A stretch of 64,000 nucleotides of DNA, from contig JAYEOW010000029.1 of NCBI GenBank assembly GCA_034723395.1, forward strand, positions 4,737 through 68,736. Reading direction: 5' to 3'. Positions 1-64,000 of this stretch are shown one piece after another. The notes under the pieces are model-generated. The model had not been told where the DNA came from. It saw only the letters and a list, made by a program, of their open reading frames with translations, and did no database searches. Source of the stretch: Candidatus Margulisiibacteriota bacterium. Its GTDB lineage: Bacteria; Margulisbacteria; WOR-1; O2-12-FULL-45-9. The translations under genes were made by a program, and so were the position numbers. Within the stretch, counting starts at the first letter, position 1. Every line of letters starts with the position of its first letter.

Positions 1-2191
1 GTAAAGTGTAATTTTTGGCATCATTGCCGGAAAAGATCTCAGTGGTGGCTAGTTTGGCAATTACCTGGTCGATATCGCTTCTGGCAAAGGCGGTATCGAC
101 TTTAAAAAGCTCGCCGATCTTAAAGCTGCCATCCAGTCCTACTACCGACTGGGAAATATCCTGGCTGGTAAACCCGGATGGGGGGACGTATTGATAGATG
201 ATCTGGAAGTTCTTGTTTGTATCAAGCGGATTATTGAATTCGATGTAGGGATTGTCCTGATGATAGTTGATAGAGTAGCCAGTATCCCCCGCATCACCCT
301 CGAAACTGGAATTGCGGGTGTAAGTTGTTATTTGGGACGACCCCTGGTCCCAGACCTGGACCGTTTCTGATCCGGGGACAAGGTTGCGGACATTTTTTAA
401 AAAGTAAGGTCCCTGAGTTCCGTCACCCATGCCCGAATATCTGCCGACAATACTTTTATAGTACGCATAGGTAACGACTATTTCGCTGGTGGCGCTGATC
501 GACGCGGGGTTAATAAATTTAATCGTGCCGGTATCAAACCCGTCGCTCGGATCACTGCGATCATTGCGGTAGGCGAGCTTTGCTTCGGGGGTTACGATGT
601 AATCGCCGGCATTATTCGGATCGGATTCGGTTTTTGGGAATACGTAATCTACTTCACGAGAAAGAGCCGCCCCGTCTAATTTTACAATCACATTATAATT
701 GGCTTCGCTGGTCGGGATAATTGGCTTGTTGGTAAGATACATTGTATAGTTATCATCAATAATATCTTGTCCGACAGCGCCATCGATTGCGGTGGCGCTG
801 TCGGCAACCGATCCGGCCTTGGCAGATTCTCGAAGATAAGTTACCCCTACCTTAAGTTCTTTTGGGTGTTTTGATTGGGGAATGGCTGGAAGGGCGGTCT
901 CCATATATTGGTACTTGGCTTTGATCAAAGATGTTGTACTGATGAAAATACCGAAGACAATTTCGCTGGTCTGGTAATTTATCGTATAATCAAGATCACG
1001 CACAAACAGTTTGCCGTCTACTTCGATCCGTTCGCTTTCCGGCACGATATGTTGGTGTTTAAATTGATATGGCCCGCGGCTTCCGATCCCCGGGATAGCT
1101 TCAGTTTCTGCCGAAGTTGTATGGTATTGATACTCAACAATTAATGGTTCTTCAGGCGAAGGGAGAAAGCGGGTAAGGAGCTTAATGTATCCCTCATTGT
1201 AGCGGATAAGATAATCTTCGTTTTTTCTGAGTTCCGTCCCCATAAAGGTGAGTTTTTCTCCGAATTGGACGACCGGAATATGGTTTAACTGATATTCCCC
1301 CGAGGCTTCAGCCTCTGATCGTTCTGATTCAACGGTCCCTGAGATGGGGAAGGTCTGGCGGTCGGACTTGATAATTGGCTGGGGCCTGGGAAGGGGCCTT
1401 CCAAACTCTTCGGGATCGATCGTAAAGCGGGATTGGAATCCGAAAAAATCCCTTTTCGAAAGGGCCGGGAAAAAGAGATCTAATATATTTGTGTATTCAT
1501 AACTGTATTTGAACTCATCCGCCGAGGTTAGAATTTCGTTGAATGTGACCTTTCCCTCAAAATAATCGATCGTATAATCAACATTGCGGGTAAGGGGATT
1601 GCCATTCAATTCTACTGTTTCTGACCCTTCAACGATAGATCCGTGCCCTAAATTATATGGTCCCTTGGTGTTGTTCCCCTTTTGCGAAGTTAAATTTTGG
1701 GTTTGGCTTTTAAGTTTTGCGGAAGGGACGGTGGTAATATCATACCAACTGTCTTTAGCTGTCAGCATAACACCATTTAAATACTTTGAAGTTGAGGCAA
1801 ATTCGTTCCCCGAAAAGTTCGCGGTAATATCGCCGAAGGTCAGCTCATTATTATAATATTTTACCCTGACATCAAAACGGTCCGGCACTTCGGGCTGCTG
1901 CTCAAGATCGTAACTAACCGATAAGTTTTCCGAAAGCTGGCCCAAGATCCTAAGCTGTAATCTCTCCTGCCATGGGCCGCCGGTAAAGGTTGGATAGTAT
2001 CCGCCCAGTTGAGTTAGCCCGCTGAAGTAGTTTTTGAGGGGAGAGACATCGGCTTTTTTATATTCCCACTTTTTGAAGCCGGAAATATCTAATTGAGGAT
2101 AGGTTCCCTGCTGAGCGAAGACCATTCCGCTCGACAGCAGCCATAACGAGGCTGCCAAAGCGATAAGCTTGGCGATGAATAACTTTTTCAT
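1..2191 (-). CDS. Large secreted/surface repeat protein. 5' end complete (ATG at 2189-2191, signal peptide [26 protein letters not shown]); 3' end runs off the window. Recurrent motif [DN]Y-x-I-x-Y-x-x-G-x-[IV]-x-F.
   Basis: Own minus-strand translation from 2191 downward. Absent from the ORF track because there is no in-window stop. Its start overlaps the fabF stop as TAATG. I could not verify the entire frame by eye. Confidence 0.45.
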   Translation of the reverse strand, partial: MKKLFIAKLIALAASLWLLSSGMVFAQQGTYPQLDISGFKKWEYKKADVSPLKNYFSGLTQLGGYYPTFTGGPWQERLQLRILGQLSENLSVSYDLEQQPEVPDRFDVRVKYYNNELTFGDITANFSGNEFASTSKYLNGVMLTAKDSWYDITTVPSAKLKSQTQNLTSQKGNNTKGPYNLGHGSIVEGSETVELNGNPLTRNVDYTIDYFEGKVTFNEILTSADEFKYSYEYTNILDLFFPALSKRDFFGFQSRFTIDPEEFGRPLPRPQPIIKSDRQTFPISGTVESERSEAEASGEYQLNHIPVVQFGEKLTFMGTELRKNEDYLIRYNEGYIKLLTRFLPSPEEPLIVEYQYHTTSAETEAIPGIGSRGPYQFKHQHIVPESERIEVDGKLFVRDLDYTINYQTSEIVFGIFISTTSLIKAKYQYMETALPAIPQSKHPKELKVGVTYLRESAKAGSVADSATAIDGAVGQDIIDDNYTMYLTNKPIIPTSEANYNVIVKLDGAALSREVDYVFPKTESDPNNAGDYIVTPEAKLAYRNDRSDPSDGFDTGTIKFINPASISATSEIVVTYAYYKSIVGRYSGMGDGTQGPYFLKNVRNLVPGSETVQVWDQGSSQITTYTRNSSFEGDAGDTGYSINYHQDNPYIEFNNPLDTNKNFQIIYQYVPPSGFTSQDISQSVVGLDGSFKIGELFKVDTAFARSDIDQVIAKLATTEIFSGNDAKNYTL

Positions 2192-3432
2192 TAAGCGTTA
2201 TATTTTTTAACGACCAATACCGCGTTGTGTCCGCCGAACCCGAAAGATTCCGATATGGCGGTATTTACCGGCGCTTTTCGCGCCTGGTTAGGCACATAAT
2301 CAAGGTCGCATTCCGGGTCCGGAACCTCATAATTGATGGTTGGTGGAATTATACCATTGTTTATGGTGAGGACGGTAGCGATCATTTCTACCGCTCCGGC
2401 GGCGCCTAAGAGATGGCCGACCATCGATTTGTTCGAGCTGACCGGTATTTTTTTAGCGCGTTCGCCAAAAACAGATTTTATGGCCACTGTTTCATATTTA
2501 TCATTAAGGACAGTAGATGTCCCATGCGCGTTGATGTAATCAACCTGTTCGGAAGTGGCCTTTGCGTCCCTAAGCGCGGCTTTAATAGCGCGTGCGGCTC
2601 CCTCGCCTCCGGGGGCGGGGGCGGTGATGTGATTTGCGTCTCCGCTCATCCCATAGCCCGCGAGTTCAGCATAGATCTTCGCTCCGCGGGATTTGGCGAA
2701 TTCGAGATCTTCAAGGACAACTATTCCGCTACCTTCCCCTATAACAAATCCGTTTCTCTCTTTTTCGAATGGGCGGCTGGCATGTGCAGGATCATCATTT
2801 CTTGTTGAGAGGGCGCGGGCAGCGCAAAAGCTCCCCACCCCGATAGGGGAGATCGAAGCCTCTGTGCCTCCAGCAACCATCGCTTTGGCGTCCCCCCGCT
2901 GAATTATCTTAAACGCGTTACCGATAGAATTTGTTCCGGTAGCGCACGCGGTTACCACGCATGAATTAGGCCCTTTTGCTCCGAGTTTAATAGATGTATA
3001 ACCAGCAGCCATGTCGGTGATCATGTAGGGGACAGTGAAGGGGCTAAGTTTTTCCACCCCTTTTTCCAGCAGGATTTTTATTTGTTTTTCGAGGAAGTTG
3101 ATCCCGCCTATTCCCGAACCGATAATAACGCCAACATCTGCGGCATTATCCGTAGTGATAGGCAGGTCGGAATCTTTTACCGCCATCATTGATGCGGCGA
3201 TGGCGAACTGGATAAAACGGACCAAACGGCGTGCTTCTTTTTTGTCCAGGAAATCCGCCGGGTTGAAATCTTTGACCTCGGCGGCGATCTGGGATGGATA
3301 AGTGCTGGCGTCAAAATGAGTTATCTTTCCGACCCCATTTTTTCCGGAAATTAGATTGTTCCAAAAAGCCTCTTTCCCAATGCCAATTGGGGAGACGAGC
3401 CCCATGCCTGTAACAACGACGCGATTCGTCAA
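2191..3432 (-). CDS. fabF: 3-oxoacyl-ACP synthase II (KAS II)
   Basis: 413 aa. N-terminus [17 protein letters not shown] and a thiolase-fold KAS layout; in a fab operon. Confidence 0.9.
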
Positions 3433-4388
3433 CCCTCTACCTCCTCGACTTCTTTTACCAACTCATTGATAATTTTAGCCGCGGGCCGGATACTCCGGTC
3501 CTTTATCTTCCAGACATTCTCTCCAGAAAAAACGACCCCGTTATCGATGTCCCCCTTCTGGGAGTTGATCAATGCCTGGATAATACAGTATTCAAGGGAG
3601 CAATTTTTAAGACAAAAATCGCAGCCAACCGGCTTGGGGGCTGTTTTGGTCAACAGCTTTTCGATGAAAGCAGTTTTTATCGCCCGGCCGGGCAGGCCGA
3701 CGGGTGACGGAATGATTACCACATCTTCTTTCCGGGCTGTTTGGTACCGTTGTTTATAGGAAAGGGCGGCATTACATTCTTCAGAAAGGACAAATTTGGT
3801 AGCGATCTGGACTCCACTCGCTCCAAGTTTGAGCATTTCTACAATGTCTTTACCATCAGTAATTCCTCCGGCGGCAATTACTGGCAGTTTGACCGCCTTT
3901 AATACTTCCGGAAGAATCTCTTTGATGGAACGATCGGTCCCCAAATGTCCGCCAGCTTCTTTTCCTTCGACCACGATTGCGGCGGCCCCACATCGCTCGG
4001 ATGTTTTGGCCAGCCGGGCCGAAGAGACGATTGGAACAACGGAGGTCTTGTTGTCCTGACCGAACTTAAATATATCTCGGGAAAAACCAGCCCCAACAAA
4101 TATGAGGTCGATTTTTTCCTGGACGGCGGTCTTAACAATTCCCCAGAATTCCCGCGCGGCGAACATAATGTTGATCCCAATAATACCGCCCATAGATTTG
4201 GATCGGGCGAGCCGGATTTCATTGGCCAGCTCGTCAAAAGACATGCCCGAAGCGCCAATTACCCCGACCCCCCCCGCAGCGGCAACCGCTCCGGCAAGCG
4301 AACCAGTGGAAATCCTTATTGCCATCCCCCCCTGGATTATGGGGATCCTGGCGACAAAATCAGCAATTTTCAATTCAGGCAACTTCAT
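3429..4388 (-). CDS. fabK: Enoyl-ACP reductase II (FMN-dependent, nitronate monooxygenase family)
   Basis: 319 aa. NMO/FabK-like glycine-rich motifs (GGMA, GVIGASG). Sits between acpP and fabF with a 4-nt overlap. Confidence 0.8.
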
Positions 4389-4392
4389 TTTA

Positions 4393-4638
4393 TTACTTCT
4401 TTGCGTGAGACATGATATAGGTTACCGTGTCCCCGATGGTTTTTATCTTTTCCGCGTCTTCATCCGGGATCTCGGTGCTAAAAGCCTCTTCCAGCGCCAT
4501 TACTAACTCAACTGTATCCAGCGAGTCAGCTCCCAGGTCGTCGACAAAAGAGGCTTCTCTCTTGGCCTCGGCCTCTGAAACTCCAAGCTGTTCAACTACA
4601 ACCTTTTTAACCTGTTCATAAACTTGATTCTCATCCAT
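4393..4638 (-). CDS. acpP: Acyl carrier protein
   Basis: [18 protein letters not shown] phosphopantetheine-attachment motif. Start chosen at ATG 4636-4638, preceded by SD GGGGGTG; the ORF track's longer GTG start (4647) is less likely. Confidence 0.9.
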
Positions 4639-4656
4639 TAAATTCACCCCCTTTTT

Positions 4657-4695
4657 TAATTATTAATTGATTAATTTGATTAATTGTTAATTGTC
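4657..4695. repeat. AT-rich iterated TAATTG/CAATTAACAAT element between fabG stop and acpP RBS
   Basis: Sequence taattattaattgattaatttgattaattgttaattgtc. On the minus strand it reads acaattaacaattaa..., shared with 39077-39118. Confidence 0.5.
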
Positions 4696-5427
4696 TCATG
4701 TGTTCATCAACATCCCGCCGTTAACATTTATTACCTGGCCGGTAATATAGTCAGCAGCGCTGCTAGCTAGAAACAGGGCGGAAGCGGCAATGTCTTCCGG
4801 CAGTCCGAGCTTTCCAAGCGGAATATGTGCCAGCATATTTTGCTTAACATCTTCAGGAATCTTATCAGTCATGGCGGTTTTAATAAAGCCGGGGGCAATC
4901 GCGTTTACGGTTATTCCGCGGGCGGCAAACTCCCGGGCCAATGTCTTGGTTAGGCCGATAACTCCCGCTTTTGATGCGGAATAATTCGCCTGTCCCACGT
5001 TTCCCATTTCCCCAACGATCGAAGCAATGTTAATGATCTTTCCCGAACGCTGCCTCATCATCAATATGGCGGCTGCTTTAGAAACATTAAAAACGCCAGT
5101 CAGGTTAACATTGATCACCGTGTCCCAATCCTCTTTTTTCATTCTGATGAACAAAGTATCTTTAGTGATGCCGGCGTTATTAATCAGAATGTCGATCTTG
5201 CCCAGCTTCGCCTTGGCCTCTTTTATTCCGGCATCTACGTCTGCCGGGTCCACGACATTCATCTTTAGCGGAAGAGCATTCAATTCATTTGCTGTCCGGG
5301 TTGCCAACTCTAAATTAATGTCGGTTATAATTACTTTTGCTCCTGCCCTTGCAAAGGCGACGGCGATCTCCTTACCTATTCCCTGCGCGGCGCCAGTGAT
5401 CAGGACAACACTATCTTTTAGATGCAT
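4696..5427 (-). CDS. fabG: 3-oxoacyl-ACP reductase (SDR)
   Basis: 243 aa. TGAAQGIGKEIA Rossmann motif and YSASKAG catalytic motif. Confidence 0.9.
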   Translation of the reverse strand: MHLKDSVVLITGAAQGIGKEIAVAFARAGAKVIITDINLELATRTANELNALPLKMNVVDPADVDAGIKEAKAKLGKIDILINNAGITKDTLFIRMKKEDWDTVINVNLTGVFNVSKAAAILMMRQRSGKIINIASIVGEMGNVGQANYSASKAGVIGLTKTLAREFAARGITVNAIAPGFIKTAMTDKIPEDVKQNMLAHIPLGKLGLPEDIAASALFLASSAADYITGQVINVNGGMLMNT

Positions 5428-5429
5428 GT

Positions 5430-6311
5430 TTATACCTCCTGGAAACTTTTTACTTCAACGCTCCGGTCACATTTTTTGATCAAGCCGGCAAGGATATTTC
5501 CTGAACCGACTTCAATAAAACTTTTGGTACCGTCCGCGACCATTTTCTTTACCGAATCTTCCCACTTGACCGGATTGGTAACCTGTTTGTATAAAAGGTC
5601 CCTTATCTCGGGCCCATTAGTGGCATAATCGGCGGTGACATTTGCCACCACCGGGATCTGAGCGTCTTTAACCTCGATCTTATCGAGCTCAGCTTTAAGT
5701 TTATCGGCCGCCGGCTGCATTAGAGCGCAATGAAAGGGGGCGCTAACCTGTAAAGGGACTGTTCGCTTTGCTCCAGCCTCTTTACAAAGGGCCGAAGCCT
5801 TTTCTACCGCCTCTTTTTTCCCTGAGATCACGACCTGTCCGGGAGAGTTTAAGTTTGCAGCAGAAACAACTCCAAGCTCAGATGCCTTGATACAGCAATT
5901 ATCAACCTGATCTTTTGCTAGTCCTATAATTGCCGCCATGCTTCCCTCACCTAAGGGGACCGCTTCCTGCATAAATTTTCCACGCAAATTTACGATCCTG
6001 ACCGCATCCTCAAAGGTGATCGAACCGGCTGCCACTAAAGCTGAGTATTCACCAAGGCTGTGTCCGGCAACGGCTGAAGGGGAGGGGATCCCTTTATTTT
6101 TTAAGAACTCGTACGCGGCAACGCTAACGGTTAAGATCGCGGGTTGGGTAATCTCGGTCTTTTTTAATTTATCTCCCGGGCCTTCAAAGCAGAGCTGCTT
6201 AAGATCAAAGCCAAGTATCTGGTTAGCTCTGTCCAAATAGGCTTCAGCCAAGTTTTTGCCCATACCTATAACTTGTGACCCTTGTCCAGGGAACACAAAG
6301 GCGGTCTTCAT
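5430..6311 (-). CDS. fabD: Malonyl-CoA:ACP transacylase
   Basis: 293 aa. GHSLGEYSALVAAG active-site motif. Confidence 0.9.
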   Translation of the reverse strand: MKTAFVFPGQGSQVIGMGKNLAEAYLDRANQILGFDLKQLCFEGPGDKLKKTEITQPAILTVSVAAYEFLKNKGIPSPSAVAGHSLGEYSALVAAGSITFEDAVRIVNLRGKFMQEAVPLGEGSMAAIIGLAKDQVDNCCIKASELGVVSAANLNSPGQVVISGKKEAVEKASALCKEAGAKRTVPLQVSAPFHCALMQPAADKLKAELDKIEVKDAQIPVVANVTADYATNGPEIRDLLYKQVTNPVKWEDSVKKMVADGTKSFIEVGSGNILAGLIKKCDRSVEVKSFQEV

Positions 6312-6315
6312 GGTA

Positions 6316-7530
6316 CTATCCTCGTATTTCTTTTAATTTGTTGGTCAACATAGGGACAAACTGGAACAAGTCCCCAACAATACCGTAGGTAGCGACCTTA
6401 AAGATCGGGGCATCCGGATCTTTGTTGATCGCTATAATAATATCTGATGATTGCATTCCAACTAAGTGTTGGATCTTTCCCGAGATCCCGCAGGCGATAT
6501 AAAGTTTCGGGGCAACTGTTTTACCCGTTTGTCCAACTTGGTGGTGCGCAGAAATCCAGCCGGCGTCAACCGTGGCGCGGGATGCGCCTACCGCCCCGCC
6601 AAGCTCCTTTGCCAAGTCTTCGATCAGCTTAAAGTTTTTCGCTTCGCCGATCCCGCGGCCGCCGGAGACGATAATTTCAGCCTCAGTTAAATTTACCTTA
6701 ATTGATTCATCTTTAATGATCTCAATAAGTTTTACGATCAGGTCTTCCGGGCTAACCACTGGATTAAATTTGATAAGCTCACCTTTTCTCCCCTCTTCTT
6801 TGTCCAGTTTTCTGAAAACTTTTGGCCTAACGGTGGCCATTTGCGGACGGTTGTCGGGGGAAATAATAGTGGCCATAATATTGCCGCCAAAAGCGGGGCG
6901 GGTTTGTTGCAGTATTTTCTTTTCCGGGTCGATTGACAGCCCGGTACAATCGGCGGTCAATCCTGCGCCGATGCGGATCGCTAAACGAGCGGCCAGGTCT
7001 CTCCCCATGGTGGTTGCGCCAAGGAGAAAAACTTCTGGTTTATACTTGGTTAGTAGTTCAGCGATCGCGCGGGTATAAGGGAGTGTTTTATAATCTTTTA
7101 ATTCATCGTGGTGGAGGAGATATACTTTATCTGCTCCGTAAGCAAAAAGGTGGGAGACCTCTTCTTCTATATCTTCTCCCCCGCAAAGGACGGCTGAAAG
7201 ATCGGTCTTAAGATCGGTAGCCAGTTTTCTGCCTTCGCCCAAAAGTTCATATGCGACCGGTTGGATCTTTCCCTCCCTCTGTTCGGCAAATACCCAAACC
7301 CCTTTGTGGTGGCTAAGGTCGGTAGAACTCTCTTTTTCGATCTTGATCTCGATCGCACCGAACTTACAAGCATCTACGCAAGCGCCGCAAAGAGTACATT
7401 TATCAAGGTCGATAATCGCCAGTTTTCTGGGATCCCCTTCTCTCGACTGCATTTCGATCGCGCCGAAAGGGCAAGCCTTAACGCATAAAGTACAGCCGCT
7501 ACATTTATCAGCGAAAACCTGGATGCTCAT
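6316..7530 (-). CDS. etfA: Electron transfer flavoprotein alpha subunit with N-terminal 2x[4Fe-4S] ferredoxin domain (FixB-like)
   Basis: Two CxxCxxCxxxCP motifs (CSGCTLCVKACP, CTLCGACVDACK), followed by an ETF-alpha FAD-binding C-terminal region. Confidence 0.85.
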   Translation of the reverse strand: MSIQVFADKCSGCTLCVKACPFGAIEMQSREGDPRKLAIIDLDKCTLCGACVDACKFGAIEIKIEKESSTDLSHHKGVWVFAEQREGKIQPVAYELLGEGRKLATDLKTDLSAVLCGGEDIEEEVSHLFAYGADKVYLLHHDELKDYKTLPYTRAIAELLTKYKPEVFLLGATTMGRDLAARLAIRIGAGLTADCTGLSIDPEKKILQQTRPAFGGNIMATIISPDNRPQMATVRPKVFRKLDKEEGRKGELIKFNPVVSPEDLIVKLIEIIKDESIKVNLTEAEIIVSGGRGIGEAKNFKLIEDLAKELGGAVGASRATVDAGWISAHHQVGQTGKTVAPKLYIACGISGKIQHLVGMQSSDIIIAINKDPDAPIFKVATYGIVGDLFQFVPMLTNKLKEIRG

Positions 7531-8312
7531 CAGATTATCTTCCTCTCTTTGATCTTAGAAACTAAGCTGGAGACAACGTCCGCTGGTTCTCCCTGCAGGA
7601 CCTCTCCTCCGCCTTTGGGAGGAGGGGTAAAGATCTTAACTACCTGGGTTGGAGAACCTTTTAATCCCAGGTTTTTTTCATCAGCGTTGAGTTCCGCAGC
7701 CTTTAACGTTTTAATTTCGGCCTTTTTAGCGCGCATCATTCCCTTGAGCGATGGCATGCGCGGTTCGTTGATCTGCTTTACTACGGTGATTACCGCAGGA
7801 AATGGGGTTTCTACGACTTCATTAGCCTCCTCAAGAAGGCGTTCAACTTTTGCATTGTCACCTTCAGCTTCGATCTTAACCGCAAAAGTAACCGATGGAA
7901 TATTTAACCATTCGGCGATCCCCGGTCCGACTTGAGCGGTATCCCCATCGATCGCTTGCTTACCACAAAGGATCAAGTTGTAGTCGCCGATCTTTTTTAT
8001 CGCCTGGGCGAGGGTGTAAGAGGTTGCCCAAGTGTCGGACCCGGCAAAAGCGCGGTCAGATATAAGATAAACTTCGTCCGCACCCATAGCAATGGTAGTT
8101 TTAAGGGCTTCTGCCGCCTGTGGGGGGCCCATAGTGATCACGGTAACTTTCCCTCCATGCTTTTCCTTTAGCTTTAGGGCGGCTTCCAGGGCATTTTCAT
8201 CAAAAGGGTTAATGATGGACGGGACGCCCTCCCGGATCAGGGTATTGGTTTCAGGATCGATCCTGACCTCTGTTGTTTCCGGGACTTGTTTTATGCAAAC
8301 TAGGATCTTCAT
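7530..8312 (-). CDS. etfB: Electron transfer flavoprotein beta subunit
   Basis: MKILVCIKQVPETTEVRID ETF-beta N-terminus. Shares a boundary base with etfA and overlaps the acd gene by 4 nt. Confidence 0.85.
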   Translation of the reverse strand: MKILVCIKQVPETTEVRIDPETNTLIREGVPSIINPFDENALEAALKLKEKHGGKVTVITMGPPQAAEALKTTIAMGADEVYLISDRAFAGSDTWATSYTLAQAIKKIGDYNLILCGKQAIDGDTAQVGPGIAEWLNIPSVTFAVKIEAEGDNAKVERLLEEANEVVETPFPAVITVVKQINEPRMPSLKGMMRAKKAEIKTLKAAELNADEKNLGLKGSPTQVVKIFTPPPKGGGEVLQGEPADVVSSLVSKIKERKII

Positions 8313-9472
8313 TTCTTTTTCTTAATGTTTTCCTTGATAAGTTTTAGGGCGATTTCGTTTCTTTGTATTTGGTTGGTCCCTTCGTAGATCTGGGTGATCT
8401 TGGCGTCCCGCATCATTTTCTCAACCGGGTATTCGCGCATATATCCGTAACCGCCAAGGATTTGAACAGCATCGGTGGTGACCTTCATAGCTGTGTCTGA
8501 TGCAAAAAGCTTTGACATGGAGGAATATAAAGTATAATCCTTCGATTTGGCATCGATCATTCTTGCTGTGGCATAGACCAGGGATCGAGCTGCTTCCAAC
8601 CGGGTCGCCATGTCCGCTAAAATATGCTGGACGGCCTGAAAAGAAATGATCGGTTTTCCAAATTGTACGCGCTGGCGGGCATAACTGACTGCCTCATCAA
8701 TCGCTCCCTGGGCAATTCCGAGCGCTTGTGCCCCGATTCCCGGACGGGTTATATCGAGGGTTTTCATGGCGACGATAAATCCCATCCCTTCGCGGGCGAG
8801 CAACTGGCTTTTATGTACCTTACAATCCTGGAAAACAAGTTCGCGGGTCGCGGAACAGCGGATCCCCATCTTTTTCTCTTTTTTGGCGAAGGTAAAGCCA
8901 GGGGTCCCTTTTTCGATGATAAAGGCCGACGCCCCGCGGCTCCCCTTGTTTTTATTGGTCATGGCGATCAATGTGTAAACCTCGGCCTCTCCGCCGTTGG
9001 TGATCCATTGCTTGGTCCCGTTTATGACATAGTAATCGCCGTCCTTAACCGCGGTAGTTTCTACCCCGGCGGCGTCTGATCCGGCATTTGCTTCGGTAAG
9101 TCCGAAAGCTGCCAGTTTCTTGCCGGCGGCAATATCGGGCATATATTTTAATTTCTGTTCGTGAGAGCCGAAAAGCAGGATTGGGGCGGATCCGAGGGCG
9201 GAGGCGGCAAAGGTGACGCCTACTCCTCCGCAGGCGCGGCTGATTTCTTCGGTAGCCAGGCAGAAATTAAATATTTTCTGGCCCATTCCGCCGTACTCTT
9301 CCGGGATGTAGAGGCCGCAGAGATCGGCGTCGGCTAAAGCTTTAATTATATCCCAAGGGAACTCTTCTTTTTCGTCCAGTTCCGCGCGTACCGGAACAAT
9401 CTTTTCAACCGCGACCTTACGTGCCAGCTCCCTGATCATCTGTTCTTCTTCAGTTAGCATGTAATCGAGCAT
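8309..9472 (-). CDS. Acyl-CoA dehydrogenase (short-chain/butyryl-CoA dehydrogenase-like)
   Basis: 387 aa with three-domain ACAD layout and C-terminal motifs QILGGYGYMREYPVEKMMRDAKITQIYEGTNQIQR. Confidence 0.85.
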   Translation of the reverse strand: MLDYMLTEEEQMIRELARKVAVEKIVPVRAELDEKEEFPWDIIKALADADLCGLYIPEEYGGMGQKIFNFCLATEEISRACGGVGVTFAASALGSAPILLFGSHEQKLKYMPDIAAGKKLAAFGLTEANAGSDAAGVETTAVKDGDYYVINGTKQWITNGGEAEVYTLIAMTNKNKGSRGASAFIIEKGTPGFTFAKKEKKMGIRCSATRELVFQDCKVHKSQLLAREGMGFIVAMKTLDITRPGIGAQALGIAQGAIDEAVSYARQRVQFGKPIISFQAVQHILADMATRLEAARSLVYATARMIDAKSKDYTLYSSMSKLFASDTAMKVTTDAVQILGGYGYMREYPVEKMMRDAKITQIYEGTNQIQRNEIALKLIKENIKKKK

Positions 9473-9475
9473 TTT

Positions 9476-10444
9476 TTATCCTTCCCACCTAATAATATTG
9501 GCTCCGCAGGTCAGGCCGGCGCCAAACCCGGAAAGGGCCACAACATTGCCCTTTTTTATCTTACCATCAGACAATGCTTCATCCAGTGCCAGGGGGATCG
9601 AAGCGGCCGAGGTATTACCGTATCTGTGAAGATTAACATAAACTTTTTCTTTTGGCAATCCCATTTTCTTGCTAACATGGTCAATAATCCGCGAGTTTGC
9701 CTGGTGGGGGATTAGCAGGTCGATATCGCTTACTTTTAAGTTTGCTTTCTCAAGCGCTCCGTACAGGGACTCCTCTAATACCCTTACCGCAAACTTAAAA
9801 ACTTCTTTACCGTCCATGGTTATAAAACGGCCATTCTGGTTTTCCGGATCGCGCGAGCCTCCTCCCGGCATGACCAAATGATGTCCGAGATGTCCCTCTG
9901 CTTTTAGCCAGCTGGCCAGAACCCCGGATCCGTCATCTTTTGCTGTTAATACTGTCGCTCCCGCGCCATCTCCAAACAGGATGCAGGTCCCACGATCTTT
10001 CCAGTTAAGGTACTTTGTTAGCGTATCTGCGCCGACCACCAGTATGTTTTTATAATTGCCGTTTTCAATAAAGGTTGATCCGACAGTTAGGGCGTAATTA
10101 AATCCCGAACAAGCGGCAGACACATCGAATGCCGCCGCTTTGGTTGCTTTTAAGCGGTTTTGAAGGATACAACCAACGGAGGGAAAGAGATAGTCAGGAG
10201 AAGTTGTTCCGACAATAATCAGGTCGAGCTCTTCGGCCGGGAAATTCGCCTTTTGCAGCGCTCTTTCAGCGGCGATAAAGGCAAGATCCGAAGTTGATGT
10301 CCCGTAGTCCGAAATCCTTCTTTCCTGGATCCCGGTACGGGTCCGTATCCAATCATCGGACGTTTCGACTATTTTACCGAGATCATCATTGTTTATAACC
10401 TTTGGCGGGGCACAGGAGCCGACGCCGATTATTGAAGCCCTCAT
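9476..10444 (-). CDS. fabH: 3-oxoacyl-ACP synthase III
   Basis: 322 aa with the FabH architecture and active-site region AAFDVSAACSGF. Confidence 0.9.
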   Translation of the reverse strand: MRASIIGVGSCAPPKVINNDDLGKIVETSDDWIRTRTGIQERRISDYGTSTSDLAFIAAERALQKANFPAEELDLIIVGTTSPDYLFPSVGCILQNRLKATKAAAFDVSAACSGFNYALTVGSTFIENGNYKNILVVGADTLTKYLNWKDRGTCILFGDGAGATVLTAKDDGSGVLASWLKAEGHLGHHLVMPGGGSRDPENQNGRFITMDGKEVFKFAVRVLEESLYGALEKANLKVSDIDLLIPHQANSRIIDHVSKKMGLPKEKVYVNLHRYGNTSAASIPLALDEALSDGKIKKGNVVALSGFGAGLTCGANIIRWEG

Positions 10445-11433
10445 AAACTTTCGCCTACTTTCGATATCGCGCCAACCATGTTGTTTTCGACCGCTTCAAA
10501 AGATTCGCGGATCGCGTTCTTGATCGCCCGCGCTTTGGAGCGGCCATGAGCCTTGTAAACTACAGCCGATATGCCGAGCAGTGGAGCGCCGCCGTATTCA
10601 TCGTAGGTGATTTTCTTTCGAAGCCTAAGGAGCGCCGGTAAAAGGAGGGCTAACCCGACCTTATTTAGAATTCCCCTGGAAAGCTCTCCCTTAAGAAGGT
10701 TAAATATCACCCCGGCAATACTTTCGCCAAATTTTAAGATCAAGTTGCCGACAAATCCGTCGCAGACGATGACATCCGCTTTGCCGTTAAATATTTCTTT
10801 GGACTCGACGTTACCGATAAAATTAAGAGGCAATTTTTCGAGCAGCAGCCAGGTTTCGCGGGTAAGCTCGTTCCCTTTTTCTTTTTCCTCGCCGATATTC
10901 AAAAGCCCGACCTCCGGGCTTTTGATATGCAGAACATGCTGGGCGTACAGACTTCCCATCATGGCAAACTGTTCCAGGTGTTTTGGCTTGCAATCGACAT
11001 TTGCCCCCATGTCCAGGAGGAGGACCTTTCCGGAGGGGAGAGGGAATTCGGTAGCAATGGCGGGACGTTCGATCCCTTTTATTCTTCCGAGCTTAAAAAG
11101 GGAGGCGGCCATCAGGGCGCCTGTGCTTCCCGCAGAAACGACCGCGTCCGCCTTTCCTTCTTTTACCAGCGATACGGCCACATTTACCGATGCCCCCTTC
11201 TTTTGTTTGACTGCCTGGGCGGGAGCCTCGTCCATATCGATCACTTCGGTGGAGTTTACAATGCCAAGCTTTTCCTTGTCTTTGTAGCAAGAAAGCTCTT
11301 TTTCAACGCGGGATTGGTTTCCGACTAAAATAATTTCGGCGTCCGGGAGCTCACGGCTGGCAAGGACGGCGCCTTTAATAATCTCGGAAGGAGCGTGGTC
11401 CCCCCCCATTGCATCGAGGGCGATCCTAGTCAT
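10441..11433 (-). CDS. plsX: Phosphate acyltransferase
   Basis: MTRIALDAMGGDHAP N-terminus; conserved rpmF-plsX-fabH synteny. Confidence 0.9.
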   Translation of the reverse strand: MTRIALDAMGGDHAPSEIIKGAVLASRELPDAEIILVGNQSRVEKELSCYKDKEKLGIVNSTEVIDMDEAPAQAVKQKKGASVNVAVSLVKEGKADAVVSAGSTGALMAASLFKLGRIKGIERPAIATEFPLPSGKVLLLDMGANVDCKPKHLEQFAMMGSLYAQHVLHIKSPEVGLLNIGEEKEKGNELTRETWLLLEKLPLNFIGNVESKEIFNGKADVIVCDGFVGNLILKFGESIAGVIFNLLKGELSRGILNKVGLALLLPALLRLRKKITYDEYGGAPLLGISAVVYKAHGRSKARAIKNAIRESFEAVENNMVGAISKVGESL

Positions 11434-11640
11434 TTATTCTTTTCCCTTCTTGCCTTTTTTCTCTTTTTTATTTTTTATGGTACGGCCTTTGTAGGTGCCG
11501 CAGGAGGGGCAGGCGTGGTGGGGGAGAGAGGGCGCGCCGCATTGCGGGCACTTCCCGTGAAGGGTTGCGGAAAGGCGATAATTACTGGACCGTCGCTTCC
11601 CCTGTCTAACATTTGAATGTCTTTTTTTGGGCATTGGCAT
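11434..11640 (-). CDS. rpmF: 50S ribosomal protein L32
   Basis: 68 aa. MPMPKKRHSNVRQGKRR with a CxxC...CxxC zinc ribbon. Confidence 0.85.
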   Translation of the reverse strand: MPMPKKRHSNVRQGKRRSSNYRLSATLHGKCPQCGAPSLPHHACPSCGTYKGRTIKNKKEKKGKKGKE

Positions 11641-11643
11641 GGT

Positions 11644-12102
11644 TTATTTTTCTCCTTTAATTCCTTTGCAGTCCGGGCTGCACAAAGTTTTTATTGGTAT
11701 CGATAATAAAAGGTCCTGCCGGATCATTTCACTAAGATCGATCGTATTGTCTTCTTCGATCGGGTAGACAAAATCCTCCGGACGGAGCTCCGTGCTCCCG
11801 CTGCTTTTCGAGATGAAAGGCTCTTTGGAAAATTCCTCTTCCAGATCGATCGCAAGCGGGACCTTATATTTTTTCAGGCATCTTGAGCATTCAAGCTCGG
11901 CTTCGGTTTCGGCAGTGCCGGTTAGATAGACCGAATCCCCGACATTTACCAGATGAAGCTGGACCTTGACCGGTTTTGAAAGGTTGAGATCGTCATCGGG
12001 GAAACTGATTTTGTCAGTTTCTTCGATATCCACCTCGTTCCCAGCCTTTTGCAAGACTTCCGTAAGGTCAATTTTCATCCTTAAAGCCTTTCGGGACAAC
12101 AA
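11644..12102 (-). CDS. DUF177/YceD-family protein (23S rRNA accumulation protein)
   Basis: 152 aa, acidic, C-terminal CSRC...CSPDC pair; in the conserved position upstream of rpmF. Confidence 0.65.
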   Translation of the reverse strand: MLSRKALRMKIDLTEVLQKAGNEVDIEETDKISFPDDDLNLSKPVKVQLHLVNVGDSVYLTGTAETEAELECSRCLKKYKVPLAIDLEEEFSKEPFISKSSGSTELRPEDFVYPIEEDNTIDLSEMIRQDLLLSIPIKTLCSPDCKGIKGEK

Positions 12103-12134
12103 GGGTTAATTATACTGAAGTTTGGGGGGGGTTG

Positions 12135-13013
12135 TCAATGTGTCGCCCGGGGATGGGCCGAATCGTAGACCTCCTTAAGCCGCTCTTTAGTAATATGCGT
12201 GTAAACCTGAGTGGTCGAAAGTGAAACGTGGCCGAGAAGCTCTTGAACTACCCGAAGGTCGGCTCCGCCTGACAAAAGATGGGTTGCAAATGAATGTCGA
12301 AGAGTATGTGGAGTGACTTTCTTAGAGATCCCCGCTTTTTTTGTGTAGTAAACGATCATTCTCTCGACGGAACGGGTGGTCAATCTCCCTCCACGGTGGT
12401 TTATAAAAAGGGCTGGGTTTTTATTGCCGGAAAGAAGCCCTGTTCTTCCTTCTTTAATATAATTCGATAGGGCTTTTTTTGCGTGAGAGCCGAAAAGGAC
12501 GATCCGCTCTTTTGACCCTTTCCCTAAAACCTTGATTTCCCCCTCATCAAAGTCGATATCATTGAGGTTTATGCGAATGATCTCGGTAACGCGCAGGCCG
12601 GTCCCGTAGATTAATTCTAAAATTGTTTTATCGCGCAAGCCTTTTGCCTTTCTTAGGTCGGGAGCCGTAAACAGCGAATTAATCTCTTCCGGATAGAGGA
12701 AGTTTGGAAGTTTTTTTGGGAGCTTAGGAGTTAACAGATTTTCAAACGGGTTCTGTTTGATGATTTTTTCCCGGGAGAGGAAGCGAAAGAAAGATCTGGC
12801 GGATGAAAGTTTCCGCGCAATTGATCGGCGGGAAAACTTTCTTTTCTCGAGCGCCGAGAGATATTCTCTGGCAGATGCCCGGTTAACCTTTTTGATGTCG
12901 ACAAGTTTAGCCAATGATCTTAAGTCGCGCTGATAGTTGCTTAATGTGTGAGGGGAGTAGTTTCGTTCGGTTTTTAAGTATTTAATGAATTGATCGATCA
13001 GATCAGAGGCCAT
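12135..13013 (-). CDS. Tyrosine recombinase, XerC/XerD type
   Basis: 292 aa. Catalytic-region motifs HTLRHSFATHLL and GHVSLSTTQVYTH. XerC versus XerD cannot be distinguished from this. Confidence 0.85.
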   Translation of the reverse strand: MASDLIDQFIKYLKTERNYSPHTLSNYQRDLRSLAKLVDIKKVNRASAREYLSALEKRKFSRRSIARKLSSARSFFRFLSREKIIKQNPFENLLTPKLPKKLPNFLYPEEINSLFTAPDLRKAKGLRDKTILELIYGTGLRVTEIIRINLNDIDFDEGEIKVLGKGSKERIVLFGSHAKKALSNYIKEGRTGLLSGNKNPALFINHRGGRLTTRSVERMIVYYTKKAGISKKVTPHTLRHSFATHLLSGGADLRVVQELLGHVSLSTTQVYTHITKERLKEVYDSAHPRATH

Positions 13014-13428
13014 ACTTGGTTCTTTTTTCAGCGGTCAGCGGGAGATAATCGTTCCCTTCTTTAACTAGCCTTACCGGTTCTTCTGCGGGGCGGGTATCAA
13101 TGTGGATGTAGTCTGCTTTAGGGTAGAAAACCATTCCTCTAAGCTCGGGGATCGTTTCGCAATATTTAAAAAGGTCTTGTGTCGAAATACCGTCAATCAT
13201 AATATGGGCTGCTTTACCCATGGTATGGAAACTTCTTTTCGGCTTGTTCAGTTTTTCATAATAATCGTCGCACCAGTAAGCAGTTGCGATTTTTACCCGT
13301 TTTCGAAAATGACCGCCGATCTGTTCGAGCGCGCCGACTAATCCGAGATGAACTCGATATGCCCCTTTACACTGCGGACAGCGGCAGGCAAAATCTTTGT
13401 TGCTAAAATGTTCGCTTAGATTACCCAT
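13003..13428 (-). CDS. Peptidase M15A (YcbK/DUF882)-like protein with a variant metal site
   Basis: FSNKDFACRCPQC...SFHTMGKAAHI resembles the M15A pattern FxSxEFxCxCG...SxHxxGxAxDi, with H in place of the terminal D. Confidence 0.4.
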   Translation of the reverse strand: MGNLSEHFSNKDFACRCPQCKGAYRVHLGLVGALEQIGGHFRKRVKIATAYWCDDYYEKLNKPKRSFHTMGKAAHIMIDGISTQDLFKYCETIPELRGMVFYPKADYIHIDTRPAEEPVRLVKEGNDYLPLTAEKRTKYGL

Positions 13429-13454
13429 GCTATAAACATTATATATACTTTATA

Positions 13455-13483
13455 TTGACAAAGCAAATATAGGACTTTATAAT
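13455..13483 (+). promoter_or_regulatory. Consensus sigma-70 promoter for metK (TTGACA-17 nt-TATAAT)
   Basis: TTGACA at 13455-13460 and TATAAT at 13478-13483, about 50 nt upstream of the metK ATG. Confidence 0.6.
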
Positions 13484-13534
13484 GAAAACACTACATTAAA
13501 AGTTCCGGTCCGCTCATATGAGGGAGGAAATAAA

Positions 13535-14725
13535 ATGGAGAAACGACATCTTTTTACATCAGAATCGGTTACCGAAGGGCATCCCGATAAAGTTTGCGAC
13601 CAGGTTTCGGACGCCATCTTAGACGCGATCGTCGAGAAGGACCCCCCCGGACGCGTTGCGGTTGAAACGTTAGTTACCAATGGATTAGCAATTGTGGCAG
13701 GGGAAGTTACTACCGGTTGTTATGTTGATATCCCCAAAATAGTTAGAAAAACGATCAAAGATATCGGATATACCCGCGCTAAGTACGGGTTCGATTATGA
13801 AACCTGCGGAGTGATGGTGGCAATTAAGGAACAGTCCAAAGATATTGCCCGCGGGGTGGATAAGGCGCTGGAGATCAGGGGTGGAGAAGTAATAAAAGAA
13901 GACCTGGAGGGACTAGGCGCTGGAGACCAGGGACTAATGTTTGGTTATGCCTGTGATGAGACAGAAGAGTTGATGCCGCTTCCGATCGTTCTGTCGCATA
14001 AGCTTTCACAGAAATTAGCCGATGTACGAAAGACCGGCGAATTAGATTACTTAAGGCCGGACGGAAAATCCCAGGTAACAATTGAATACGATAAAGACAA
14101 ACCGATCAGGGTCCACACTGCGCTAATCGCCGCACAGCATTCACCCGAAGTAAAAATGGACAGGATAAGGGAAGATATTTTGGAAAGAGTGATCCTGCCG
14201 ATCCTTCCTGAAGAAATGGTCGATGATAAGATCAAGCATTATGTAAATCCTACCGGCCGGTTTGTGATCGGCGGACCGCAGGGGGATAGCGGGGTGACCG
14301 GCAGAAAAATTATTGTCGATACTTATGGCGGATACTCCCGTCACGGCGGCGGAGCTTTTTCCGGCAAGGACCCGACAAAAGTTGACCGTTCCGGGACTTA
14401 TGCGGCGCGCTGGGTCGCTAAAAATATTGTTGCATCCGGATTAGCTAAACGCTGTGAAGTTCAGCTTGCTTATGCGATCGGGATTGCCCGGCCGCTATCG
14501 ATCATGGTCGATACTTTTGGGTCGGGAAAGATCGCGGACGGCAAGATCGCAAAATTGGTAGATGAAATATTTGATCTCCGTCCGGGAATGATCATCAAAG
14601 AGCTTGACCTTAGGCGTCCGCTCTATTTGCAGGTTGCTGCTTATGGGCATTTTGGCAGGCTCGACCTGGACCTTCCTTGGGAGAATACCGATAAGGCTAA
14701 AGAGCTAAAGAAAAAAGCTAGTTAA
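13535..14725 (+). CDS. metK: S-adenosylmethionine synthetase
   Basis: N-terminus [22 protein letters not shown] and motif [16 protein letters not shown]. Confidence 0.95.
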
Positions 14726-17399
14726 GCAGGTATCTTTGTCCGTAGATCGCGCGGCCACCGCTGGCGTAGTCTTCCCAAAAAACATAAAAGCTGCCGCCCG
14801 ATTCGCTGGCGATAATTTTGGGGTTTCTGCCGCCATTAACAGTATTTATTTTTATCCCATTTTCATCCCAGATCGACTGTCCGACACTGTCTAGTTTTTG
14901 AACATAAAGCTCGTAATTTTTTCCGCTTCGATAGTCTTCCCAGATAATTAATACGTTTTCATCGTTTAATTTAACCACCTGCGGAGAATATTGTGTATGC
15001 GGGATAAGGGCGACCGGTATTCCTTTCGGGTTCCAGGATAACTTCCCGGACAGATCGATCGCGCCGGCAAAAATATCCCAATTCCCATATCGATAATCTT
15101 CCCAGACCAACACATTCGAATTTCCAAATTTAGCGTTCTGTTGGGTTCGGCCCGACTGGTTTATCGGGATCCCATCCTTCATCCAGACCGGCTGGCCCCC
15201 TTTATTTACCCTTTGCGCGTAAATATCGTAGCTCCCACCGCCGCGATCGGTCCAGGCGATCATGGCTCCACCATTGCCGTCCGATATTATTTTCGGCCGC
15301 CGCTGTACGTCCGGAGCGCCGCAGACGATTGCTCCATCTTCCTGCCAGAGAGGGGCCCCTTTACTGTTTACCCTTTGCGCGTAAATGTCCGGATTCCGGT
15401 CGCCGCGCCGATAATCGGTCCAGGCGAGAATTGCTCCGCCGGACCCGTCAGAGATCATATCTGCGTCAATTTGGTTTCCATTGGCTGAAATGATGGCTTT
15501 TCCCTGGCTGCCCCATAAAAGTTTTCCTTTGGGACTTACTCTTTGAGCGTAGACATCCTGCAGACTTAAAACATTCCGGTTGTCCTGCCAGGCGATGATC
15601 GTTCCGCCGGCATCGTCGGAGACCATTAGCGGATTTGTCTGGTGGACCGGAACCTTGGATAACGGCAGGCTGCTCGCCCAAACTTTTTTCCCGCTTCGGT
15701 TGATCCTTTGGGCGCGGATCATCGGGAACTGTTTGATGCGGTAGTCTTCCCAGGAGATAATCGCTCCCCCTTTCCCGTCCGACACTATCCGGGGGGACAA
15801 TTGATTGGCCGCGACTTTGGCGATCGCGGTCCCGTGCTGTCCCCAGGCTAGCTTCCCGGCGGGAGTGATCTTTTGTGCATAAATATTAAAAAATCCTGAC
15901 CGGGCGTCTTCGAAAACCAGAATGATCTCGCCGTATTCGGTAAAGATGAGGCTCAGGTTTTGCTGGATGACCGATCCAATGGCCGACCCGATTATGTTCC
16001 CGTTTTTACCCCAGAGCAGTTCCCCGGCGGGAGTAAGTTTTTGGGCGTGAATGTCATAGTTTCCACTCCTTTTATCTTCCCAGGCGATAATTACGTTTCC
16101 CGATGGGGAGGCGACCAGGGAGGGGGATTCCTGCGATTGGGTCGTGGAGGCCAGGGGGATGCCGTTGGTGTGCCAGATGGGGATTCCCGAACTGTTGATT
16201 TTTTGGGCGAAGAGATCGGACCTTCCTTTTCTTGAATCTTCCCAAATCACAACCCAGTCTTGGCTGTTTAGTTTTACGATTTCTGGATTTTTTTGGGTGC
16301 CGTTCGCTATGGTGACCGGCCGGCCGTTTTCCTGCCAAGCGGTCTTTCCGTCGTGGTAGATCCGCTGGGCATAGATATCGCTTTTTTCCGCGCGGTGGTC
16401 GGTCCAGATAACGATCGCTCCCCCGGCGCCATCCTTTGACAATCTCGGGTTCTCCTGCGCGAAGGGGAGTTTGCAGGCGGCTATACCATCTTTATTCCAG
16501 AGCAATTTTCCTTTGAGATCGATCTTTTGAAGGTAGATATCAAAGTTCCCGGAGCGGGCGTCATTCCAGGCGAGAATAGCCCCATTTTCTGCCGACATAA
16601 TAACCGGACGCTCTTGGTTCCCGGGAGAAAGGGAGACCGCTTTTCCCTCTTTTTCCCAAAGCAGGTTGCCCAAGGCGTCGATCCTCTGCGCGTAAATATT
16701 ATTGTCCGAAGCGCTGGTCCTTCCGTCGGTCCAGACGATGATCGCGCCGCCGGACCCATCACCGGTTATCTTGGGATACCACTGAGTTCCGCTGCTGATC
16801 GATACCGCGACCCCGTCTTTTTGCCACAACGGGTTTCCCTTGCTATCAATCCTCTGCGCGAAGATGTCTTCACCTTTCCTTCCGCGGTAATCGTGCCAAG
16901 TAATGATCGCACCGCCGTGCCCGTCGGAGGTGATCTCCGGAGCGAACTGTCCAGCCGCCGCCTGGCAGATCGGGATCCCGTCCCTTCCCCAAAGCGGGGA
17001 GCCGTTGCTGCTTATTTTCTGGGCAAAGATGTCGGAATTCCCATTGCGGTAGTCTTGCCACACGACGACCACCCCGTTTAACCCATCGGTAATCAATTGC
17101 GGGAAGTTTTGATTGCCCGCAGATTTTCCGGCGGCAATTCCGTGTTTAGCCCAAAGCGGAACACCAGCCCGGTCGATCTTCTGAAGGTAAACGTTATAGT
17201 AACCGGACCGTCCATCTTCCCAGGCGAGAAAGTAGCCGTTACTCCCGTTACTGATTATTTTTGGGTTTTGCTGCGGGCTATTCCCCGGGGTATCGTTAAC
17301 GATGAGCCCATAAGTTGACCAGGCCGCTTTGGGGGTTTCCTGTGCGTAGGTTGGCGGGACCAAAAGGAGGCAGCATATTAAAATTGATAAAAATCTCAT
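14718..17399 (-). CDS. Secreted tandem-repeat protein (about 15 x ~58 aa), predicted beta-propeller-like
   Basis: Signal peptide [19 protein letters not shown]. Repeat consensus ...W..[DN]G..V......Q..P.I.SDG.GGAII.W.D.R.G..DI[YF]AQ[RK]I.. Confidence 0.7.
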
Positions 17400-19675
17400 T
17401 AAGCAGCCTCGGCGAGCTTCATTGAAATCACTTTCGATACTCCTGGTTCCTCCATGGTAATTCCATAGATGTTATTTGCAACCGCCATGGTGCGTTTGTT
17501 ATGGGTGATCATAATGATCTGGCTCTGTGCGGAAAAATCTCTGACGATATCGGCAAAGCGCCCGATATTCGCGTCATCCAGTGCCGCATCGACTTCATCT
17601 AAAAAGCAGAAAGGACTGGGACGGATCTTAAGCAGCGAGAAAAGTACCGCGATTGCCGATAAAGCCCTTTCTCCTCCGGACAAAATATGCAGCGGGAGCC
17701 ATTTTCGGCCAGAAGGCTTGACCGAGATCTCGATATCAGACTCAAGCGCGGATGTTCCCGGCGACAGCGTGATTTTTGCTTCTCCTCCGACAAAAAGTTT
17801 GGCAAAGGTTTCTGAAAATACTCCGGAAAGTTTTTCCATTGTTTCCAGGAAGGTCTGTTCGGCTTTGATGTCAAGCTCAATGATCAAGCTGCGCAGGTTA
17901 TCGCGCGCTGAGTTCAGGTCGGTAAGCTGAGTTTCGATGAAATTTAGCCGTTCTCTTTCTTTTTCAAATTCTTCAATGGCTAAAAGGTTGACTGGTTCAA
18001 GCGCGCGCAGTTTCTGTTTTCCCGATTCGACCTCACTTTTGGTTTTAGATATGTTTGTCGCTTTTTGGGGGAGGGTGGCGGCTTCTTCCAGGCTAAGGTT
18101 ATATTCGAGGGATAGCTTTTCCCGGATGCCATTTAGTTCGCCCTCAAGTTTCGCTAGAGAGATCGCGAGTGCGTTCTCTTCGTCTATGCTCTTTCTCTCG
18201 GATTGGCTGTCTTCCCGGATCTTTTCTTCTAGAACAGCGATCTTTTGCGAAAGACCTTCCTTTACCTGTTTTTTCTGGACCAGCATCGATGGGGTGGTTT
18301 GGACGGCCTTTGCGTCGCCAATCTTTGAATTTAAGTTTTCCAGTTGTGTCCGGTGGGCCTGAAGGGCAAAACAGACCCGTTCTTTTTCTTTTTCGTTCCT
18401 TTTTTTCTCTTCCTCGAACATTTCGAGCCGCATTTTATAAGCCTCTTCTTTTTCGGCGTTATCTCCAAGATCGAGGGAGAAAGGTTTTGCTTTGCCGAAA
18501 AAGGAGAAGATAGAAGAGAGTTTGCTTACCAGGTTCGAGGCCTGATCTAAAACGGTTTCCAAAGACGATGATAGGGGGGTTGAAGAAAGATCGAGCTTTT
18601 TCATCCCCTCTTTCAGCTTTACCCGGGCAAGTTCGACCTTCTCTTTTATCTCCCTGGATTTTTCTTCAAGTTCGGACAGTATTCGCTCCTCGCGTTTTAC
18701 TTCACCATCGGTAAAGCGGCAATCGAGCTCAATATCGCGTACTTTATCCTTATCTTCTTCGAGTTTGATCAGGATATCGTCGATCTCGATTTCTAATTTG
18801 CGGTGTTCATCTTTTAAAACCTTTAGTTCTTCAAAATCTTTTTCTTCGGCCTGTTTCTTTGTCTGTGACTGCTGTTTTACCCGGTCGAGCTCGGACATTA
18901 GCCGGTCTTTCTTCTCATTTATATTTTCGATCATCCGATTGCACAGTCCGATGTCCAGATCTTTGATCTGGGATTGGATCTCAAGATATTCGCGCGCTTT
19001 GCGGGCCTGCTCTTCCAGGGTGATGATGTGTTCACCGACTTCTATCTTTAGGTCATTAATGCGCAGGATATTCTGTTCGGCGGCGATCAGCTTTTTCTCC
19101 GCCGAATATTTTCTGAACTTATACTTGTTGATCCCTGCCGCCTCTTCGAAGACTGCCCGGCGTTCCCCCCCCTTGCTGGAGAGGATCGCGTCTACCTGGC
19201 CCTGGGTGATGATCGAATAGGTCCCTTCCCCTAATCCGGTATCAAGCAGCAGGTCGCGGATATCTTTTAAACGGCACTGGTTTTTATTAATAAAAAATTC
19301 GCTCTCGCCCTCACGGAAAGTGCGGCGCTTGATGGCGACCTCTTCAAAAGCGAGAGGCAGTTTTCCGGAGGAGTTATCAAAAACTAAGGTGACTTCGGCC
19401 AGGGAGAGGGCTCTTTTAGCGGTGGTTCCGGTAAAGATAATATCGGCTAAGCTGGCGACCCTTAGATCGCGCGGATTATTTTCTCCCAATACCCAGCGGG
19501 TAGCGTCCAAAAGATTGCTTTTCCCGCATCCATTAGGCCCGACGATCGCGGTAATGCGCGCATTTTCGGTAAATTCGACCTCGACTGGATCGGCAAAGGT
19601 CTTAAAACCCCGCAAGATAAGAGATTTTAAAAACATCTTATAATGTAATATAGCAAAAAAAAGCCTATTCATCAA
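17399..19675 (-). CDS. SMC-family ATPase, short form without a recognisable hinge domain
   Basis: N-terminal Walker A (GPNGCGKSN) and C-terminal signature/Walker B (LSGGERALSAIAVLFSLL...FLDEVDAALD) separated by only ~420 aa of coiled coil. The true start is probably MFLKSL at 19636. Confidence 0.7.
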   Translation of the reverse strand: MMNRLFFAILHYKMFLKSLILRGFKTFADPVEVEFTENARITAIVGPNGCGKSNLLDATRWVLGENNPRDLRVASLADIIFTGTTAKRALSLAEVTLVFDNSSGKLPLAFEEVAIKRRTFREGESEFFINKNQCRLKDIRDLLLDTGLGEGTYSIITQGQVDAILSSKGGERRAVFEEAAGINKYKFRKYSAEKKLIAAEQNILRINDLKIEVGEHIITLEEQARKAREYLEIQSQIKDLDIGLCNRMIENINEKKDRLMSELDRVKQQSQTKKQAEEKDFEELKVLKDEHRKLEIEIDDILIKLEEDKDKVRDIELDCRFTDGEVKREERILSELEEKSREIKEKVELARVKLKEGMKKLDLSSTPLSSSLETVLDQASNLVSKLSSIFSFFGKAKPFSLDLGDNAEKEEAYKMRLEMFEEEKKRNEKEKERVCFALQAHRTQLENLNSKIGDAKAVQTTPSMLVQKKQVKEGLSQKIAVLEEKIREDSQSERKSIDEENALAISLAKLEGELNGIREKLSLEYNLSLEEAATLPQKATNISKTKSEVESGKQKLRALEPVNLLAIEEFEKERERLNFIETQLTDLNSARDNLRSLIIELDIKAEQTFLETMEKLSGVFSETFAKLFVGGEAKITLSPGTSALESDIEISVKPSGRKWLPLHILSGGERALSAIAVLFSLLKIRPSPFCFLDEVDAALDDANIGRFADIVRDFSAQSQIIMITHNKRTMAVANNIYGITMEEPGVSKVISMKLAEAA

Positions 19676-19721
19676 CTAAGCTATTTGCAACTTGAAGCCG
19701 GTGTGTTAAAATGATCGAAAA

Positions 19722-20969
19722 ATGAGAAGAAATTTTACTCTTTTACTCCTAATTCTTTTATTTGCCTCAACAGTTGTTGCAGGGATATTTATTTATGAAC
19801 CAAAGGACAAGCTTATTACTTTTAATGAAGTAGAAATGCTTAAAGGCGTCGGTAAAAACCTGGATATACTAAAAATTAACGATCAGAAGATAGGATTTAG
19901 TGCCAACGGTAATTTTAGCTGCGGACTGATCCTTTCGCGCGGAAAGAATCTGGTTGAGATAAGAGCGCTGGATAAAAATGGAGAGCATTTCACAAAAGAG
20001 GTGCGTATCCTAAGCTTAAAAAATTATCCGGACATCGAAACCCTTTACGACGGGAAAAAACATTGGGCCAGGACACAGATCATTTACCTTTCGACCATCG
20101 GCGTGATCGAAGGGTATCCCGATGGTGGTTTTTACCCGGGGAATCCGATCACCCGCGGAGAGTTGGCGACCTGGATCGCGCGGGCGAAGAAGTTGAGCGT
20201 AGCAAAGCTTGGCGGAGATCCGTTTTTTGATGTTCCAAAAGAGCGTTGGCGAGCACCATATATCAAGGCGGTGGTGGATGCCGGCTTTATGCGCGGCTAT
20301 GATAATGACACATTTGGGATTGATGAGCCAATATCCAGGCGTCAGGTGGCCGAAGTCGCCGTTTTAACCGAGGGGTATGAGGCGGTTGAGCGGATAAAAC
20401 CGATCTTTGTCGACGTTCCCAAAGAAGAACAGGGCGCATTCCCAATCTATGTTGCGCGGGAAAAAGGTTTGGTATTGGGAGTATCAAAAGATATCGACGT
20501 TTTTGAGCCGGACCGGGCGTTGACCCGGGCGGAAGCGGCCGCGCTGATTTCGAGATTTAAGATCTCTGCTGAACGGATAAAATATCTATTTAGCTTTGAA
20601 AAAGGTTTTGATAATGGCCGGCGCTGCAAAGTAAATCTTCCGCCAAAAATATTATCATTTTCGGTCGGGCCGGGTGAACTTAAAGCAAATAAACAAAACG
20701 TTGTAAAAGTCAGGGTTAAGATTGCCGATCGCGAAAATTTCTTCCCGATATCCAAGGTAAAGGTCGATCTTTCCGAAATTGGCGGGGCGCCGGACGCAGA
20801 GATGTTCGATAATGCTTCGCATGGGGACGAGAAGAAGGGGGATATGGTCTACTCCCTAAATCTTTCCCTCGAGCCGATAGAGAGCGGCAGTAAAAGCCTA
20901 ATGGTTACAGCAATCGATCGGTTGGGATGGGAGAGCAGAAAAGAGGCATTCCTGCTCGTAATAGAATAA
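19722..20969 (+). CDS. Secreted protein with three SLH domains and a C-terminal Ig-like domain
   Basis: Signal/TM N-terminus. Three SLH-like segments (…HWARTQIIYLSTIGVIEGYPDGGFYPGNPITRGELATWIARA, FFDVPKERW…, FVDVPKEEQ…). Confidence 0.7.
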   Translation: MRRNFTLLLLILLFASTVVAGIFIYEPKDKLITFNEVEMLKGVGKNLDILKINDQKIGFSANGNFSCGLILSRGKNLVEIRALDKNGEHFTKEVRILSLKNYPDIETLYDGKKHWARTQIIYLSTIGVIEGYPDGGFYPGNPITRGELATWIARAKKLSVAKLGGDPFFDVPKERWRAPYIKAVVDAGFMRGYDNDTFGIDEPISRRQVAEVAVLTEGYEAVERIKPIFVDVPKEEQGAFPIYVAREKGLVLGVSKDIDVFEPDRALTRAEAAALISRFKISAERIKYLFSFEKGFDNGRRCKVNLPPKILSFSVGPGELKANKQNVVKVRVKIADRENFFPISKVKVDLSEIGGAPDAEMFDNASHGDEKKGDMVYSLNLSLEPIESGSKSLMVTAIDRLGWESRKEAFLLVIE

Positions 20970-20973
20970 TTTA

Positions 20974-22635
20974 ATGAAAAAGTTTTTAATATTATTAATA
21001 GGCTTATCGGTTATCGTATCTCCGTCTTTTGCGGAATTAAAAGAGCTTGGAATTAATCCGCTGCGCTTAGAATTGGGGAGCAGACCGTTGGGGATGGGTG
21101 GGGCATTTACCGCGATCAGCGACGTGAACTCGGTGCTTTATAACCCGGGCGGCCTGGCTTGGGCAAAGGGAGTTTCGCTAACTTATCAGGACCCGCAGAA
21201 TCTCTCATTTTTACAGGCTTACCCCAATGGGGAGGGATCGTCTGCCGGCTTGGCTATCCTAAAGAAAACTTACTCCGGGATCCCTTTCCAAATAGGGGAG
21301 GCAAATTCAGGGAGCACGATCGTCTTACTATCTTATGGGACAAAACTAAACGCAATCCCGCGGCTCTACAAAAATCCTTTCTTTAAAAGATTCGGCATTG
21401 GCATAACGTTAAAAGGGCTGGTAGGGCAGACCCTAAGGCGGACGGGGTATTTTGACCGTTCGGCGACTGGATGGGATATCGATCTTGGCGTGATCTGGAA
21501 GGGTGGAGAGTGGTGGTCGGCCGGGGCAGCTCTGCATAATATATTACCGATAAATACTTTGGGCGGCGGAGCGGTGATCTGGGATGTGGGAGGGGAAGAG
21601 GGGATCCCGGCCTCTTTTAGATTTGGCAGTTCAGCAAAAATTATCGGTGACCTTGATGCTCCGATCTTTATGGAGGATCGAGAACTTATACTAAGCGGAG
21701 AGATCGATTTTTCGCGCATTAGAACGAGTCAGCTTAAATTAGGGGGAGAATGGTATTTCCAAAAACGGTTCTATCTCCGCAGCGGGATTGTAGCCGGGGA
21801 TGAAACCGATATTAACCTGGGAGCCGGTTTTAGGCGGGAAGATTGGGGGATTGACCTGGCATATTATCGGGAGCCGATTAAGAACGAAAGATACATCTCG
21901 GCCTCGCTCTCCTATTATCCAAAGGAGTGGGTGGTCCTTAAAAAATTAGATATCGCAAAACCAACCGTCATGCTTGAAAGGCCGATCGAAGAGCTTTCTT
22001 TAGAAGACAACATTGTAACTTATGATGACCGGATCGAAATTAACGGCCGCGTAAAACCGGGGGTAAAAGTTTACATCAATGGGCTCCCCGCATCACTAGA
22101 CAAGAATAACGCGTTTAAAGTCGTGGTTCCCCTCCGATTAAAGAAAAATTTAATTATTGTTGAGGCGCGCTACGAAGGGGAGAGGAAGGTCTGGAAATAT
22201 AAAGTTTTTAGAAAAGCTAAGATAAAGGTGTTGGAAGAAGAGCAATTAAAGAAAAAATTAAAAGAAGCAAAGAGCGCAAAAGAAAAGGCGGCGCTAGAGG
22301 CTAAAGAAAAAGAGATAGCAAGGAAGAAAAATAGGGTTGAATCATTTGTTACCATGGGAGTGATAGAAATTACCCCCGAGTCCGAATTTGTAATGGAGGC
22401 TCAAATTACAAGGGGAGAACTTGCCACCTGGTTAGTGAGGGCGGCGGGGATGAGAATTCCCGAAGTAAAAAGGGATCTCTATAAAGATGTGCCCAAAGAC
22501 CATCCGCTTGCCCCATATATTAAAGCGGTTACCGATATGAAGTTGCTGCAGCCGTTCCCGGATGGGACCTTCCGGCCGGGAGCATTTGTCTCCAAACAAG
22601 AGGGCGAAGAGATATTTAAGCGTTTTGGCAGATAA
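20974..22635 (+). CDS. Outer-membrane beta-barrel protein (FadL/OmpP1-like N-terminal motif) with C-terminal coiled coil and SLH domain
   Basis: Signal peptide, then LGSRPLGMGGAFTAISDVNSVLYNPGGLA (compare FadL sGlGrAysGeaaiAdDas...NPA). Alternating beta-strand-like segments, a K/E-rich coiled coil and an SLH-like C-terminus (ITRGELATWLVRAAG...YKDVPKDHPLAPYIKAVTD). Confidence 0.6.
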   Translation: MKKFLILLIGLSVIVSPSFAELKELGINPLRLELGSRPLGMGGAFTAISDVNSVLYNPGGLAWAKGVSLTYQDPQNLSFLQAYPNGEGSSAGLAILKKTYSGIPFQIGEANSGSTIVLLSYGTKLNAIPRLYKNPFFKRFGIGITLKGLVGQTLRRTGYFDRSATGWDIDLGVIWKGGEWWSAGAALHNILPINTLGGGAVIWDVGGEEGIPASFRFGSSAKIIGDLDAPIFMEDRELILSGEIDFSRIRTSQLKLGGEWYFQKRFYLRSGIVAGDETDINLGAGFRREDWGIDLAYYREPIKNERYISASLSYYPKEWVVLKKLDIAKPTVMLERPIEELSLEDNIVTYDDRIEINGRVKPGVKVYINGLPASLDKNNAFKVVVPLRLKKNLIIVEARYEGERKVWKYKVFRKAKIKVLEEEQLKKKLKEAKSAKEKAALEAKEKEIARKKNRVESFVTMGVIEITPESEFVMEAQITRGELATWLVRAAGMRIPEVKRDLYKDVPKDHPLAPYIKAVTDMKLLQPFPDGTFRPGAFVSKQEGEEIFKRFGR

Positions 22636-22636
22636 G

Positions 22637-23512
22637 ATGAAAATAGGACTATTAATACTATTAATGATAATGAATATATTGCCGGCGGCGGTTTCTGCGC
22701 AAAAAACCGTGGAGGCAGAGGGAGAAGCTTTGACCAAGGGGGAAGCGGTGATGCTCCTTTCGGCAACCGATTTTATGCGTAAAAAGATCGCTGACCTATT
22801 CTCGTGGACGATCGGTTATGATATTTCAAAACTTAGCCGGGTTAAACTTACTCCGAGCATAAATTATGTTAGAGTGGTCCCGCGTAAAATTCCTCCAGAC
22901 GGTAGAACTGTATTTGAAATCGTTGCCTCGGTTGATGATCCCGGCGGGCTTGGGAATGTTGCCGGAGTAAGGGCGGATCTAAGCTCGATCGGTCGGCTGC
23001 CGAACATGATGCTGGTAGATAACGGGCTTTTTGGCGATGAAAAAGCAGAAGATGGGATCTATACACTGCAGTCAAGTATCCCGATCGATATCGAGATTGG
23101 GAAAAAAGAGGTGCAGGTTGCGGTTGCCAATAAAAAGGGATGGCTTGCTTTGGCGAAAACAAGCATAGACATCAAGAAGAACCCGACTATAGCTGTGGCC
23201 AGGTTTACTCCAGACCGTGTAAAAGCAGATGGGTGGGATAACGTAATTTTAACCGTCAAGATCGATAATCCGGGTAGAAGCGAGGATCTTAGGGGGGTAA
23301 CCGCGGACCTGCGCGCGTTCGGGTATGGTAAACTTCTTTTGTTAAGGGACGACGGAAAAGGGGGAGATCTGGTGGCGAGGGACGATGTATACAGCTTAAA
23401 GTTCATCGTCCCGAGAGGGATCAAGCCGGGAGAGTATCCAATAAGGATCGGCGCCTCGAATCTGGCGTCGGGGTACGTTGCGGCCGATATTTTGTTGAAG
23501 GTATATAATTAA
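22637..23512 (+). CDS. Secreted protein with two Ig-like repeats (shared with the C-terminus of the 19722 gene)
   Basis: Start ATG 22637 (the ORF-track start 22562 overlaps the upstream gene). Signal peptide MKIGLLILLMIMNILPAAVSA. Repeated motif V.ADL...G......DDG.GGD..A.D.VYSL. Confidence 0.6.
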   Translation: MKIGLLILLMIMNILPAAVSAQKTVEAEGEALTKGEAVMLLSATDFMRKKIADLFSWTIGYDISKLSRVKLTPSINYVRVVPRKIPPDGRTVFEIVASVDDPGGLGNVAGVRADLSSIGRLPNMMLVDNGLFGDEKAEDGIYTLQSSIPIDIEIGKKEVQVAVANKKGWLALAKTSIDIKKNPTIAVARFTPDRVKADGWDNVILTVKIDNPGRSEDLRGVTADLRAFGYGKLLLLRDDGKGGDLVARDDVYSLKFIVPRGIKPGEYPIRIGASNLASGYVAADILLKVYN

Positions 23513-25716
23513 TGTTAACGACCTTGACCATTATAAGTGTTTTTATGGAGATCTTTGCCGCCGGCATATTAGCGGCTGGCGCGGTCACTTTCCTGAAAGA
23601 TTTTATATCCTTAAAAAAATTAAAGGACCTGGCTTTTAGCCTGGTCTTCCTCTCGCTTTTTGTCTACGTTGCCAGCACGATCGCTTCGCAAATGATGTTT
23701 AACTTCGGACGTCCGTTGTCCGAACTGATCCTGGTGCACAAAACAATCTCGACCAGCATCTTGCTTTCGGTCCTTTTTGTCTGGGGATTTATTGTCGAAC
23801 GCTTTGAGCTGAAAAAAGTCCGGTTAAGTTATCCGCTGGTCTTGCTGATGGTCGCTTTTTTTATTTACCAGGTTTACGGGGCCAACCTTAACCTGGTTTA
23901 TCGCGCGGGGGTCATTGAGCCGATCGTAAGTTTTTCGCTCTGGGTCCCGGTAACTCGCCTTTTTAGCCTGTCATGGATAATCCTGGCGACCTTTTCGTTC
24001 ATTAATGCGTTTAGGAATAGTGGGGGGAAGAGGGTGTTGGCGATTTTCCTGGGCGCCTCCTCGGTGATTATGCTTGCGGCTCTTTTTTGTTCTTTCTTGT
24101 ATCTCCAGTTAGGTGCGGCGGAGTACTTATTGATCTCGTGGATATTGATATTGATATCCAGCCTTGGTTTTCTTCTATCCGAGGTCATTCCCGTGGATTC
24201 GGAGGACGCTAAACGCCCGCTCCACTTTTTCAGGACGAGAGTGCTTTTTAAGTTGATTTTGATCTTTGTTCTTTTAATCGTGATCCTTTTTGAGACCACA
24301 ACTCTGGCGACCATTAACATTAGTAAGAGCGCGCTCTCCAAAGCGATCATTAATAGCTATCAAAGAGTGGCGCAAGAGCTCGCTCTGGAGGTAGAGTCTT
24401 TTCCGGAAACGCCGGATATTGAGCAGCTCCAACAGTTTGTTTCCCAGGTGAAAATCGATGGAAAAGGGATGGCTTTTATCATTGATAGCAGCGGGAAATT
24501 AGTCGCGCACCCCGACAAAAAAAGGGCGATCCAGAGGGAGCGTATGGTCGAGAATGGGGCGGTTAAAAGGTTGCTGGCGAACCGGAGTGGCGGGGGAGAA
24601 TATAAGGACGAGTTTGGGGATATGATGGTTGGCGCTTACGAGCCGATCCGGAAATTTGGGTGGGGAGTTGTCGTCCAGGAACCGATCGGATCAGCATATT
24701 ATGATCTTCGCCACCTCGAGACAAATTCGCTTCTTTTTGTGATCATTGGGATAATCATGACCTCGCTTGTGGGAATCTTTTTTGCCCGTTCAATTGAACG
24801 GCCGATCAAGGGCCTAACCGAGGGGACTGATGCGGTCGCCAAGGGGGACCTCAAGAGGCAGGTGACGGTCGATTCGGTGGATGAGATTGGGCGGCTCTCG
24901 GTTGCTTTTAACAAGATGACGCAGGATTTGCGTGACAGCCAGGAACGGTTAATCCTTTCGGAAAAGCTTGCCTCGCTAGGAACGATGGCGGCCGGGATGG
25001 CACATGAAATAAAGAATCCTCTGGTGTCGGTGCGCACCTTTACCCAGCTGCTTCAACTAAAATGGGAAGATAAAGCGTTCCGCGAAAAATTTTCCAGGAT
25101 TGTTCCTCAAGAGATCGAGCGGATAAACCGGATTGCCGAAAGCTTGCTGAAATTTGGCCGGCCAAGCAAGCCGGAGCTGACCAAGGCAGACATAAATGCG
25201 CTGTTGGATGAGGTCTTACTTTTATTTGAGAGTGAGTGCAAAAAAAATAATGTTAGAGTGACAAAAAAACTGGCTGAGCTCCCAACGGTTCCCGGCGACC
25301 CGGGGCAGCTGCAGCAGGTCTTTGTGAATTTGATAAAAAATGCAATTGAGGCAATGTCGGAAAAGGGCGGCGAATTGACCATAAAAACAGATATCGGCGA
25401 AGTAATGAAGTTGGGAAAGATGAACCGTCAAGGAAAGATCAAGGATGGGCAGGTTGTTTGGGGGGAGGAAGAAGACCTGGGAAAACCGCTGCCGGTAGTC
25501 TTTGTTGAAATAACTGATACGGGTGAAGGGATCCCTGAAGAAAATATCAAGAGCTTGTTTGATCCGTTCTTTACTACAAAAATGACGGGGACAGGCATGG
25601 GACTGCCGATCACGCTACGGATTATTGAAGAGCATAAAGGTTCTTTAAAAGTTAGAAGTCAACCGGAGAAGGGGACCACATTTTTACTTACTTTACCTCA
25701 GAAGCTTAGTTCTTAA
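23512..25716 (+). CDS. Sensor histidine kinase (7TM N-terminal region, Cache-like, HAMP, HisKA, HATPase_c)
   Basis: Multi-TM N-terminus, HAMP segment (SIERPIKGLTEGTDAVAKGDL), H-box LGTMAAGMAHEIKNPL and G1/G2 boxes. TAATG overlap with the upstream gene. Confidence 0.85.
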   Translation: MLTTLTIISVFMEIFAAGILAAGAVTFLKDFISLKKLKDLAFSLVFLSLFVYVASTIASQMMFNFGRPLSELILVHKTISTSILLSVLFVWGFIVERFELKKVRLSYPLVLLMVAFFIYQVYGANLNLVYRAGVIEPIVSFSLWVPVTRLFSLSWIILATFSFINAFRNSGGKRVLAIFLGASSVIMLAALFCSFLYLQLGAAEYLLISWILILISSLGFLLSEVIPVDSEDAKRPLHFFRTRVLFKLILIFVLLIVILFETTTLATINISKSALSKAIINSYQRVAQELALEVESFPETPDIEQLQQFVSQVKIDGKGMAFIIDSSGKLVAHPDKKRAIQRERMVENGAVKRLLANRSGGGEYKDEFGDMMVGAYEPIRKFGWGVVVQEPIGSAYYDLRHLETNSLLFVIIGIIMTSLVGIFFARSIERPIKGLTEGTDAVAKGDLKRQVTVDSVDEIGRLSVAFNKMTQDLRDSQERLILSEKLASLGTMAAGMAHEIKNPLVSVRTFTQLLQLKWEDKAFREKFSRIVPQEIERINRIAESLLKFGRPSKPELTKADINALLDEVLLLFESECKKNNVRVTKKLAELPTVPGDPGQLQQVFVNLIKNAIEAMSEKGGELTIKTDIGEVMKLGKMNRQGKIKDGQVVWGEEEDLGKPLPVVFVEITDTGEGIPEENIKSLFDPFFTTKMTGTGMGLPITLRIIEEHKGSLKVRSQPEKGTTFLLTLPQKLSS

Positions 25717-25752
25717 GCGAGCGGCATCGATTGAAATTTTTCCGAAAGCTTA

Positions 25753-25778
25753 GCAAAGAAACTTTGCGTAGTTTTCTG
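25753..25778 (+). terminator. Weak candidate intrinsic terminator after the histidine kinase gene
   Basis: gcaaag-aaa-ctttgc hairpin followed by gtagttttctg. Confidence 0.25.
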
Positions 25779-25956
25779 ACTTGGAGAAACTCGATTTTGA
25801 GACCCCACAACTTTAAGAGAGTGGAATTTATCATCTAGTTTTATGTTTCCACCGGTTGTGATTTTCTTTCCGTTGATTATAACTGAATGATTATTTACCG
25901 GCCCTACATTCATAGCATTTCCTCTATATTATTTATCGTGATAAGAAGCCAAAAAC

Positions 25957-25985
25957 TTGCGTCAAGTTGCCGCGATTGCTATAAT
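25957..25985 (+). promoter_or_regulatory. Sigma-70-like promoter for clpC (TTGCGT-17 nt-TATAAT), giving a near-leaderless transcript
   Basis: TATAAT at 25980-25985 lies only 9 nt before the clpC ATG at 25995. Confidence 0.4.
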
Positions 25986-25994
25986 CATTCAATC

Positions 25995-28478
25995 ATGGCA
26001 ATGTTTGAACGATTTACCGAGCGCGCGGTACGAATTATTATGGCGGCCCAAGAGGAGGCCAAGCGCCTCGGTTCTCCATTTGTAGGGGCAGAACATCTTC
26101 TTTTGGGGATGATCCGTGAGGGAGAGCCGATTGTTATCAAGACCTTTGAGGCTTTTCGGATAGGTCCGGAAGAGATCAAGGAGCGGATCGAAGAAGAGCT
26201 TTCGATCGAGCCAGCCCCTAAAAAAGTTGGACCGGAGATACCGTTTAATGCCCAGGTGAAAAAGGTGATCGAGCTTGCCTGGGACGAGGCGCGCGGATTA
26301 GGCCACAGCTATGTCGGGGTAGAGCATCTATTTCTCGGAATATTGCGCGAAGGGAGCGGCGCTGTCGGGGAGATATTAAATGAAGTTGGTATTAATATTA
26401 CGACCGCGAAAAACAGGATCGTCGGAGTGATTGGGGAGAGCTCGGTCGCCCACAAAAAGATCCCGCGAGCATCCCGTACCCCGATTTTAGACAGTTTTAG
26501 CCGCGATCTAACTGTGATGGCGCGGGAGAAAAAACTCGATCCGGTGATCGGTCGTATGAAAGAGATCGAACGCGTTATCCAGATCCTTTCCCGGCGTAAA
26601 AAGAATAATCCGGTATTGATCGGTGAGGCGGGGGTTGGTAAGACCGCGATCGTCGAAGGTTTGGCCCAGCGAATAAAAAACGGGAATGTCCCTCCTCCGC
26701 TTTTGGGTAAACGATTGGTCACGCTGGATATGGGGCTATTAATCGCCGGAACCCGTTACCGGGGAGAGTTTGAAGAGCGGATGAAAAAGGTTATCAGCGA
26801 GGTAACCAAAGACGGGAAGGTAATCCTTTTTATCGATGAATTACATACATTAATTGGCGCAGGAGCGGCCGAAGGGGCGATGGACGCGGCCAATATTTTA
26901 AAACCCGCCCTGGCGCGCGGAGAGCTGCAGGTGATCGGGGCGACCACGATCGATGAGTTCAGAAAAAAGATCGAGTCTGATCCTGCGCTAGAGCGCAGAT
27001 TTCAATCGGTGATGGTCGAAGAGCCGAGCGTCCATGAAACGATCGAGATCTTGAGGGGATTGCGCGGCCGCTATGAGGATTTTCATAAAGTAAAGATAAC
27101 GAATGATGCGCTCGTATCTGCCGGGAGGCTGTCTGCCCGCTACATTTCAGATAGATTCCTGCCGGATAAAGCGATCGACCTGATAGATGAAGCGGCTTCA
27201 AAGGTGATGCTTAGCTCTTCAATTGCTCCGCCCGAGCTGGTTGAAATAACCAAAGAGATAGAAAAGGCTAAGGGGGAGAAAGAGAACGCAGTAGAGAACC
27301 AAGAATTTGAGGTAGCGGCCAAACTTAGAGATAAAGAAGAGGCACTTCGACTGCAGTACGAAGCAGTTTCTAAAAAAATGACCGGGATCAGCCGTGAAGG
27401 CTACCCGGAAGTGAATTCTGAAATCATCGCTCAGGTTGTCTCTGCCTGGACCAGGGTTCCGGTCACTCAATTAACCCAGGAAGAGACCGAAAGACTGCTT
27501 AAGATGGAAGACGAGATTAAAAAACGGGTGATCGGGCAGGAAGAAGCGGTAAAGGTCATCTCTAAGTCTATCCGAAGAGCCCGTGCCGGATTAAAAGATG
27601 CCAAAAGGCCGATTGGCTCTTTTATCTTTTTGGGTCCTTCTGGGGTGGGAAAAACTGAACTGGGAAAAAGATTGGCCGAGTTTTTATTTGGAGATGTTGA
27701 CGCTATGATCCGGATCGATATGTCAGAATATCTAGAGCAGCATACGGTTTCAAGATTAATCGGTTCTCCTCCCGGATATGTCGGATTTGGCGAAGGGGGA
27801 CAACTGACCGAGCCGGTAAGAAGGCGGCCTCATTCGGTCGTCCTTTTTGACGAGATCGAAAAGGCGCACCCCAATGTTATGAACATTCTGCTGCAGATCC
27901 TTGATGAAGGAAAAGTGACCGACGCGCAAGGGCGCGCGATCGATTTTAAAAATACGGTTATTATCATGACCAGCAATGTAGGTGCCGACTTGATTCGAAA
28001 ACAAACCGCGATCGGTTTTGTTACCCGCGATGACGCGCAGGCCTCCTATGAAAAGATGAAAGAGACAGTAGTCGAACAGATGAACAAGGAATTCCGCCCG
28101 GAATTCTTGAACCGGGTAGATGAAAAGGTCGTCTTTCGCCCGTTATCAAAAGAAGATCTGGTTTCGATCGTCGATATTATGATCGGAGATATTAATAAAC
28201 GATTGGAAGAGAAGGGATTATCAATTAAAGTTACCAAAAAAGTTAAGGAATTTCTGGTCGATAAAGGATACGATCCAAAGCTGGGCGCACGGCCGCTCCG
28301 CCGTTCGATCCAGGAACATATTGAAGATCCGCTATCAGAAGAGGTCCTAAAAGGCCGCTTTGGCTACGGAAGCAAAATTTCTTTAAAAGTTGAAAAAGAT
28401 AAGATTGTTTTTACGGGGACAAAGGGGAAGAGATCGATAAGATCCAAGACCAAAAAAGATGAGCCCGCAATTAGCTAA
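25995..28478 (+). CDS. clpC: ATP-dependent Clp protease ATP-binding subunit ClpC
   Basis: Start at [12 protein letters not shown]. Two Clp_N repeats, two AAA+ modules ([18 protein letters not shown]) and a UVR-like linker. Confidence 0.9.
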
Positions 28479-29820
28479 GTACGTTTGCCAATCGTGCGGC
28501 CAGGATTACCCCAAGTGGGAAGGGCAGTGTAGGAGTTGTGGGGAGTGGAATAGCCTTGAAGAGGAAGTCCGAAATCCTAAATCCGAAGGCCAAAACAAAT
28601 TCGAAATTCCAAATATCAAACCTCAAAAGCCGGTTGCGATTACGGAAGTTGAAATTGAAGTAGAGGAGAGAGATAAGACCGGGATTGCGGAGGTTGATCG
28701 GGTTTTGGGTGGGGGAGTAGTAGCAGGCTCAGTTGTTCTAGTTTCTGGAGAGCCAGGGATTGGAAAATCGACAATGATGCTGCAGGCAGCGGAGGCTTTA
28801 AGTAAAATCGAGAAGGTTCTATATGTAAGTGGGGAAGAATCGGCTAAGCAGATCAAACTTCGCGCACAAAGACTGGGAACCCTTTCGAAAAATCTAATCC
28901 TTCTGCCCGAAACCAATATCTTTGCTATTCAAAAAGCGATCGATGAAGTAAAGCCGAAGTTTTTGGTAATCGATTCGATCCAAACCATGTATCGGGAGGA
29001 TATTACATCGGCTCCGGGATCGGTTTCGCAGGTTAGAGAGAGCGCAAACTATCTGGTTAAGATCGCAAAATCGACCGGGATCCCTGTTTTTATCGTCGGA
29101 CATGTGACCAAAGATGGAAATATTGCCGGTCCAAGAGTTTTGGAACATGTGGTCGATACTGTTCTTTACTTTGAGGGGGAGAGACATAAACAGTATCGCA
29201 TTCTCCGGGTAACCAAGAATCGTTTCGGCTCGACCAATGAAGTCGGAATATTTGAAATGCGGGATAAGGGATTGATCGAAGTTGCCAATCCTTCGCAGGT
29301 TTTCCTTTCCGAGCGGCCTAAGGAGTCTTCTGGTTCAGTTGTGACTGCAGCTATTGAGGGGACGCGTCCGCTACTGGTCGAAATTCAAGCATTAGTCCAT
29401 CCGAGCAAGATGGCCTATCCGATCAGAAAGTCTACCGGGGTGGATTATAACCGTGTTTCGATCATTCTTGCTGTTCTAGAAAAGCAGCTGGGGTTAAAAC
29501 TATCAAATTCTGATGTTTATGTTAATGCGGCAGGTGGAGTTAGAATTTCAGAACCAGCGATCGACCTGCCGATTGCGATTGCAGTTGCTTCTTGTTATAA
29601 AAATAAACCATTTAACTTCGAAACTGCGGTAGTTGGGGAGATTGGTCTTGCTGGAGAGATCCGTTCGGTTAATCAAATAGAACAACGAGTAAAAGAAGCA
29701 GAGAAATTAGGATTTAAAAAGATCATTATTCCCAAAGCAAACTTGAAAGAGGTTAAAAAATCAAAAATAGCTGTGATCAACTTTTCTTCTATCCGTGAAG
29801 CTTTTACAGGTATTTCCTAG
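28459..29820 (+). CDS. radA: DNA repair protein RadA/Sms
   Basis: N-terminal zinc ribbon CQSCGQDYPKWEGQCRSCGEW, RecA-like Walker A GEPGIGKST, Lon-like C-terminus. Confidence 0.9.
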   Translation: MSPQLAKYVCQSCGQDYPKWEGQCRSCGEWNSLEEEVRNPKSEGQNKFEIPNIKPQKPVAITEVEIEVEERDKTGIAEVDRVLGGGVVAGSVVLVSGEPGIGKSTMMLQAAEALSKIEKVLYVSGEESAKQIKLRAQRLGTLSKNLILLPETNIFAIQKAIDEVKPKFLVIDSIQTMYREDITSAPGSVSQVRESANYLVKIAKSTGIPVFIVGHVTKDGNIAGPRVLEHVVDTVLYFEGERHKQYRILRVTKNRFGSTNEVGIFEMRDKGLIEVANPSQVFLSERPKESSGSVVTAAIEGTRPLLVEIQALVHPSKMAYPIRKSTGVDYNRVSIILAVLEKQLGLKLSNSDVYVNAAGGVRISEPAIDLPIAIAVASCYKNKPFNFETAVVGEIGLAGEIRSVNQIEQRVKEAEKLGFKKIIIPKANLKEVKKSKIAVINFSSIREAFTGIS

Positions 29821-31057
29821 GATCCGCGATTTTTCCTTCGATCAGTGAAGCAGCGACCGTTGCTGGAGAGCCGAGATAGATAAAGGCGTTTACGTTACCC
29901 ATTCTTCCCTTAAAATTTCGGTTAGCTGTTGAGATTACATTTTCTCCATCAGATGGAACTCCGTTATGAGTGCCGACACAGGGGCCGCAGCCAGGGGTAA
30001 CAAAGATCGCTCCGGCATCCATTAAAATATCAACAATTCCTGCATGCATTGCGTCTTTAAAAATCTGTGCGGAAGCTGGAGCGATGATCAGTCGGGTCCC
30101 TTCCTTTATTTTTTTACCTTTAAGAATAGAGGCGGCGATCTTAAGATCTTCTAACCGTCCATTAGTACAAGTTCCGATATATCCTTGCTGGATAGGGGTG
30201 CCTAAAACTTCTGAAATAGGGCAAACATTATCGACGGTGTGCGGTTTGGCGATCTGTGGTTCAAGTTTGGAGACATTGTATTCTTTGGTCACTTTATAAA
30301 CCGCGTCTTTATCGGCTTTTGTAGGATTCGGCTCCTTCTTAGAGTGCCCCTTTACCCAATCGAGAACTTTCTTATCCGCATTCATTAGGCCAACTTTAGC
30401 GCCGCATTCAATTGCCATGTTGGAGATCGTAAAGCGGGCTTCAACCGAAAGTTTGTCGATGACTTCACCATAAAATTCTAGTGCCATATAAGTAGCACCG
30501 TCTGCGCCGATATCACCGATAAAATTTAATATCAGATCTTTTGAGTAAATACCTTTAGGGAGATTTCCTTTGAAAGTTACTTTCATAGTCTCTGGGACTT
30601 TAAACCATAGTTTACCGGAAGAAATTCCTGCCGCCAGATCGGTTGATCCTACTCCGGTCGAAAAGACATTGATCGCGCCGTAAGTGCAGGTGTGTGAATC
30701 TGCGCCAATAACCAAATCGCCGGGGACTACATGTCCTTGTTCTGGGACTATTTGATGACAAACACCACAACCGACATCATAAAGGAGCGATCCTTGTCCT
30801 TCCGCAAAATCTCTGATCTTTTTATGGATCGCTGAAACGCCAGCGTTCGGCGATGGGGAACTGTGGTCGATAATGATCGCAAACTTTTTAGGGTCAGCGA
30901 TCTTCTTCGTCCCCATCTTTTGGAAGGAGTCGACTATAATACCGGAAGTGCCGTCTTGCCCCATCATAAAATCCAGATCGGCAATTACAATATCTCCAGC
31001 CTTAGCATCTTTTCCAGAGTGGTTAGAGAGGATTTTCTCAGCGATGGTTCTTCCCAT
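29804..31057 (-). CDS. Aconitase-family dehydratase large subunit (3-isopropylmalate/homoaconitate dehydratase LeuC/HacA type)
   Basis: 417 aa. Motifs DHSSPSP, GIVHQ-like CHQIV, SHTCTYGA and GCGPCVG. No small-subunit gene adjacent. Confidence 0.8.
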   Translation of the reverse strand: MGRTIAEKILSNHSGKDAKAGDIVIADLDFMMGQDGTSGIIVDSFQKMGTKKIADPKKFAIIIDHSSPSPNAGVSAIHKKIRDFAEGQGSLLYDVGCGVCHQIVPEQGHVVPGDLVIGADSHTCTYGAINVFSTGVGSTDLAAGISSGKLWFKVPETMKVTFKGNLPKGIYSKDLILNFIGDIGADGATYMALEFYGEVIDKLSVEARFTISNMAIECGAKVGLMNADKKVLDWVKGHSKKEPNPTKADKDAVYKVTKEYNVSKLEPQIAKPHTVDNVCPISEVLGTPIQQGYIGTCTNGRLEDLKIAASILKGKKIKEGTRLIIAPASAQIFKDAMHAGIVDILMDAGAIFVTPGCGPCVGTHNGVPSDGENVISTANRNFKGRMGNVNAFIYLGSPATVAASLIEGKIADPRKYL

Positions 31058-32041
31058 TTATCTTTTCTTCCGTGCCCTCCGAAGCTTTAGCGAAGGAGGG
31101 TTCTTGGCAGGTTTTACATGATTAACCCTTCGAGTTTTTTCCTTAACCGCTTTTTCGATCAAACGAGTTTTCTCAATCAGGTAGGGGTCCAATCCTTCCA
31201 TCTGGACAACCTCCTGGATCAATTTGATCGCCTTTGGGTGATGGGCGATGTCGGCCAGATCGAGCTTTGCGCGGGCGATCAGGTCTTTATAAGCAAAAGG
31301 CATTTTTAAAACTTCGGTAAGTAGCTTCTGAGCTTTTTTAAAATCTCCTCTTTTAGCCCGGTGGATCAAGATCTCTGATTTTAAAACTTTCCCTTTATTT
31401 ACAAAATAGTCGTCTGGCCTTGATTTCATCTCCTTCAAGGCGAGATCGACCAGTTTGAGGGATTGCGCGACGTAATCCGGATTGCGATAAAGGATGATCT
31501 CGGCTTTAGAAAGGAGGGCTCGTCCTCTGAAATACCAGTGTGCCTCTTTTTCTTTCACAACCCGGTTAATAAGCTCCAGCGCTTTGGCCCAATCCCCTTT
31601 GTTGCGGCGCGCTAAAAGAAGCTCAGCTTCTACCAAATATGTTTTTGCGACAAAAAATTCGGCCATGTTTGATCCCAGGGTCTTTCTCGCTTTCTCGGAA
31701 AGGGAGATCGCGTTATCAAATTCGTCACGGACGCCGATCATCAGCTCCGCTTTTCCGATCAGCGCGCGGGCCCTAAGTGATTCCGGGATCGGGCGGAGGA
31801 GGATTTGGTCATAAAGGCTCATCGCTTTCCGGTGGTCGCCCGCGTCGCCGCGGCCTACCATAAGATCGGCGATCCCGAACATGAGTTCCGGAGTGTCCGA
31901 GCGTTTCGGATTTTGGACCAGGATCCGGTTGTAGCGCTTTAGGACCTTATTTATTTTTTCTTTTTCGGACGGGACCGGAAACCCAACTTCCTTATCAACG
32001 ATATAGCTCATAATCGGGGATAGAATTGCCATTTTTTTCAC
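31058..32041 (-). CDS. TPR-like repeat protein
   Basis: 327 aa. Repeated helical-hairpin pattern with A/L/K/E-rich repeats. Confidence 0.5.
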   Translation of the reverse strand: MKKMAILSPIMSYIVDKEVGFPVPSEKEKINKVLKRYNRILVQNPKRSDTPELMFGIADLMVGRGDAGDHRKAMSLYDQILLRPIPESLRARALIGKAELMIGVRDEFDNAISLSEKARKTLGSNMAEFFVAKTYLVEAELLLARRNKGDWAKALELINRVVKEKEAHWYFRGRALLSKAEIILYRNPDYVAQSLKLVDLALKEMKSRPDDYFVNKGKVLKSEILIHRAKRGDFKKAQKLLTEVLKMPFAYKDLIARAKLDLADIAHHPKAIKLIQEVVQMEGLDPYLIEKTRLIEKAVKEKTRRVNHVKPAKNPPSLKLRRARKKR

Positions 32042-32099
32042 CTACTTGAAATTAAATTTTTTAGATATTGACCCCTAATTGTATATAATGTAAAATATA

Positions 32100-32888
32100 A
32101 TGTCAATGATACAGATTTCCCCACAGCGCGAAAAAGAATTGAACGAGATCGAAAAAAAGATTGGAACCTCCTTTTTGAATAAGGCCTTGTTGAACCAGGC
32201 ATTTGTCCATAGCTCCTACGGCCACGAAAAAAGTACCCCCGACAACGAACGCTTGGAGTTTTTGGGCGACGCGGTACTAAAACTGGTGATCAGCGAATAT
32301 ATTTACCATAAATTCCCCGATCGTGCCGAAGGCGACCTGACCAAGATCCGGGCAGCGGTCATTTCCGATGAAACACTCTCAAGGATCGGGAAGGCCCTCT
32401 CCCTGGGAAATTATCTTTTACTAAGTCCGAACGAGAGGCGTACCGGGGGGACCAGGAAAAAATCGAATATGGCCAATACCTTTGAAGCGCTGATCGGAGC
32501 GGTTTTCCTGGACTCAGGGATCGGGAAATCCAGGGATTTAATTATCGAGTCTCTGCGAGCAGAGATCGAAAAAACCTCCCGAAAAGGGTATATCGTCGAT
32601 TTTAAATCGGCCCTGCAGGAATATGCCCAGAAGAGAAGATGGCAGCTCCCGTACTATCGGGTAATTAAGGAGAGCGGACCAAAGCATCGCCGGGTTTTTT
32701 GGATGGAGGTAAAAATCAAAGGGAAACAATATGGGGTGGGGAGAGGCCGCAGCAAAAAAGAGTCTGAGCAGCGGGCAGCCACGCAGGCCTTGCGCAAACT
32801 AAAGCTTGAAGAAAAACAGGGCGAAAAGAAGGTTAATAAGGGGATCAGAAATCTTATTACCACTGTTAGAAAAAGGATGAAGATGTAA
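32100..32888 (+). CDS. rnc: Ribonuclease III
   Basis: ERLEFLGDAVL signature plus a C-terminal dsRBD. Confidence 0.9.
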   Translation: MSMIQISPQREKELNEIEKKIGTSFLNKALLNQAFVHSSYGHEKSTPDNERLEFLGDAVLKLVISEYIYHKFPDRAEGDLTKIRAAVISDETLSRIGKALSLGNYLLLSPNERRTGGTRKKSNMANTFEALIGAVFLDSGIGKSRDLIIESLRAEIEKTSRKGYIVDFKSALQEYAQKRRWQLPYYRVIKESGPKHRRVFWMEVKIKGKQYGVGRGRSKKESEQRAATQALRKLKLEEKQGEKKVNKGIRNLITTVRKRMKM

Positions 32889-34177
32889 TGGTGGGGATAC
32901 TGATTAAAAATGGAAGGGTAGTTGATCCCGCATCTAAAATAGACGGGAAAAGGGATGTCTTAATCGAAGGCGGGAAGGTAAAAAAAATAGGGACGAGATT
33001 GGCGGGACGGGGGGCGAAGATTGTAGATGCCAAAGGGATGCTGGTTTTACCGGGTTTGATTGATCTGCATGCTCACTTAAGAGATCCGGGAAGGCCGGAT
33101 AAAGAGACAATTGCGTCGGGGACCAGGGCGGCGGCGATGGGAGGGTTTACCTCTATATGTTGTATGGCAAATACCGAACCGCCGGTCGATAATCCCGCGG
33201 TCGTAAAATATATTGTAAACAAAGCTGAAACCGATGGAGTAGTGAATGTTTTTCCGATCGGGGCGGTTACTAAAGGGATAAAGGGAGAATTTCTTGCCGA
33301 ACTCGGTTTGATGCTCAATGAGGGGGCAGTTGCTTTTTCCGATGATGGAAACCCATTAATGAGCGCAAAGATGATGCGCCGGGCGCTTGAGTACTCAAAG
33401 CAATTCGATGTTCCGATTATTTCCCATTGCGAAGATAGGACCTTGTCAAAAGAGGGGGTGATGAACGAGAGCGCTCTTTCGACCGAGCTTGGCCTTCCCG
33501 GCATTCCCGCATTGTCTGAAGAGGTTATGGTAGAGCGCGATGTTAGGTTGGCCGAAGAGTTTGGAAAGGTCCATATTGCCCATGTTTCGTCGGCCAAATC
33601 GGTTGATATTATCCGTAAGGCTAAGAGAAGGGGCGCCCCGGTAACAGGCGAGACCTGTCCGCACTATTTTTCATTAACGGAGGAAGCGATAAGAGGTTAT
33701 AATACAAACGCGAAAGTTAACCCCCCGCTTAAAAGCAAAAAAGATCAAAAAGCAGTTATCAAAGGATTAAAGGATGGGACGATTGATGCGATCTCGACCG
33801 ACCATGCCCCGCATAATATTGAAGAAAAGAATGTAGAATTTAATCAGGCTGCTTTTGGGATGGTCGGGCTTGAGACCGCGCTCGCTTTAACTCTGACCAG
33901 CCTGGTAAATAGCAAAGCGTTAACCTTAAAACAGGCAATCAGTAAATTAACCGCTGAACCGGCCCGGATCCTCGGATTGAACAAAGGGAACTTGAAAGTT
34001 GGAGCAGACGCTGATCTTATTATCGTTGATCCAAAGGCTGAGTGGGTAGTTGATCCTTCAAGATTTGCCTCAAAAAGTAAAAATTCGCCATTTGCGGGAC
34101 ACAAGCTAAAAGGGAGAGTGCTCTTTACGATTGTCCGCGGTAAGGTTGTGGTGCGAAATGGCAAACTGGCCGTCTAA
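32888..34177 (+). CDS. pyrC: Dihydroorotase
   Basis: DLHAHLRDPG metal-binding motif; amidohydrolase fold; ~429 aa. Confidence 0.85.
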   Translation: MVGILIKNGRVVDPASKIDGKRDVLIEGGKVKKIGTRLAGRGAKIVDAKGMLVLPGLIDLHAHLRDPGRPDKETIASGTRAAAMGGFTSICCMANTEPPVDNPAVVKYIVNKAETDGVVNVFPIGAVTKGIKGEFLAELGLMLNEGAVAFSDDGNPLMSAKMMRRALEYSKQFDVPIISHCEDRTLSKEGVMNESALSTELGLPGIPALSEEVMVERDVRLAEEFGKVHIAHVSSAKSVDIIRKAKRRGAPVTGETCPHYFSLTEEAIRGYNTNAKVNPPLKSKKDQKAVIKGLKDGTIDAISTDHAPHNIEEKNVEFNQAAFGMVGLETALALTLTSLVNSKALTLKQAISKLTAEPARILGLNKGNLKVGADADLIIVDPKAEWVVDPSRFASKSKNSPFAGHKLKGRVLFTIVRGKVVVRNGKLAV

Positions 34178-34787
34178 ATTAATCCTTCTGGGTTTTTCGT
34201 TTTTTGTCCTGTTGGCTGGTTGTGGGGATATTGAGGGGGATGTTGCCACATTAACGCTCTCTCCTTCGAGCGCGACCATCGGGATCAATCAATCTCAAGT
34301 ATTTACCTCGATCGCAAAGGACAGCTACGGGCTGATCGTCGATTCTTCGCCGACCTGGAGTACTACGGGCGGGATCGGGGCGATCAGCACGACCGGGTTG
34401 TTCGTTGCCGGAGATAGCACGGGAGAGGGATATGTGGCCGCTACTTTAGACAACAAGATTGCGACCGCTACGGTAACAATTACTGATGCCGGCTGGCTTA
34501 CCGGAAGGGTCCAAAGTTCACTGAGCAATCTTGGCTATATCGCAAACATTAAAGTTTACCTTAGTGAAGATCCGACCCTTTATGACCGTTCAGATAGTGA
34601 TGGGAGATACGAAATTTCGGGAATTCCAGCGGGGACCTATGAAGCCTTGACTGAAGCTACGGTTACCTTCCAGTCCGCTTCCCGTGAAGTTGCGGTTACC
34701 CGCGGTCAAACAACGACTTGGGATATCATGCTTGAGGCTCAGCCGGGGGTAAATCCGGTCCCAACTACTACGGTCCCTTCTTTTTAA
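34158..34787 (+). CDS. Lipoprotein with Ig-like (Big_2-type) and carboxypeptidase-regulatory-like domains
   Basis: Start MANWPSKLILLGFSFFVLLAGC (lipobox LAGC). Motif GRYEISGIPAGTYEA. Confidence 0.5.
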   Translation: MANWPSKLILLGFSFFVLLAGCGDIEGDVATLTLSPSSATIGINQSQVFTSIAKDSYGLIVDSSPTWSTTGGIGAISTTGLFVAGDSTGEGYVAATLDNKIATATVTITDAGWLTGRVQSSLSNLGYIANIKVYLSEDPTLYDRSDSDGRYEISGIPAGTYEALTEATVTFQSASREVAVTRGQTTTWDIMLEAQPGVNPVPTTTVPSF

Positions 34788-35131
34788 TGATGGCAGAGAC
34801 GTTTGATCCAAAAGAGGAGGGGCGACGGATCGCTAGCGAGTATTTAAGCAAGCGGGGGTGGGCGAGGGAGCGGAGGAGGTCGTTGGACCGGCAGGTCAAT
34901 CCCGGATTCCAGAGGGAAGAGTTTGAAGAGAAGGAGAGGCAGTGTGACCGGACCGAAGAAGATGCGGAGACGCTTTTTTCCGGTAAGGTTGAGCTGTACC
35001 GGAAGGATGGTTCATCTCAGGCCAAAGCGGTATTATGGTCGATTGTTGATATTCTGGGAAGAAGAACTGATCTCGGTTTTTTTGCAAAACGTATTATTGA
35101 TCGATTAAAAAGGGAGTTGGAACTGTTCTAA
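34787..35131 (+). CDS. Hypothetical protein
   Basis: 114-aa ORF in an operon-like arrangement; no recognisable motif. Confidence 0.35.
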   Translation: MMAETFDPKEEGRRIASEYLSKRGWARERRRSLDRQVNPGFQREEFEEKERQCDRTEEDAETLFSGKVELYRKDGSSQAKAVLWSIVDILGRRTDLGFFAKRIIDRLKRELELF

Positions 35132-36102
35132 TGGTTTGGCTAAAATTATTAATTTGTGCGGGGATCATATTTTTTGCGGGGATGAAGATTACCCGCTATG
35201 CGGATGTGATCGCCGAAAAAACCGGTTTAGGAAAAGCTTGGATCGGGCTGGTCCTTTTAGCAACGGTCACTTCACTCCCGGAGCTGGCGAACGGCATTTC
35301 CGCGGTAACTTTTACCGATATCCCTGATCTGGCGGTCGGCGACCTGTTAGGGGCCTGCATGATCAATATGCTTACCCTGGCCTTGCTTGACATTATTCAA
35401 TGGGTTAGAGGAAAGCCAACAATATTCGTTAAGCCGGCAAAAAGGAATGTTTTCGCGTGTTTTGTGAGTTTGTCGCTGCTGTTGTTCACCGCGTTCTCGA
35501 TATTAATGAGTATTTATGTTTTTGATCTAGCAATATTTTCGGTTTCATTATATACCCTGATTATTTTCGCGGTATATTTTGTTTCGCAGAAAGTTATGTT
35601 CCATCGCGAACATGAAAATGTTGAAATTTGTCATGAAAATGCAAATTATAAACTTTATCTAAAGTTCTTATTGTTAGGCTTGTTAATAATTGTCGCAGGC
35701 AGTTGGCTCCCTTTTATTGGCGGGGAGATAATATCAGTAATGGGATGGGGAAAAACATTTGTCGGGGTCCTTTTCTTGGGTTTAGCGACTACGCTGCCGG
35801 AACTAGTAGTTTCAATTTCGGCTTTAAGGATGGGAAATATCTCGATGAGCAAAGGAAATCTGTTTGGAAGCAATATTTTTAATATTGGGATCCTATTTGT
35901 CGTTGACGTTTTTTACCGAAAGGGACCTCTATTGGCAAGTGTTTCTAATAATATGATCTATGCCGCTCTGTTTGGCGCCCTCCTGACCGGGGTTGCGTTC
36001 AGGGCGATTAAGGCCAAGACAAAATTCCGTTTTGCCGCGGCGGCGATCATAGTTATCTATATCATTTCTATCTATATTTTATATGGATTGGGCATGTCAT
36101 AA
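35131..36102 (+). CDS. Sodium/calcium exchanger family (CaCA/YrbG) membrane protein
   Basis: Two internal repeats carrying the alpha-repeat motif (LLATVTSLPELANGISAV and GLATTLPELVVSISAL). Confidence 0.8.
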   Translation: MVWLKLLICAGIIFFAGMKITRYADVIAEKTGLGKAWIGLVLLATVTSLPELANGISAVTFTDIPDLAVGDLLGACMINMLTLALLDIIQWVRGKPTIFVKPAKRNVFACFVSLSLLLFTAFSILMSIYVFDLAIFSVSLYTLIIFAVYFVSQKVMFHREHENVEICHENANYKLYLKFLLLGLLIIVAGSWLPFIGGEIISVMGWGKTFVGVLFLGLATTLPELVVSISALRMGNISMSKGNLFGSNIFNIGILFVVDVFYRKGPLLASVSNNMIYAALFGALLTGVAFRAIKAKTKFRFAAAAIIVIYIISIYILYGLGMS

Positions 36103-36150
36103 GTTTACAGGTTTTATTGCTGCCTTTTTCTGTAAAGTACCGCAAAGTCC

Positions 36151-36179
36151 TTGACATTTTTTTAATATTTCCTTACAAT
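36151..36179 (+). promoter_or_regulatory. Sigma-70-like promoter TTGACA-17 nt-TACAAT
   Basis: Ends about 10 nt before the 36190 ATG (short leader). Confidence 0.45.
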
Positions 36180-36189
36180 TATCAGGTAG

Positions 36190-36591
36190 ATGAGGGTGAA
36201 ATCTTTAATACTTCTGTTTGTCTTGGGGATAGTTATTGTTGGTTGTGCTCCGAAGCCTGCCAGAGAAGTTGTACTCCTAAAAGATAGCATCGAAGTTGAA
36301 TTTGCGAAATCACCATCCTTTGTCGGTCAGGTCAAGAATATCGGTGAAAAAGATGTCCAATTGAGATCGATTGCTTTCACGATCTGGAAGAGCGGTAAAC
36401 GTGACTGGATAAAGGATGCCGGAGTGGCGTGGTTTGCGAAAAACCTTAAGCCGGAGGAAGCAGCCGTCTTTGAAGTTAATTTTCCTGAGCTAGGAACTAC
36501 CGAAGGTCTCTCTGTCTACTCTTATGAACTCCGATGGTACGACAAGGCAGCCAGCCGGCTATTTTCTAAAACCGAAAACGCCACCCTTTAA
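36190..36591 (+). CDS. Hypothetical lipoprotein
   Basis: Signal peptide with lipobox LGIVIVGCAP. Confidence 0.45.
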   Translation: MRVKSLILLFVLGIVIVGCAPKPAREVVLLKDSIEVEFAKSPSFVGQVKNIGEKDVQLRSIAFTIWKSGKRDWIKDAGVAWFAKNLKPEEAAVFEVNFPELGTTEGLSVYSYELRWYDKAASRLFSKTENATL

Positions 36592-37073
36592 TGTTAACCC
36601 TGGGAATCGATCCAGGCACAGCAACCACCGGTTTTGGTCTGATCAAAGAAAAAAAAGATAGGCTCGCTTTTGTGGACCACGGTATTATTTCTACTTCAAA
36701 AAAAGATAGTCCTCAGGATAGGCTGCGGAAGATATATATTGAGCTAAAGAACCTCCTGATCGAATTCAAGCCGGGCTCAGTGGCAATTGAGCGGCTTTTT
36801 TTCGGTAAGAACAGCAAAACCGCGATCGCGGTGGGGCAGGCGAGAGGGTTGGCGCTACTAGCTGCAGCTGAGCTTAAGATCCCGATTGCAGAATATACGC
36901 CTTTGCAGGTTAAAATGGCGATAACCGGGTACGGGAAAGCAGATAAAAAACAGGTGCAGCAGATGGTCAAGGCTTTATTACGGCTGGACTTTATCCCTAA
37001 GCCGGACGACGCGGCGGACGCCCTGGCGATCGCGATTACCCATCTGCATTCCTATAAGCTGGAGAATTTATGA
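36591..37073 (+). CDS. ruvC: Holliday junction resolvase RuvC
   Basis: MLTLGIDPGTATTGFGLI N-terminus. Confidence 0.9.
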   Translation: MLTLGIDPGTATTGFGLIKEKKDRLAFVDHGIISTSKKDSPQDRLRKIYIELKNLLIEFKPGSVAIERLFFGKNSKTAIAVGQARGLALLAAAELKIPIAEYTPLQVKMAITGYGKADKKQVQQMVKALLRLDFIPKPDDAADALAIAITHLHSYKLENL

Positions 37074-37669
37074 TCTCGCATTTGAAAGGGATACTGGAGC
37101 ACACTGACAAGAACCATATTATAATTGATGTTGGAGGTGTTGGTTATCACGTAAATGTCCCTTCCGCGATCCTGGCGAAGCTTCCAAAGACCGGAGAAGA
37201 GGTAAAGCTCTTTACCTATCAAGTAGTGAGAGAAGATGATGTTTCGTTGTATGGATTCCTTTCTAAAGAAGAGCGGAGCTTGTTTTCTTTGTTGCTTTCA
37301 GTGAGCGGGATCGGGCCCAAAGCTTCGCTTAAAATTATCTCCAGTTTCCCGATCGATAAGTTGGTCTCTGCAATCGCTTCAGGCGATGCCGATATGATCA
37401 CTTCGGTCCCGGGCGTTGGGGCAAAAACTGCGCAAAAACTGGTAATTGAGCTTAAAGAAAAAATTGCAAAAGCGTATGCGATCAAACCTTCGGAGATGGC
37501 AATTGGTATTAAAGGCGACACGCCTATAGTTTCGGATGCGATCTCAGCCCTAATTGCACTTGGCTATTCTCCTCGCGAAGCGCGCGACACAATTTTAAAG
37601 TCCGGACTCGATTTATCTGCTCAGAGTGTTGAAGGCATAGTAAGACAGGCGTTAAAGAACTTTGTCTAG
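37070..37669 (+). CDS. ruvA: Holliday junction branch-migration protein RuvA
   Basis: MISHLKGIL...GVGYHV N-terminus and HhH motifs GIGPKASLKI and VPGVGAKTAQKL. Confidence 0.9.
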   Translation: MISHLKGILEHTDKNHIIIDVGGVGYHVNVPSAILAKLPKTGEEVKLFTYQVVREDDVSLYGFLSKEERSLFSLLLSVSGIGPKASLKIISSFPIDKLVSAIASGDADMITSVPGVGAKTAQKLVIELKEKIAKAYAIKPSEMAIGIKGDTPIVSDAISALIALGYSPREARDTILKSGLDLSAQSVEGIVRQALKNFV

Positions 37670-38152
37670 GGTCCATCTTTCCGCCCGCCGCATCCATTTC
37701 CGCAGCCAAAATGTCTCTTCGGTCAGGTATTTTACAAAAATGGTATGGATTTTCAAAAACTTTGCTCCCAGGATATCCATAAAAATCTGATCCCCGATCA
37801 TTGCGCATTCCTCCGGTTTTGAATTGAGCAGCTTGAATGATTTTAAGAATACAAAAGGGAGCGGTTTCAGGCTAAACGGGATAGCCGGAATATCCAGGGT
37901 CTCTCCAATAAATTTAACCCTTATCGGATGGCGGCTGTTTGAGATGATGCAAAGTTTAAATCCTTCTTCCTTGCGCATGGCTACCCATTCAAAGACCCGC
38001 GGGGAGACATCGTTTACATTCCGGGGGATAAGGGTATCATCGATATCCAGGAGCAGGGAGTTAATCCCCATTTTCTTTAATTTTTCAAAATCTATCTCAT
38101 GGATATTATTTAGGATCTGGTCGGGCTTAAATATTTTTTGAAGCCAGTTCAA
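37652..38152 (-). CDS. HAD-superfamily phosphatase, YqeG-like (subfamily IIIA)
   Basis: LLLDIDDTL motif I, ISNS motif II, GDQIFMD motif IV. Confidence 0.65.
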   Translation of the reverse strand: MNWLQKIFKPDQILNNIHEIDFEKLKKMGINSLLLDIDDTLIPRNVNDVSPRVFEWVAMRKEEGFKLCIISNSRHPIRVKFIGETLDIPAIPFSLKPLPFVFLKSFKLLNSKPEECAMIGDQIFMDILGAKFLKIHTIFVKYLTEETFWLRKWMRRAERWTLDKVL

Positions 38153-38360
38153 AGTTTATCCTCCTTTTGAGCCCCTCTATCAATTTATCAAAGTCTTCTT
38201 TGAAATCGGGCGCAACCATCAGTTTAATGGTCGCCTTCGGGCCGGGCTCAGGTTTTGGGGTGCGAATAGAGACCATCCCCTCAAAGGCCTCAAAATAGGG
38301 GCAGATTAGATAAATATCCTCCTTGTTTACTCTAAGAAATACATCGATCGAGTCCATCAT
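38127..38360 (-). CDS. Hypothetical small protein
   Basis: 77-aa ORF coupled between flanking genes. Confidence 0.35.
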   Translation of the reverse strand: MMDSIDVFLRVNKEDIYLICPYFEAFEGMVSIRTPKPEPGPKATIKLMVAPDFKEDFDKLIEGLKRRINFELASKNI

Positions 38361-39160
38361 AGTTTTTCGATGTAGAAGATCAAAACCGCTGGAACATCTT
38401 CATATAAGATATCGTTGACCTCCTTTAATTTTTCATTACGGTCGCCTTTTAAGGCGGGATTGATATTTTCAAGTTGGCCCAAAAGTTTATCTACCCGTGG
38501 GTTGTCATATCTGGAAAAGTTCGCATTGCCGTCCGACTTAAAGAGCGGTTCGATAAGGGTATAACTGTCATAGTTTGCGGCCGCCTCTTCGGTAAAAAGC
38601 TGTTTGATATTTGCTTTATAACCGAGCAGATATAAATCGTGTTTGCCCGAAGAAAGCCCATCAATCCATTTATCTTCATCAGAATAGGGGATCTCTACCA
38701 GTTTTACCTTCATTCCGATATTGCGCAGGTCCTTTTGGATCTGATTGGCAATAGCGACGGTCATTAGTCCGTCGGTATGGAGGAGGGTTAGCGTTTTTAA
38801 GCGTTTGTCATTCATCGGATAATTGGAGCCTTTCATTAAAAGTTTGGCGTAAGAGACATCCATTTCGCGCGGGGCAAGGTCGGGATCATAGCCGATCATC
38901 TTAGGCGGGATATAGCTTCCCGGGACTACCTCTTCGCTGATGATTTCGGTAAGAATATATTTTTTATTGATCGTTTGATCGACCGCTTCCCGGACACGGA
39001 GATCTTTAAGCACGGGATTTTTCTGGTTGAATGCCATGAACCAGAGGCCATCGTACTCTTTTGCTAGAGCGAAAGAACAATTAACAATTAACAATGACAC
39101 AATTAACAATGAATGAAATATTATCTTATTTAGACGCATATTTTTTTCTCCCTTGTTCAA
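38357..39160 (-). CDS. Truncated family-5 solute-binding-protein-like ORF (C-terminal half only); possible gene remnant
   Basis: LRVREAVDQTINKKYILTEII... matches the middle and C-terminal part of SBP_bac_5. The N-terminal 'signal peptide' is encoded by an AT-rich repeat element and overlaps the upstream gene. Confidence 0.4.
   Translation of the reverse strand: MNKGEKNMRLNKIIFHSLLIVSLLIVNCSFALAKEYDGLWFMAFNQKNPVLKDLRVREAVDQTINKKYILTEIISEEVVPGSYIPPKMIGYDPDLAPREMDVSYAKLLMKGSNYPMNDKRLKTLTLLHTDGLMTVAIANQIQKDLRNIGMKVKLVEIPYSDEDKWIDGLSSGKHDLYLLGYKANIKQLFTEEAAANYDSYTLIEPLFKSDGNANFSRYDNPRVDKLLGQLENINPALKGDRNEKLKEVNDILYEDVPAVLIFYIEKL
39077..39118. repeat. AT-rich CAATTAACAAT iterated element
   Basis: acaattaacaattaacaatgacacaattaacaatgaatga. 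Its first 15 nt are identical to the minus-strand reading of 4657-4695. Confidence 0.5.
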
Positions 39161-39677
39161 AAAGATCTTTCCCCTTGGAATCGATCGCCACGATCGCCGG
39201 AAAGTCGACTACGTCCAGCGCTAAAATTGCTTCTGACCCGAGATCAGGATAAGCGATCACGGTCGACTTCTTAATATGGCGCGACATTAAAGCGGCAGTC
39301 CCTCCCGGAACGACCATGTAGGCCGCTTTGTATTTTTTCATCGCGGTAATAACCTCTTTTCCGCGGCGCCCTTTGCCGATCGTTATCTTTACGCCCTGCT
39401 TTAGGAGCGCGGGAGTAAAAGGATCCATTCTGGTCGACGTCGTGGGGCCGATCGACCCGATAATTTTTCCCTTTGGGGTTGGGGTGGGCGACGCGTAGTA
39501 AAGGATCGCCCCTTCGGTTTTAAATGGGGGTTTGTTTTGAAATATCCGATGCGCCGCGTCGCGGGCAGTATAGATTATTCCAGAGATTAAAACTTTATCG
39601 CCAGCTTTTAGGCTTTTGACATCTTTATCGGTTAGCGGTGCTTTTAATTTTATTAGTTTTGATTTAGATTTCGGCAT
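39126..39677 (-). CDS. Class I (Fe-S) fumarate hydratase beta subunit
   Basis: 183 aa; Fe-S hydro-lyase tartrate/fumarate beta-type sequence, paired with the alpha subunit. Confidence 0.8.
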   Translation of the reverse strand: MPKSKSKLIKLKAPLTDKDVKSLKAGDKVLISGIIYTARDAAHRIFQNKPPFKTEGAILYYASPTPTPKGKIIGSIGPTTSTRMDPFTPALLKQGVKITIGKGRRGKEVITAMKKYKAAYMVVPGGTAALMSRHIKKSTVIAYPDLGSEAILALDVVDFPAIVAIDSKGKDLFEQGRKKYASK

Positions 39678-40512
39678 GTTTTACCCTATGCGCGTGACAT
39701 TCGATATTTATCGCTACCGGCAAACTTGAAATGTGGCACGGCCGCTTTTCAATGTTAACCGCTAATGCGGTGATTTTTCCGCCCATCCCCATCGGCCCGA
39801 TCCCGGTCTTATTGGTTTTATCAAGCAGCTCTTTTTCCCAATCGGCCATATTCTTTTCACTATTATGCATTCCAATTTCCCTAAAGAGCGCTTTTTTTGC
39901 GATTATCGGTGCGTAATCAAAACTTCCGCCAATACCGACACCGACGATCATTGGCGGGCAGGCGTTTGGCCCCGCGTTTTTGACGGTGTCCAGAATGAAT
40001 TCGGAGATTTCCCCTTTTCGGCTGTTTGGATTGAACATTTTAACTGCACTGCAGTTTTCTGCTCCGCCCCCTTTAGCCATCAAACTGAGTTTTATGTTTT
40101 CTCCGGGGACGATCTTAGTGTGGATGATAGCAGGCGTATTATCTCCGCTATTTTTTCGCCTTAAAGGATCCTTTGCTACCGATTTTCTTAGTTGAGCGTA
40201 TCCGCGGCTGACCCCTTCATTGATTGCCTCTTCGAGGACGCCATTTATGATTGCAACATCTTGTCCGACTTCAAGGAAGATTATTGCGAGTCCGGTATCC
40301 TGGCAAATGGGGAGTTTTTCTCTCCAGGCAGTTTTGGAATTGTTTATTAGCTGCCTGATGATTTCTCTTCCGGTGGGGGAGGTCTCTTTGGCCAGCGCTT
40401 TGTTCAATGCTCCGGTAACGTCTTCTGGTAAGGAAGTGGTCGCTTCAACGCAGAGTTTTTTTACCGTATCGGTGATCTTTTTTGCTACGACTTCTCTCAT
40501 ATCAATGACCAA
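39664..40512 (-). CDS. Class I (Fe-S) fumarate hydratase alpha subunit
   Basis: 282 aa; Fe-S hydro-lyase alpha-type with conserved Cys. Probable start at ATG 40500. Confidence 0.8.
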   Translation of the reverse strand: MVIDMREVVAKKITDTVKKLCVEATTSLPEDVTGALNKALAKETSPTGREIIRQLINNSKTAWREKLPICQDTGLAIIFLEVGQDVAIINGVLEEAINEGVSRGYAQLRKSVAKDPLRRKNSGDNTPAIIHTKIVPGENIKLSLMAKGGGAENCSAVKMFNPNSRKGEISEFILDTVKNAGPNACPPMIVGVGIGGSFDYAPIIAKKALFREIGMHNSEKNMADWEKELLDKTNKTGIGPMGMGGKITALAVNIEKRPCHISSLPVAINIECHAHRVKHAEI

Positions 40513-40538
40513 TGCCTAATGACGAATGACTAATTATG
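40503..40538. repeat. AATGAC-type intergenic repeat between mdh stop and fumarase start
   Basis: caatgaccaatgcctaatgacgaatgactaattatg, nearly identical to 47449-47481. Confidence 0.55.
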
Positions 40539-40539
40539 G

Positions 40540-41463
40540 TCATGTTATTTTATTATTATTTTCCCGGATAACTTCAGCTGACTTATGGAGGGCGGCTTTC
40601 TCTTTTTCGGTTAGTTCTATTTCAATTACCTCTTTTACCCCGTTTCTTCCAAGTTTTGCCGGGAGACCGATATAAAGACCCTTTAATCCGTATTCACCAT
40701 CCGTGTAGACCGAAGAGGGGATAACCTCTTCTTTATCTCGCAGGATAGATTCTATCATATGGGCGGCGGCAGCTGAAGGGGCATAATAGGCGGAGCCGGT
40801 TTTTAAGTGGGCAACTATTTCAGCTCCCCCCTTGCGGGTCCTTTCCACGATTTGGTCGATATTCTTTTGAGGGAGGAGTTTTTCGATCGATTTGCCAGAA
40901 ACGGTGGTTTGGCTGGGAACCGGGACCATGAGGTCGCCGTGAGTGCCCAAAACCATCGCTTTTACTTCGGTTACCGGGACATTCAGCTCCATCGCGATAA
41001 AAGTTGCCATCCTTGCCAGATCGAGCAGGGGAGCCATTCCTAATACTTTCTTAGGATCGAAACCCAAGGTTTTCCAGGCGACATAGGTCATTGTATCTAA
41101 AGGATTGGTGACCAGCAGAACGATCGAATTAGGGGCAAATTCTTTTATCTTTTCGGATACCGAAGTAATGATCGCAGTGTTCTTTGCTAAAAGATCATCC
41201 CTGCTCATCCCCGGTTTGCGGGCGAGTCCGGCGGTTACGACTACGATCTCTGAATCTTTGATCAGAGAAAAATCATTGGTGCCGGTTATTTTCGAGTCAT
41301 AGCCGACAACCGGTCCGGCCTGCATCATATCGAGTGCTTTTCCTTGAGGGATTCCTTCGATAATATCGACTAAGACGATATCGCCCAGCTTTTTTTCGGC
41401 TAGTCGGCGGGCGACTTCGGCTCCCACATTACCAGCGCCAATCACACTAATTTTAGACGTCAT
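40540..41463 (-). CDS. mdh: Malate dehydrogenase (LDH-like MDH family)
   Basis: GAGNVG NAD motif; Arg at the substrate-specificity position (GLARKPGMSRDDL); adjacent to fumarase. Confidence 0.8.
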   Translation of the reverse strand: MTSKISVIGAGNVGAEVARRLAEKKLGDIVLVDIIEGIPQGKALDMMQAGPVVGYDSKITGTNDFSLIKDSEIVVVTAGLARKPGMSRDDLLAKNTAIITSVSEKIKEFAPNSIVLLVTNPLDTMTYVAWKTLGFDPKKVLGMAPLLDLARMATFIAMELNVPVTEVKAMVLGTHGDLMVPVPSQTTVSGKSIEKLLPQKNIDQIVERTRKGGAEIVAHLKTGSAYYAPSAAAAHMIESILRDKEEVIPSSVYTDGEYGLKGLYIGLPAKLGRNGVKEVIEIELTEKEKAALHKSAEVIRENNNKIT

Positions 41464-41500
41464 GGGGATAGTTTATCAGAATTTTAAGGGGAGATCAATT

Positions 41501-42310
41501 TTAGACGGGCAGGTGATCAGCCAATATAACTAATTCTTCGATCGACAGCGTTTCCGGCCTTCGATTTAGATCGATCCCGGCATCTTCTAGGTTAAACTCC
41601 TTCAGCGAATTCCTAATCATCTTTCTCCGCTGCTGGAAAGCTGCGTGGACGACATCGAAGAACCGTTTCTCATCCTTAACTTTATATTTCGGAGTCTGGC
41701 GTGGTTTTAGAACAACCACTGCTGACCCAACTTCCGGCCATGGGTAGAAAGATGATTTGCTGACAAATGAATTAAGCGAAACCTCGGCGTGATACTGGAC
41801 AAAAACCGAAAACGAACCGTATTTTTTCGTTCCCGGGGATGCTGCCATCCGTTCGGAGACCTCTTTCTGGACCATGATTACCGCAAGCTCCGGTTTATCT
41901 TCGATCGTTAATATTTTTTCGACGATAGGGGCGGTAATATAATAGGGGAGATTACCGATAATCTTATATCTTCTTCCCATGATCAGTTTCTGCAGGTCGG
42001 TCTTTAATATGTCTTTAGAGATAAAACTGATATTGTCGAAAGGCTTTAAAACCTCTTTGCTGATACTGAGAAGCTCTTTGTCGATTTCGATCGCGATCAG
42101 GTGATAGACATGTTTGGCTAGTTCGGAAGTAACAACTCCGAGCCCGGAACCGATCTCGATTACCAGGTCGTCCTTGGAAAGTTCTCCTGCATTAATGATC
42201 CGTTTGAGGACCTGGGGATCCACCAAAAAATGCTGGCCCAAACGTTTGCGTGGAAATCTGCCGTGGACTAATAGTAGTTCTTTGGTGATCTGTGCCAGGG
42301 TCGGGGTCAT
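41501..42310 (-). CDS. rsmA: 16S rRNA (adenine1518/1519-N6)-dimethyltransferase
   Basis: RLGQHFLVD motif and SAM-binding VIEIGSGLG. Confidence 0.9.
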   Translation of the reverse strand: MTPTLAQITKELLLVHGRFPRKRLGQHFLVDPQVLKRIINAGELSKDDLVIEIGSGLGVVTSELAKHVYHLIAIEIDKELLSISKEVLKPFDNISFISKDILKTDLQKLIMGRRYKIIGNLPYYITAPIVEKILTIEDKPELAVIMVQKEVSERMAASPGTKKYGSFSVFVQYHAEVSLNSFVSKSSFYPWPEVGSAVVVLKPRQTPKYKVKDEKRFFDVVHAAFQQRRKMIRNSLKEFNLEDAGIDLNRRPETLSIEELVILADHLPV

Positions 42311-43299
42311 CTAATTTTGGCAAAATGTGTGGCGACTTTGATCGCCTCGATCAAGCTCTGCGGCTTGGCCCACCCTTTACCGGCAATATCAAAGCCAGTC
42401 CCGTGATCGACCGAAGTGCGGATGATCGGCAGGCCGACCGTAACATTGACCGAATGGTTGAAGGAGAGAAGTTTTAACGGGATCAATCCCTGGTCATGAT
42501 ACATTGCGATCACAATATCGAACATCCCGATGTTTGCTAGATAGAAAATCGCATCGGGCGAGATCGGGCCTTTGACATTGATCCCAAGCTTTTTCGCTGC
42601 GTCAACGGCCGGTTTGATAATCTTTATCTCTTCATCGCCAAAGATACCTGCTTCACCAGCGTGAGGATTAAGACCCGCCACCCCGATCTTCGGTTTTTTC
42701 CCGCGGAGCTTTAGAAGGGTTTCGTGGGCGAGTTTTATCCTTTTGACGATCTTTTGTTTATCAATATGTTTACTAACTTCTTTTAATGGCAGGTGGGTAG
42801 TGACCAGCATAATCCAAAGTGAATCGGAGATAAACATCATTGCGTAATCCTTGGCGCCGGTCCGCGTGGCCAGGATCTCGGTATGTCCCTGGAATTTATA
42901 GCCCGCTTTATGGATCGACTCTTTATTGATTGGCCCGGTAGTGATCGCGTCGATCTTTCCGTCTTTGGCCAGGCGGATCGCTTTTTCGATATATTCTACC
43001 GAGGCTTTGCCGGCCGCTTTTGAGACCTGGCCCAACTTTAGGCTCGCGCCGACGTTTTTTAGATTGAGGACATCGATGATGCCGCGCTGGAATTTTGCTT
43101 CGGATATTTTTTTGATCGGATTGATCTCGATGTTGGGGATCTTAGAGACCTTGATTCCCTGGCGCATCGCCTTTTTATCGCCGATTACAACACAGTTAGC
43201 GATGACTTGAATTTCGTTGTCAGTTAAAGCCTTAGCGCAGATTTCGGGGCCGATCCCGGCGGGATCGCCCATGGTGACGCCGACTACCGGCTTATACAT
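42307..43299 (-). CDS. pdxA: 4-hydroxythreonine-4-phosphate dehydrogenase
   Basis: VGVTMGDPAGIGPEI N-terminus; HxGxxE-like and DHGTGFDIAGKG motifs. Confidence 0.85.
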   Translation of the reverse strand: MYKPVVGVTMGDPAGIGPEICAKALTDNEIQVIANCVVIGDKKAMRQGIKVSKIPNIEINPIKKISEAKFQRGIIDVLNLKNVGASLKLGQVSKAAGKASVEYIEKAIRLAKDGKIDAITTGPINKESIHKAGYKFQGHTEILATRTGAKDYAMMFISDSLWIMLVTTHLPLKEVSKHIDKQKIVKRIKLAHETLLKLRGKKPKIGVAGLNPHAGEAGIFGDEEIKIIKPAVDAAKKLGINVKGPISPDAIFYLANIGMFDIVIAMYHDQGLIPLKLLSFNHSVNVTVGLPIIRTSVDHGTGFDIAGKGWAKPQSLIEAIKVATHFAKIR

Positions 43300-44461
43300 T
43301 GTACTTTATCCCCGCCTTTTTCATGCGGGAGAGAGCCTCTTTGAGCCTTTCTTCCGTATCAACCAGAGAGATTCGCACATATCCTTCCCCCAGCTCACCA
43401 AACCCTATCCCTGGAGATACTACCACCCCGGTTTCATGGATCAAGTGGTTTGTAAAAGAGCTGGCATTAAAACCCGACGGGACCGGGATCCAAAGGTACA
43501 TAGCGGCCATCGGCTTTTTAATGTTCCAGCCGAGGCTGTTTAATCCATCAACCATGATATCTCTTCTTTTCTGGTAAGTGGCCCGCATATTGTCTAAATA
43601 ACTTTTTTTAACCTTTAACGCGGAGATCGAAGCTTTTACTACTGCGCAAAAGGGACCATAATCTAGATTAGTTTTCATTGAACGGAGAGATTCGATCAGT
43701 TTCGCGTTGCCGATAGCAAATCCCATCCTCCAGCCGGCCATCCCGAATGTTTTAGACAGGGTATGAAATTCGATGCAAACATCTTTTGCGTCCGGGATCG
43801 AAAGGCAGGAGATCGGTTTTTTCCCTTCAAAATAGAGTTCGGCATAAGCAAAATCGTGTACTAAGATAAGGTCGTACTTTTTAGCAAAGGCGACCGCTTT
43901 TTCAAAAAATGACCTGGGGGCAACCGCCGCGGTCGGATTAGTCGGATAAGAGAGAAAAAGGATCTTTGCCCGCTTGGCAATGGAAGCATCAATGATGTCC
44001 AGGTCAGGGATGAACCCATTATTTTCAACGGTTGGCAGGATAAATGGTTCTGCTCCAGCAAGGATTGGCCCTCTGAAGTGAGCGGGATAGGCGGGGGAGG
44101 GGGTTAAAACCGTATCTCCCGGGTTTAAAAAGGCAAAACAAAAATGGACGATCCCCTCTTTGCTTCCTAAAAGTTCGATCACTTCATTCTTCTTAATGTC
44201 AATGTTGTACTGTTTTTTACACCAGGCAATAACCGCAGACTTGAATTCTGGATCGCCTTCAAAAGATGAGTAGCGATGGCTCTGCGGATCTTTTACCGCT
44301 TTTACTAAAGCTTCGACCACTTCTTTGGGAGGGGGAACGTTAGGGGAGCCGATGCTAAGATCTATCAGGTCTTTCCCGTTGGCCCGCTCCTTGGCTTTTT
44401 GTTTATCCAGCTGGGCAAATAGATAAATCGGTAATTTTTGTAATCTGTCTGATTCTTTCAT
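43292..44461 (-). CDS. PLP-dependent aminotransferase, class I/II
   Basis: 389 aa; SKTFGMAGWRMGFAIGN with the PLP-binding lysine context. Confidence 0.8.
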   Translation of the reverse strand: MKESDRLQKLPIYLFAQLDKQKAKERANGKDLIDLSIGSPNVPPPKEVVEALVKAVKDPQSHRYSSFEGDPEFKSAVIAWCKKQYNIDIKKNEVIELLGSKEGIVHFCFAFLNPGDTVLTPSPAYPAHFRGPILAGAEPFILPTVENNGFIPDLDIIDASIAKRAKILFLSYPTNPTAAVAPRSFFEKAVAFAKKYDLILVHDFAYAELYFEGKKPISCLSIPDAKDVCIEFHTLSKTFGMAGWRMGFAIGNAKLIESLRSMKTNLDYGPFCAVVKASISALKVKKSYLDNMRATYQKRRDIMVDGLNSLGWNIKKPMAAMYLWIPVPSGFNASSFTNHLIHETGVVVSPGIGFGELGEGYVRISLVDTEERLKEALSRMKKAGIKYNV

Positions 44462-45414
44462 TTTATTAGATCCTTAGCGTGATAAGAGCTTCTTACAAAC
44501 GGACCAGCAAAAACCTTTAATCCAAATTTTTCTCCAGCCGCTTTGTACTCTTCAAATTCACTGGGTTCTACGTATCTTACTACCTTTTGGTGTGATTTTG
44601 AAGGGGGAAGATACTGCCCGATGGTTACGATATCGCAGGCAATGTTTTTCAGGTCGTTTAAAACTGAAAAAACCTCTTCTTTTTTCTCTCCCAATCCTAC
44701 CATAATCCCGCTCTTAGTGTAAATCTTTTCCTTCAGACGTTTTGTCATTTTCAAGACAGATAAGGAGCGTTTATAGCCGGCTTCCGGCCGTATTTGGGAA
44801 TAGAGCCTGGGAACCGTTTCCAGATTATGGTTCAAGACAAAAGGATTGGAGTTAAGAGCGGTCGCTAACGATGTTTCATTCCCTTTAAAGTCGGGGATTA
44901 ATACCTCTACTTTGATATTTGTTGTGTGAGCCGTGATATGTGAGTTGTGATATGTGAGTTGCCTGACAACTTTTGCAAATTGGGCTGCGCCGCCATCTGG
45001 AAGATCGTCTCTTGTTACCGAAGTAATAACGACATATTGTAAACCTAATTTTGTTGCGGTCCGAGCGATTCTTTCCGGTTCTTTCGGATCAAGGGGGATG
45101 GGTGTTCCTTTTCTTACTCCGCAGAAACGGCAGCTGCGGGTACAACGGTCACCCAGGATCATAAAGGTCAAAGTGTTATTTTTAAAACATTCGCCGATAT
45201 TCGGGCATTTAGCCAATTCGCAGACGGTATGGATGTTATCGTCGTTAATGATTGCGCGGATTCGGCGGATATGCTTTTGCTTCGGCGTTTTTTTTATAAG
45301 GAAGTCAGGCAAGCTCACGGAGCATCTTTTCCAGTCTTTCGTAATTGGCCGCGTAGACCATGGCGGTGTCTTTGGTAACCCGTTTCTTTTTAACCAGATC
45401 GCGCAGCGAAACAT
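44458..45414 (-). CDS. lipA: Lipoyl synthase
   Basis: CELAKCPNIGECF and radical-SAM CTRSCRFCGV motifs. The 5' end overlaps pilT by ~110 nt, so the true start is probably an internal GTG. Confidence 0.85.
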   Translation of the reverse strand: MFRCAIWLKRNGLPKTPPWSTRPITKDWKRCSVSLPDFLIKKTPKQKHIRRIRAIINDDNIHTVCELAKCPNIGECFKNNTLTFMILGDRCTRSCRFCGVRKGTPIPLDPKEPERIARTATKLGLQYVVITSVTRDDLPDGGAAQFAKVVRQLTYHNSHITAHTTNIKVEVLIPDFKGNETSLATALNSNPFVLNHNLETVPRLYSQIRPEAGYKRSLSVLKMTKRLKEKIYTKSGIMVGLGEKKEEVFSVLNDLKNIACDIVTIGQYLPPSKSHQKVVRYVEPSEFEEYKAAGEKFGLKVFAGPFVRSSYHAKDLIK

Positions 45415-46363
45415 CCATGCTGATCATTCCGTATTGGGTGCCGAGATCGACCATCGAATAGATATCTTGGGTAGAACCCTTTCGAATAATATTTCTAATT
45501 GCCGTGGTGGCGATCATTATCTCTAGGGCCATTGCCAGGCCGCTGTTATCAGCTTTAGGGATAAGTTGCTGCGAGATAATTCCCTCTAAGCAGAGAGAGA
45601 GCATGCTGCGGATTTGTAATTGCTGGTAGGGTGGGAATACGTCGATCATCCGGTCGACCGATTGTACTGCGTCCTGGGTATGCAGGGTAGAAATTACCAG
45701 ATGTCCGGTCTCGGCGGCAGTCACCGCCATTTGGATAGATTCGAGGTCCCTCATTTCTCCGACCAAAATTACATCGGGGATCTGGCGCAGGACACGTTTT
45801 AGCGCTTCGCCAAAAGATTTTGTGTCGATCCCTACTTCTCTCTGCTCGACCACCGAAAGTTTAGGGGTATGCATATATTCGATCGGATCTTCGATCGTGA
45901 TAATATGGCAAGAACGGGTTGCATTAATATGGTCGATCATCGCCGCCTGGGTAGTAGATTTTCCGCAGCCGGTGGGGCCGGTTACCAGGACCAATCCTCT
46001 TTCGAGTTGAGTGAGATCTTTTATCTTTTGCGGTAAATTCAGCTCGTTGAAAGATGGGGGGGGGTTAGGTACCCGGCGGATAGTTGCCGCGATCGTCCCT
46101 TTTTGATAATGAAGGTTCACCCGGTAACGGCTGTGCATGTCCTCATAGGAGGTGTCTAATTCTTTTTCTTTCTTAAAAACAACTAAATCCTCTTTGCTAA
46201 TGATTTCTTTGATCAATTCTGAGATCTCTTCCTCGGTTAGAGGCTCTTCCCTCTGTTTTTGTAAAAAAGTATTGATCCTAAGCGCTGGGGGGTTGCCGAC
46301 TGCAAGAAGAAGATCGGAGGCTCTAGATTTATTCAGATCGGAGAGTAGGGTTTTTAAATACAT
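45305..46363 (-). CDS. pilT: Type IV pilus retraction ATPase PilT
   Basis: GPTGCGKSTT Walker A; PilT/PilU family His and Asp boxes. Confidence 0.85.
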   Translation of the reverse strand: MYLKTLLSDLNKSRASDLLLAVGNPPALRINTFLQKQREEPLTEEEISELIKEIISKEDLVVFKKEKELDTSYEDMHSRYRVNLHYQKGTIAATIRRVPNPPPSFNELNLPQKIKDLTQLERGLVLVTGPTGCGKSTTQAAMIDHINATRSCHIITIEDPIEYMHTPKLSVVEQREVGIDTKSFGEALKRVLRQIPDVILVGEMRDLESIQMAVTAAETGHLVISTLHTQDAVQSVDRMIDVFPPYQQLQIRSMLSLCLEGIISQQLIPKADNSGLAMALEIMIATTAIRNIIRKGSTQDIYSMVDLGTQYGMISMDVSLRDLVKKKRVTKDTAMVYAANYERLEKMLRELA

Positions 46364-46378
46364 GCTAACGACCTCATT

Positions 46379-46407
46379 TTGACTTTAACTGTTGATTACT
46401 ATATAAT
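46379..46407 (+). promoter_or_regulatory. Consensus sigma-70 promoter (TTGACT-17 nt-TATAAT) for pilD
   Basis: TTGACT at 46379-46384 and TATAAT at 46402-46407, 24 nt upstream of the pilD ATG. Confidence 0.5.
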
Positions 46408-46430
46408 CTCCTCATCCCTATGTCAAGGTT

Positions 46431-47183
46431 ATGCTTTATTTCATAATTGGAACAGTTGTCGGAAGTTTTTTAAATGTGTGTATCCATCGGCTGCCCCGAG
46501 AAGAATCGATAGTTTTCCCACCTTCTCATTGCCCCCGATGCAAACATAAGCTCTCTTTTTTTGATCTGGTCCCGATCGTTAGTTATTTTATTTTACGCGG
46601 AAAGTGCCGATATTGCGGTGAAAAGATATCTTTTCGATACCCTCTAGTTGAATTAGTTACCGGCCTGTTATTTGCCCTGATTGGCTATCTTTTTCCGATA
46701 ATGATCCAGCCGGTCGATTTCTTTTTTTCTGTAGTTTTTATTATGCTGCTCATGGTGGTATTTTTTGTTGACCATGAGCAGTTGGTCATTCCGGACAGTA
46801 TCAATATTATAGGGGTGATACTCGGGCTTTTATATAACTTTCTGAAAGGGAATATCTTATCTGCTTTATCAGGGATGCTGCTCGCCTATTCAGCCATGTT
46901 TCTGATCGCAAAGATCGGAAAACTTTCCCTCAAAAGAGATGCTATGGGGGAGGGGGACTTGTATTTATCCGCTTTTTTGGGGGCGGTGTTGGGATGGAAG
47001 GTAGTTTTGCTTTCGCTTTTCATCGCTTATCTTATCGCGGGAGCGACCGCAGTCTTGTTGCTGTTGATGAATAAGGTCGAGTTTGGCCAGGAGGTCCCTT
47101 TTGGAGGGGCGTTAGCGGCTAGCGGGATCATATCATTTTTTTACGGCCAGCAGATCCTGGCCTGGTATTTTGGGATAATGTAG
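46431..47183 (+). CDS. pilD: Prepilin peptidase (A24 family)
   Basis: N-terminal CxxC...CxxC (HCPRCKH...CRYCG) followed by a multi-TM peptidase domain. Confidence 0.85.
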   Translation: MLYFIIGTVVGSFLNVCIHRLPREESIVFPPSHCPRCKHKLSFFDLVPIVSYFILRGKCRYCGEKISFRYPLVELVTGLLFALIGYLFPIMIQPVDFFFSVVFIMLLMVVFFVDHEQLVIPDSINIIGVILGLLYNFLKGNILSALSGMLLAYSAMFLIAKIGKLSLKRDAMGEGDLYLSAFLGAVLGWKVVLLSLFIAYLIAGATAVLLLLMNKVEFGQEVPFGGALAASGIISFFYGQQILAWYFGIM

Positions 47184-47186
47184 CAG

Positions 47187-47456
47187 ATGAAAAGATTTGG
47201 CTTTATATTATTTATTCTAATCATCATCTACTTTATTTTTCTCATCCGTCAGGATATAATTGGTAACCTGGAGCTAAAGCAGCAGGCCAAGAATATTGCG
47301 GTAGAACTTAAACGAGAGAAGATCCGGGCTAAAAATCTGCAAGACAAATTAAAAGCTCTCAACCGCAATAGTTATATCGAAAGCCTCGCGCGTACACGTT
47401 TAGGAATGATCAAAAAGGGGGAGACCCCTTATAAGGTGATAGAAAAAAATGACTAA
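47187..47456 (+). CDS. Septum formation initiator family protein (FtsB/DivIC-like)
   Basis: 89 aa; N-terminal TM followed by a coiled coil. Confidence 0.55.
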   Translation: MKRFGFILFILIIIYFIFLIRQDIIGNLELKQQAKNIAVELKREKIRAKNLQDKLKALNRNSYIESLARTRLGMIKKGETPYKVIEKND

Positions 47457-47545
47457 TGCCGAATGACTTAATGACTAATGGATGTAAAATTATTATAATA
47501 ATAAGCTCATTCATTCGTCATTAATTAATTAGTCATTAGTAATTA
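47449..47545. repeat. Imperfect palindromic AATGAC/GTCATT element between ftsB-like and S1 genes
   Basis: Left arm aatgactaatgccgaatgacttaatgactaatgg and right arm ctcattcattcgtcattaattaattagtcattagtaatt are approximate reverse complements. Confidence 0.55.
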
Positions 47546-47567
47546 TCCAGTAGGGGGTGAAGTAGAA

Positions 47568-47972
47568 TTGCCCATTGATATTGGGTCCGAGATTGAAGGT
47601 AAAGTGACCGGGATAGCGAATTTTGGCGCGTTTATAGAATTGCCGGAGAGGAATGCCGGACTGGTCCATATTTCGCAAGTTGCCGATAATTATGTGACTG
47701 ATATTAGCAAACATATAAATGTTGGAGATATGGTAAAAGTTAAGGTCTTGGGAATTAACAAGACTGGTAAATATGATCTTTCGATCAAGCAGGTCGGTAA
47801 ACCTGCCTGGCAGCAGAAAAGACGAAGGATCGAAGCGCCCAAGGGGAAGCCGGTTCCGGGTACATTTGAGGATAAGATTACCGCTTTTCTTAAGCAAAGC
47901 GATGAAAAACTGCAGGATTGGAAAAAGAATTTAGAGCAGAAGCAGGGTGGACGAAAGAAGAAATTCACCTAG
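47568..47972 (+). CDS. S1 RNA-binding domain protein (YabR/GSP13-like)
   Basis: TTG start preceded by the RBS AGGGGGTGA. S1-domain motifs EGKVTGIANFGAFIEL...GLVHISQVA. Confidence 0.7.
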   Translation: MPIDIGSEIEGKVTGIANFGAFIELPERNAGLVHISQVADNYVTDISKHINVGDMVKVKVLGINKTGKYDLSIKQVGKPAWQQKRRRIEAPKGKPVPGTFEDKITAFLKQSDEKLQDWKKNLEQKQGGRKKKFT

Positions 47973-47980
47973 GTCTATAT

Positions 47981-48066
47981 GCCGGGGTGGCGGAATTGGC
48001 AGACGCTGCGGACTTAAAATCCGTTTGGACTTAACTCCAGTGCCGGTTCAAATCCGGCCCTCGGCA
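47981..48066 (+). tRNA. tRNA-Leu (anticodon UAA), long variable arm
   Basis: GCCGGGGTGGCGGAATTGGCAGACGC...CTTAAAA anticodon loop...GGTTCAAATCC T-loop...CCTCGGCA; folds as a cloverleaf with a 7-bp acceptor stem. Confidence 0.85.
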
Positions 48067-48112
48067 TTTTCCTTTGTCTCTCGCTTCGCTCGAGGCTTCG
48101 GAGAATAAAGAG

Positions 48113-49360
48113 CTAAAGCTTAACTTCGAGCACAGTTGGAGTAATCCCCAGAAAAGAAGCGGTCTTTGCTTTGTCTTTCCCTTTTTCCTCATAGACTTTT
48201 TGGATATATTCTTTTTCAAACTTCAAAATAAATTCGCTCCCTGTCCCTTGGGTTGTCCTTAATAGAACGTCGAGCGGGAGATCTTCTATTTCAACAATCC
48301 TTTTGTTCAAGGAAAGGACATAGCGTTCCACCAAGCAGCCAAGTTCTTGTGTGTTTCCCGGCCATTGGTATGAAGCTAGCGCTTTAATCGTATCTGGAGA
48401 AAATGAGATCTCTTTATCATATTTGTCATTACATTTATTACAGAAATATTTTATTAAAAGCGGGATATCTCTATTCCTTTCTCTTAGCGGCGGGATATTA
48501 ATAACTCTTTCAGAGAAGAGGTCAAAGAGGGGCCGGTTTTTTTCGGCAAGACCAGGCATGGCGCCTGCGATCAGGCGGGTCTCGATCTCGATCTTGGTCT
48601 GGCTCCCATCCCGCGAAAATTCTCCATCCACAATTGCTTGAGAGACGCTGCCCGGTAAGGCTTCGAGATTGTCAATAAAAAGGGTCCCCGACCTTAATTG
48701 TTCAAATAGTCCAGTCTTGCCGGTTAATTCGGCGGTGGTCGATCCTTTCCCCCGGCCAAGAAAAAGGGCGGTGAGCTCTTTTGAATGAATTAACGATGAG
48801 AGGTGGGTTGTCATGAATTGAGCTTTGGAACGGCCCGACATTTCATGGATAATTGAGGCGACGATCTCTTTTTCGGTCCCTGGTTCCCCTAAGATCAGAA
48901 CTTTTTTGTCATCCCTGATCTTGCTGACCGCTTTTTGGATATTATCTAGGCCGACGAGGTCGGCCCCCTTTTTTTTGATGACAACTTTTTCTTTTTGGAT
49001 CGACTTTTTACTTAAGATTTGTTCGGTAAGCTTTAAAATATGGTCAACATCAAATGGTTTTACCACATAATCACGCGCGCCGATCTTGATCGCTTTACTG
49101 GCGTTCTGTACGTCGTTAACCGCGGTTACCATAATCACTTCGAGGTCGGGATCGATCTCGCGGACCCGAGTTAAGGTTTCGATCCCGTCCATGCCGGGCA
49201 TGCGGATATCAAGATAGGCCATGTCCAGTTTTTGGTCAGAGACCGCTTTTAGGGCAGCTTCTCCGGAAGCGGCTAAAATAACCCTGTACTTTCCTTCGAG
49301 GATAAGGGAGAAGGATTCGCGAATTGACAATTCGTCGTCAACGACTAATATACTATGCAT
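48113..49360 (-). CDS. Response-regulator receiver plus degenerate sigma-54-activator-like AAA+ domain (pseudo-enhancer-binding protein)
   Basis: REC with the Asp in AYLDIRMPGMDG. Walker A is GEPGTEKE (versus GESGTGKE), Walker B is FIDNL (versus FLDEI), there is no GAFTGA motif, and the C-terminal HTH is truncated. Confidence 0.7.
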   Translation of the reverse strand: MHSILVVDDELSIRESFSLILEGKYRVILAASGEAALKAVSDQKLDMAYLDIRMPGMDGIETLTRVREIDPDLEVIMVTAVNDVQNASKAIKIGARDYVVKPFDVDHILKLTEQILSKKSIQKEKVVIKKKGADLVGLDNIQKAVSKIRDDKKVLILGEPGTEKEIVASIIHEMSGRSKAQFMTTHLSSLIHSKELTALFLGRGKGSTTAELTGKTGLFEQLRSGTLFIDNLEALPGSVSQAIVDGEFSRDGSQTKIEIETRLIAGAMPGLAEKNRPLFDLFSERVINIPPLRERNRDIPLLIKYFCNKCNDKYDKEISFSPDTIKALASYQWPGNTQELGCLVERYVLSLNKRIVEIEDLPLDVLLRTTQGTGSEFILKFEKEYIQKVYEEKGKDKAKTASFLGITPTVLEVKL

Positions 49361-49703
49361 GTGAAAAACGATCGATAATAATTAGTGCTTGTTTCCTTAG
49401 TTCGGCATCATCCAAGACGCCGCGGGTGATCGTGCTGATCATCTGTTTTGCTCCCTGTGCTGCGACCAGGGATGCGCCAAATTCAGCGGCTACCGCCATC
49501 CTTACGATCTTCCCGACCGCTTGTTCAATGGTGTCTTCTTTGTGGAGCTCTTTCTCGAGCCCTTTTTCAAAAAGCTCTAACTTTTCAAGGTCTTTTTGCT
49601 CCAGCTCTTCACTGGCATTTTTTCCTAAAATTAAAGGGAGCAGCTTTCTGCTTGGGGTCCATTCACCTTTTCTAATTTGTGTTTTCATTTTAATTACCTC
49701 CAA
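49353..49703 (-). CDS. Hypothetical small protein between the two EBP genes
   Basis: 116-aa ORF overlapping the downstream gene start by 8 nt. Confidence 0.4.
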   Translation of the reverse strand: MEVIKMKTQIRKGEWTPSRKLLPLILGKNASEELEQKDLEKLELFEKGLEKELHKEDTIEQAVGKIVRMAVAAEFGASLVAAQGAKQMISTITRGVLDDAELRKQALIIIDRFSHA

Positions 49704-49813
49704 TCTATTTGTTAATGCTATCTTATAAGGAGCAATTATATTACCAAGATTTTAGCCTGCTTTTGGCTACTTTAGCACAAAAAGTGGGGCAAATCAATCG
49801 GAAGACGCACTTG

Positions 49814-51202
49814 TTAGTGTGCGTTTTTACGTGCTTTTCTTTCGAGGTTGATCAAGGTATTACGGTGAACGCCGAGGAGTTTGGCTGCTTCCCCTTTTCT
49901 TCCTCCCGTTTTATTAAGGACTTTCTTAATAAAATCGGCCTCAAATTTCATGACCGCTTCTGATAGGGTCGCTTCGCCAGAAGCTGTTTCACCGATCAAT
50001 TCACCGGTTATTTCGGGCGGTATATGTTCGGTGCCGATCTGATCATCTTTGCTCAAAACAGCAAAGCGCTCGATCAAGTTCTCAAGCTCCCGGACATTTC
50101 CCGGCCAATCATAATCGATCAGCATCTGCATTGCCTCTTTCTTTATCATTTTAATCTTTTTTCCAAATTTATGGTTACATTTGTTAAGGAAATGGTTGGC
50201 TAGGAGAGGGATGTCTTCTTTCCTGTCGGTTAATGCCGGCAGATGGATAGGGATGACGTTTAACCGGTAATAAAGGTCTTTTCTGAACTTATAATTTTTG
50301 ATCGCCTTGTGGAGGTCAGAATTCGTAGCAGAGATGATCCGCACATCGACCGGGGTTGGATAACCGGCGCCAATCCTTTCGATCTCTTTTTCCTGGATCG
50401 CGCGCAAAATTTTAGCCTGCATGGGAAGCGGCAGCGAGCCAATCTCGTCCAGAAAAAGGGTCCCGCCATTGGCGATCTCGAATTTTCCGATCTGCCTTTC
50501 GGTCGCGCCGGTAAAGGAACCGCGTTCGTGGCCGAAGAGTTCTGATTCTAGCAGGTTTTCAGGGATTGCCGCACAATTAACAGCGACAAAAAGTTTTTCA
50601 ACACGCGGGCTTCGGTTATGGATGGCATGGGCGACTAGCTCTTTGCCGGTCCCCGATTCGCCAGTGATCAATATAGTGGCATTGCTCTTAGCGACATCAT
50701 CGATGACCTTGAAAACTTCACGGATCTCCTTACTTTTGCCGACGATCTTTTCGAATTGGTAATCCTGCTCGATCAGTTTTCGGAGGGTGATATTTTCTTG
50801 GAGCAGCGACTTTTTCTCCAGCGCTTTCTCAACCTGTTCCTGTAGCGCGTCGATATCGAACGGTTTAGTTACGTAATCGTAGGCGCCGAGGCGGATTGCC
50901 TGCACCGCTTTTTTAACCATTACCACTGCAGTGACCATAATAACTTCAATCGACTTATCGATCCCCTTAATGATCTTTAAAATCTCAATGCCGTCAATCT
51001 CGGGCATGCGGATATCTAAGAGAACTAGATCGATCGGGTGGTTCTTTACCGTTTCAACCGCGTCTTTGCCTGATTTGGCAATATGCACATTGTAGCTGTT
51101 TTTTAAAAGCATCTGCATCGAATCGCGCATGCTTTTTTCGTCATCGACGATTAAAAGATTTGCTCTCTTACCCTTTTTCTTGCTTTTTCTTTTCTTCTTC
51201 AT
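49814..51202 (-). CDS. Sigma-54-dependent Fis-family response regulator (NtrC-type)
   Basis: REC domain; Walker A GESGTGKE; GAFTGA variant ERGSFTGA; Walker B LFLDEIG; C-terminal Fis HTH. K-rich N-terminal tail. Confidence 0.85.
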   Translation of the reverse strand: MKKKRKSKKKGKRANLLIVDDEKSMRDSMQMLLKNSYNVHIAKSGKDAVETVKNHPIDLVLLDIRMPEIDGIEILKIIKGIDKSIEVIMVTAVVMVKKAVQAIRLGAYDYVTKPFDIDALQEQVEKALEKKSLLQENITLRKLIEQDYQFEKIVGKSKEIREVFKVIDDVAKSNATILITGESGTGKELVAHAIHNRSPRVEKLFVAVNCAAIPENLLESELFGHERGSFTGATERQIGKFEIANGGTLFLDEIGSLPLPMQAKILRAIQEKEIERIGAGYPTPVDVRIISATNSDLHKAIKNYKFRKDLYYRLNVIPIHLPALTDRKEDIPLLANHFLNKCNHKFGKKIKMIKKEAMQMLIDYDWPGNVRELENLIERFAVLSKDDQIGTEHIPPEITGELIGETASGEATLSEAVMKFEADFIKKVLNKTGGRKGEAAKLLGVHRNTLINLERKARKNAH

Positions 51203-52563
51203 ATTTTTTTTCGCTCACTATAAGGAAGGATCTTCAGCTCTTTCCTGTAGTAGGCGACAGTGCGCCGATCGATCCCTGCTCCTTTTTTCTTGAGCTCCTC
51301 GGTTAGTTGGCTGTCCGATAACGGATCCTCCGGTGCTTCATTTTTTACACACTCAACCAGGAGTGACTTCATTCTTGCCACAGTCATCCCTCTTGGTCCC
51401 CGCGGGCAGAGGAACTTTAATTGATAAAGCCCCTGTGGGGTCTGGATATACTTCTGGGCAATACTACGGGATATAGTCGAAGGATGCAATCCGAATCCAT
51501 CGGCCAGGTCCTTCTGTGCCAAAGGGTTCAGCCAGGTAATCCCCCGGCTTAAAAAGTCCTCTTGGGTCTCAACTATTTTTCGGACAATTTTCCCCATAGT
51601 TTCACTTCTTTTACCAAAATCCTCGATCAGATTTTTGGCTTTTTTAAGCTTTTCCCTGAGGAATGTTTTGGTTTCTTCATCGGTTTTGGGATCTTCGAGC
51701 ATCTTGATATATTGGGGGGATAAATTGATCTTTGGCCCATAACGGGTTTCAAGCGCAATTATCTTATATCCTTTTTTATCCTTTTCAACCGCGAATGAGG
51801 GGATAACATGTTTGGTCTCTCCGCCAAAAGCTGCCGCAGGATTAGGGTGCAGGTTAGTTTTGATAAACTCGGCGATCTCTTTTACTCCGGTTTCGGGGAT
51901 CCCTAAAGCTTTTGAAACCTTGTTGAACTTTTCTTCGCTAATGTCTTCGAGATGTTTGTCGATTGCCCGGGTGAGCAGGTTTTCTAGCGCTTCATTCTCA
52001 AAATTGAATTCGCTAATCTGTATTAGCAGGCATTCCCTGAGGTTGCGGGCCCCGACCCCTTCAGGCTCAAAACTTTGCACGATCTTTAATATTTTATCGA
52101 CGGTAGGGCGGGATATGTCATGTTTTTTCATGATCCGATCGCGTAGTTTTGGGTAATTGACCACATAGCCAAAATCATCGATGTTCTCGATGATCTCTTT
52201 AGCGATCTCTTTTTGCGGCGATTCGAGATCTTCGAGTTCGAGTTGGTCCAGCAAATGTTCTTCCAGTGTTTTTTCGACGTTTCCCACATTTTCGAGTCCG
52301 GGCAAATCTTTAAAGTCGGCCCCTTTTTTGATTTCTTTATCAGAGGTGAGATAGCGGATGTATTCAAGATATTCATCCTGGCACTCCACTTCTAAAACCG
52401 GATTTTCTTCGGCCTCTTTAACGATATGTTCGACCAGCTCCATATAGGGGACGCTCAAAACCTTGAGCATCTGGAGCATTCTGGGGGATAAAAGCAGCTC
52501 CAGGCTCTGTTTGAGACCCTGTTGAAGGTGAAGGTCAATCATGCTACAATTATAGCACAACAT
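51199..52563 (-). CDS. rpoN: RNA polymerase sigma-54 factor
   Basis: Region III HTH and RpoN box (RRTVAYYRKEL) at the C-terminus. The more likely start is MIDLHLQQ (52542). Confidence 0.85.
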   Translation of the reverse strand: MLCYNCSMIDLHLQQGLKQSLELLLSPRMLQMLKVLSVPYMELVEHIVKEAEENPVLEVECQDEYLEYIRYLTSDKEIKKGADFKDLPGLENVGNVEKTLEEHLLDQLELEDLESPQKEIAKEIIENIDDFGYVVNYPKLRDRIMKKHDISRPTVDKILKIVQSFEPEGVGARNLRECLLIQISEFNFENEALENLLTRAIDKHLEDISEEKFNKVSKALGIPETGVKEIAEFIKTNLHPNPAAAFGGETKHVIPSFAVEKDKKGYKIIALETRYGPKINLSPQYIKMLEDPKTDEETKTFLREKLKKAKNLIEDFGKRSETMGKIVRKIVETQEDFLSRGITWLNPLAQKDLADGFGLHPSTISRSIAQKYIQTPQGLYQLKFLCPRGPRGMTVARMKSLLVECVKNEAPEDPLSDSQLTEELKKKGAGIDRRTVAYYRKELKILPYSERKKI

Positions 52564-52637
52564 CGCGGGGTGGAGCAGTCTGGTAGCTCGTCAGGCTCAT
52601 AACCTGAAGGCCGTGGGTTCAAATCCCACCCCCGCTA
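52564..52637 (+). tRNA. tRNA-Met (anticodon CAU), initiator-like
   Basis: CGCGGGGTGGAGCAG...CTCATAA...GGTTCAAATCC...CCCCGCTA. The body is highly similar to bacterial tRNA-fMet. Positions 1:72 are C:U (unpaired); the anticodon stem has two G-C pairs plus an A-U pair. Confidence 0.75.
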
Positions 52638-52911
52638 AGTTTCTTTTTCCTACGTTTATCTATCAGTTTTCATTTGGGTTCTCCCGTCGCACATTATTAT
52701 AATATTTTAATCTTTGTATTTAAGCTGCGGCTTACTGGTCTGCAATTGACGGGTAATTTTTACTAAATTTGTGCTTTGACTATTTAAAAGATTGATGTAT
52801 AATGATTAGTGTACAGGGATATATAATACTAAATATACAACAATGTACAGTGCCAATATACAAATAAATTACGGAGGGAGAATAAATTATTCTGTGAGTC
52901 TTGTAGAGCGA

Positions 52912-53247
52912 ATGGCGGAGTCTATGATCGAACAGATGAGCAAAAAAGAGAGAGAAGAGCTTTTTTGTGATATGACGAAGAAGTTCTGTTCGGAAATGGG
53001 AGAAGAGGGGCTGCAGAAGATCATGGAAAAGGTGCTTTTCGATATGGGGCCGAAGGACAAGCATAGTTTGGTGGAAAAGTTTTTCATGGATATGCCGATG
53101 GAGGAAAAAGAGCTTGTTATTGATAGTTTTTTTTCCAACATGTCAAAAGAAGATAAAGAAAAAATAATAAATACTATTTTAAAAGATGTGCAGGATGTAG
53201 TGGCCAGGAAAAATAGAGAAAAGTCTGGAAAGGGACCCGGGCGGTAA
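52912..53247 (+). CDS. Hypothetical small acidic protein with internal M-x-x-E-E-K repeats
   Basis: GGAGGGAG RBS at 52873. The start is uncertain (ATG 52912 or GTG 52894). Confidence 0.4.
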   Translation: MAESMIEQMSKKEREELFCDMTKKFCSEMGEEGLQKIMEKVLFDMGPKDKHSLVEKFFMDMPMEEKELVIDSFFSNMSKEDKEKIINTILKDVQDVVARKNREKSGKGPGR

Positions 53248-53320
53248 GGCTATTCAAGCAGGACGGCTGACACACAGGAAATAGGCAGCCGGGAACAGGC
53301 GGCTGAAAGGAAATGGTTGA

Positions 53321-53830
53321 GTGAAAAAACTGATAGTTTTTCTTATACTTCTGATTGCCGTTATATTTTTAGTGAAATACCAGCCTGTAAAAAATAAGCC
53401 CTCGGATGAACAGATAAGATCAGACGTGAGATTTGATAGAAAATACGAACAACTGCTCGATGTTAAAGTAAAAGGGGTCCGCATCAAGGATAATCTGGCA
53501 CAGGCTTTTGTTGAAGTTAAAACCGGTTTAATCAAAAGCATCGGTTTATTTGGTGTGATGAGCAAAGAAGAAAATCCACGCGTATGGCGCCTAGCAAAGA
53601 AATATTTTTACTTCCTGGATAGCAGGTCGCATTCCCGGCCAGTATCAGTAGAGGCAGATAATAAATCGAACGTTAATGACGCCGTCAAGGTGGAAACTAA
53701 TGAAGATTTTGTTTTTTATTATGTCAAGACCGATAGGGGTTGGGCAAAGATCAGGACCATGGGAATTAATAATTTCCTGCAAAAAACATTTGGAACACAA
53801 GCAATTTTAAATGAAAAGGAGGTGAAATGA
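53321..53830 (+). CDS. Hypothetical membrane-anchored protein
   Basis: N-terminal TM segment MKKLIVFLILLIAVIFLV. Confidence 0.45.
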   Translation: MKKLIVFLILLIAVIFLVKYQPVKNKPSDEQIRSDVRFDRKYEQLLDVKVKGVRIKDNLAQAFVEVKTGLIKSIGLFGVMSKEENPRVWRLAKKYFYFLDSRSHSRPVSVEADNKSNVNDAVKVETNEDFVFYYVKTDRGWAKIRTMGINNFLQKTFGTQAILNEKEVK

Positions 53831-53831
53831 G

Positions 53832-54140
53832 ATGGTAGTTGATTATCTAAAGAAGGGCGTCTTGGTTGGTCTTGGAGTGAGCTCGATGATAAAGGAAAGA
53901 GCGGAAAAAGAATTCGAGAAGATGCAGAAAGACGGCGAATCAGATATCGAAGAGGGGAAAAAGCTTGTTACGGAATGGATAGAGAGCGCAGAGAAGCAGA
54001 ATGAGGAATTCCAGAAAAGAGCAGAAGCGGAAGTACAGAAAGTTTTAGAGAGTTTTCCTCTTGCCACAAAAAAAGATATTGATTCGATTAAAGATGAGCT
54101 TAAAGGGTCCCAGGGCAAGCGATCCAAAAAGGACGCGTAG
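53832..54140 (+). CDS. Hypothetical coiled-coil protein (phasin-like)
   Basis: 102 aa, K/E-rich amphipathic helices. Confidence 0.4.
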   Translation: MVVDYLKKGVLVGLGVSSMIKERAEKEFEKMQKDGESDIEEGKKLVTEWIESAEKQNEEFQKRAEAEVQKVLESFPLATKKDIDSIKDELKGSQGKRSKKDA

Positions 54141-54141
54141 G

Positions 54142-54207
54142 TTTTACTGATCAGTAAAAAAATCTTTAATGGCTGGCTGCCTAAACAAGCAGTCAGCCAT
54201 GTTTTCT
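54142..54207 (+). terminator. Candidate intrinsic terminator(s)
   Basis: Perfect palindrome tttactga/tcagtaaa, then the hairpin ggctggctgc-N8-gcagtcagcc followed by atgttttct. Confidence 0.45.
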
Positions 54208-54218
54208 GAAGGGTAAAA

Positions 54219-55910
54219 ATGAGATTAAGCAGGTTTAAATCTAGAAAAGAGCATTTTGAAAGAATAGCGGAAATAACCCGGGTTTTGGCGAAGTACGGGT
54301 TTGGCTATTTTTTTGACCGCATTCAGGCCAGAAAAGAATCCATCTTTTCGAAAAACAAAGAGAGAATTTCTCGTTCGCGGGAAGAATTCAATGCCTCTGT
54401 TCCTCGAAGGATAAGAATGGCCCTGGAAGAATTAGGGTCTACTGCCATTAAGTTTGGCCAGATCATGAGCACTAGAGAAGACCTGGTCGGCGAAGAATTT
54501 GCTAAAGAGTTGTCTTTGCTCCACGATAACGCGGACCCTCTCCCCTACAAAATGGTAAAGTTGGTGATCGAAGCGGAATTTTCCTGTCCGCTAGATTTAC
54601 TCTTTGCAAAATTCGACGAGGAACCTTTAGCAAGCGCTTCTTTAGCCCAGGTCCACAAAGCGGTCTTGGAGAATGGGGACACAGTTGCGGTAAAAGTTCA
54701 GAGGCCGGGGGTCATCCAGCAGGTCAAGGGGGATGTGGCCATTTTGCGTTACTTTGCAAAATTGGTTGACAAATATTCCCTAAGCTCAAAATATTTCCGG
54801 ACAAATATGAGGAAGATTGTCCTGGAATACGAGCGGACAGTCTTAAAAGAGCTGGATTTTATCCACGAAAAAATGAATATCAGGAAGTTCGCGGATAATT
54901 TTTCCTCGGACGAAGGGATCTGTGTGCCTGATGTCTACGACGATTATTCGACCAAGCGGGTTTTGACCATGAAATTTATGGAGGGGGTTAAGATCAGCGA
55001 GCTGGAGAAGTCGGGGATTGAATATAATCGGCAGGTTTTAGCCCAAAGGTCCACCGATAGTTATTTAAAGCAGATCTTGATCCATGGTTTTTATCACGCC
55101 GATCCCCATCCCGGGAATATCCTTGTTATGGAGAACAATGTAATTGGGTATATTGATTTTGGGATGATGGGGCACACCGATAAGGATTTTGTCGACGACC
55201 TTGTGCAGGCGATTTTCTTTATGCTGGATTTTGATGTCAGCAGCCTGCTTGGCCATTTTACAAATATGGGCTTGCTTAACGACAAAGTTAATTTAGAAGT
55301 TTTTAAGTACGATTGCATGGACCTTATGAGCCGTTATAACGGCTGCAAGATGAGCGACATAGATTTTGCCGAGGTAACGAATAAATATGTAATACTTTTT
55401 TCCAGGCACCACGTTAATTTGCCGCGGGAAATGGTCCTTTTATCCAGGAGCTTAATGCTGATGCAGAATATCGCAGGGACGCTTGATCCGGAGTTCGACG
55501 CTCAGCAGGTTTTTAAGCCTTACGTCGGGGAGATCTTGCAGAGAAGAAGAGGTTTTAAAAAGTTTATTAAATTGATTGAGGGGAATGTTTTTGAGTTCGA
55601 GCATTTTCTAAAGACTTTACCGCAAAGTATAAAGAAGGTTTTAAAAAACCTGGAAGATGGAAAAGTTAACGTGGCGCTCTCTTCCGATAGCCTCGACAGG
55701 TTGTCTGATAAATCTGCCGCTTCGAGTAATAAAATTGCCGTAGCAATGGTCGTTTCTTCCCTGGTAATTGGCTCTTCAGTTGCTTTATTAAGCAATAAGG
55801 GGCCATACCTTTTTGGCCTCCCCCTTGTTGGAGTTGCAGGATTGGCGGTTAGCGGACTGGTTGGCATGGGTTTATATGTTCTGATAATGAAACCAAAAGA
55901 TAGATCCTGA
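54219..55910 (+). CDS. ubiB: UbiB/ABC1 (AarF) atypical kinase family protein
   Basis: ASASLAQVHKA...VAVKVQRPGV motifs, HADPHPGNI catalytic loop, two C-terminal TM helices. Confidence 0.85.
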   Translation: MRLSRFKSRKEHFERIAEITRVLAKYGFGYFFDRIQARKESIFSKNKERISRSREEFNASVPRRIRMALEELGSTAIKFGQIMSTREDLVGEEFAKELSLLHDNADPLPYKMVKLVIEAEFSCPLDLLFAKFDEEPLASASLAQVHKAVLENGDTVAVKVQRPGVIQQVKGDVAILRYFAKLVDKYSLSSKYFRTNMRKIVLEYERTVLKELDFIHEKMNIRKFADNFSSDEGICVPDVYDDYSTKRVLTMKFMEGVKISELEKSGIEYNRQVLAQRSTDSYLKQILIHGFYHADPHPGNILVMENNVIGYIDFGMMGHTDKDFVDDLVQAIFFMLDFDVSSLLGHFTNMGLLNDKVNLEVFKYDCMDLMSRYNGCKMSDIDFAEVTNKYVILFSRHHVNLPREMVLLSRSLMLMQNIAGTLDPEFDAQQVFKPYVGEILQRRRGFKKFIKLIEGNVFEFEHFLKTLPQSIKKVLKNLEDGKVNVALSSDSLDRLSDKSAASSNKIAVAMVVSSLVIGSSVALLSNKGPYLFGLPLVGVAGLAVSGLVGMGLYVLIMKPKDRS

Positions 55911-55923
55911 TTATCCTAGCTGT

Positions 55924-57180
55924 TTACCTAACCGGTGTCTCCGCGGCTTGCTTTCCTGCTAAGTACCCGGTGCTCCAGCACATTTGCAGGTTAAACCCGC
56001 CGGTTGGGCCGTTCAGATCGATAATTTCCCCTGCAAAATAGAGGTTTTTGATCAGTTTTGACCGCATCGTCTTAGGTTCGATCTCTTTAAGGTTGATGCC
56101 ACCCGCAGTTGCAATGGCCCGTTCAAAACCCAGCAGGGATCTAACTTTTAAGGTCATTTCCTTTAGCAGATGAAGCAGCTTATTTCTTTCCTCTTTTGTG
56201 ATTGCGTTGACCTTTTTATCCGGATCGATCCCGGACAATTTAATGGCTACCGGGATCAATTTCTGTGGCAGCAATTTGTCTAAGCTGTTTTTAAACATCT
56301 TGTTGCTTATGGCGAGCCAGTCGCGCTGGATCCGGCTGTCTAATTTGGGGAATTCCAAAGCTGGTTTAAAGTCGAGACTTAATTCAACTTCGCCATGTTC
56401 CAGGAGTTCACCGATCTTCTGGCTCATGTCTAAAATGATCGGACCGCTTAAACCATCATGCGTGAATATCGCTTCACCAAAGCGCTCATCTCTTTTTTTA
56501 CCATGCTGGTAAACGCTTATCCGGGCGTTTTTTAGGCTTAAACCTTCAAGGTCTTTGGCCCAGGATTCTTTGGTGCGAACTGGAACTAACGAAGGCTGGG
56601 GATCGATGATCTTATGGCCAAGCGTCCCGGCCCAGGCATAACCATCACCGCTTGAGCCGGTCGAGGGCGCCGCTTTGCCGCCGGTGGTGACGACAAATTT
56701 GTTCGCGCTAAAATCTCCCTGGGAAGTTTTTACTTTTTCGATCGCCTTGCCCTTGGTCACCAGCTTGTGCACAGCGCAATTAGTGATTATTTTTACTTTT
56801 TTTTCTTTTAACCAATCAACTAAGGCTTGGAGCACATCGCTCGCCCGGTCGCTGACCGGGAAGATCCGTTGACCGCGCTCAACCTTGGTGGCTACGCCGC
56901 GCTGATTAAAGAAGTCGATCGTATCCTGAACACTAAATTTGTGGAAAGCCGAGTAAAGGAACTTACCGTTTTTGCCAAAGGATTCGATAATCGTCGCTGG
57001 ATCCGTTTCTGCCGTAGTAATATTGCAACGGCCTTTGCCGGAAATCAGCAGTTTTTTACCCGGACGCTCGTTTTTTTCCAGCAAAACAACCTTTGCGCCG
57101 CACTCGGCAGCTACGCCCGCGGCCATCAATCCGGCCGGCCCGCCGCCGATTATTACTAGATCAAAGTGTTGATTGGTCAT
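55924..57180 (-). CDS. HI0933/BaiN-family NAD(P)/FAD-dependent flavoprotein
   Basis: DLVIIGGGPAGLMAA dinucleotide-binding motif; HI0933-like length and architecture. Confidence 0.8.
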   Translation of the reverse strand: MTNQHFDLVIIGGGPAGLMAAGVAAECGAKVVLLEKNERPGKKLLISGKGRCNITTAETDPATIIESFGKNGKFLYSAFHKFSVQDTIDFFNQRGVATKVERGQRIFPVSDRASDVLQALVDWLKEKKVKIITNCAVHKLVTKGKAIEKVKTSQGDFSANKFVVTTGGKAAPSTGSSGDGYAWAGTLGHKIIDPQPSLVPVRTKESWAKDLEGLSLKNARISVYQHGKKRDERFGEAIFTHDGLSGPIILDMSQKIGELLEHGEVELSLDFKPALEFPKLDSRIQRDWLAISNKMFKNSLDKLLPQKLIPVAIKLSGIDPDKKVNAITKEERNKLLHLLKEMTLKVRSLLGFERAIATAGGINLKEIEPKTMRSKLIKNLYFAGEIIDLNGPTGGFNLQMCWSTGYLAGKQAAETPVR

Positions 57181-57184
57181 GAGG

Positions 57185-58114
57185 TTACTTCTTATGTTTT
57201 CTAACTAACTGATATCCCTTTTGAATGCATTCGATGATAAATTCGATTAAGTGAGTTTCAGATTTTTTCTGGGCATATTCCAAATCTTCATAGTATTCGG
57301 TTTTCTGGTTATTTTCGATCAGGCATGGTGCATAGCCCGCATTCAGGAGTTGAATGATCATAATTAATCTTCCAGCCCGGCCGTTACCGTCGCCAAAAGG
57401 ATGGATCGCTTCGAATGCTGCGTGCATTTTGGCAATATGCTTTACTATATGTTCTTTGGTGCGATTAATTTTTCTCAATAACCTGGCTATCTCTTCCTGA
57501 ATATCTTCCGGATGTGGCAGGATTAGGTCTACTCCGCGGATAGCCCGATGATGTTTTGAGTATTTTCCGGCATCTGGGTTTATTCCTTGTAAAATAATGC
57601 CGTGAAGCTTTTTTATGATTTTTTCGGTGATCGGCCCTTTGAATTTGCCGTCGAAGATCATGTTTAGGGCCACGGCATGATTGGTAGCTTCCAAATGTTC
57701 GACATAAGACTTATCTGGAATGTGAGCTTTGTCAAAAATAATTGTTTCGGTCTGTTTTTTGGTAAGCGTGCTTCCTTCAATGGCGTTGGAATTATAGGTA
57801 AGTTCCAAAAGGAGGTCTTCCCTTAAGTGTTTATTTTCTTTTATTATCTTTTTTATGTTTTTATGTTTTTTCTTTTCCCGGTCGAGCGAATGAAGCGCTT
57901 GCCGGATGTTTTTGTCAGGAAGAGGGAGGATGCCGACCTCCTCTTTATAGACCCTATAGATCTCTTTTTGGGTTGAAGGGCGCGGTTTTGCCCGTTGGTT
58001 AAGCCAGCGATTAAGGGCAGCAAAGGTAACGCCGATTTCTTGGGCCAGCTTTACCTGGCTCCAGCCGGTTGCGTTGAGAATGGCCTTTATTTGCGCTATA
58101 TAGTTATTAGGCAT
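57185..58114 (-). CDS. Fic-family protein (class II, auto-inhibited) with N-terminal HTH
   Basis: Canonical HPFGDGNGRAGR Fic motif and an upstream inhibitory motif SNAIEG ([ST]xxxE[GN]). N-terminal HTH LKLAQEIGVTFAALNRW. Confidence 0.85.
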   Translation of the reverse strand: MPNNYIAQIKAILNATGWSQVKLAQEIGVTFAALNRWLNQRAKPRPSTQKEIYRVYKEEVGILPLPDKNIRQALHSLDREKKKHKNIKKIIKENKHLREDLLLELTYNSNAIEGSTLTKKQTETIIFDKAHIPDKSYVEHLEATNHAVALNMIFDGKFKGPITEKIIKKLHGIILQGINPDAGKYSKHHRAIRGVDLILPHPEDIQEEIARLLRKINRTKEHIVKHIAKMHAAFEAIHPFGDGNGRAGRLIMIIQLLNAGYAPCLIENNQKTEYYEDLEYAQKKSETHLIEFIIECIQKGYQLVRKHKK

Positions 58115-58345
58115 ATATGGGCATAGTATATACGAAACTATATAGAGGTGTCAAGGGCAAATTGGCTTTTTGCCGTCGCGGCGCAATTAGTGATTATTTT
58201 AACTTTAAAGAGGATAGAGAAGAATTCCAATGAAGATATCGGCGTAATTTTGCGAAATAGTGAAATTTTTGAGGGGGGACGACGATGATAATGTGATGTG
58301 GGAAGTAGTGCTGGCCGGGAAATTAAGTTGAATGGGGATAAATTT

Positions 58346-58591
58346 ATGACAAAAATTAGAATCATCCAGCCCTATGACCAGGTCTCGTTTGGCCGATTTG
58401 TAGTTAATAAGCGTGACATGCAAAGACGCAGCCTGCTTGTCGAAAACCTTAATCCTGTATTTTCTTATTTTCGCAAGAACACGCCTAAAATTTTTGAGAA
58501 AGATTACTTCACTGGTTATTTCTTGGAAAATCTGAATAAAACAGGAAAAAAACATTTCGAAACTGGTGAGCCCCTTAGCCGAGCACTTTGA
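58346..58591 (+). CDS. Hypothetical small ORF in the Fic/RSH intergenic region
   Basis: 81 aa from MTKIRIIQ. Overlapped by an antisense ORF of similar size, so the coding status is uncertain. Confidence 0.25.
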   Translation: MTKIRIIQPYDQVSFGRFVVNKRDMQRRSLLVENLNPVFSYFRKNTPKIFEKDYFTGYFLENLNKTGKKHFETGEPLSRAL

Positions 58592-58682
58592 CCAGCGCTG
58601 GGGTTGGGGAAAAATGGACAAACTGCTCAGCGTTCTTAATTAAGCTTGCTGCGAGGAAGAAGAGAAGATTGAGCTTGTCTTA

Positions 58683-60926
58683 GTGGGTTCACCGGGATTA
58701 CCCAACTCCAAAATCAAGATACTGCCTCGGCAATGTTCAGTAGATAAGGATGATAATTTTGACTTTATAGGTCTTGCACAAAATCCTGCGTGGCTTAGGA
58801 TAGCGCTTGATAGTTCCAGAATAGAACTGAATACGGTTTATACTGAAAGCGAGCTCTATCAAATCGCGGTTGAGGAATTCGGTGAAGTCAGCCGCGAGGC
58901 GGTGGCGAGCCTTTTTATTCAGCAATATCCCTCCTTTGTCCAGCTCATGCGCCCTCGTTGCCGTGAGCACGAAGAACGCCTTTTTGTTCGCAGAGGGCGC
59001 CAACCATACTCCAATATACGGTTCGTGAACCCTCGTTGCCATGAGCACGAAGAACGTCCTGTTGTTCGCAGAGGGGGCCAGCCAAAAACTGTGCCGGTGT
59101 TTTTGCTGGAAGGCCCCGAATTTTTTTATTTCGGAAGTGAACCCGAAAGTGAACTATATACCCTGGCTTTAAAAAAAGAGATAAAAGAGATCGTAAAAGA
59201 AGGGCGGGCAGTTCCGGTTTATTTTCAAAAAAATCGAGCGGCCTATTTTACTCCTGACGCTCTGGCGCAATGGCTAGAGGCAGGAGACATTTTAGAGGTG
59301 GAAGAAAACAACGCCCTGAAATACGTTTTTACGCAAAAGTCCGGAGTTTTCTTTGCTGGCGGCAAAGCAAAAATACGCCGCAAATCTATGCCCGCGGCTA
59401 GTGAGGCCCTCCTTAGTTTTTTAAGAAACAAGCAGCTTTCCAGGCGGGAAAGACTTTCTTTCCCGCTGCTTGCGGAAGCCATCCAGGCTTTAGCTTCTTC
59501 TCCCCAGGGTACTGATCCATATTTTGAGGCGGCGCGCATCGCAGCCGAACATGGCGCGTCAGAAACAAGCCTAGCTGCGCTTCTTCTGCAGAAGATTTTA
59601 CCAGAATATACCAGCCCCAGCTATGATTGGTTATTAAATAAAAGGGGTCTACCGACTACGTTTATACAGCATCTCAAAGCTGTCCACGGAGAAACCGGAT
59701 TTTCGTGGAGGAGATGGCCCCTTGAAGTGCGCCTACTGGGAGGTAAAGTTGCCGACATTCGACATGTCTCTGGTATGCATGTGGGCTTGATGCGCATCCA
59801 GAATGCCGGAGACATACATACTTATTTGCAGCTTTTTCTTAATGTTCTTGGTTTTGATTCTAGTTATAAGCAAGAGACCTACCTCGAATACTTTGCCACT
59901 GTTTTGGGAAAACTCCGGCATACGCCGGTGCGAGCCCTTAAAAAAGAAGAGGAAAGAAATCTAAGGGTTGTAGTAGCTCCCCTGGCGGAAAGACGTGGTT
60001 TTTCTGGTTTAGCGGCGATGATCCGTAATGAAATATTCCGTATTTCTTACAACCGCGCCTACAATCATTTTCGAAGAAAAATTGAAAAAGCGACCGGCTT
60101 AACTTATTCAGAGATGGAGCTACACCTGCAAGATACAGTAAACCTAATTCGCGAAGTGATTGCTGCGGCAGGCATTGCGCCTGAAGACTATGAGATCTTC
60201 TTTCGGGTTAAACTCCCTTATTCAGCATGGGAGAAGATGCAAGCTAATAAGATCAGTGATCCTGGTCAAGTTCATGATCTCTTAGGGATGAGTATCGTGG
60301 CTGAAAATGACCGTTTGGTCCGCCGCATTGAGAAATTGATCCCTCAGGTGCTTCCAAACCTCTCACTTGAAAATTTTAAGGACCCTCACGAACTTTTGCC
60401 GCACATGCGTGAAAATCGTCTGCCAACATATAAGGATCAGATTGCTAAACCCGCGGACAGCGGCTTCTCAGCGATAACCATGATACGTTTGACTATGCTA
60501 AAGTTGCCAGCGGAAGTTCAAGTCACAAGTCGAGAGCGTGACAGGATAAATCGCGAGGGTGTTGCCGCGCACTGGAAGCATAAGATACGCAGGGAGATCA
60601 AACATTTTTACGGGATTGAAATTGCTGAACTTGCGGATCTCGTGGAACACAAAGATAAGTTTAGCGTGGTCCTTTATGGGGATTGGAAAGGGAATATTAG
60701 GAAAACCCTTAACCAGGGCCTGGATTACAAGGTGTTTGATAATTTGCAAGAAAAGGATGTGGCGGAGTTTCTGGATTACAATCCCCATGATAAGCTATTT
60801 TATCTAGACCATTGGAAATTTAGGCGTTTGGGAAGAATCCGCCGTGTCTCCGCGCTTGAGCCTCTCCAGACTGAAGGGGACCATTCTATGACCTATCTCT
60901 TTTTAGTGCTCAGGGATAAAAAATAA
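58683..60926 (+). CDS. RelA/SpoT-homolog synthetase-domain protein with non-canonical architecture (large N-terminal extension, no recognisable HD, TGS or ACT domains)
   Basis: Residues ~495-650, RVKLPYSAWEKMQANK...DLLGMSIVAE...DQIAKPADSGFSAIT...AEVQVTSRER...GVAAHWKHK, align with the RelA synthetase core GRPKHIYSIWRKMQKK...DVRAVRIVAE...DYVANPKPNGYQSIHT...EIQIRT...GVAAHWKYK. The N-terminal boundary is uncertain. Confidence 0.6.
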   Translation: MGSPGLPNSKIKILPRQCSVDKDDNFDFIGLAQNPAWLRIALDSSRIELNTVYTESELYQIAVEEFGEVSREAVASLFIQQYPSFVQLMRPRCREHEERLFVRRGRQPYSNIRFVNPRCHEHEERPVVRRGGQPKTVPVFLLEGPEFFYFGSEPESELYTLALKKEIKEIVKEGRAVPVYFQKNRAAYFTPDALAQWLEAGDILEVEENNALKYVFTQKSGVFFAGGKAKIRRKSMPAASEALLSFLRNKQLSRRERLSFPLLAEAIQALASSPQGTDPYFEAARIAAEHGASETSLAALLLQKILPEYTSPSYDWLLNKRGLPTTFIQHLKAVHGETGFSWRRWPLEVRLLGGKVADIRHVSGMHVGLMRIQNAGDIHTYLQLFLNVLGFDSSYKQETYLEYFATVLGKLRHTPVRALKKEEERNLRVVVAPLAERRGFSGLAAMIRNEIFRISYNRAYNHFRRKIEKATGLTYSEMELHLQDTVNLIREVIAAAGIAPEDYEIFFRVKLPYSAWEKMQANKISDPGQVHDLLGMSIVAENDRLVRRIEKLIPQVLPNLSLENFKDPHELLPHMRENRLPTYKDQIAKPADSGFSAITMIRLTMLKLPAEVQVTSRERDRINREGVAAHWKHKIRREIKHFYGIEIAELADLVEHKDKFSVVLYGDWKGNIRKTLNQGLDYKVFDNLQEKDVAEFLDYNPHDKLFYLDHWKFRRLGRIRRVSALEPLQTEGDHSMTYLFLVLRDKK
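58949..59079 (+). repeat. Two ~53-nt direct repeats, 78 nt apart, each with terminal inverted arms (GCGCCCTC...GAGGGCGC)
   Basis: R1 58949-59001 and R2 59027-59079 are about 85% identical. They lie in frame within the 5' part of the RSH-domain ORF, encoding PRCREHEER...RRGRQP and PRCHEHEER...RRGGQP. Confidence 0.6.
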
Positions 60927-61046
60927 ACTCATTTTATAACAATCTTTACCATGCTTTGATTTTAGCATAATATTCGTTTATAATAATGTTTCTTAATGCG
61001 ATTCGCGAAATCCCAAAGAAGATTGTAAAAGGAAGGTATAGCTGTA

Positions 61047-62909
61047 ATGAAAATGTTAAAAGAAAAATGTGGGGCAGAAAATTATAAAAAGCTGGAGGCG
61101 CTGGGCAATCCGGCCTTGCTTGAATTTGTGGCAAAATATGTGGAACATTGCAATCCCGCGTCGGTTTTTGTGCGTACCGATTCTCCGGAGGATGCGGAAT
61201 ACATTAGGAATAAAGCGATCGAGAACAAAGAAGAACATAAACTGGCTATTAAAGGCCATACTTATCACTTTGACGGATATTTTGACCAGGCCAGGGATAA
61301 GGCGAATACAAAATATCTGCTCCCTCCGGACGTAGAGCTGGGTTCTGATATCCGGAAAACAGACCGGACTAAAGGTTTGCAGGAGATTAGCGGACTTCTA
61401 AAGAACATTATGTCCGGCAAAGAGATGTATGTCGGCTTCTTTTGTCTGGGTCCGACAAATTCCCCTTTTTCGATCCCCGCGCTCCAGATAACCGATTCGG
61501 CTTATGTGGCGCATAGTGAGGATATCCTTATCCGAAGCGGGTACGAGATGTTTAAAAAACTGGGGAAGACGGCCGATTTTTTCAAGTTTGTTCACAGCGC
61601 TGGAGAGCTCGAAGGCGGCGTGAGTAAAAATGTTGATAAACGCAGGGTTTATATTGACCTTGAGCAGAATTTGGTTTTCAGTGCCAATACCCAGTATGCC
61701 GGTAATACTGTTGGCTTAAAGAAGTTGGCCATGCGCCTGGCTATAAAAAAGGCCTCCTTTGAAGGGTGGCTTACCGAGCATATGTTTGTTATGGGGGTCC
61801 ATGGCCCAAAGGGGAGGGTCTCTTATTTATCCGGTTCATTTCCGAGCGCCTGCGGAAAAACGTCTACCGCGATGCTGGAAGGCGAAACGATCGTCGGGGA
61901 TGATATCGCCTATTTAAGGAATATTGACGGCAAAATTCGCGCGGTAAATGTTGAGCGCGGGATGTTCGGCATTATCCGTGACGTGAATAAAAAAGGAGAT
62001 CCATTGATCTTTGAAGCGCTTAATTCTACTGGAGAAGTGATCTTTTCTAACATCCTGGTAGCTGATAAGGGGATCCCTTTTTGGCTTGGGGATGGCAGGG
62101 AGATGCCTGAAAAGGGTAAAAATTACTCCGGCGAATGGACGATCGGAAAAAAGGACGCAAAAGGGCAGGAGATAACCCACTCGCATAAGAACTCAAGATA
62201 TACCATCCGTTTGAGTGAATTAAAAAATTGCGACCCTAAGCTTAATGACCCCGAAGGGGTGGAACTGTCCGGTATTATTTACGGTGGCAGGGATTCAGAT
62301 ACTACTGTACCGGTCGAGCAATCATTTGATTGGAACCATGGGATATTGATGAAGGGGGCAACGATCGAATCGGAGACCACCGCCGCCACCCTGGGACAGG
62401 AAGGGGTAAGGAAGTTCAATCTCATGGCCAATATAGATTTCCTCTCGATCCCGATGGGGAGGTATATTACTAATAATTGTGATCTGGGCAACTCGGTGAA
62501 AAAACCACCCCAGATTTTTTTGGTTAACTATTTCCTAAAAGATAAAGATGGTAAATATTTGAACGGGGTAAAGGATAAGCATGTCTGGCTTAGATGGATG
62601 GAGCTGCGCATTCACGGTGATGTTTCGGCGATCAAGACCCCCACCGGTTATATTCCGGAGTATAAAGACCTTAAAAAAATATTTGAAGAGGTACTTGATA
62701 AAGAATACTCAAAAGAGGAATACCTTAAACAGTTTACTATAAGAATTCCTGAGAACCTTGCTAAGATAAAAAGAATTGCCGAGATCTATAAGACCAAAGT
62801 TCCCGATGCTCCGCATATCCTGTTCGAAGCGCTAGAAGAGCAAAAAAATAGGCTAGAGGAAACCAGGAAAAAATTGGGAGATTATATATCTCCTGAGGCT
62901 TTGGGTTAA
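61047..62909 (+). CDS. pckG: Phosphoenolpyruvate carboxykinase (GTP)
   Basis: GTP-PEPCK P-loop FPSACGKTS; ~620 aa. Confidence 0.85.
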   Translation: MKMLKEKCGAENYKKLEALGNPALLEFVAKYVEHCNPASVFVRTDSPEDAEYIRNKAIENKEEHKLAIKGHTYHFDGYFDQARDKANTKYLLPPDVELGSDIRKTDRTKGLQEISGLLKNIMSGKEMYVGFFCLGPTNSPFSIPALQITDSAYVAHSEDILIRSGYEMFKKLGKTADFFKFVHSAGELEGGVSKNVDKRRVYIDLEQNLVFSANTQYAGNTVGLKKLAMRLAIKKASFEGWLTEHMFVMGVHGPKGRVSYLSGSFPSACGKTSTAMLEGETIVGDDIAYLRNIDGKIRAVNVERGMFGIIRDVNKKGDPLIFEALNSTGEVIFSNILVADKGIPFWLGDGREMPEKGKNYSGEWTIGKKDAKGQEITHSHKNSRYTIRLSELKNCDPKLNDPEGVELSGIIYGGRDSDTTVPVEQSFDWNHGILMKGATIESETTAATLGQEGVRKFNLMANIDFLSIPMGRYITNNCDLGNSVKKPPQIFLVNYFLKDKDGKYLNGVKDKHVWLRWMELRIHGDVSAIKTPTGYIPEYKDLKKIFEEVLDKEYSKEEYLKQFTIRIPENLAKIKRIAEIYKTKVPDAPHILFEALEEQKNRLEETRKKLGDYISPEALG

Positions 62910-62969
62910 AATAATTTGCCAATACTTTTTATAGTAAGTTTCACTGTTTTATAGTATAATAATTTTACC

Positions 62970-64000
62970 ATGAAAATTCGTTCGAATACACGTGAAGGGA
63001 ACAAGATTATCCTCGAAGTTGAAGAAGATTATTCAGAATTCCTCAAATCGGTCGATAAAACTATCATTGAAGCGGGGAAAGAGGTTAAAATTCCCGGTTT
63101 CCGCCCCGGTAAAGCCCCCAAAGCGATGGTTGAAAAGGTGTTAAACCGCGAATTTATTGAAGCGCAGGCAGCTCAGGACCTTATCTCCGCAATTTATCCA
63201 AGAATCCTTGATGAGATAAAAATTGAACCGGTTGATTATCCTAATCTTCAAATTCTTGATAAAAAGAAGAAGAAACCAATCGTTTATAAGATCGAGATCG
63301 AGGTTTACCCGGAGGTAAAACTCGGTAAATATAAGGGTTTGAGGGCTGAGAAAAAAGAGGTAAAAGTTACTGATGAAGATGTGAATAAAGTCTTGGAAAA
63401 CCTCCAAAAAAGGCTGGCCCATATGGAAGGGGGCGAGCCGGCGATCGATGATGAATTTGCTAAAAAAGTGAGCAAGTATCAGACCCTTGAAGAGCTAAAA
63501 AAAGAGTTTCGAACGGGGATGCAAAAAGATAAAGAGGGCGCCGAAGAGGCTGACGTAAAGAATAAGCTTATCGCAGAAGCCTCGAAAAATGCAAAAGTGG
63601 ATATTCCCAACGGGATGGTCAAGCGGGAGATCGATGTAATGCTTGATGAGCTGCGCAACTCACTTGCTCAAAGCGGCTTGACCCTTGAAGATTATTTAAA
63701 AGGGATAAAAAAGGACGAGAAGCTGATGCGGGAAGAGCTGCACAAATCGGCCGAAGTAAGGGTGATCGGTAAAGTCGTTTTAAAGGCGATCGCGGAAACT
63801 GAAAAAATTGAGATCTCAAAAGAGGAGATGGATGAGGAGCTCAAAGAGCTGGCAAAGGCGGCCGGGCAGCCGGTCGAAGAGGCGGGTAAAGAGATCGATG
63901 AGCACGCTAAAAAATATGTCGAAGACTATCTCATGCGCCGTAAAGCGCTAGATTTTATTCTAGAAAAAGCAAAGGTAACAACGGTTGAAAACAAGCCCCT
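62970..64000 (+). CDS. tig: Trigger factor (partial; 3' end beyond the window)
   Basis: Own translation MKIRSNTREGNKIILEVEEDY...KIPGFRPGKAPKAMVEKV (trigger factor signature). A TATAAT lies at 62955-62960. Confidence 0.85.
   Translation, partial: MKIRSNTREGNKIILEVEEDYSEFLKSVDKTIIEAGKEVKIPGFRPGKAPKAMVEKVLNREFIEAQAAQDLISAIYPRILDEIKIEPVDYPNLQILDKKKKKPIVYKIEIEVYPEVKLGKYKGLRAEKKEVKVTDEDVNKVLENLQKRLAHMEGGEPAIDDEFAKKVSKYQTLEELKKEFRTGMQKDKEGAEEADVKNKLIAEASKNAKVDIPNGMVKREIDVMLDELRNSLAQSGLTLEDYLKGIKKDEKLMREELHKSAEVRVIGKVVLKAIAETEKIEISKEEMDEELKELAKAAGQPVEEAGKEIDEHAKKYVEDYLMRRKALDFILEKAKVTTVENKP

What the first reader, a model, noticed from the sequence alone, without database searches (positions are those of the whole stretch)
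6316..9472. Acyl-CoA dehydrogenase plus EtfB and ferredoxin-fused EtfA embedded and translationally coupled inside the FASII operon (fabH | acd-etfB-etfA | fabD)
Seen in sequence: the order is yceD-rpmF-plsX-fabH-acd-etfB-etfA-fabD-fabG-acpP-fabK-fabF, with 4-nt and 1-nt overlaps at every junction of the acd-etfBA insert. EtfA carries an N-terminal 2x[4Fe-4S] domain (two CxxCxxCxxxCP motifs). Established knowledge: Bcd-EtfAB complexes are the archetypal flavin-based electron-bifurcating enoyl-CoA reductases, and FixB-like Fd-fused Etf-alpha occurs in low-potential electron transfer. Neither normally belongs to a FASII operon, which here already encodes FabK and lacks any fabZ/fabA/fabM. Inference: the module may act on acyl-ACP or enoyl-ACP. 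It could be an Fd/NADH-linked enoyl-ACP reduction route, or an acyl-ACP alpha,beta-dehydrogenase feeding anaerobic unsaturated fatty-acid synthesis in an organism without FabA/FabM/desaturases.
Basis: partly seen in the sequence, partly recalled or inferred. Interest (0 to 1): 0.7.

Follow-up and report, generated by a model that had tools for sequence, protein, structure and literature searches.

The report
Bifurcating-type acyl dehydrogenase inside fatty-acid operon
A butyryl-CoA-dehydrogenase-like enzyme and its ferredoxin-reducing electron-transfer flavoprotein sit inside the fatty-acid synthesis operon of this uncultured anaerobe and of anaerobes from at least eight other phyla; the likeliest, still untested, reading is that they perform the last reduction of each fatty-acid elongation cycle and recover energy from it.

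Summary
On the minus strand, one tightly packed unit runs yceD-rpmF-plsX-fabH-acd-etfB-etfA-fabD-fabG-acpP-NMO-fabF behind a perfect sigma-70-like promoter. The host is a Candidatus Margulisiibacteriota MAG.

The ETF is the electron-bifurcating type. EtfB carries the DGDTAQ motif. EtfA has an N-terminal 2x[4Fe-4S] domain and matches CarE of caffeyl-CoA reductase over its full length. The ACAD is 54% identical to C. difficile Bcd and keeps the ETF-docking residues.

The arrangement is not a local oddity. ACAD orthologues at 67-82% identity lie beside fab genes in 47 of 80 genomes, in several operon layouts.

A published gene table for Margulis/Saganbacteria shows no FabI, thiolase or 3-hydroxybutyryl-CoA dehydrogenase where this module is present. 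I found no paper noting the fab linkage.

It scores below the FabK cutoff and has an invariant four-Cys motif aligning with the [4Fe-4S] ligands of FabX.

Best reading (about 0.5): an NADH- and ferredoxin-coupled enoyl-ACP reductase. Use of ACP rather than CoA thioesters is untested. The NMO protein could be the reductase in this lineage.

The parts
12109..12138 (-). Sigma-70-like promoter TTGACA-18-TATAAT. The -35 box overlaps the stop codon of the upstream xerD-like gene.
   Evidence: 12 of 12 consensus matches
11644..12102 (-). yceD (PF02620). The true start codon may lie downstream of the TTG at 12102.
11434..11640 (-). rpmF (ribosomal protein L32)
   Evidence: orthologue annotated PF01783 in L083
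10441..11433 (-). plsX phosphate acyltransferase; 4-nt overlap with fabH
   Evidence: TIGR00182: 392 bits against a cutoff of 243
9476..10444 (-). fabH, beta-ketoacyl-ACP synthase III
   Evidence: TIGR00747: 408 bits against a cutoff of 292
8309..9472 (-). Acyl-CoA-dehydrogenase-family flavoprotein, 387 aa, Bcd-like. It has the catalytic IYEGT Glu and is the proposed enoyl-thioester reductase subunit.
7530..8312 (-). EtfB, 260 aa, bifurcating type (DGDTAQ zipper motif); 4-nt overlap with acd
   Evidence: motif statistics from PMC8958531
6316..7530 (-). EtfA, 404 aa, with an N-terminal 2x[4Fe-4S] ferredoxin domain (about aa 1-70, nt 7321-7530), the GLTADC motif and an ETF_alpha FAD domain; 1-nt overlap with etfB
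5430..6311 (-). fabD, malonyl-CoA:ACP transacylase
   Evidence: TIGR00128: 380 bits against a cutoff of 261
4696..5427 (-). fabG, 3-oxoacyl-ACP reductase
   Evidence: TIGR01830: 323 bits against a cutoff of 298
4393..4647 (-). acpP, acyl carrier protein
3429..4388 (-). NMO-family FMN protein of the FabK/FabX family with invariant Cys256/259/263/268. It is a putative [4Fe-4S] protein and not a canonical FabK.
2191..3432 (-). fabF, beta-ketoacyl-ACP synthase II; 4-nt overlap with the NMO gene
   Evidence: TIGR03150: 639 bits against a cutoff of 494
1..2192 (-). 5' part of a large ORF with a signal-peptide-like start. Its ATG overlaps the fabF stop (TAATG), and it may be co-transcribed. Relatives are 1351-1412 aa with no Pfam hit.

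Best explanation
The ACAD and EtfBA form a Bcd/EtfAB- or CarCDE-type flavin-based electron-bifurcating complex that has been recruited to type II fatty-acid synthesis as the enoyl-thioester (enoyl-ACP) reductase.

Proposed mechanism:
1. NADH reduces the bifurcating FAD in EtfB.
2. One electron goes via the swinging EtfA FAD to the ACAD FAD. After two rounds this reduces trans-2-enoyl-ACP to acyl-ACP.
3. The other electron leaves through the two [4Fe-4S] clusters of the EtfA N-terminal domain to ferredoxin.
4. Net reaction: 2 NADH + enoyl-ACP + 2 Fd(ox) -> 2 NAD+ + acyl-ACP + 2 Fd(red).
5. The reduced ferredoxin can feed Rnf or hydrogenases, so part of the roughly 60 kJ/mol normally dissipated by FabI-type reductases would be conserved.

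Shown here: the homology, the cofactor motifs, the docking residues, the operon structure and the cross-phylum linkage to fab genes.

Inferred: the reductive direction, ACP as the thioester carrier, the chain-length range and the ferredoxin coupling.

The co-encoded FabK/FabX-like Fe-S flavoprotein would then be either a FabX-like enzyme of unsaturated fatty-acid synthesis or a second reductase.
For: 1. One promoter and tight or overlapping junctions join the module to fabH and fabD.
2. ACAD orthologues at 67-82% identity were fetched from 80 genomes. 47 have fab genes on the same strand in the flank, and 37 have acd + etf + fab. The labels include Nitrospirota, Omnitrophota, Actinomycetota, Thermodesulfobacteriota/Syntrophales, Planctomycetia, UBP2, Edwardsbacteria and Margulis/Saganbacteria.
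3. At least four different layouts occur: fabH-acd-etfBA-fabD; fabF-rnc-acd-etfBA; pmbA-acd-etfBA-fabD; and divergent from the fab operon.
4. The ACAD is the best-conserved enzyme of these operons. In L039, for example, acd is 69% identical against 47-59% for the other Fab enzymes.
5. EtfB matches bifurcating CarD, C. difficile EtfB and A. fermentans EtfB at 251-283 bits, against 121 bits for human ETF-beta. 40 of 40 linked EtfBs have DGDT[AG]Q, the bifurcating-type zipper.
6. EtfA matches CarE over its full length including the Fd domain (450 bits, 54% identity). 38 of 39 linked EtfAs have two Cys motifs.
7. The C. difficile salt-bridge residues are conserved: Bcd E198, E210 and D345, and EtfA R243.
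8. The published KO table shows FabI absent in 5 of 5 Riflemargulis and 26 of 26 Saganbacteria genomes, which have Bcd/Etf in 5 of 5 and 23 of 26 respectively. FabI is present and Bcd/Etf absent in 3 of 3 aerobic Marinamargulis genomes. Hbd is absent in all 31 anaerobic genomes and thiolase in 29 of them, so there is no route to crotonyl-CoA.
9. There are no butyrate or beta-oxidation genes in the 64-kb window.
10. From established knowledge: the slot between fabH/acpP and fabD is where fabK sits in streptococcal and clostridial fab operons.
Against: - Every characterised close homologue (Bcd, CarC, AcrC) uses CoA thioesters. Nothing here shows ACP binding, and no ACAD-ACP fusion was found.
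- The Margulis/Saganbacteria operons also encode a FabK/FabX-family protein that could itself be the reductase. Its homologues exist in Saganbacteria although the KO table calls FabK absent, so that table under-calls it.
- Whole-genome absence of FabI, FabL, FabV and FabK could not be checked in the other phyla.
- About 10 clade members, mostly Bacillota, lie in non-fab contexts, and some Nitrospirota and Syntrophales copies lack adjacent etf genes.
- The authors of the Margulisbacteria study judged this Etf non-bifurcating. The motif evidence here contradicts that.
Confidence: 0.5

Rival explanations
1. It is an ordinary Bcd-EtfAB crotonyl-CoA (short-chain enoyl-CoA) reductase used for redox balance or energy conservation. 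It merely rides in the constitutively expressed fab operon.
For: The closest solved homologues are C. difficile and A. fermentans Bcd (434 and 406 bits). The best NCBIfam hit is the acryloyl-CoA reductase subunits. Some clade members sit outside fab contexts. The Margulisbacteria paper annotates it as a putative Bcd/EtfAB.
Against: Thiolase and Hbd are missing from the Riflemargulis and Saganbacteria genomes that carry it. None of crt, hbd or thl lies in the window or in the 80 loci. The fab linkage recurs in many phyla and in several layouts, which chance co-location does not explain. The clade is separated from the canonical Bcds by a long branch and lacks their one-residue helix-E insertion.
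Confidence: 0.15
2. The ACAD works in the oxidative direction as an acyl-ACP alpha,beta-dehydrogenase, a FabX-like 'backtracking' step that starts anaerobic unsaturated or otherwise modified fatty-acid synthesis. EtfBA carries the electrons away, by confurcation with reduced ferredoxin to NAD+.
For: ACADs normally run oxidatively, and ACAD-family acyl-carrier-protein dehydrogenases exist (MbtN, PigA/RedW, AnaB). No FabA or FabM is seen in the window. Bifurcating ETFs are reversible (Ldh-EtfAB; listed).
Against: trans-2-enoyl-ACP is already made in every cycle by the dehydratase, so a dehydrogenase adds nothing unless paired with an isomerase. The operon's FabX-like NMO protein is the better candidate for that role. 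Scores against the acyl-carrier-protein dehydrogenase families are far below their cutoffs: 80 of 700, 263 of 650 and 241 of 500. Most phyla carry acd-etfBA without the NMO gene.
Confidence: 0.12
3. The Fe-S NMO (FabK/FabX-like) protein is the true enoyl-ACP reductase. The Etf module, with the ACAD as a second outlet, mainly supplies it with low-potential electrons through the EtfA ferredoxin domain.
For: [quoted passage not shown] It is strictly co-operonic with acd-etfBA in the Margulis/Saganbacteria MAGs examined.
Against: Nitrospirota, Omnitrophota, Thermodesulfobacteriota and other loci keep acd-etfBA in fab operons without any NMO gene (0 of 37 Nitrospirota loci). This model leaves the ACAD without a function of its own. 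L081 has the NMO gene but an EtfA without the Fd domain.
Confidence: 0.1

Closest known systems
Bcd-EtfAB, the electron-bifurcating butyryl-CoA dehydrogenase complex (C. difficile 5OL2; A. fermentans 4L1F/4KPU)
   Same: It shares the three-subunit ACAD + EtfB + EtfA make-up. The ACAD is 54% identical and EtfB 52% identical. The catalytic Glu, the bifurcating-FAD motifs and the ETF-ACAD salt-bridge residues are conserved.
   Different: It is not in a crt-bcd-etfBA-hbd butyrate operon but inside FASII operons. EtfA carries an extra 2x[4Fe-4S] domain. The ACAD clade lacks the Bcd/SCAD helix-E insertion and is MCAD-like at several motifs. The host lineage lacks thiolase and Hbd.
CarCDE caffeyl-CoA reductase of Acetobacterium woodii (6FAH)
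   Same: This is the best match for both Etf subunits: CarD at 283 bits and CarE at 450 bits over its full length, including the N-terminal two-cluster ferredoxin domain. It is a known NADH + Fd bifurcating enoyl-CoA reductase with 3 FAD + 2 [4Fe-4S] (PMC5861303).
   Different: The ACAD is closer to Bcd (434 bits) than to CarC (318 bits). The genomic context is fatty-acid synthesis, not caffeate respiration.
Known enoyl-ACP reductases: FabI/FabL/FabV (SDR) and FabK (FMN TIM barrel)
   Same: The proposed reaction is the same, and so is the operon slot: fabK lies between fabH/acpP and fabD in streptococci and clostridia (my own knowledge). The module appears where FabI is absent.
   Different: The fold is unrelated (ACAD plus ETF). 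It has three subunits, three FAD and two Fe-S clusters. The predicted stoichiometry is 2 NADH per reduction with ferredoxin co-reduction.
FabX of Helicobacter pylori (7E1Q), a decanoyl-ACP dehydrogenase/isomerase. This comparison concerns the operon's NMO gene.
   Same: Both are NMO-family FMN proteins. Identity is 39%. His148 corresponds to H182 and Arg132 to R164. Four Cys align with the [4Fe-4S] ligands C300, C304, C308 and C320.
   Different: The loop between Cys3 and Cys4 is shorter and three FabX insertions are missing. Identity is below the 50% that the FabX authors used. The fold matches FabK equally well. The host is an anaerobe, whereas FabX needs O2 in vitro.
Acryloyl-CoA reductase AcrABC of Clostridium propionicum
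   Same: It is the best NCBIfam equivalog for all three subunits.
   Different: All three scores are below the curated cutoffs: 453 of 640, 270 of 475 and 388 of 600.

Membership tests
Bifurcating ACAD-EtfAB complexes (Bcd-EtfAB / CarCDE type) | ACAD subunit with N, middle and C domains and the catalytic Glu (YEGT) | tested here: met
   Pfam PF02771, PF02770 and PF00441. IYEGT is present in the window and in 72 of 74 orthologues.
Bifurcating ACAD-EtfAB complexes (Bcd-EtfAB / CarCDE type) | EtfB with a bifurcating-FAD site (DGDTAQ zipper, against DDDxNQ in canonical AMP-binding ETFs) | tested here: met
   AIDGDTAQVGP is present in the window EtfB. 40 of 40 linked EtfBs have the motif. Motif frequencies come from PMC8958531.
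Bifurcating ACAD-EtfAB complexes (Bcd-EtfAB / CarCDE type) | EtfA domain I motif (GATxxGRDL...GLTADC) and ETF_alpha FAD domain | tested here: met
   39 of 39 linked EtfAs
Bifurcating ACAD-EtfAB complexes (Bcd-EtfAB / CarCDE type) | Conserved ETF-ACAD docking salt bridge (EtfA R243; Bcd E198 and D345) | tested here: met
   R318, E199 and E347 in the window proteins
Bifurcating ACAD-EtfAB complexes (Bcd-EtfAB / CarCDE type) | Stoichiometric NADH-dependent co-reduction of ferredoxin and an enoyl thioester | not testable with these tools
   Needs anaerobic enzymology.
Canonical Bcd of butyrate fermentation | Co-occurrence or co-location with thiolase, Hbd and crotonase (bcs operon) | tested here: not met
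   None lies in the window or in the 80 loci. K00626 (thiolase) is absent in 29 and K00074 (Hbd) in all 31 of the Riflemargulis/Saganbacteria genomes.
Acryloyl-CoA reductase AcrABC (NCBIfam equivalogs) | Score above the curated cutoff | tested here: not met
   453 of 640, 270 of 475 and 388 of 600
ACAD-family acyl/aminoacyl-carrier-protein dehydrogenases (MbtN, RedW/PigA) | Score above the curated cutoff | tested here: not met
   80 of 700, 263 of 650 and 241 of 500
Enoyl-ACP reductase (functional class) | Reduces trans-2-enoyl-ACP; rescues ENR-deficient strains | not testable with these tools
   Only context evidence is available: fab-operon embedding in 47 of 80 genomes and absence of FabI in the host lineage.
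Enoyl-ACP reductase (functional class) | Absence of other ENRs in genomes that carry the module | tested here: inconclusive
   FabI is absent in 31 of 31 Riflemargulis/Saganbacteria genomes. However, a FabK/FabX-like gene is present. FabL and FabV are not in the table. Other phyla could not be checked.
Canonical (group 1) ETF of beta-oxidation | AMP site motif DDDxNQ; no Fe-S domain | tested here: not met
FabK (TIGR03151), for the NMO gene | Score above the curated cutoff; NAD(P)H-binding region without a Cys cluster | tested here: not met
   199 of 453 bits. A four-Cys insertion is absent from T. maritima FabK.
FabX, for the NMO gene | Four Cys ligands of the [4Fe-4S] cluster, the catalytic His and the ACP-binding Arg | tested here: met
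   C256, C259, C263, C268, H148 and R132. The Cys are invariant in 25 homologues. The first Cys is offset by one residue.
FabX, for the NMO gene | More than 50% identity to H. pylori FabX (the authors' homologue criterion); dehydrogenase/isomerase activity | tested here: not met
   39% identity. Activity is not testable.

The most novel reading that the evidence does not exclude
This would be a previously unrecognised class of enoyl-ACP reductase, built from an acyl-CoA-dehydrogenase-fold subunit and a ferredoxin-domain-bearing bifurcating ETF. It would make every FASII elongation cycle reduce ferredoxin. Membrane-lipid synthesis would then be partly energy-conserving in strict anaerobes across many phyla, including Margulis/Saganbacteria, Thermodesulfovibrionia, Syntrophales, Omnitrophota and anaerobic Actinomycetota. 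It would also explain the 'orphan' Bcd/EtfAB and the missing FabI in these genomes.
Probability: 0.4. Interest if true: 0.9.

Novelty: new variant of a known kind. Interest (0 to 1): 0.75.

Why it matters
If the module is the enoyl-ACP reductase, four things follow.
1. It adds a structurally unrelated class to the known reductases (FabI/L/V, FabK, MDR type), which are antibiotic targets and annotation markers.
2. It would be the first flavin-based electron bifurcation assigned to a core biosynthetic pathway rather than to catabolism. The 2018 list of characterised bifurcating complexes contains none (PMC5861303).
3. It would change energy and redox budgets for slow-growing subsurface anaerobes. 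It would also bear on lipid hydrogen-isotope interpretation, because the hydride source differs.
4. It would correct 'Bcd/butyrate' calls in many MAG reconstructions.

Even if the substrate proves to be a CoA thioester, the strict fab linkage across phyla needs an explanation.

Tried and rejected
- **Literature.** Nine full-text searches found no paper linking ACAD/Etf to fab operons or proposing a bifurcating ENR. The Margulisbacteria paper mentions the genes only as a putative, probably non-bifurcating Bcd/EtfAB.
- **Gene fusions.** A search of 1.84 billion representatives looked for Rosetta-stone fusions of the ACAD with ACP or Fab domains. It found only tandem ACADs and ACAD fused to ETF_alpha (with or without rubredoxin) or to glyoxalase domains. 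This was uninformative.
- **Sequence cues for ACP versus CoA.** The clade gains nine conserved basic positions and loses five relative to the Bcds. Net charge is about -1, against -3 and -15. This is suggestive at most and was not used as evidence.
- **Chain-length cues.** The positions equivalent to MCAD Q95 and E99 are small residues in both the clade and the Bcds. This is weak.
- **Fold search of the NMO model.** It could not separate FabK from FabX (TM-score 0.82-0.87 for both). The Cys loop has low confidence, as expected without the cluster.
- **Intervening genes in variant operons.** They are unrelated (HD-GYP, membrane proteins, acetyl-CoA synthetase, dCMP deaminase, NrdR), with no hidden dehydratase or reductase.
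- **FabZ, FabA and FabI searches.** tblastn against the window and the 80 loci gave only FabG cross-hits.
- **Recent horizontal insertion.** Rejected because GC content is uniform and the order is conserved in relatives.

Full report
**What is there.**

The window carries a compact minus-strand unit:

| Gene | Coordinates |
|---|---|
| yceD | 11644-12102 |
| rpmF | 11434-11640 |
| plsX | 10441-11433 |
| fabH | 9476-10444 |
| acyl-CoA-dehydrogenase-family gene (ACAD) | 8309-9472 |
| etfB | 7530-8312 |
| etfA | 6316-7530 |
| fabD | 5430-6311 |
| fabG | 4696-5427 |
| acpP | 4393-4647 |
| NMO-family gene | 3429-4388 |
| fabF | 2191-3432 |

- plsX, fabH, fabD, fabG, acpP and fabF all exceed their NCBIfam cutoffs.
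- The internal junctions overlap: acd/etfB by ATGA and etfB/etfA by TGATG. The outer junctions, fabH/acd and etfA/fabD, are 3- and 4-nt gaps.
- A perfect TTGACA-18-TATAAT site lies just upstream of yceD at 12138-12109. No convincing minus-strand terminator interrupts the unit.
- GC content is even across the region.

**Organism.**

The ACAD is 100% identical to a protein of a Candidatus Margulisiibacteriota MAG on a 150,827-bp contig. The rest of the window holds housekeeping genes: metK, xerD-like, clpB, radA, rnc, ruvAC, fumarase, mdh, sigma-54 and pckG. It holds no beta-oxidation or butyrate-pathway genes.

**The Etf is of the bifurcating kind.**

- EtfB scores 283, 263 and 251 bits against CarD, C. 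difficile EtfB and A. fermentans EtfB. All three belong to electron-bifurcating complexes. It scores 121 bits against human ETF-beta.
- EtfB carries AIDGDTAQVGP. In a published survey, DGDTAQ is the consensus of 216 bifurcating ETFs, and DDDxNQ that of 449 canonical AMP-binding ETFs (PMC8958531).
- EtfA aligns over its full length (residues 1-402) with CarE of the caffeyl-CoA reductase complex (450 bits, 54% identity). The match includes the N-terminal domain with two four-Cys motifs, and EtfA has GLTADC.
- CarCDE is a characterised NADH + ferredoxin bifurcating enoyl-CoA reductase with 3 FAD and 2 [4Fe-4S]. The Fd domain is thought to adapt the complex to its electron acceptor (PMC5861303).
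- The statement in the Margulisbacteria paper that this Etf has an AMP site and is unlikely to bifurcate is not borne out by these motifs.

**The ACAD.**

- It has all three ACAD domains and the catalytic IYEGT glutamate.
- Its best solved relatives are the Bcd proteins of C. difficile (434 bits, 54% identity) and A. fermentans (406 bits). CarC scores 318 bits.
- It stays below the cutoff of every NCBIfam equivalog, including acryloyl-CoA reductase and the acyl/prolyl-carrier-protein dehydrogenases.
- The residues that form the EtfA-Bcd salt bridges in the C. difficile complex are conserved: Bcd E198, E210 and D345, and EtfA R243. The ACAD is therefore very probably the redox partner of this Etf.

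**The arrangement is widespread.**

- A scan of one genome per species returned 582 relatives. The best 80 (67-82% identity) were fetched with flanks.
- Mapping the window's twelve proteins onto them shows fab genes on the same strand in 47 of 80 loci, and acd + etf + fab together in 37.
- MAG labels with the linkage include Nitrospirota/Thermodesulfovibrionales, Omnitrophota, Actinomycetota, Thermodesulfobacteriota/Syntrophales, Planctomycetia, UBP2, Edwardsbacteria and Margulis/Saganbacteria.
- Several layouts occur:
  - plsX-fabH-acd-etfB-etfA-fabD-fabG-acpP-fabF
  - ...fabF-rnc-acd-(x)-etfB-etfA
  - hpt-queD-pmbA-acd-etfB-etfA-fabD
  - plsX-(fabH)-acd-fabG-acpP-fabF without etf
  - a divergent pair
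- Repeated linkage in different layouts is the classical signature of functional coupling.
- All 74 orthologues form one tight clade, separated by a long branch from the two reference Bcds.
- The ACAD is the most conserved enzyme of these operons.
- All 40 linked EtfBs have the bifurcating zipper motif, and 38 of 39 EtfAs have the two-cluster domain.
- About ten clade members lie in unrelated contexts. An example is a Bacillota locus next to Nfn-like, FolD and corrinoid-protein genes.

**Phyletic evidence from published tables.**

Supplementary Data 2 and 3 of Matheus Carnevali et al. 2019 list KO presence in 46 genomes.

| Group (genomes) | FabI | Bcd | EtfB | Hbd | Thiolase |
|---|---|---|---|---|---|
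| Riflemargulisbacteria (5) | absent 5/5 | present 5/5 | present 5/5 | absent 5/5 | absent 5/5 |
| Saganbacteria (26) | absent 26/26 | present 23/26 | present 25/26 | absent 26/26 | absent 24/26 |
| Marinamargulisbacteria, aerobic (3) | present 3/3 | absent 3/3 | absent 3/3 | absent 3/3 | present 3/3 |

- The module is therefore present where the common reductase is missing and where no route to crotonyl-CoA is annotated.
- accABCD, fabD, fabH, fabF, fabG, plsX and plsY are present in nearly all of these genomes.

There are three caveats.
- The table also calls FabK absent in Saganbacteria. Yet close homologues (75-83% identity) of this window's NMO protein come from Saganbacteria MAGs, some on contigs of the same length as those carrying the ACAD. 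The KO call misses that protein.
- FabL and FabV are not in the table.
- FabZ is also called absent. That probably reflects annotation, such as an LpxC-FabZ fusion, but I could not test it.

**The 'FabK'.**

- The NMO-family protein reaches only 199 of the 453 bits required for FabK.
- It is 35% identical to T. maritima FabK and 39% to H. pylori FabX.
- Its predicted fold (pLDDT 88) matches both equally, with TM-scores of 0.82-0.87.
- It has Cys256, 259, 263 and 268. These are invariant in 25 homologues and in the fab-operon copies of Actinomycetota.
- The Cys align with the FabX [4Fe-4S] ligands C300, C304, C308 and C320. [quoted passage not shown]
- His148 and Arg132 match FabX H182 and R164.
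- The protein is therefore a FabK/FabX-family Fe-S flavoprotein of unknown direction. It may be a FabX-like enzyme of unsaturated fatty-acid synthesis or a ferredoxin-dependent reductase.
- It accompanies acd-etfBA in Margulis/Saganbacteria and some Actinomycetota operons, but in none of the 37 Nitrospirota loci or the other phyla.

**Interpretation.**

The only step of FASII that matches ACAD chemistry is the enoyl/acyl interconversion. Bifurcating ETFs are the known device that drives ACADs in the reductive direction with NADH. Four further points go with this:
- the cross-phylum fab linkage;
- the missing FabI and missing crotonyl-CoA pathway in the host lineage;
- the slot between fabH and fabD, where fabK sits in streptococcal and clostridial operons (my own knowledge);
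- the high sequence conservation.

The best-supported model is therefore an NADH- and ferredoxin-coupled enoyl-ACP reductase (confidence about 0.5). Homology, cofactor motifs, docking residues, operon structure and synteny are shown. Direction, ACP specificity, chain-length range and ferredoxin coupling are inferred.

The rivals, with confidence:
- an ordinary crotonyl-CoA reductase riding in the operon (0.15);
- an oxidative acyl-ACP dehydrogenase for unsaturated lipids (0.12);
- an electron-supply role for the Fe-S NMO reductase (0.10).

**Novelty.**

The proteins are clear members of the Bcd/CarC-EtfAB kind, so the finding is a new variant rather than a new kind. The proposed role would nevertheless be a new class of enoyl-ACP reductase and the first bifurcating complex placed in a core biosynthetic pathway. 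I found no paper that notes the fab linkage. Surveys of bifurcating enzymes would count these loci as Bcd-EtfAB.

**Limits.**

- No tool here can show ACP binding.
- Whole-genome absence of other reductases outside the Margulis/Saganbacteria table could not be checked.
- MAG taxon labels are as deposited.

Noticed in passing
It has an invariant CxxCxxxCxxxxC motif (C256, C259, C263, C268) that aligns with the [4Fe-4S] ligands of H. pylori FabX. Close homologues occur in Saganbacteria MAGs although a published KO table calls FabK absent there.
   Followed up: yes
window 1-2192 (-); L081 7355-11593; L083 12198-16253: A very large ORF with a signal-peptide-like N-terminus starts on the fabF stop codon (TAATG). 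It always follows fabF in related MAGs (1351-1412 aa) and has no Pfam hit.
   Followed up: partly
window 14718-19675 (-): An 893-aa ORF has no Pfam or PADLOC hit. It overlaps by one base a 758-aa SMC/AAA ATPase that hits PADLOC mad3 (216 bits) and LmuB (81 bits). This may be a two-gene defence-like module.
   Followed up: partly
published tables for relatives (PMC6349859 Supp Data 3); window and L001-L080: FabZ (K02372) is called absent in nearly all Margulis/Saganbacteria genomes, and no FabZ- or FabA-like ORF is in the window or in any fetched locus. The dehydratase of this FASII is unidentified here. An LpxC-FabZ fusion was not tested.
   Followed up: partly
L021, L030, L040, L041 (Syntrophales/Thermodesulfobacteriota): The ACAD sits inside the fab operon (plsX-[fabH]-acd-fabG-acpP-fabF) with neither etfBA nor fabD nearby.
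   Followed up: no
L081 2243-3277: A MAG with the same operon order as the window has a 344-aa EtfA lacking the N-terminal ferredoxin domain, so the Fe-S domain is dispensable in some lineages.
   Followed up: no
L006, L010, L022, L023 and other Nitrospirota loci: There is a recurrent hpt-queD-pmbA(TldD/PmbA)-acd context. It is followed by etfB-etfA-fabD in some genomes and not in others.
   Followed up: partly
window 12135-13428 (-) and 13535-14725 (+): A xerD-like recombinase, an M15 peptidase and metK lie upstream of the operon and are syntenic in a related MAG (L083). The recombinase is therefore not a sign of a mobile element. Its stop codon lies inside the -35 box of the operon promoter.
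   Followed up: yes
P0253, P0272, P0273, P0297 (representative library): Distant relatives of the ACAD are fused to an ETF_alpha FAD domain, one of them also to rubredoxin. Others are tandem double ACADs of about 770 aa.
   Followed up: partly

Follow-up and report, generated by a model that had tools for sequence, protein, structure and literature searches.

Current views of envelope evolution, and of the change from two membranes to one, hinge on the way in which diderm Terrabacteria attach their outer membrane to the wall. In the accepted picture the tether is OmpM, in which an SLH domain comes first and a porin follows. A locus of the Margulisiibacteriota, the sister group of Cyanobacteria, suggests a further arrangement, with a different class of barrel and the opposite order. 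The original prediction for this locus, which lies in a 64,000-nucleotide stretch of DNA (the window), read one gene, here called B, as a beta-barrel followed by a coiled coil and a C-terminal SLH domain, and proposed that its product is an alternative tether between outer membrane and wall or a wall-anchored transporter.

Organization of the A-B-C-kinase cluster

Four open reading frames are real, all on the + strand: gene A (415 aa), gene B (20974..22635, 553 aa), gene C (291 aa) and a kinase gene. The intergenic gaps are 4 nt (A-B), 1 nt (B-C) and -1 nt (C-kinase); at the last of these junctions, stop and start overlap as TAATG at 23510-23514. The start of C was placed at the ATG after the B stop (22637); an alternative, longer frame from 22562 would overlap B. 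The features are as follows.

19684..19712, + strand: promoter-like site just 5′ of A (TTTGCA/TTGCAA, 16/17 nt, TAAAAT with TG extension; consensus scan)
19722..20969, + strand: gene A, with signal peptide, Ig domain (residues 24-96), three SLH domains (about 102-280), cap LFSFEKGF and C-terminal Ig domain (about 300-415)
20974..21162, + strand: B signal peptide (residues 1-20, ...SFA|EL) and N-terminal plug or hatch (21-63) (motif, model, HMM)
21163..21915, + strand: predicted 14-strand outer-membrane beta-barrel of B (residues 64-314), final strand ending ...SLSYY (AF2, Foldseek, profiles)
21985..22212, + strand: predicted periplasmic Ig-like beta-sandwich of B (residues 338-413; AF2 strands, pLDDT 81-88)
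22213..22335, + strand: E/K-rich alpha-helical spacer of B (residues 414-454, 41 residues; AF2 helices 420-431 and 435-460)
22336..22635, + strand: C-terminal SLH module of B, about 1.8 repeats (residues 455-553; Pfam, alignments, conservation)
22637..23512, + strand: gene C, with signal peptide, N-terminal helix and cap (residues 30-62) and choice-of-anchor-X Ig domains (about 70-180 and 181-291)
23512..25716, + strand: sensor histidine kinase, with about seven N-terminal membrane segments, Cache, HAMP, HisKA and HATPase_c domains (Pfam, hydropathy scan)
25753..25767, + strand: terminator-like hairpin with T-rich tail, 37 nt 3′ of the kinase stop (consensus scan)

The promoter-like site and the hairpin are weak indications, because neither the region overall in the first case nor the hairpin in the second is enriched over shuffled sequence. 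The gene order A-B-C-kinase, together with flanking SMC-like, ClpC and RadA genes, is kept at 57%, 51% and 36% identity. Orthologs of A lie immediately upstream of B in the compared loci L001-L004, and the kinase gene occupies the equivalent position in L001, L002 and L004. Closely packed and syntenic across Margulisiibacteriota/Saganbacteria/WOR-1, the cluster is a core feature of Margulisiibacteriota/Saganbacteria that is inherited vertically.

The last gene had been described as a 7TM-Cache histidine kinase coupled to C through the TAATG junction, and this description holds: its Pfam domains are dCache, HAMP, HisKA and HATPase_c, and about seven hydrophobic N-terminal segments precede the membrane-helix pair that flanks the Cache domain. 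The co-transcribed kinase probably senses or regulates the A-B-C envelope module.

The three SLH domains expected in A were recovered, both with Pfam (E 1.8e-24) and as three matches to the family HMM (residues 127-147, 166-207 and 228-279), and A thus carries a triple domain in one chain. Its N-terminal Ig domain belongs to the Glucodextran_B type (Pfam E 3.4e-8). Its C-terminal Ig domain is of the choice-of-anchor-X type, with a score of only 13.1 bits against the NCBIfam profile (cut-off 25), for which C contains two copies (NF041940; E 1e-11, 44.3 bits). A and C are related over residues 266-403 and 31-169, respectively (BLAST, 32% identity, E 3e-19). An Ig module had been assigned to all three genes. 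This module (DDG..GD..DGVYS) occurs once in A and twice in C and is restricted to these two proteins; B and C share no similarity (best E 0.46), and NF041940 finds no match in B. The A protein is probably secreted and wall-bound, with its full triple SLH domain flanked by two Ig domains.

A predicted plugged barrel with a periplasmic tail

The N-terminus of B combines a signal peptide with a plug motif of the FadL/PorV type (G.RPLGMGGAF....D....YNPGGLA), much as predicted. Among 53 homologs, D50 and N57 of the plug are invariant and R37, L39, G42, P58 and G60 nearly so; the YNPGG hatch motif, with P58 and G60 each conserved at ≥90%, is comparable to the NPA motif of FadL. The AF2 model (pLDDT 85 overall) has a confidently modelled plug of about 43 residues (pLDDT 87-96) and 14 barrel strands, mostly above pLDDT 90, in keeping with the predicted beta-barrel. 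Apart from a single long loop at 189-213, most loops of the barrel span 2-5 residues.

Several searches place this barrel close to PorV, a FadL-superfamily protein of Bacteroidota. The NCBIfam PorV/PorQ profile (NF033709) matches residues 29-309 of B over profile positions 6-321 of 326 (E 1.6e-16), with 60.8 bits against a curated cut-off of 90. Foldseek with the B model returns PorV first (E 3.8e-10), followed by FadL and TodX, and a PDB profile search also finds PorV (E 2.2e-8). Pfam Toluene_X (PF03349), a search proposed at the outset, gives no match to B at E ≤ 0.1. The B barrel is therefore nearer to PorV/PorQ than to FadL proper, and shares with PorV/PorQ the plugged 14-strand barrel of the FadL superfamily. 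By its inferred localization B is an integral outer-membrane protein. Because a 14-strand barrel places both chain ends in the periplasm, the tail of B should reach the wall.

This tail begins with a 23-residue linker of low model confidence, followed by an Ig domain of the same Glucodextran_B type as that at the N-terminus of A; paralogs match Pfam Glucodextran_B at the equivalent position, and residues 28-208 of A align with the tail of the B ortholog in L002. The next segment had been called a K/E-rich coiled coil. Family spacers are 46-76% charged with little sequence conservation; for the K/E-rich helix itself the charged share is 50-76%, and in the best heptad register only 17-36% of a/d positions are strongly hydrophobic. 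Lacking a clear heptad core, the B helix is best regarded as a charged spacer rather than a demonstrable coiled coil. Spacer lengths across the family are discrete (21 or 41 residues, with 84 and 112 in divergent members).

The SLH-like C-terminus is well supported, with Pfam SLH (PF00395) matching residues 503-543 at 37.3 bits (cut-off 20.8) and a PDB profile search matching the region to the SLH domains of OmpM and SlpA. The module consists of one full repeat preceded by the latter half of another, which carries R480 of the TRGE motif. R480, D505 and F533 are invariant, and T479, G481, E482, W486 and Y515 are nearly invariant. It is 40% identical to residues 125-212 of A, the sole A segment aligned, and aligns in register with SLH1-SLH2 of SbsB, whereas only 105 residues align with the triple SLH domain of SpaA. 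B ends directly after the second SLH core helix, and the C-termini of all homologs but one fall within 3 residues of the same position. Known SLH modules have a three-fold build, with either three repeats per chain or a trimer of single repeats. With only about 1.8 repeats, unlike A, the competence of B alone for wall binding is uncertain.

Comparison with known systems and possible roles of B

The predicted inverted order of barrel, helix and SLH domain is kept in more than 100 homologs of B, and the SLH domain lies C-terminal to the barrel in 81 of 105 full-length barrel relatives. Seven tails of non-SLH relatives were read, and these carry a different conserved end domain behind a spacer that is Pro/Lys-rich or a very long helix. 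Judged from these sequences, the tail of B appears to behave as a spacer with an exchangeable anchor. At least two further classes of paralogs in the phylum likewise combine a PorV-like barrel with a periplasmic tail. The type-2 paralogs are barrel-Ig-3xSLH proteins that score 83-99 bits with the PorV family profile (cut-off 90), and their Ig-3xSLH tail aligns with residues 22-296 of A (E 1e-28 to 1e-32). The other class has a barrel, an Ig domain, a spacer and a novel end domain.

The obvious comparison is with the OmpM/Slp/SlpA-type SLH porins of diderm Terrabacteria, exemplified by Veillonella OmpM1 (8BYM), Deinococcus SlpA (7ZGX) and the cyanobacterial SLH-OprB porins. OmpM has an N-terminal SLH domain, a stable triple coiled coil and a 16-strand porin (PMC10628300). 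Like OmpM, B is a single chain in which a barrel is combined with an extended helical spacer in the periplasm and with a wall-binding SLH module, and by analogy its expected role would be that of a non-covalent tether between outer membrane and wall. However, the order is reversed in B, with the barrel (64-314) first and the SLH module (455-553) last. Moreover, its barrel has 14 strands rather than the 16 of general porin trimers, its spacer has no clear heptad core in place of the triple coiled coil, and it has about 1.8 SLH repeats plus an Ig domain rather than one repeat per chain.

A C-terminal position of the SLH domain is also known from the trimeric autotransporters of Negativicutes (bioRxiv 10.64898/2026.01.22.700529), whose adhesins, with their C-terminal periplasmic coiled coil and SLH domain, share with B the order of barrel, short helical segment and periplasmic SLH domain. 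Those adhesins have 12-strand trimeric autotransporter anchors and a large surface passenger, whereas B has a single-chain 14-strand barrel, no passenger and an extra Ig domain. The B-type tail would be a so far undescribed way to tie the outer membrane to the wall, although the principle itself has precedents.

On the strength of sequence and model, we assign a probability of about 0.62 to B being a wall-anchored PorV-like outer-membrane protein that serves as a tether of fixed length. The tail would hang from the barrel into the periplasm, the Ig domain and helix might set a barrel-to-wall distance of roughly 10 nm, and the SLH module would bind a pyruvylated wall polymer or peptidoglycan non-covalently. 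B would then work as OmpM does, with a different class of barrel, a reversed order and a spacer helix that is probably monomeric in place of the trimeric coiled coil. The proposal of an alternative tether is supported by the barrel model, the significant SLH matches and the conserved domain order. B may nonetheless be dispensable for tethering, as other proteins of the same genomes are listed as OmpM, and a transport or docking role of the barrel may matter more. In a published survey of outer-membrane tethers, B orthologs were entered as SLH proteins only and not as OmpM, while other proteins of the genomes that carry them were entered as OmpM, and CsaB was also present. As to the wall ligand of the tail, CsaB is encoded by related WOR-1/Saganbacteria genomes (supplement, 10.1101/2021.05.31.446380). 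Among the 30 window ORFs scanned with Pfam, neither CsaB nor OmpM was matched. Related genomes carry separately listed OmpM and CsaB, which makes B one more SLH-anchored protein of the outer membrane rather than the only tether.

The close match to PorV invites another explanation. PorV holds or shuttles proteins with C-terminal sorting domains of the T9SS at the outer membrane, and B might likewise be a docking or sorting protein for partners such as A and/or C, with an SLH tail that merely immobilizes the docking site on the wall. PorV/PorQ (LptO) of the Bacteroidota T9SS (PDB 6H3I chain F, 8GL6 chain F) provides the closest match to the B barrel in both sequence and structure, although PorV lacks SLH repeats and any tail in the periplasm. 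Ig-like domains form the C-terminal end of both A and C, and type-2 paralogs adjoin proteins with T9SS sorting domains in four independent loci. Yet we consider docking rather unlikely as the primary role. B remains below the PorV family cut-off (60.8 versus 90 bits), sorting-domain HMMs find no match in A or C, and T9SS core genes are seen neither among the window ORFs scanned nor in the flanks of the compared loci. In addition, the host lies outside the Bacteroidota/FCB group, to which the T9SS is regarded as limited. Also, because most loops in the model are so short, with one exception, the barrel would offer little surface for cargo binding. Docking is, moreover, compatible with tethering.

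Less probable still is a wall-anchored FadL-type channel that would import hydrophobic compounds via a lateral opening while also tethering, comparable to the porin-plus-tether OmpM. The plug of about 43 residues with its conserved NPG, resembling FadL NPA, is what would be expected of such a channel. However, the lack of a Toluene_X match and the absence of fatty-acid or aromatic-degradation genes from the operon and its conserved flanks speak against it. Members of the FadL/TodX family also differ from B in having much longer surface loops and no periplasmic SLH tail. FadL-like BamG subunits have reportedly been seen recently in BAM complexes of Bacteroidota, but a role for B as such an accessory subunit of the barrel-assembly machinery is highly improbable: the scores reflect the shared FadL fold alone, bamA and other BAM genes are absent near the operon in every locus compared, and nothing connects SLH tails with BAM.

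Gene C and implications for the phylum

The incomplete SLH module of B might find its complement in C. Residues 30-62 of C form a highly conserved helix and cap, LTKGEAVMLLSATDFMRKKIADLFSWTIGYD, which are homologous to the final SLH helix of A and the cap behind it. Mature C would begin with the third core helix and the cap; in A, the type-2 paralogs and the proteins P0106 and P0107 this cap follows SLH3, and the SLH core helices and cap all lie within one chain. This segment is the densest run of invariant residues in C, yet it is modelled at pLDDT 35-58 in the monomer. The 327 homologs of C have locus tags adjoining those of B orthologs and are confined to B-type operons. C is presumably a secreted double-Ig protein. 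Its N-terminal helix is what remains of an SLH domain and probably binds a partner protein, for which the incomplete SLH module of B is the most plausible candidate.

We offer only as a tentative extension, which may well prove wrong, that B and C form a split SLH module, with C hooked non-covalently onto the tether and the tail of B together with C recreating the architecture of A, and that the envelope of the phylum is built on a modular family of PorV-like barrels, each with a ruler in the periplasm and an end domain that can be exchanged, with one branch coupled to T9SS-type sorting-domain proteins outside Bacteroidota. At the four loci mentioned above, the type-2 paralogs lie immediately 3′ of Ig-repeat proteins whose C-terminus is a T9SS type A sorting domain (TIGR04183, 23.3-27.0 bits, cut-off 23); at one of these (L006), the paralog is on the window's own 150.8-kb contig. 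This link raises the question of whether PorV-like sorting occurs outside Bacteroidota. The spacer classes of 21 and 41 residues amount to a natural experiment on whether the width of the periplasm is set by the tail.

Because a survey for SLH domains with predicted barrels did not enter B-type proteins as OmpM, the tethering systems of uncultured phyla may have been undercounted. Our findings suggest that the sister phylum of Cyanobacteria also has a conserved, vertically inherited family that joins a PorV/FadL barrel to SLH repeats, in the opposite order.

Gene order and domain structure of protein B

Four open reading frames, A, B, C and a sensor kinase, occupy positions 19722..25716 on one strand throughout. 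The gaps between them are 4 nt (A to B) and 1 nt (B to C), and C and the kinase share a TAATG stop/start overlap. A longer ORF for C, starting at 22562, overlaps B. Protein B is 100% identical to MEA3493589.1, which is encoded on a 150.8 kb contig of a Candidatus Margulisiibacteriota MAG and is annotated there as 'S-layer homology domain-containing protein'.

Features of the gene cluster (window positions)
19684..19712, +, promoter-like site from a consensus scan (site class not above shuffled-sequence level)
19722..20969, +, gene A, ORF of 415 aa
20974..22635, +, gene B, ORF of 553 aa
22637..23512, +, gene C, 291 aa, from the ATG one base past the B stop
23512..25716, +, sensor kinase gene, ORF of 734 aa
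25753..25767, +, terminator-like hairpin from a consensus scan (site class not above shuffled-sequence level)

Sequence and structure searches place a barrel of the PorV/FadL type in the N-terminal half of B. Its residues 29-309 cover the NCBIfam PorV/PorQ profile nearly fully (E 1.6e-16), with a score of 60.8 bits that lies below the curated cut-off of 90. A profile built from 53 homologs matched PorV (6H3I chain F, E 2.2e-8) and a Pseudomonas FadL homolog in the PDB, along with the SLH domains of SbsB, Sap, SpaA, OmpM1 and SlpA. The AlphaFold2 model made from the same 53-homolog alignment has a mean pLDDT of 85, and its best Foldseek match is again PorV (E 3.8e-10), with FadL and TodX ranked next. 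The original prediction of a beta-barrel finds agreement in a 14-strand model, and the FadL-type motif that it placed near the N-terminus is real and conserved, with D50 and N57 invariant and P58 and G60 nearly so among the aligned homologs. On what is established for the FadL superfamily, this motif corresponds to its hatch motif. Outer-membrane barrels with 14 strands have both chain ends on the periplasmic side, and the tail of B is therefore expected to be periplasmic.

Domains of protein B in the AlphaFold2 model
Residues 21-63, N-terminal plug
Residues 66-314, barrel of 14 beta-strands, mostly with pLDDT > 90
Linker of 23 residues, poorly defined
Residues 338-413, Ig-like sandwich
Residues 420-431 and 435-460, helices
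SLH region, ending at residue 553

The predicted SLH domain is likewise recovered by Pfam: one repeat spans residues 503-543 with 37.3 bits against a cut-off of 20.8, and no other family exceeds its threshold. The module extends further upstream, in that residues 460-547 share 40% identity with residues 125-212 of A, a stretch comprising the second half of SLH1 and all of SLH2, and are in register with SLH1-SLH2 when aligned to SbsB. These matches indicate that B carries about 1.8 SLH repeats, including the invariant arginine R480 within a TRGE motif. The chain ends 1-3 residues from the second SLH core helix in all B homologs but one, the 675-aa homolog P0065, in which a second module of ~1.8 repeats has been added at the C-terminus.

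The segment between the Ig and SLH domains had been described as a coiled coil, a reading that we dropped after heptad analysis of 53 homologs. Even in the best register, only 17-36% of a/d positions are strongly hydrophobic, and 46-76% of the residues are D, E, K, R or Q. Given this high charge and poor heptad occupancy, the sequence is read as a spacer formed by one charged helix rather than as a demonstrable coiled coil. Its length is 21 or 41 residues among the 53 homologs, except for two divergent members with 84 and 112 residues, and relatives with three SLH repeats lack it.

Proteins A and C and a possible docking of C on B

Protein A consists of a signal peptide, a Glucodextran_B-type Ig domain, three SLH repeats, an 'LFSFEKGF' motif and a C-terminal Ig domain. 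In protein C, a signal peptide and a short N-terminal segment precede two Ig domains with a choice-of-anchor X motif, which scores 44.3 bits in NCBIfam against a cut-off of 25. The only matches of a fold search with C were generic tandem Ig domains, among them those of SiiE and RbmA. An Ig module common to all three genes had been proposed, but pairwise BLAST places the module in A and C only and detects no relationship between B and C, and this proposal was set aside. The match between residues 266-403 of A and 31-169 of C (32% identity, E 3e-19) takes in the final helix of the SLH domain together with the cap motif. Joined end to end, the tail of B and C reproduce the domain order of A.

The N-terminal segment of C, 'LTKGEA....SATDF.KKI..L.SWT.GYD', is one of its best-conserved regions, with F46, K50, L54, S56, W57, G60, Y61 and D62 invariant among 40 homologs. 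In the monomer model it forms a helix with a pLDDT of only 35-58, and both Ig domains exceed 90. This combination of conservation and low monomer pLDDT fits a segment that folds upon a partner. P0106 and P0107 show the SLH module unsplit: these distant relatives have barrel, three full SLH repeats and cap within a single chain, where 'LSRAEAAEILSKTPMVKKKIKELIS' aligns with 'LTKGEAVMLLSATDFMRKKIADLFS' of C. P0106 is a stand-alone gene (5236..6903 of its locus, L009) that lacks an Ig domain and adjoins lepA/hrcA/grpE, and P0107 is similar. Among the loci compared, C homologs are confined to B-type operons, and none lies beside other paralogs. A fused B-C protein was sought among the homologs and none was found; the long homolog P0065 has its duplicated SLH module instead. 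With modest confidence, we suggest that C docks on the incomplete SLH module of B.

Conservation, paralogs and neighboring genes

More than 100 full-length homologs of B (35-72% identity) were found, and those with names are nearly all from Margulisiibacteriota, Saganbacteria or WOR-1; homologs of C number 327. Loci at 51% and 36% identity keep the gene order, from the repeat protein and the SMC-like ATPase through A, B, C and the kinase to ClpC and RadA. In locus L001 (57% identity), the A - B - C - kinase core is present as well, and B and C are neighbors by locus tag in two further genomes. The barrel alone, used as query in an exhaustive HMMER search, yielded 802 relatives and, among the matches listed, 81 of the 105 relatives of at least 450 aa have SLH repeats C-terminal to the barrel.

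Several other genes of the window were also noted. An 893-aa secreted protein (14718..17399, minus strand) is built from ~16 repeats in tandem, each roughly 54-55 residues long, with the consensus G..I.W.D.R.G..DIYAQ[KR]I...G..LW and no Pfam family at its cut-off, and orthologs of 910-917 aa keep its position in two related loci (L002 and L004). The start of its gene overlaps by one base the stop of an SMC_N-type ATPase gene (17399..19675, minus strand), which is transcribed away from the A-B-C-kinase operon, with < 90 bp between the two. This ATPase has only ~745-790 aa here and in relatives; canonical SMC proteins are longer. Elsewhere, a sigma-54 gene is followed by two consecutive sigma-54-dependent response-regulator activators (48113..52563, minus strand), and a long one-strand block (2191..11433, minus strand) holds plsX, fabH, fabD, fabG, fabK-like and fabF as well as an acyl-CoA dehydrogenase and a ferredoxin-fused EtfAB pair.

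Two more paralog classes occur within the same phylum as B. Type-2 proteins, of about 635 aa, comprise barrel, Ig domain, three SLH repeats and cap, and NCBI often names them 'PorV/PorQ family protein'. One of them, P0190, is encoded on the window's own 150.8-kb contig, outside the window (L006 is a 38-kb Logan copy). At four independent loci (L005, L006 at 7594..11944, L007 and L008), type-2 genes lie directly downstream of genes for large Ig-repeat proteins with He_PIG/TIG/Cadherin/Big repeats, whose C-terminus is a T9SS type A sorting domain; the TIGR04183 scores are 23.3-27.0 bits, with a cut-off of 23. This context is a hint that PorV-like sorting may occur in a phylum not known to have type IX secretion. 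Type-3 proteins have two Ig domains, a Pro/Lys-rich or very long helical spacer and no SLH repeats. Their conserved C-terminal domain of ~70 residues (motif 'LPGYFAVYVL..QYIALR') has no Pfam match in P0238, P0239, P0244, P0245, P0247, P0250 and P0256. One of these, P0244 (OGC06948.1), shares a WOR-1 contig with a B ortholog. A spacer of variable length and an exchangeable end domain would be expected of an anchor that spans the periplasm.

Comparison with known tethers and possible roles

OmpM is a trimer whose C-terminal 16-strand porin is joined by a triple coiled coil to an N-terminal SLH domain (PMC10628300). B differs from it in domain order and barrel class, and probably in its stalk as well. 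B is not a member of the OmpM family, although it is predicted to work like one. A survey of tethering systems, in which OmpM was defined as 'SLH domain plus predicted beta-barrel', tabulates the B orthologs OGC25747.1 and OGC06882.1 among SLH proteins only, lists other proteins of the same genomes as OmpM (OGC24325.1; OGC06466.1, OGC07454.1 and OGC08661.1), and also lists CsaB for these genomes (10.1101/2021.05.31.446380). Pyruvylation machinery is present in the clade. Within the window, a Pfam search for csaB and an OmpM-type gene found neither among 30 further ORFs, which are housekeeping genes that include fatty-acid synthesis, ETF/acyl-CoA dehydrogenase, a XerC/D-type recombinase, fumarase, malate dehydrogenase, KsgA, PdxA, sigma-54 and its activators, a RelA/SpoT-domain protein and PEP carboxykinase. 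Trimeric autotransporters of Negativicutes offer a precedent for SLH repeats after a barrel (bioRxiv 10.64898/2026.01.22.700529), and no paper in the library searched describes a fusion of PorV or FadL to SLH.

As far as computation can show, these results support the original interpretation of B as an alternative tether or wall-anchored transporter with the order barrel, helix, SLH. The observations behind it were largely correct as to motif, barrel and SLH domain, though not as to the coiled coil or the Ig module in B. The barrel itself might have a PorV-like docking role, or it might serve as a FadL-like channel, and neither role would exclude tethering. Most likely, B is a wall-anchored PorV-like outer-membrane protein that would serve as a tether of fixed length, with A and C as Ig proteins associated with the wall or the tether, and with a dedicated Cache kinase that would accompany all three. 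Because the survey places B orthologs among SLH proteins only and assigns OmpM to other proteins of the same genomes, B-type proteins appear to be an additional and so far unrecognized component of these organisms.

Follow-up and report, generated by a model that had tools for sequence, protein, structure and literature searches.

Heptamer tandem repeats have been used for decades as fingerprints of cyanobacteria and are statistically over-represented in many bacteria. The short tandemly repeated repetitive (STRR) sequences of heterocystous cyanobacteria consist of 7-nt units in short head-to-tail series, dispersed and mostly intergenic; Mazel et al. are said to have described in 1990 the units CCCCAGT, TTGGTCA and CAACAGT of Calothrix. 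Heptameric simple-sequence repeats (SSRs) are over-represented in bacteria, most commonly have four units, form inverted pairs and vary among close relatives, and polymerase slippage has been proposed for them (PMC4692102, where three tandem heptanucleotides from Calothrix PCC 7601 are also cited). The GGGAATC and GGGGA(T/C)T repeats of Xanthomonas and Nostoc are intergenic, with four units commonest and with degenerate positions (Rehm et al. 2015, PMC4692102). Direct repeats of TAACTGA occur in marine Beggiatoaceae, cyanobacteria and Bacteroidetes, often upstream of start codons that have no Shine-Dalgarno (SD) sequence, and differ between strains by indels in 7-nt steps; the binding of S1, Csp or CsrA to them is a speculation (MacGregor 2015, PMC4679880). 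In Nostoc sp. PCC 7120, GAC(C/T)AAT repeats are reported for recO, with eight units upstream of the gene, and for at least 13 other genes, and protein binding is a speculation there (10.1101/2022.06.06.494920).

Here we describe arrays of the unit AATGACN in a Candidatus Margulisiibacteriota MAG (NCBI MEA3493609.1 and neighbours). They stand at two operon junctions, mdh-fumA (site 1) and ftsB-S1 (site 2), of the 64-kb stretch of DNA that was analysed, hereafter the window. The two loci are a new example of the known heptamer-repeat puzzle and not a new kind of element: as in SSRs and STRRs, the unit is 7 nt long, period 7 is over-represented and the arrays vary between close relatives. The host lies outside the cyanobacteria, so the strict STRR label does not apply, which leaves the general class unaffected; compared with STRRs, the arrays are also short (~4.5 units), and their abundance is known from ~76 kb of the genome, the stretch to which our copy numbers refer. 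TGACCAA, the complement of the STRR unit TTGGTCA, is unit 1 of site 1 (AATGACC-AAT). The Nostoc repeat has the same unit as the window: AATGACY, cyclically permuted, gives GAC(C/T)AAT, degenerate at the same base. Its arrays touch start codons; both AATGACC and AATGACT are present in the window arrays. Placement differs, in that Nostoc has AATGACY on the coding strand within ~30 nt of the start or overlapping the ATG, whereas site 1, 3 nt from the fumA start, carries the complement on the coding strand, and site 2 lies at a stop codon and has an inverted copy. The TAACTGA repeats resemble those of the window in being intergenic heptamers (2-6 units) with stop codons and a patchy phylogeny. They have a different unit and, in the genome described, a strong start-codon orientation bias and only one indirect repeat among 170 sets, whereas the window has both orientations and a palindromic pair. 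Inverted pairs, stem-loops, and length and sequence variation among close relatives are shared with the GGGAATC and GGGGA(T/C)T repeats, whose units are G-rich and quadruplex-capable, whereas AATGACN is AT-rich and incapable of this.

Results

Both copies of the repeat lie, as a preliminary description of this DNA had proposed, in short gaps inside operons, and the strings quoted there form a real family of direct heptads. Domain matches (Ldh_1_N/C, Fumerase, DivIC and S1) identify the genes near the arrays. Site 1, caatgaccaatgcctaatgacgaatgactaat (40503-40534), separates mdh (malate dehydrogenase; 40540..41463, minus strand), upstream, from fumA (class I fumarase, alpha part; 39664..40500, minus strand), downstream. 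The spacer is 39 nt long (40501-40539) and runs, on the minus strand, from the mdh stop TGA (40540-40542) to the fumA start ATG (40500-40498), with an ATGA at either end (40543-40540 and 40500-40497). On the plus strand, heptad array 1 (40504..40534) reads AATGACC AATGCCT AATGACG AATGACT AAT, or 4.4 units. On the transcribed minus strand the unit becomes GTCATTN, and the final heptad stops 3 nt short of the fumA start codon, upstream of which no SD is visible. Next to the array, TATGGTCAT (40535..40543, plus strand) is a single inverted unit that reads ATGACCA on the coding strand, where the mdh stop TGA overlaps an ATG. A delimitation of the site-1 insertion as 42 nt (6 x 7) was ruled out by the 39-nt spacer and the ATGA-to-ATGA offset of 43 nt.

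Site 2, aatgactaatgccgaatgacttaatgactaat (47448-47479), lies between a gene of the ftsB/DivIC family (47187..47456, plus strand) and a gene for an S1-domain protein (47568..47972, plus strand) that starts with TTG. Heptad array 2 forms the left arm (47448..47481, plus strand), AATGACT AATGCCG AATGACTT AATGACT AATGG; it is in coding orientation at a stop codon, as the ftsB/DivIC stop TAA (47454-47456) falls within it, and lies 87 nt from the next start. An AT-rich loop (47482..47507), which contains the palindrome TTATTATAATAA, leads to the right arm, heptad array 3 (47508..47545, minus strand), whose reverse complement reads AATTACT AATGACT AATTAATT AATGACG AATGAATG and which pairs with the left arm as its inverted partner. 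The reverse complement described downstream of the ftsB copy is present, at a spacing of 26 nt and not 25, and the palindrome folds into the long AT-rich hairpin that had been anticipated. Relative to the related genomes L122, L202 and L204, the whole insertion measures 103 nt (47445..47547, plus strand); an alternative length of 105 nt was dropped. It is bounded by ...ATAGAA on one side and CAG(TA)GGGGGTGA on the other, and the S1 gene retains its SD, GGGGGTGA, intact and immediately 3' of the hairpin.

The RNA fold of site 2 reaches -29.9 kcal/mol (z -4.35), a stability attained by 0 of 200 shuffles, which predicts a stable, imperfect hairpin of ~33 bp in the mRNA, whereas the fold of site 1 is no better than its shuffles (z -0.63). 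A terminator scan reports no intrinsic terminator within the elements at 40501-40543 and 47445-47547. At site 2 an AT-rich stem precedes UAUCCAGUAGGGGG; with neither a U-tract nor a GC-rich stem it is not an intrinsic terminator, and the earlier suggestion of a termination site finds no support. The TTATTATAATAA loop and the ATGACT/ATGACG heptads together give promoter-like -35/-10 matches in both directions, with 10/12 positions matched on both strands of the element. Against Rfam 15, two tRNAs are the only matches in the window at or above the gathering score, with no family at either site; far below threshold, site 2 resembles plant miRNA precursor hairpins and site 1 yields nothing.

The arrays were delimited with Tandem Repeats Finder, which reports period 7 with 4.4-4.9 copies at 40504-40534, 47448-47480 and 47511-47545; they are imperfect, with 72-79% matches, whereas phase-variable contingency SSRs are perfect repeats, in an ORF or promoter, that switch a gene through their unit number. 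An ungapped period scan, which finds one period-7 region at an 80% threshold and five at 76%, misses such regions because 8-nt units break the register, and was set aside for this reason. The 13-mer AATGACNAATGMC occurs seven times in the window with up to one mismatch, always at the two loci, where 0.54 occurrences are expected and 0 of 100 shuffles reach seven. For the heptamer TAATGAC by itself the window shows no enrichment (10 against 5.9 expected; 13 of 100 shuffles reach 10), and the full 32-mer has one match there at up to three mismatches. Between the two direct arrays the hexamer cores are identical at 24/24 positions, including AATGCC in unit 2, and the only differences fall on three of the four variable post-core bases, as two substitutions and one extra base. 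The unit order GAC-GCC-GAC-GAC is rare elsewhere (2/401 and 3/287 pattern matches), and given this order and the identical cores the two arrays look like descendants of a common source. The unit occurs in both orientations relative to transcription, as a comparison of sites 1 and 2 makes plain. An independent Logan assembly agrees with the window sequence at 100% identity, so the arrays are not an artefact of one assembly pipeline.

Relatives of the host provide empty counterparts of both sites. In the closest, L202-L205, whose Mdh is 84-90% identical, mdh and fumA share a 16-nt overlap and DivIC and S1 are 0-2 nt apart (L203 spans the mdh-fumA junction only); the ftsB-S1 gap is 9 nt in L122 and, across eleven relatives (twelve loci), ranges from a 7-nt overlap to 36 nt. 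The junctions filled in the window thus measure between -16 and +9 nt in the closest relatives, against at most 36 nt in nearly all others, and neither junction has an AATGACN array in any of the closest relatives. These comparisons show both AATGACN loci to be lineage-specific insertions. Across a homologous 21-kb region, the window has five arrays and L202 and L204 one each. Compared with the empty sites of L122, L202 and L204, site 2 lacks a clear target-site duplication; site 1 is flanked by ATGA on either side, but has one inverted unit only. A more distant relative, L141, carries an AATGACN insertion of its own, built as array, loop and inverted array, at the same ftsB-S1 junction (fold -34.7 kcal/mol, z -5.0). 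Its loop is wholly different from that of the window, and TATAAT is not conserved in it. In the GTCATTA orientation the L141 element gives UAG-N4-UAG-N4-UAG, which we take to be the spacing bound by Bacillus HutP. An insertion at exactly the same junction suggests a hot spot or selection.

This lineage has further 7-nt arrays, and the two loci form part of that wider set, whose members also occupy linkers, loops and signal-peptide codons and change in concert between close relatives. Seven period-7 arrays are found in the window and three more in the adjoining 5.3 kb; over 750 kb of the window and its relatives, period 7 accounts for 30 of the 49 arrays with at least three copies, followed by period 9 with eight arrays. 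Exact 6-mer lag counts in the relatives give 149 at lag 7, against 47-82 at neighbouring non-multiples of 3. In the window alone lag 7 does not stand out, and because such counts are dominated by codon periodicity they were not taken as evidence for the window. A CAATTAA-type array (4656..4693, minus strand) lies between the fabG stop and the acpP SD, and GAAATCC-type heptads (28564..28627, plus strand) lie inside the radA linker, where units 21 nt apart have both become AAATGAC in L206. A 14-nt (7+7) repeat inside a lipA loop (44925..44961, minus strand) adds 21 nt relative to the closest relatives, and five other genomes have different heptad units at the same place. In the signal-peptide codons of an SBP_bac_5 gene (38357-39139), a 7+8-nt repeat (TCATTGTTAATTGTG x2; 39076..39119, minus strand) contains GTCATTG/AATGA units, and in L204 this 15-nt repeat differs from that of the window by concerted G/C changes. 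Many different unit sequences therefore coexist within one lineage. The GTCATTN orientation, the one present in signal peptides, is open and hydrophobic, whereas each AATGACN unit carries both TGA and ATG; as 7 = 1 mod 3, a stop and a start fall in all three frames within three units. A tandem 78-nt repeat of tRNA-like look (58931-59084) was rejected as a candidate, as it lies within a long ORF.

Outside this lineage, AATGACN arrays are found in more than 240 loci. At least 183 arrays of 3-32 units, four being the commonest number, occupy at least 120 genome loci, and at least 23 loci hold at least 26 combinations of an array with an inverted array. Many filamentous cyanobacteria, Verrucomicrobiota, Planctomycetota and viral contigs carry them; among the matches listed, 71 of the 120 loci are cyanobacterial, mainly from Nostoc, Microcoleus, Anabaena, Calothrix and Fischerella. 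This strong taxonomic skew is not what a generic property of polymerases predicts. Neither loops nor flanks are related among site 1, site 2, L141 and the at least 26 pairs elsewhere. In arrays elsewhere the seventh base differs from the array majority in 24-25% of units, and each core position deviates from the AATGAC consensus in 5-18%. A hexamer that is kept while the seventh base floats is not predicted by neutral slippage, and may point to a templated process or to selection for the hexamer. Searches of the literature on Margulisbacteria and heptanucleotide repeats found nothing relevant, and those for STRR unit sequences returned unrelated papers only.

Discussion

We consider it fairly probable that both loci consist of a heptanucleotide simple-sequence repeat in tandem, AATGAC plus a variable base, which is STRR-like and whose spread and homogenisation take place at the DNA level. 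Such arrays would arise and spread through polymerase slippage or template switching and through ectopic conversion, the inverted arm may come from a strand switch or from the insertion of a ready-made palindrome, and the arrays would persist where constraint is weak. Every unit supplies TGA and ATG, so that an array inserted at a gene end merely gives the upstream ORF a new stop, as in ftsB; arrays would be tolerated there because three units suffice to put both codons in every frame. The gene pairs mdh/fumA and ftsB/S1, otherwise overlapping, would lose their coupling in the process. Arrays that are absent from the closest relatives are not needed for operon function. The consequences at the two loci are likely to be side effects rather than a selected function.

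A selected function would be implied if the arrays were cis-acting RNA elements, with the site-2 hairpin serving in intercistronic processing or stability and the site-1 array, unstructured and AU-rich, as an SD-less leader of fumA; we regard this as possible but rather unlikely. The marked stability of the folds at site 2 and in L141 agrees with it, as do the intact SD of the S1 gene, the promoter-like matches and the presence of an RNase III gene in the window, and one might imagine a double-stranded RNase III substrate at site 2 or an internal promoter, ATGACT-17-TATAAT. An array that ends 3 nt before the start of fumA, a gene without an SD, recalls the TAACTGA repeats of Beggiatoaceae (PMC4679880). 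However, both junctions lack the element in the closest relatives, site 1 does not fold better than its shuffles, TATAAT is not conserved in L141, no Rfam family matches, U-tract and GC-rich stem are missing, and a hairpin follows automatically wherever tandem arrays stand as an inverted pair. The arrays might instead be iterated sites for a protein that recognises the hexamer every 7 nt, most plausibly a Csp-, S1- or HutP-like binder of single-stranded RNA or DNA. The conserved hexamer beside a degenerate seventh base, the recurrence of the unit across phyla and the UAG pattern of L141 (presumably the HutP spacing) are what such a protein might leave behind, and protein binding has been speculated upon for the TAACTGA arrays and for the Nostoc repeat. 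The arrays stand, however, in both orientations relative to transcription and without positional conservation among relatives, and many coexisting unit sequences and arrays in coding regions are hard to reconcile with a single regulator. To our knowledge, no binding protein for AATGACN-type arrays is known in any organism. We judge iterated binding sites, as part of a dispersed regulatory or structural network shared with cyanobacteria, to be improbable.

The preliminary description had also considered a REP- or MITE-like element. Site 2 is indeed, like REPs and REPINs, extragenic palindromic DNA inside an operon that would give an intercistronic mRNA hairpin, and movement in trans by a transposase encoded elsewhere in the genome, with the heptads as terminal inverted repeats, would fit the presence/absence polymorphism with clean empty sites, the inverted arms here and in the at least 26 combinations elsewhere, the resemblance of the two arrays to copies of one source and the ATGA pair at site 1, which may be a target duplication. 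We nevertheless think such mobile elements very improbable. A REP or REPIN has a conserved imperfect-palindrome core, whereas here the heptad units alone are common, the arms are tandem heptads and site 1, with a single inverted unit, is barely palindromic. MITE copies share their internal sequence, and the loops of the window, L141 and all other pairs differ, while the arms differ freely in length and in their number of units; site 2 shows no convincing target duplication, and heptads also turn over in place inside genes. The 64-kb window codes for neither a transposase nor a REP-associated tyrosine transposase (RAYT), and the flanking sequence analysed for no RAYT either; the only recombinase in the window is a XerC/D-type integrase (12135-13013). 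Chance resemblance between two AT-rich spacers had been named as the outcome to expect if further copies in the genome and conservation in related genomes were both lacking. Positional conservation is absent, but the unit is abundant in other genomes, and although the heptamer TAATGAC is not enriched in the window, the clustering of the 13-mer, three period-7 arrays, the identical cores and more than 240 loci elsewhere leave coincidence a negligible probability.

Spread at the DNA level thus remains our preferred account. A further possibility, which we consider unlikely, is that AATGACN arrays do not result from slippage but are the footprint of a dedicated DNA-level system that writes or converts a templated hexamer plus one untemplated base. 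It would occur in cyanobacteria, Margulisbacteria and the Planctomycetota/Verrucomicrobiota group as well as in some viruses, and would place arrays, in many cases as an inverted pair, at gene junctions with a proto-unit (ATGA, TTGAC). Units in existing arrays would be replaced too, the radA change in L206 being an example. If it exists, it could be a minimal selfish repeat or an activity of telomerase-like, reverse-transcriptase-like or template-switching kind, and the empty and filled sites of Margulisbacteria would be the insertion signature of an AATGAC-writing system.

The AATGAC+N unit is thus not confined to cyanobacteria but present in Margulisiibacteriota as well, an uncultured candidate phylum in which clean pairs of empty and filled sites at operon junctions offer test cases for the mechanism. 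Heptad arrays in this lineage colonise weakly constrained coding segments such as the lipA loop, the radA linker and signal peptides, and in annotation they account for odd spacers in operons whose genes otherwise overlap, for displaced stop codons and for protein loops that vary.

Two AATGACN arrays at operon junctions

The repeat strings quoted in the preliminary description were found at both places and belong to arrays of a heptad, AATGACN, which combines a hexamer core with one variable seventh base. At site 1, two minus-strand genes, mdh (malate dehydrogenase, 40540-41463) and fumA (class I fumarase alpha, 39664-40500), are separated by 39 nt from stop to ATG, and the array AATGACC AATGCCT AATGACG AATGACT AAT (40504-40534, plus strand) takes up most of this spacer. 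At site 2, a DivIC/FtsB-family gene (ftsB, 47187-47456, plus strand) has its TAA stop codon within the array AATGACT AATGCCG AATGACTT AATGACT AATGG (47448-47481, plus strand). This array is followed by a 26-nt AT-rich loop, an inverted array (47508-47545), and the Shine-Dalgarno (SD) sequence GGGGGTGA of an S1-domain gene (47568-47972, plus strand) that starts with TTG. A tRNA-Leu gene (47980-48067) comes next. Gene identities were taken from precomputed Pfam hits on a Logan contig identical to the window, which holds housekeeping operons.

Chance similarity of sites 1 and 2 is excluded by 13-mer statistics, period-7 calls and core identity. The 13-mer AATGACNAATGMC, with at most one mismatch, occurs seven times, always within the two sites, against 0.54 expected, and none of 100 shuffles reaches seven; TAATGAC alone, as a single heptamer, shows no enrichment in the window. 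Tandem Repeats Finder assigns all three AATGACN arrays a period of 7 with 4.4-4.9 copies. All 24 hexamer-core positions agree between the two direct arrays, whose differences are confined to the four variable bases that follow the cores: three of these are affected, two by substitution and one by an additional base. Both also share the unit order GAC-GCC-GAC-GAC, seldom met in other arrays (2 of 401 and 3 of 287 matches to the pattern), with AATGCC accounting for about 2.7% of units. Given this rare order and the core identity, the two direct arrays probably derive from one shared source.

Every AATGACN unit holds TGA and ATG, and TAA as well if N is T, and the 7-nt period brings stops and starts into all three frames within three units. 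This orientation therefore cannot sit inside a gene and ends any ORF that it enters, as it does ftsB in the window and in the distant relative L141. The reverse-complement orientation, GTCATTN, reads open unless N is A and encodes hydrophobic runs of the V-I-G-H-W-S-L type, in agreement with its occurrence in signal peptides.

Empty and filled junctions in relatives

Around 20 syntenic loci were compared; they came from scanning metagenomes for the neighbouring aminotransferase and from look-ups of Mdh homologues. In the close relatives L202, L203 and L204/L205 (Mdh 88%, 90% and 84% identical to that of the window), mdh and fumA overlap by 16 nt, and the DivIC gene ends 0-2 nt from the S1 gene in L202 and L204/L205 (L203 stops short of this junction); the gap is 9 nt in L122, another close relative. 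Alignment with the closest relatives reveals clean insertions in the window of about 47 nt at site 1 and 103 nt (47445-47547) at site 2, the latter between ...ATAGAA and CAG..GGGGGTGA. The ftsB frame of the relatives reads on across the S1 gene's SD, whereas that of the window is shortened by the array-supplied stop codon.

Among the relatives, mdh-fumA spacing lies between -16 and 32 nt, apart from L124 and L130. In these two, the spacers (9007-9095 and 12524-12622, respectively) carry an unrelated insertion that consists of the short hairpins CCCCACATTTNAATGTGGGG and CCCCATAATAAATTATGGGG and may represent a further family of small repeats. Between ftsB and the S1 gene, eleven relatives (twelve loci) show anything from an overlap of 7 nt to a gap of 36 nt. 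The one exception is L141 (64% aminotransferase identity), which carries AATGACT AATGACG AATTACT AATGACT AATGAAGG, a 32-nt unrelated loop and an inverted array at the exact ftsB-S1 junction. Since closer relatives lack this element, the alignments are most simply read as parallel insertion in L141 and the window.

Distribution across genomes

A scan for AATGACNAATGMCNAATGAC with one genome per species returned at least 120 loci. Tallied from record titles, the matches listed comprise 71 loci in Cyanobacteria (Nostoc, Microcoleus, Anabaena, Calothrix, Fischerella and others), 17 in Verrucomicrobiota, 8 in Bacteroidota, 6 in Planctomycetota, 4 in Acidobacteriota, 1 in another Margulisiibacteriota MAG (L064) and 13 in other or unclassified taxa. 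These matches contain at least 183 AATGACN arrays of 3-32 units, four being commonest. Inside arrays, 24-25% of units deviate from their own array's majority seventh base, compared with 5-18% that deviate from the AATGAC consensus at any one core position. The architecture of site 2, an array with an inverted array at most 200 nt away, recurs in at least 26 combinations (at least 23 loci among the matches listed), including Gemmataceae, Abditibacteriaceae, Acidobacteria, Verrucomicrobiae, Bacillota and Nostoc. At least 120 viral loci in IMG/VR (L208-L327) also contain AATGACNAATGMCNAATGAC, among them giant-virus MAGs and very large UViGs. The preliminary description had tied chance similarity of AT-rich spacers to a lack of further copies and of conservation: the closest relatives do lack the arrays, but the unit is abundant in other genomes.

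Other heptad arrays and their turnover

Four further period-7 arrays with other units lie in the window, the last three placed within coding sequences from gene calls: in the fabG-acpP spacer, from the stop of the former to the SD of the latter (4656-4693; CAATTAA on the coding strand), in codons 7-21, the signal peptide (...FHSLLIVSLLIVNCSFALA...), of an SBP_bac_5 gene (array 39076-39119; gene 38357-39139, minus strand), in a protein loop of lipoyl synthase (array 44925-44961; lipA 44458-45162, minus strand), and in the linker after the RadA zinc ribbon (28564-28627). Positions 4674-4699 and 39094-39119 are 88% reverse-complementary, so that, like AATGACN at sites 1 and 2, this unit type lies both along and against the direction of transcription; AACAATT/TTAATTG is a second unit family of this kind (4656-4693; 39094-39119). 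Period 7 accounts for 30 of 49 tandem arrays of at least three copies in 750 kb of the window and related loci, the runner-up being period 9 (n = 8), and a further 5.3 kb of the window's genome holds three more heptad arrays. The homologous 21 kb (window 30540-51463) contains five heptad arrays in the window, whereas L202 and L204, the two nearest relatives sampled, have a single one apiece; this difference suggests a recent lineage-specific burst.

Other repeats in the window are of different kinds. An 893-aa ORF (14718-17399, minus strand) without a Pfam hit has diverged internal repeats of about 165 nt (about 55 aa; direct-repeat families D1-D4). A tandem 78-nt duplication (58931-59084, 80% identical), encoding the repeated peptide R(P/F)..PRC.EHEER..VRRG.QP, was rejected as a tRNA, as it lies inside a 747-aa ORF (58683-60926).

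Arrays inside genes could be followed between genomes. The radA linker reads GAAGTCC GAAATCC TAAATCC GAAGGCC in the window and GAAATCC four times in L207 (7051-7082), while in L206 (5485-5528) units 1 and 4, 21 nt apart, both read AAATGAC (from AAATCCG), the RadA proteins being 91-93% identical to that of the window. This concerted three-base change (EIRN..EIRN versus EMTN..QMTN in the protein) yields the AATGACN unit itself. The 15-nt (7+8) repeat of the SBP signal peptide is TCATTGTTAATTGTG twice in the window and TCATTCTTAATTCTG twice in L204, both copies differing by the same G/C changes. GTCATTN heptads are present in this signal peptide in L124, L130 and L141; heptad or 7+8-nt repeats, often GTCATTN, also build it in L143 and L204, and further heptad signal-peptide coding regions lie in L064 (6306-6338) and L328 (6529-6561). 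The lipA loop of the window is 21 nt (7 aa) longer than in L122, L202 and L204 and consists of heptads of very different units in L130, L140, L141, L142 and L143. At least six related genomes have this surface loop built of heptads, and the units differ between them (ACTCACA/TATCACA, CAACTCC, ACGTTCA, ACGAACC, TGTGAGC and ATCCGCA). Combined, the radA, SBP and lipA comparisons point to DNA-level turnover and homogenisation of arrays in weakly constrained segments of any kind.

Origin of the arrays

We consider it fairly probable that sites 1 and 2 are heptameric simple-sequence repeats (SSRs), akin to the short tandemly repeated repetitive (STRR) sequences of cyanobacteria, which spread as DNA, become homogenised at that level and are tolerated where constraint on a site is weak. 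Arrays could be made by slippage or template switching, plus ectopic conversion, and the inverted arm could be the product of a strand switch, or a copy that was already palindromic could have been inserted; lost overlap or coupling in the operons and a new hairpin would then be side-effects. Simple slippage fits poorly with the conserved hexamer and its floating seventh base, with the parallel insertion in L141 and with the strong taxonomic skew among the matches listed, and because of these misfits other explanations stay alive.

That the arrays are a selected RNA element is conceivable, if doubtful. Site 2 and the L141 element have stable predicted folds (-29.9 kcal/mol, z -4.35; -34.7 kcal/mol, z -5.0), and the predicted fold of site 1 is not more stable than those of shuffled sequences (z -0.63). 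The hairpin proposed in the preliminary description for the palindromic copy is thus borne out as a prediction, but its role as a terminator is not, as a terminator scan found nothing inside either repeat element. A known RNA family was rejected, Rfam returning no match. The heptad unit resembles a -35 box, the site 2 loop contains a palindromic TATAAT that is absent from the L141 loop, and two sigma-70-like promoter matches (10/12 each) fall in the site 2 element, ATGACT-17-TATAAT (47471-47499, plus strand) and ATGACG-18-TATAAT (47521-47492, minus strand). An iterated protein-binding site is an unlikely candidate. Least probable, and very unlikely, is a miniature element mobilised in trans; the earlier REP/MITE reading found no backing, given the unrelated L141 loop and a window with no transposase and an XerC/D-type integrase as sole recombinase.

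The arrays have parallels in the literature. According to the summary of Rehm et al. (PMC4692102), heptameric SSRs are over-represented in bacteria and also seen in Calothrix; intergenic GGGAATC arrays of Xanthomonas most commonly have four units, form inverted pairs and vary between close relatives, and a polymerase active-site footprint has been hypothesised for them. TAACTGA arrays precede genes that lack an SD in Beggiatoaceae, cyanobacteria and Bacteroidetes (MacGregor, PMC4679880). According to a preprint on Nostoc (10.1101/2022.06.06.494920), eight copies of GAC(C/T)AAT, the same unit as AATGACN, overlap the Nostoc recO start codon, with similar arrays at at least 13 genes, and their role is given as speculation only. 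A literature search on heptanucleotide repeats and Margulisbacteria found no report of such arrays among the papers covered.

The AATGACN arrays described here are a real feature and a fresh case of a known, unexplained kind of heptamer repeat. Heptad arrays may serve as raw material for signal peptides, and the pairs of empty and filled sites, together with the hot spots in coding regions, make the origin of heptamer repeats somewhat more approachable.
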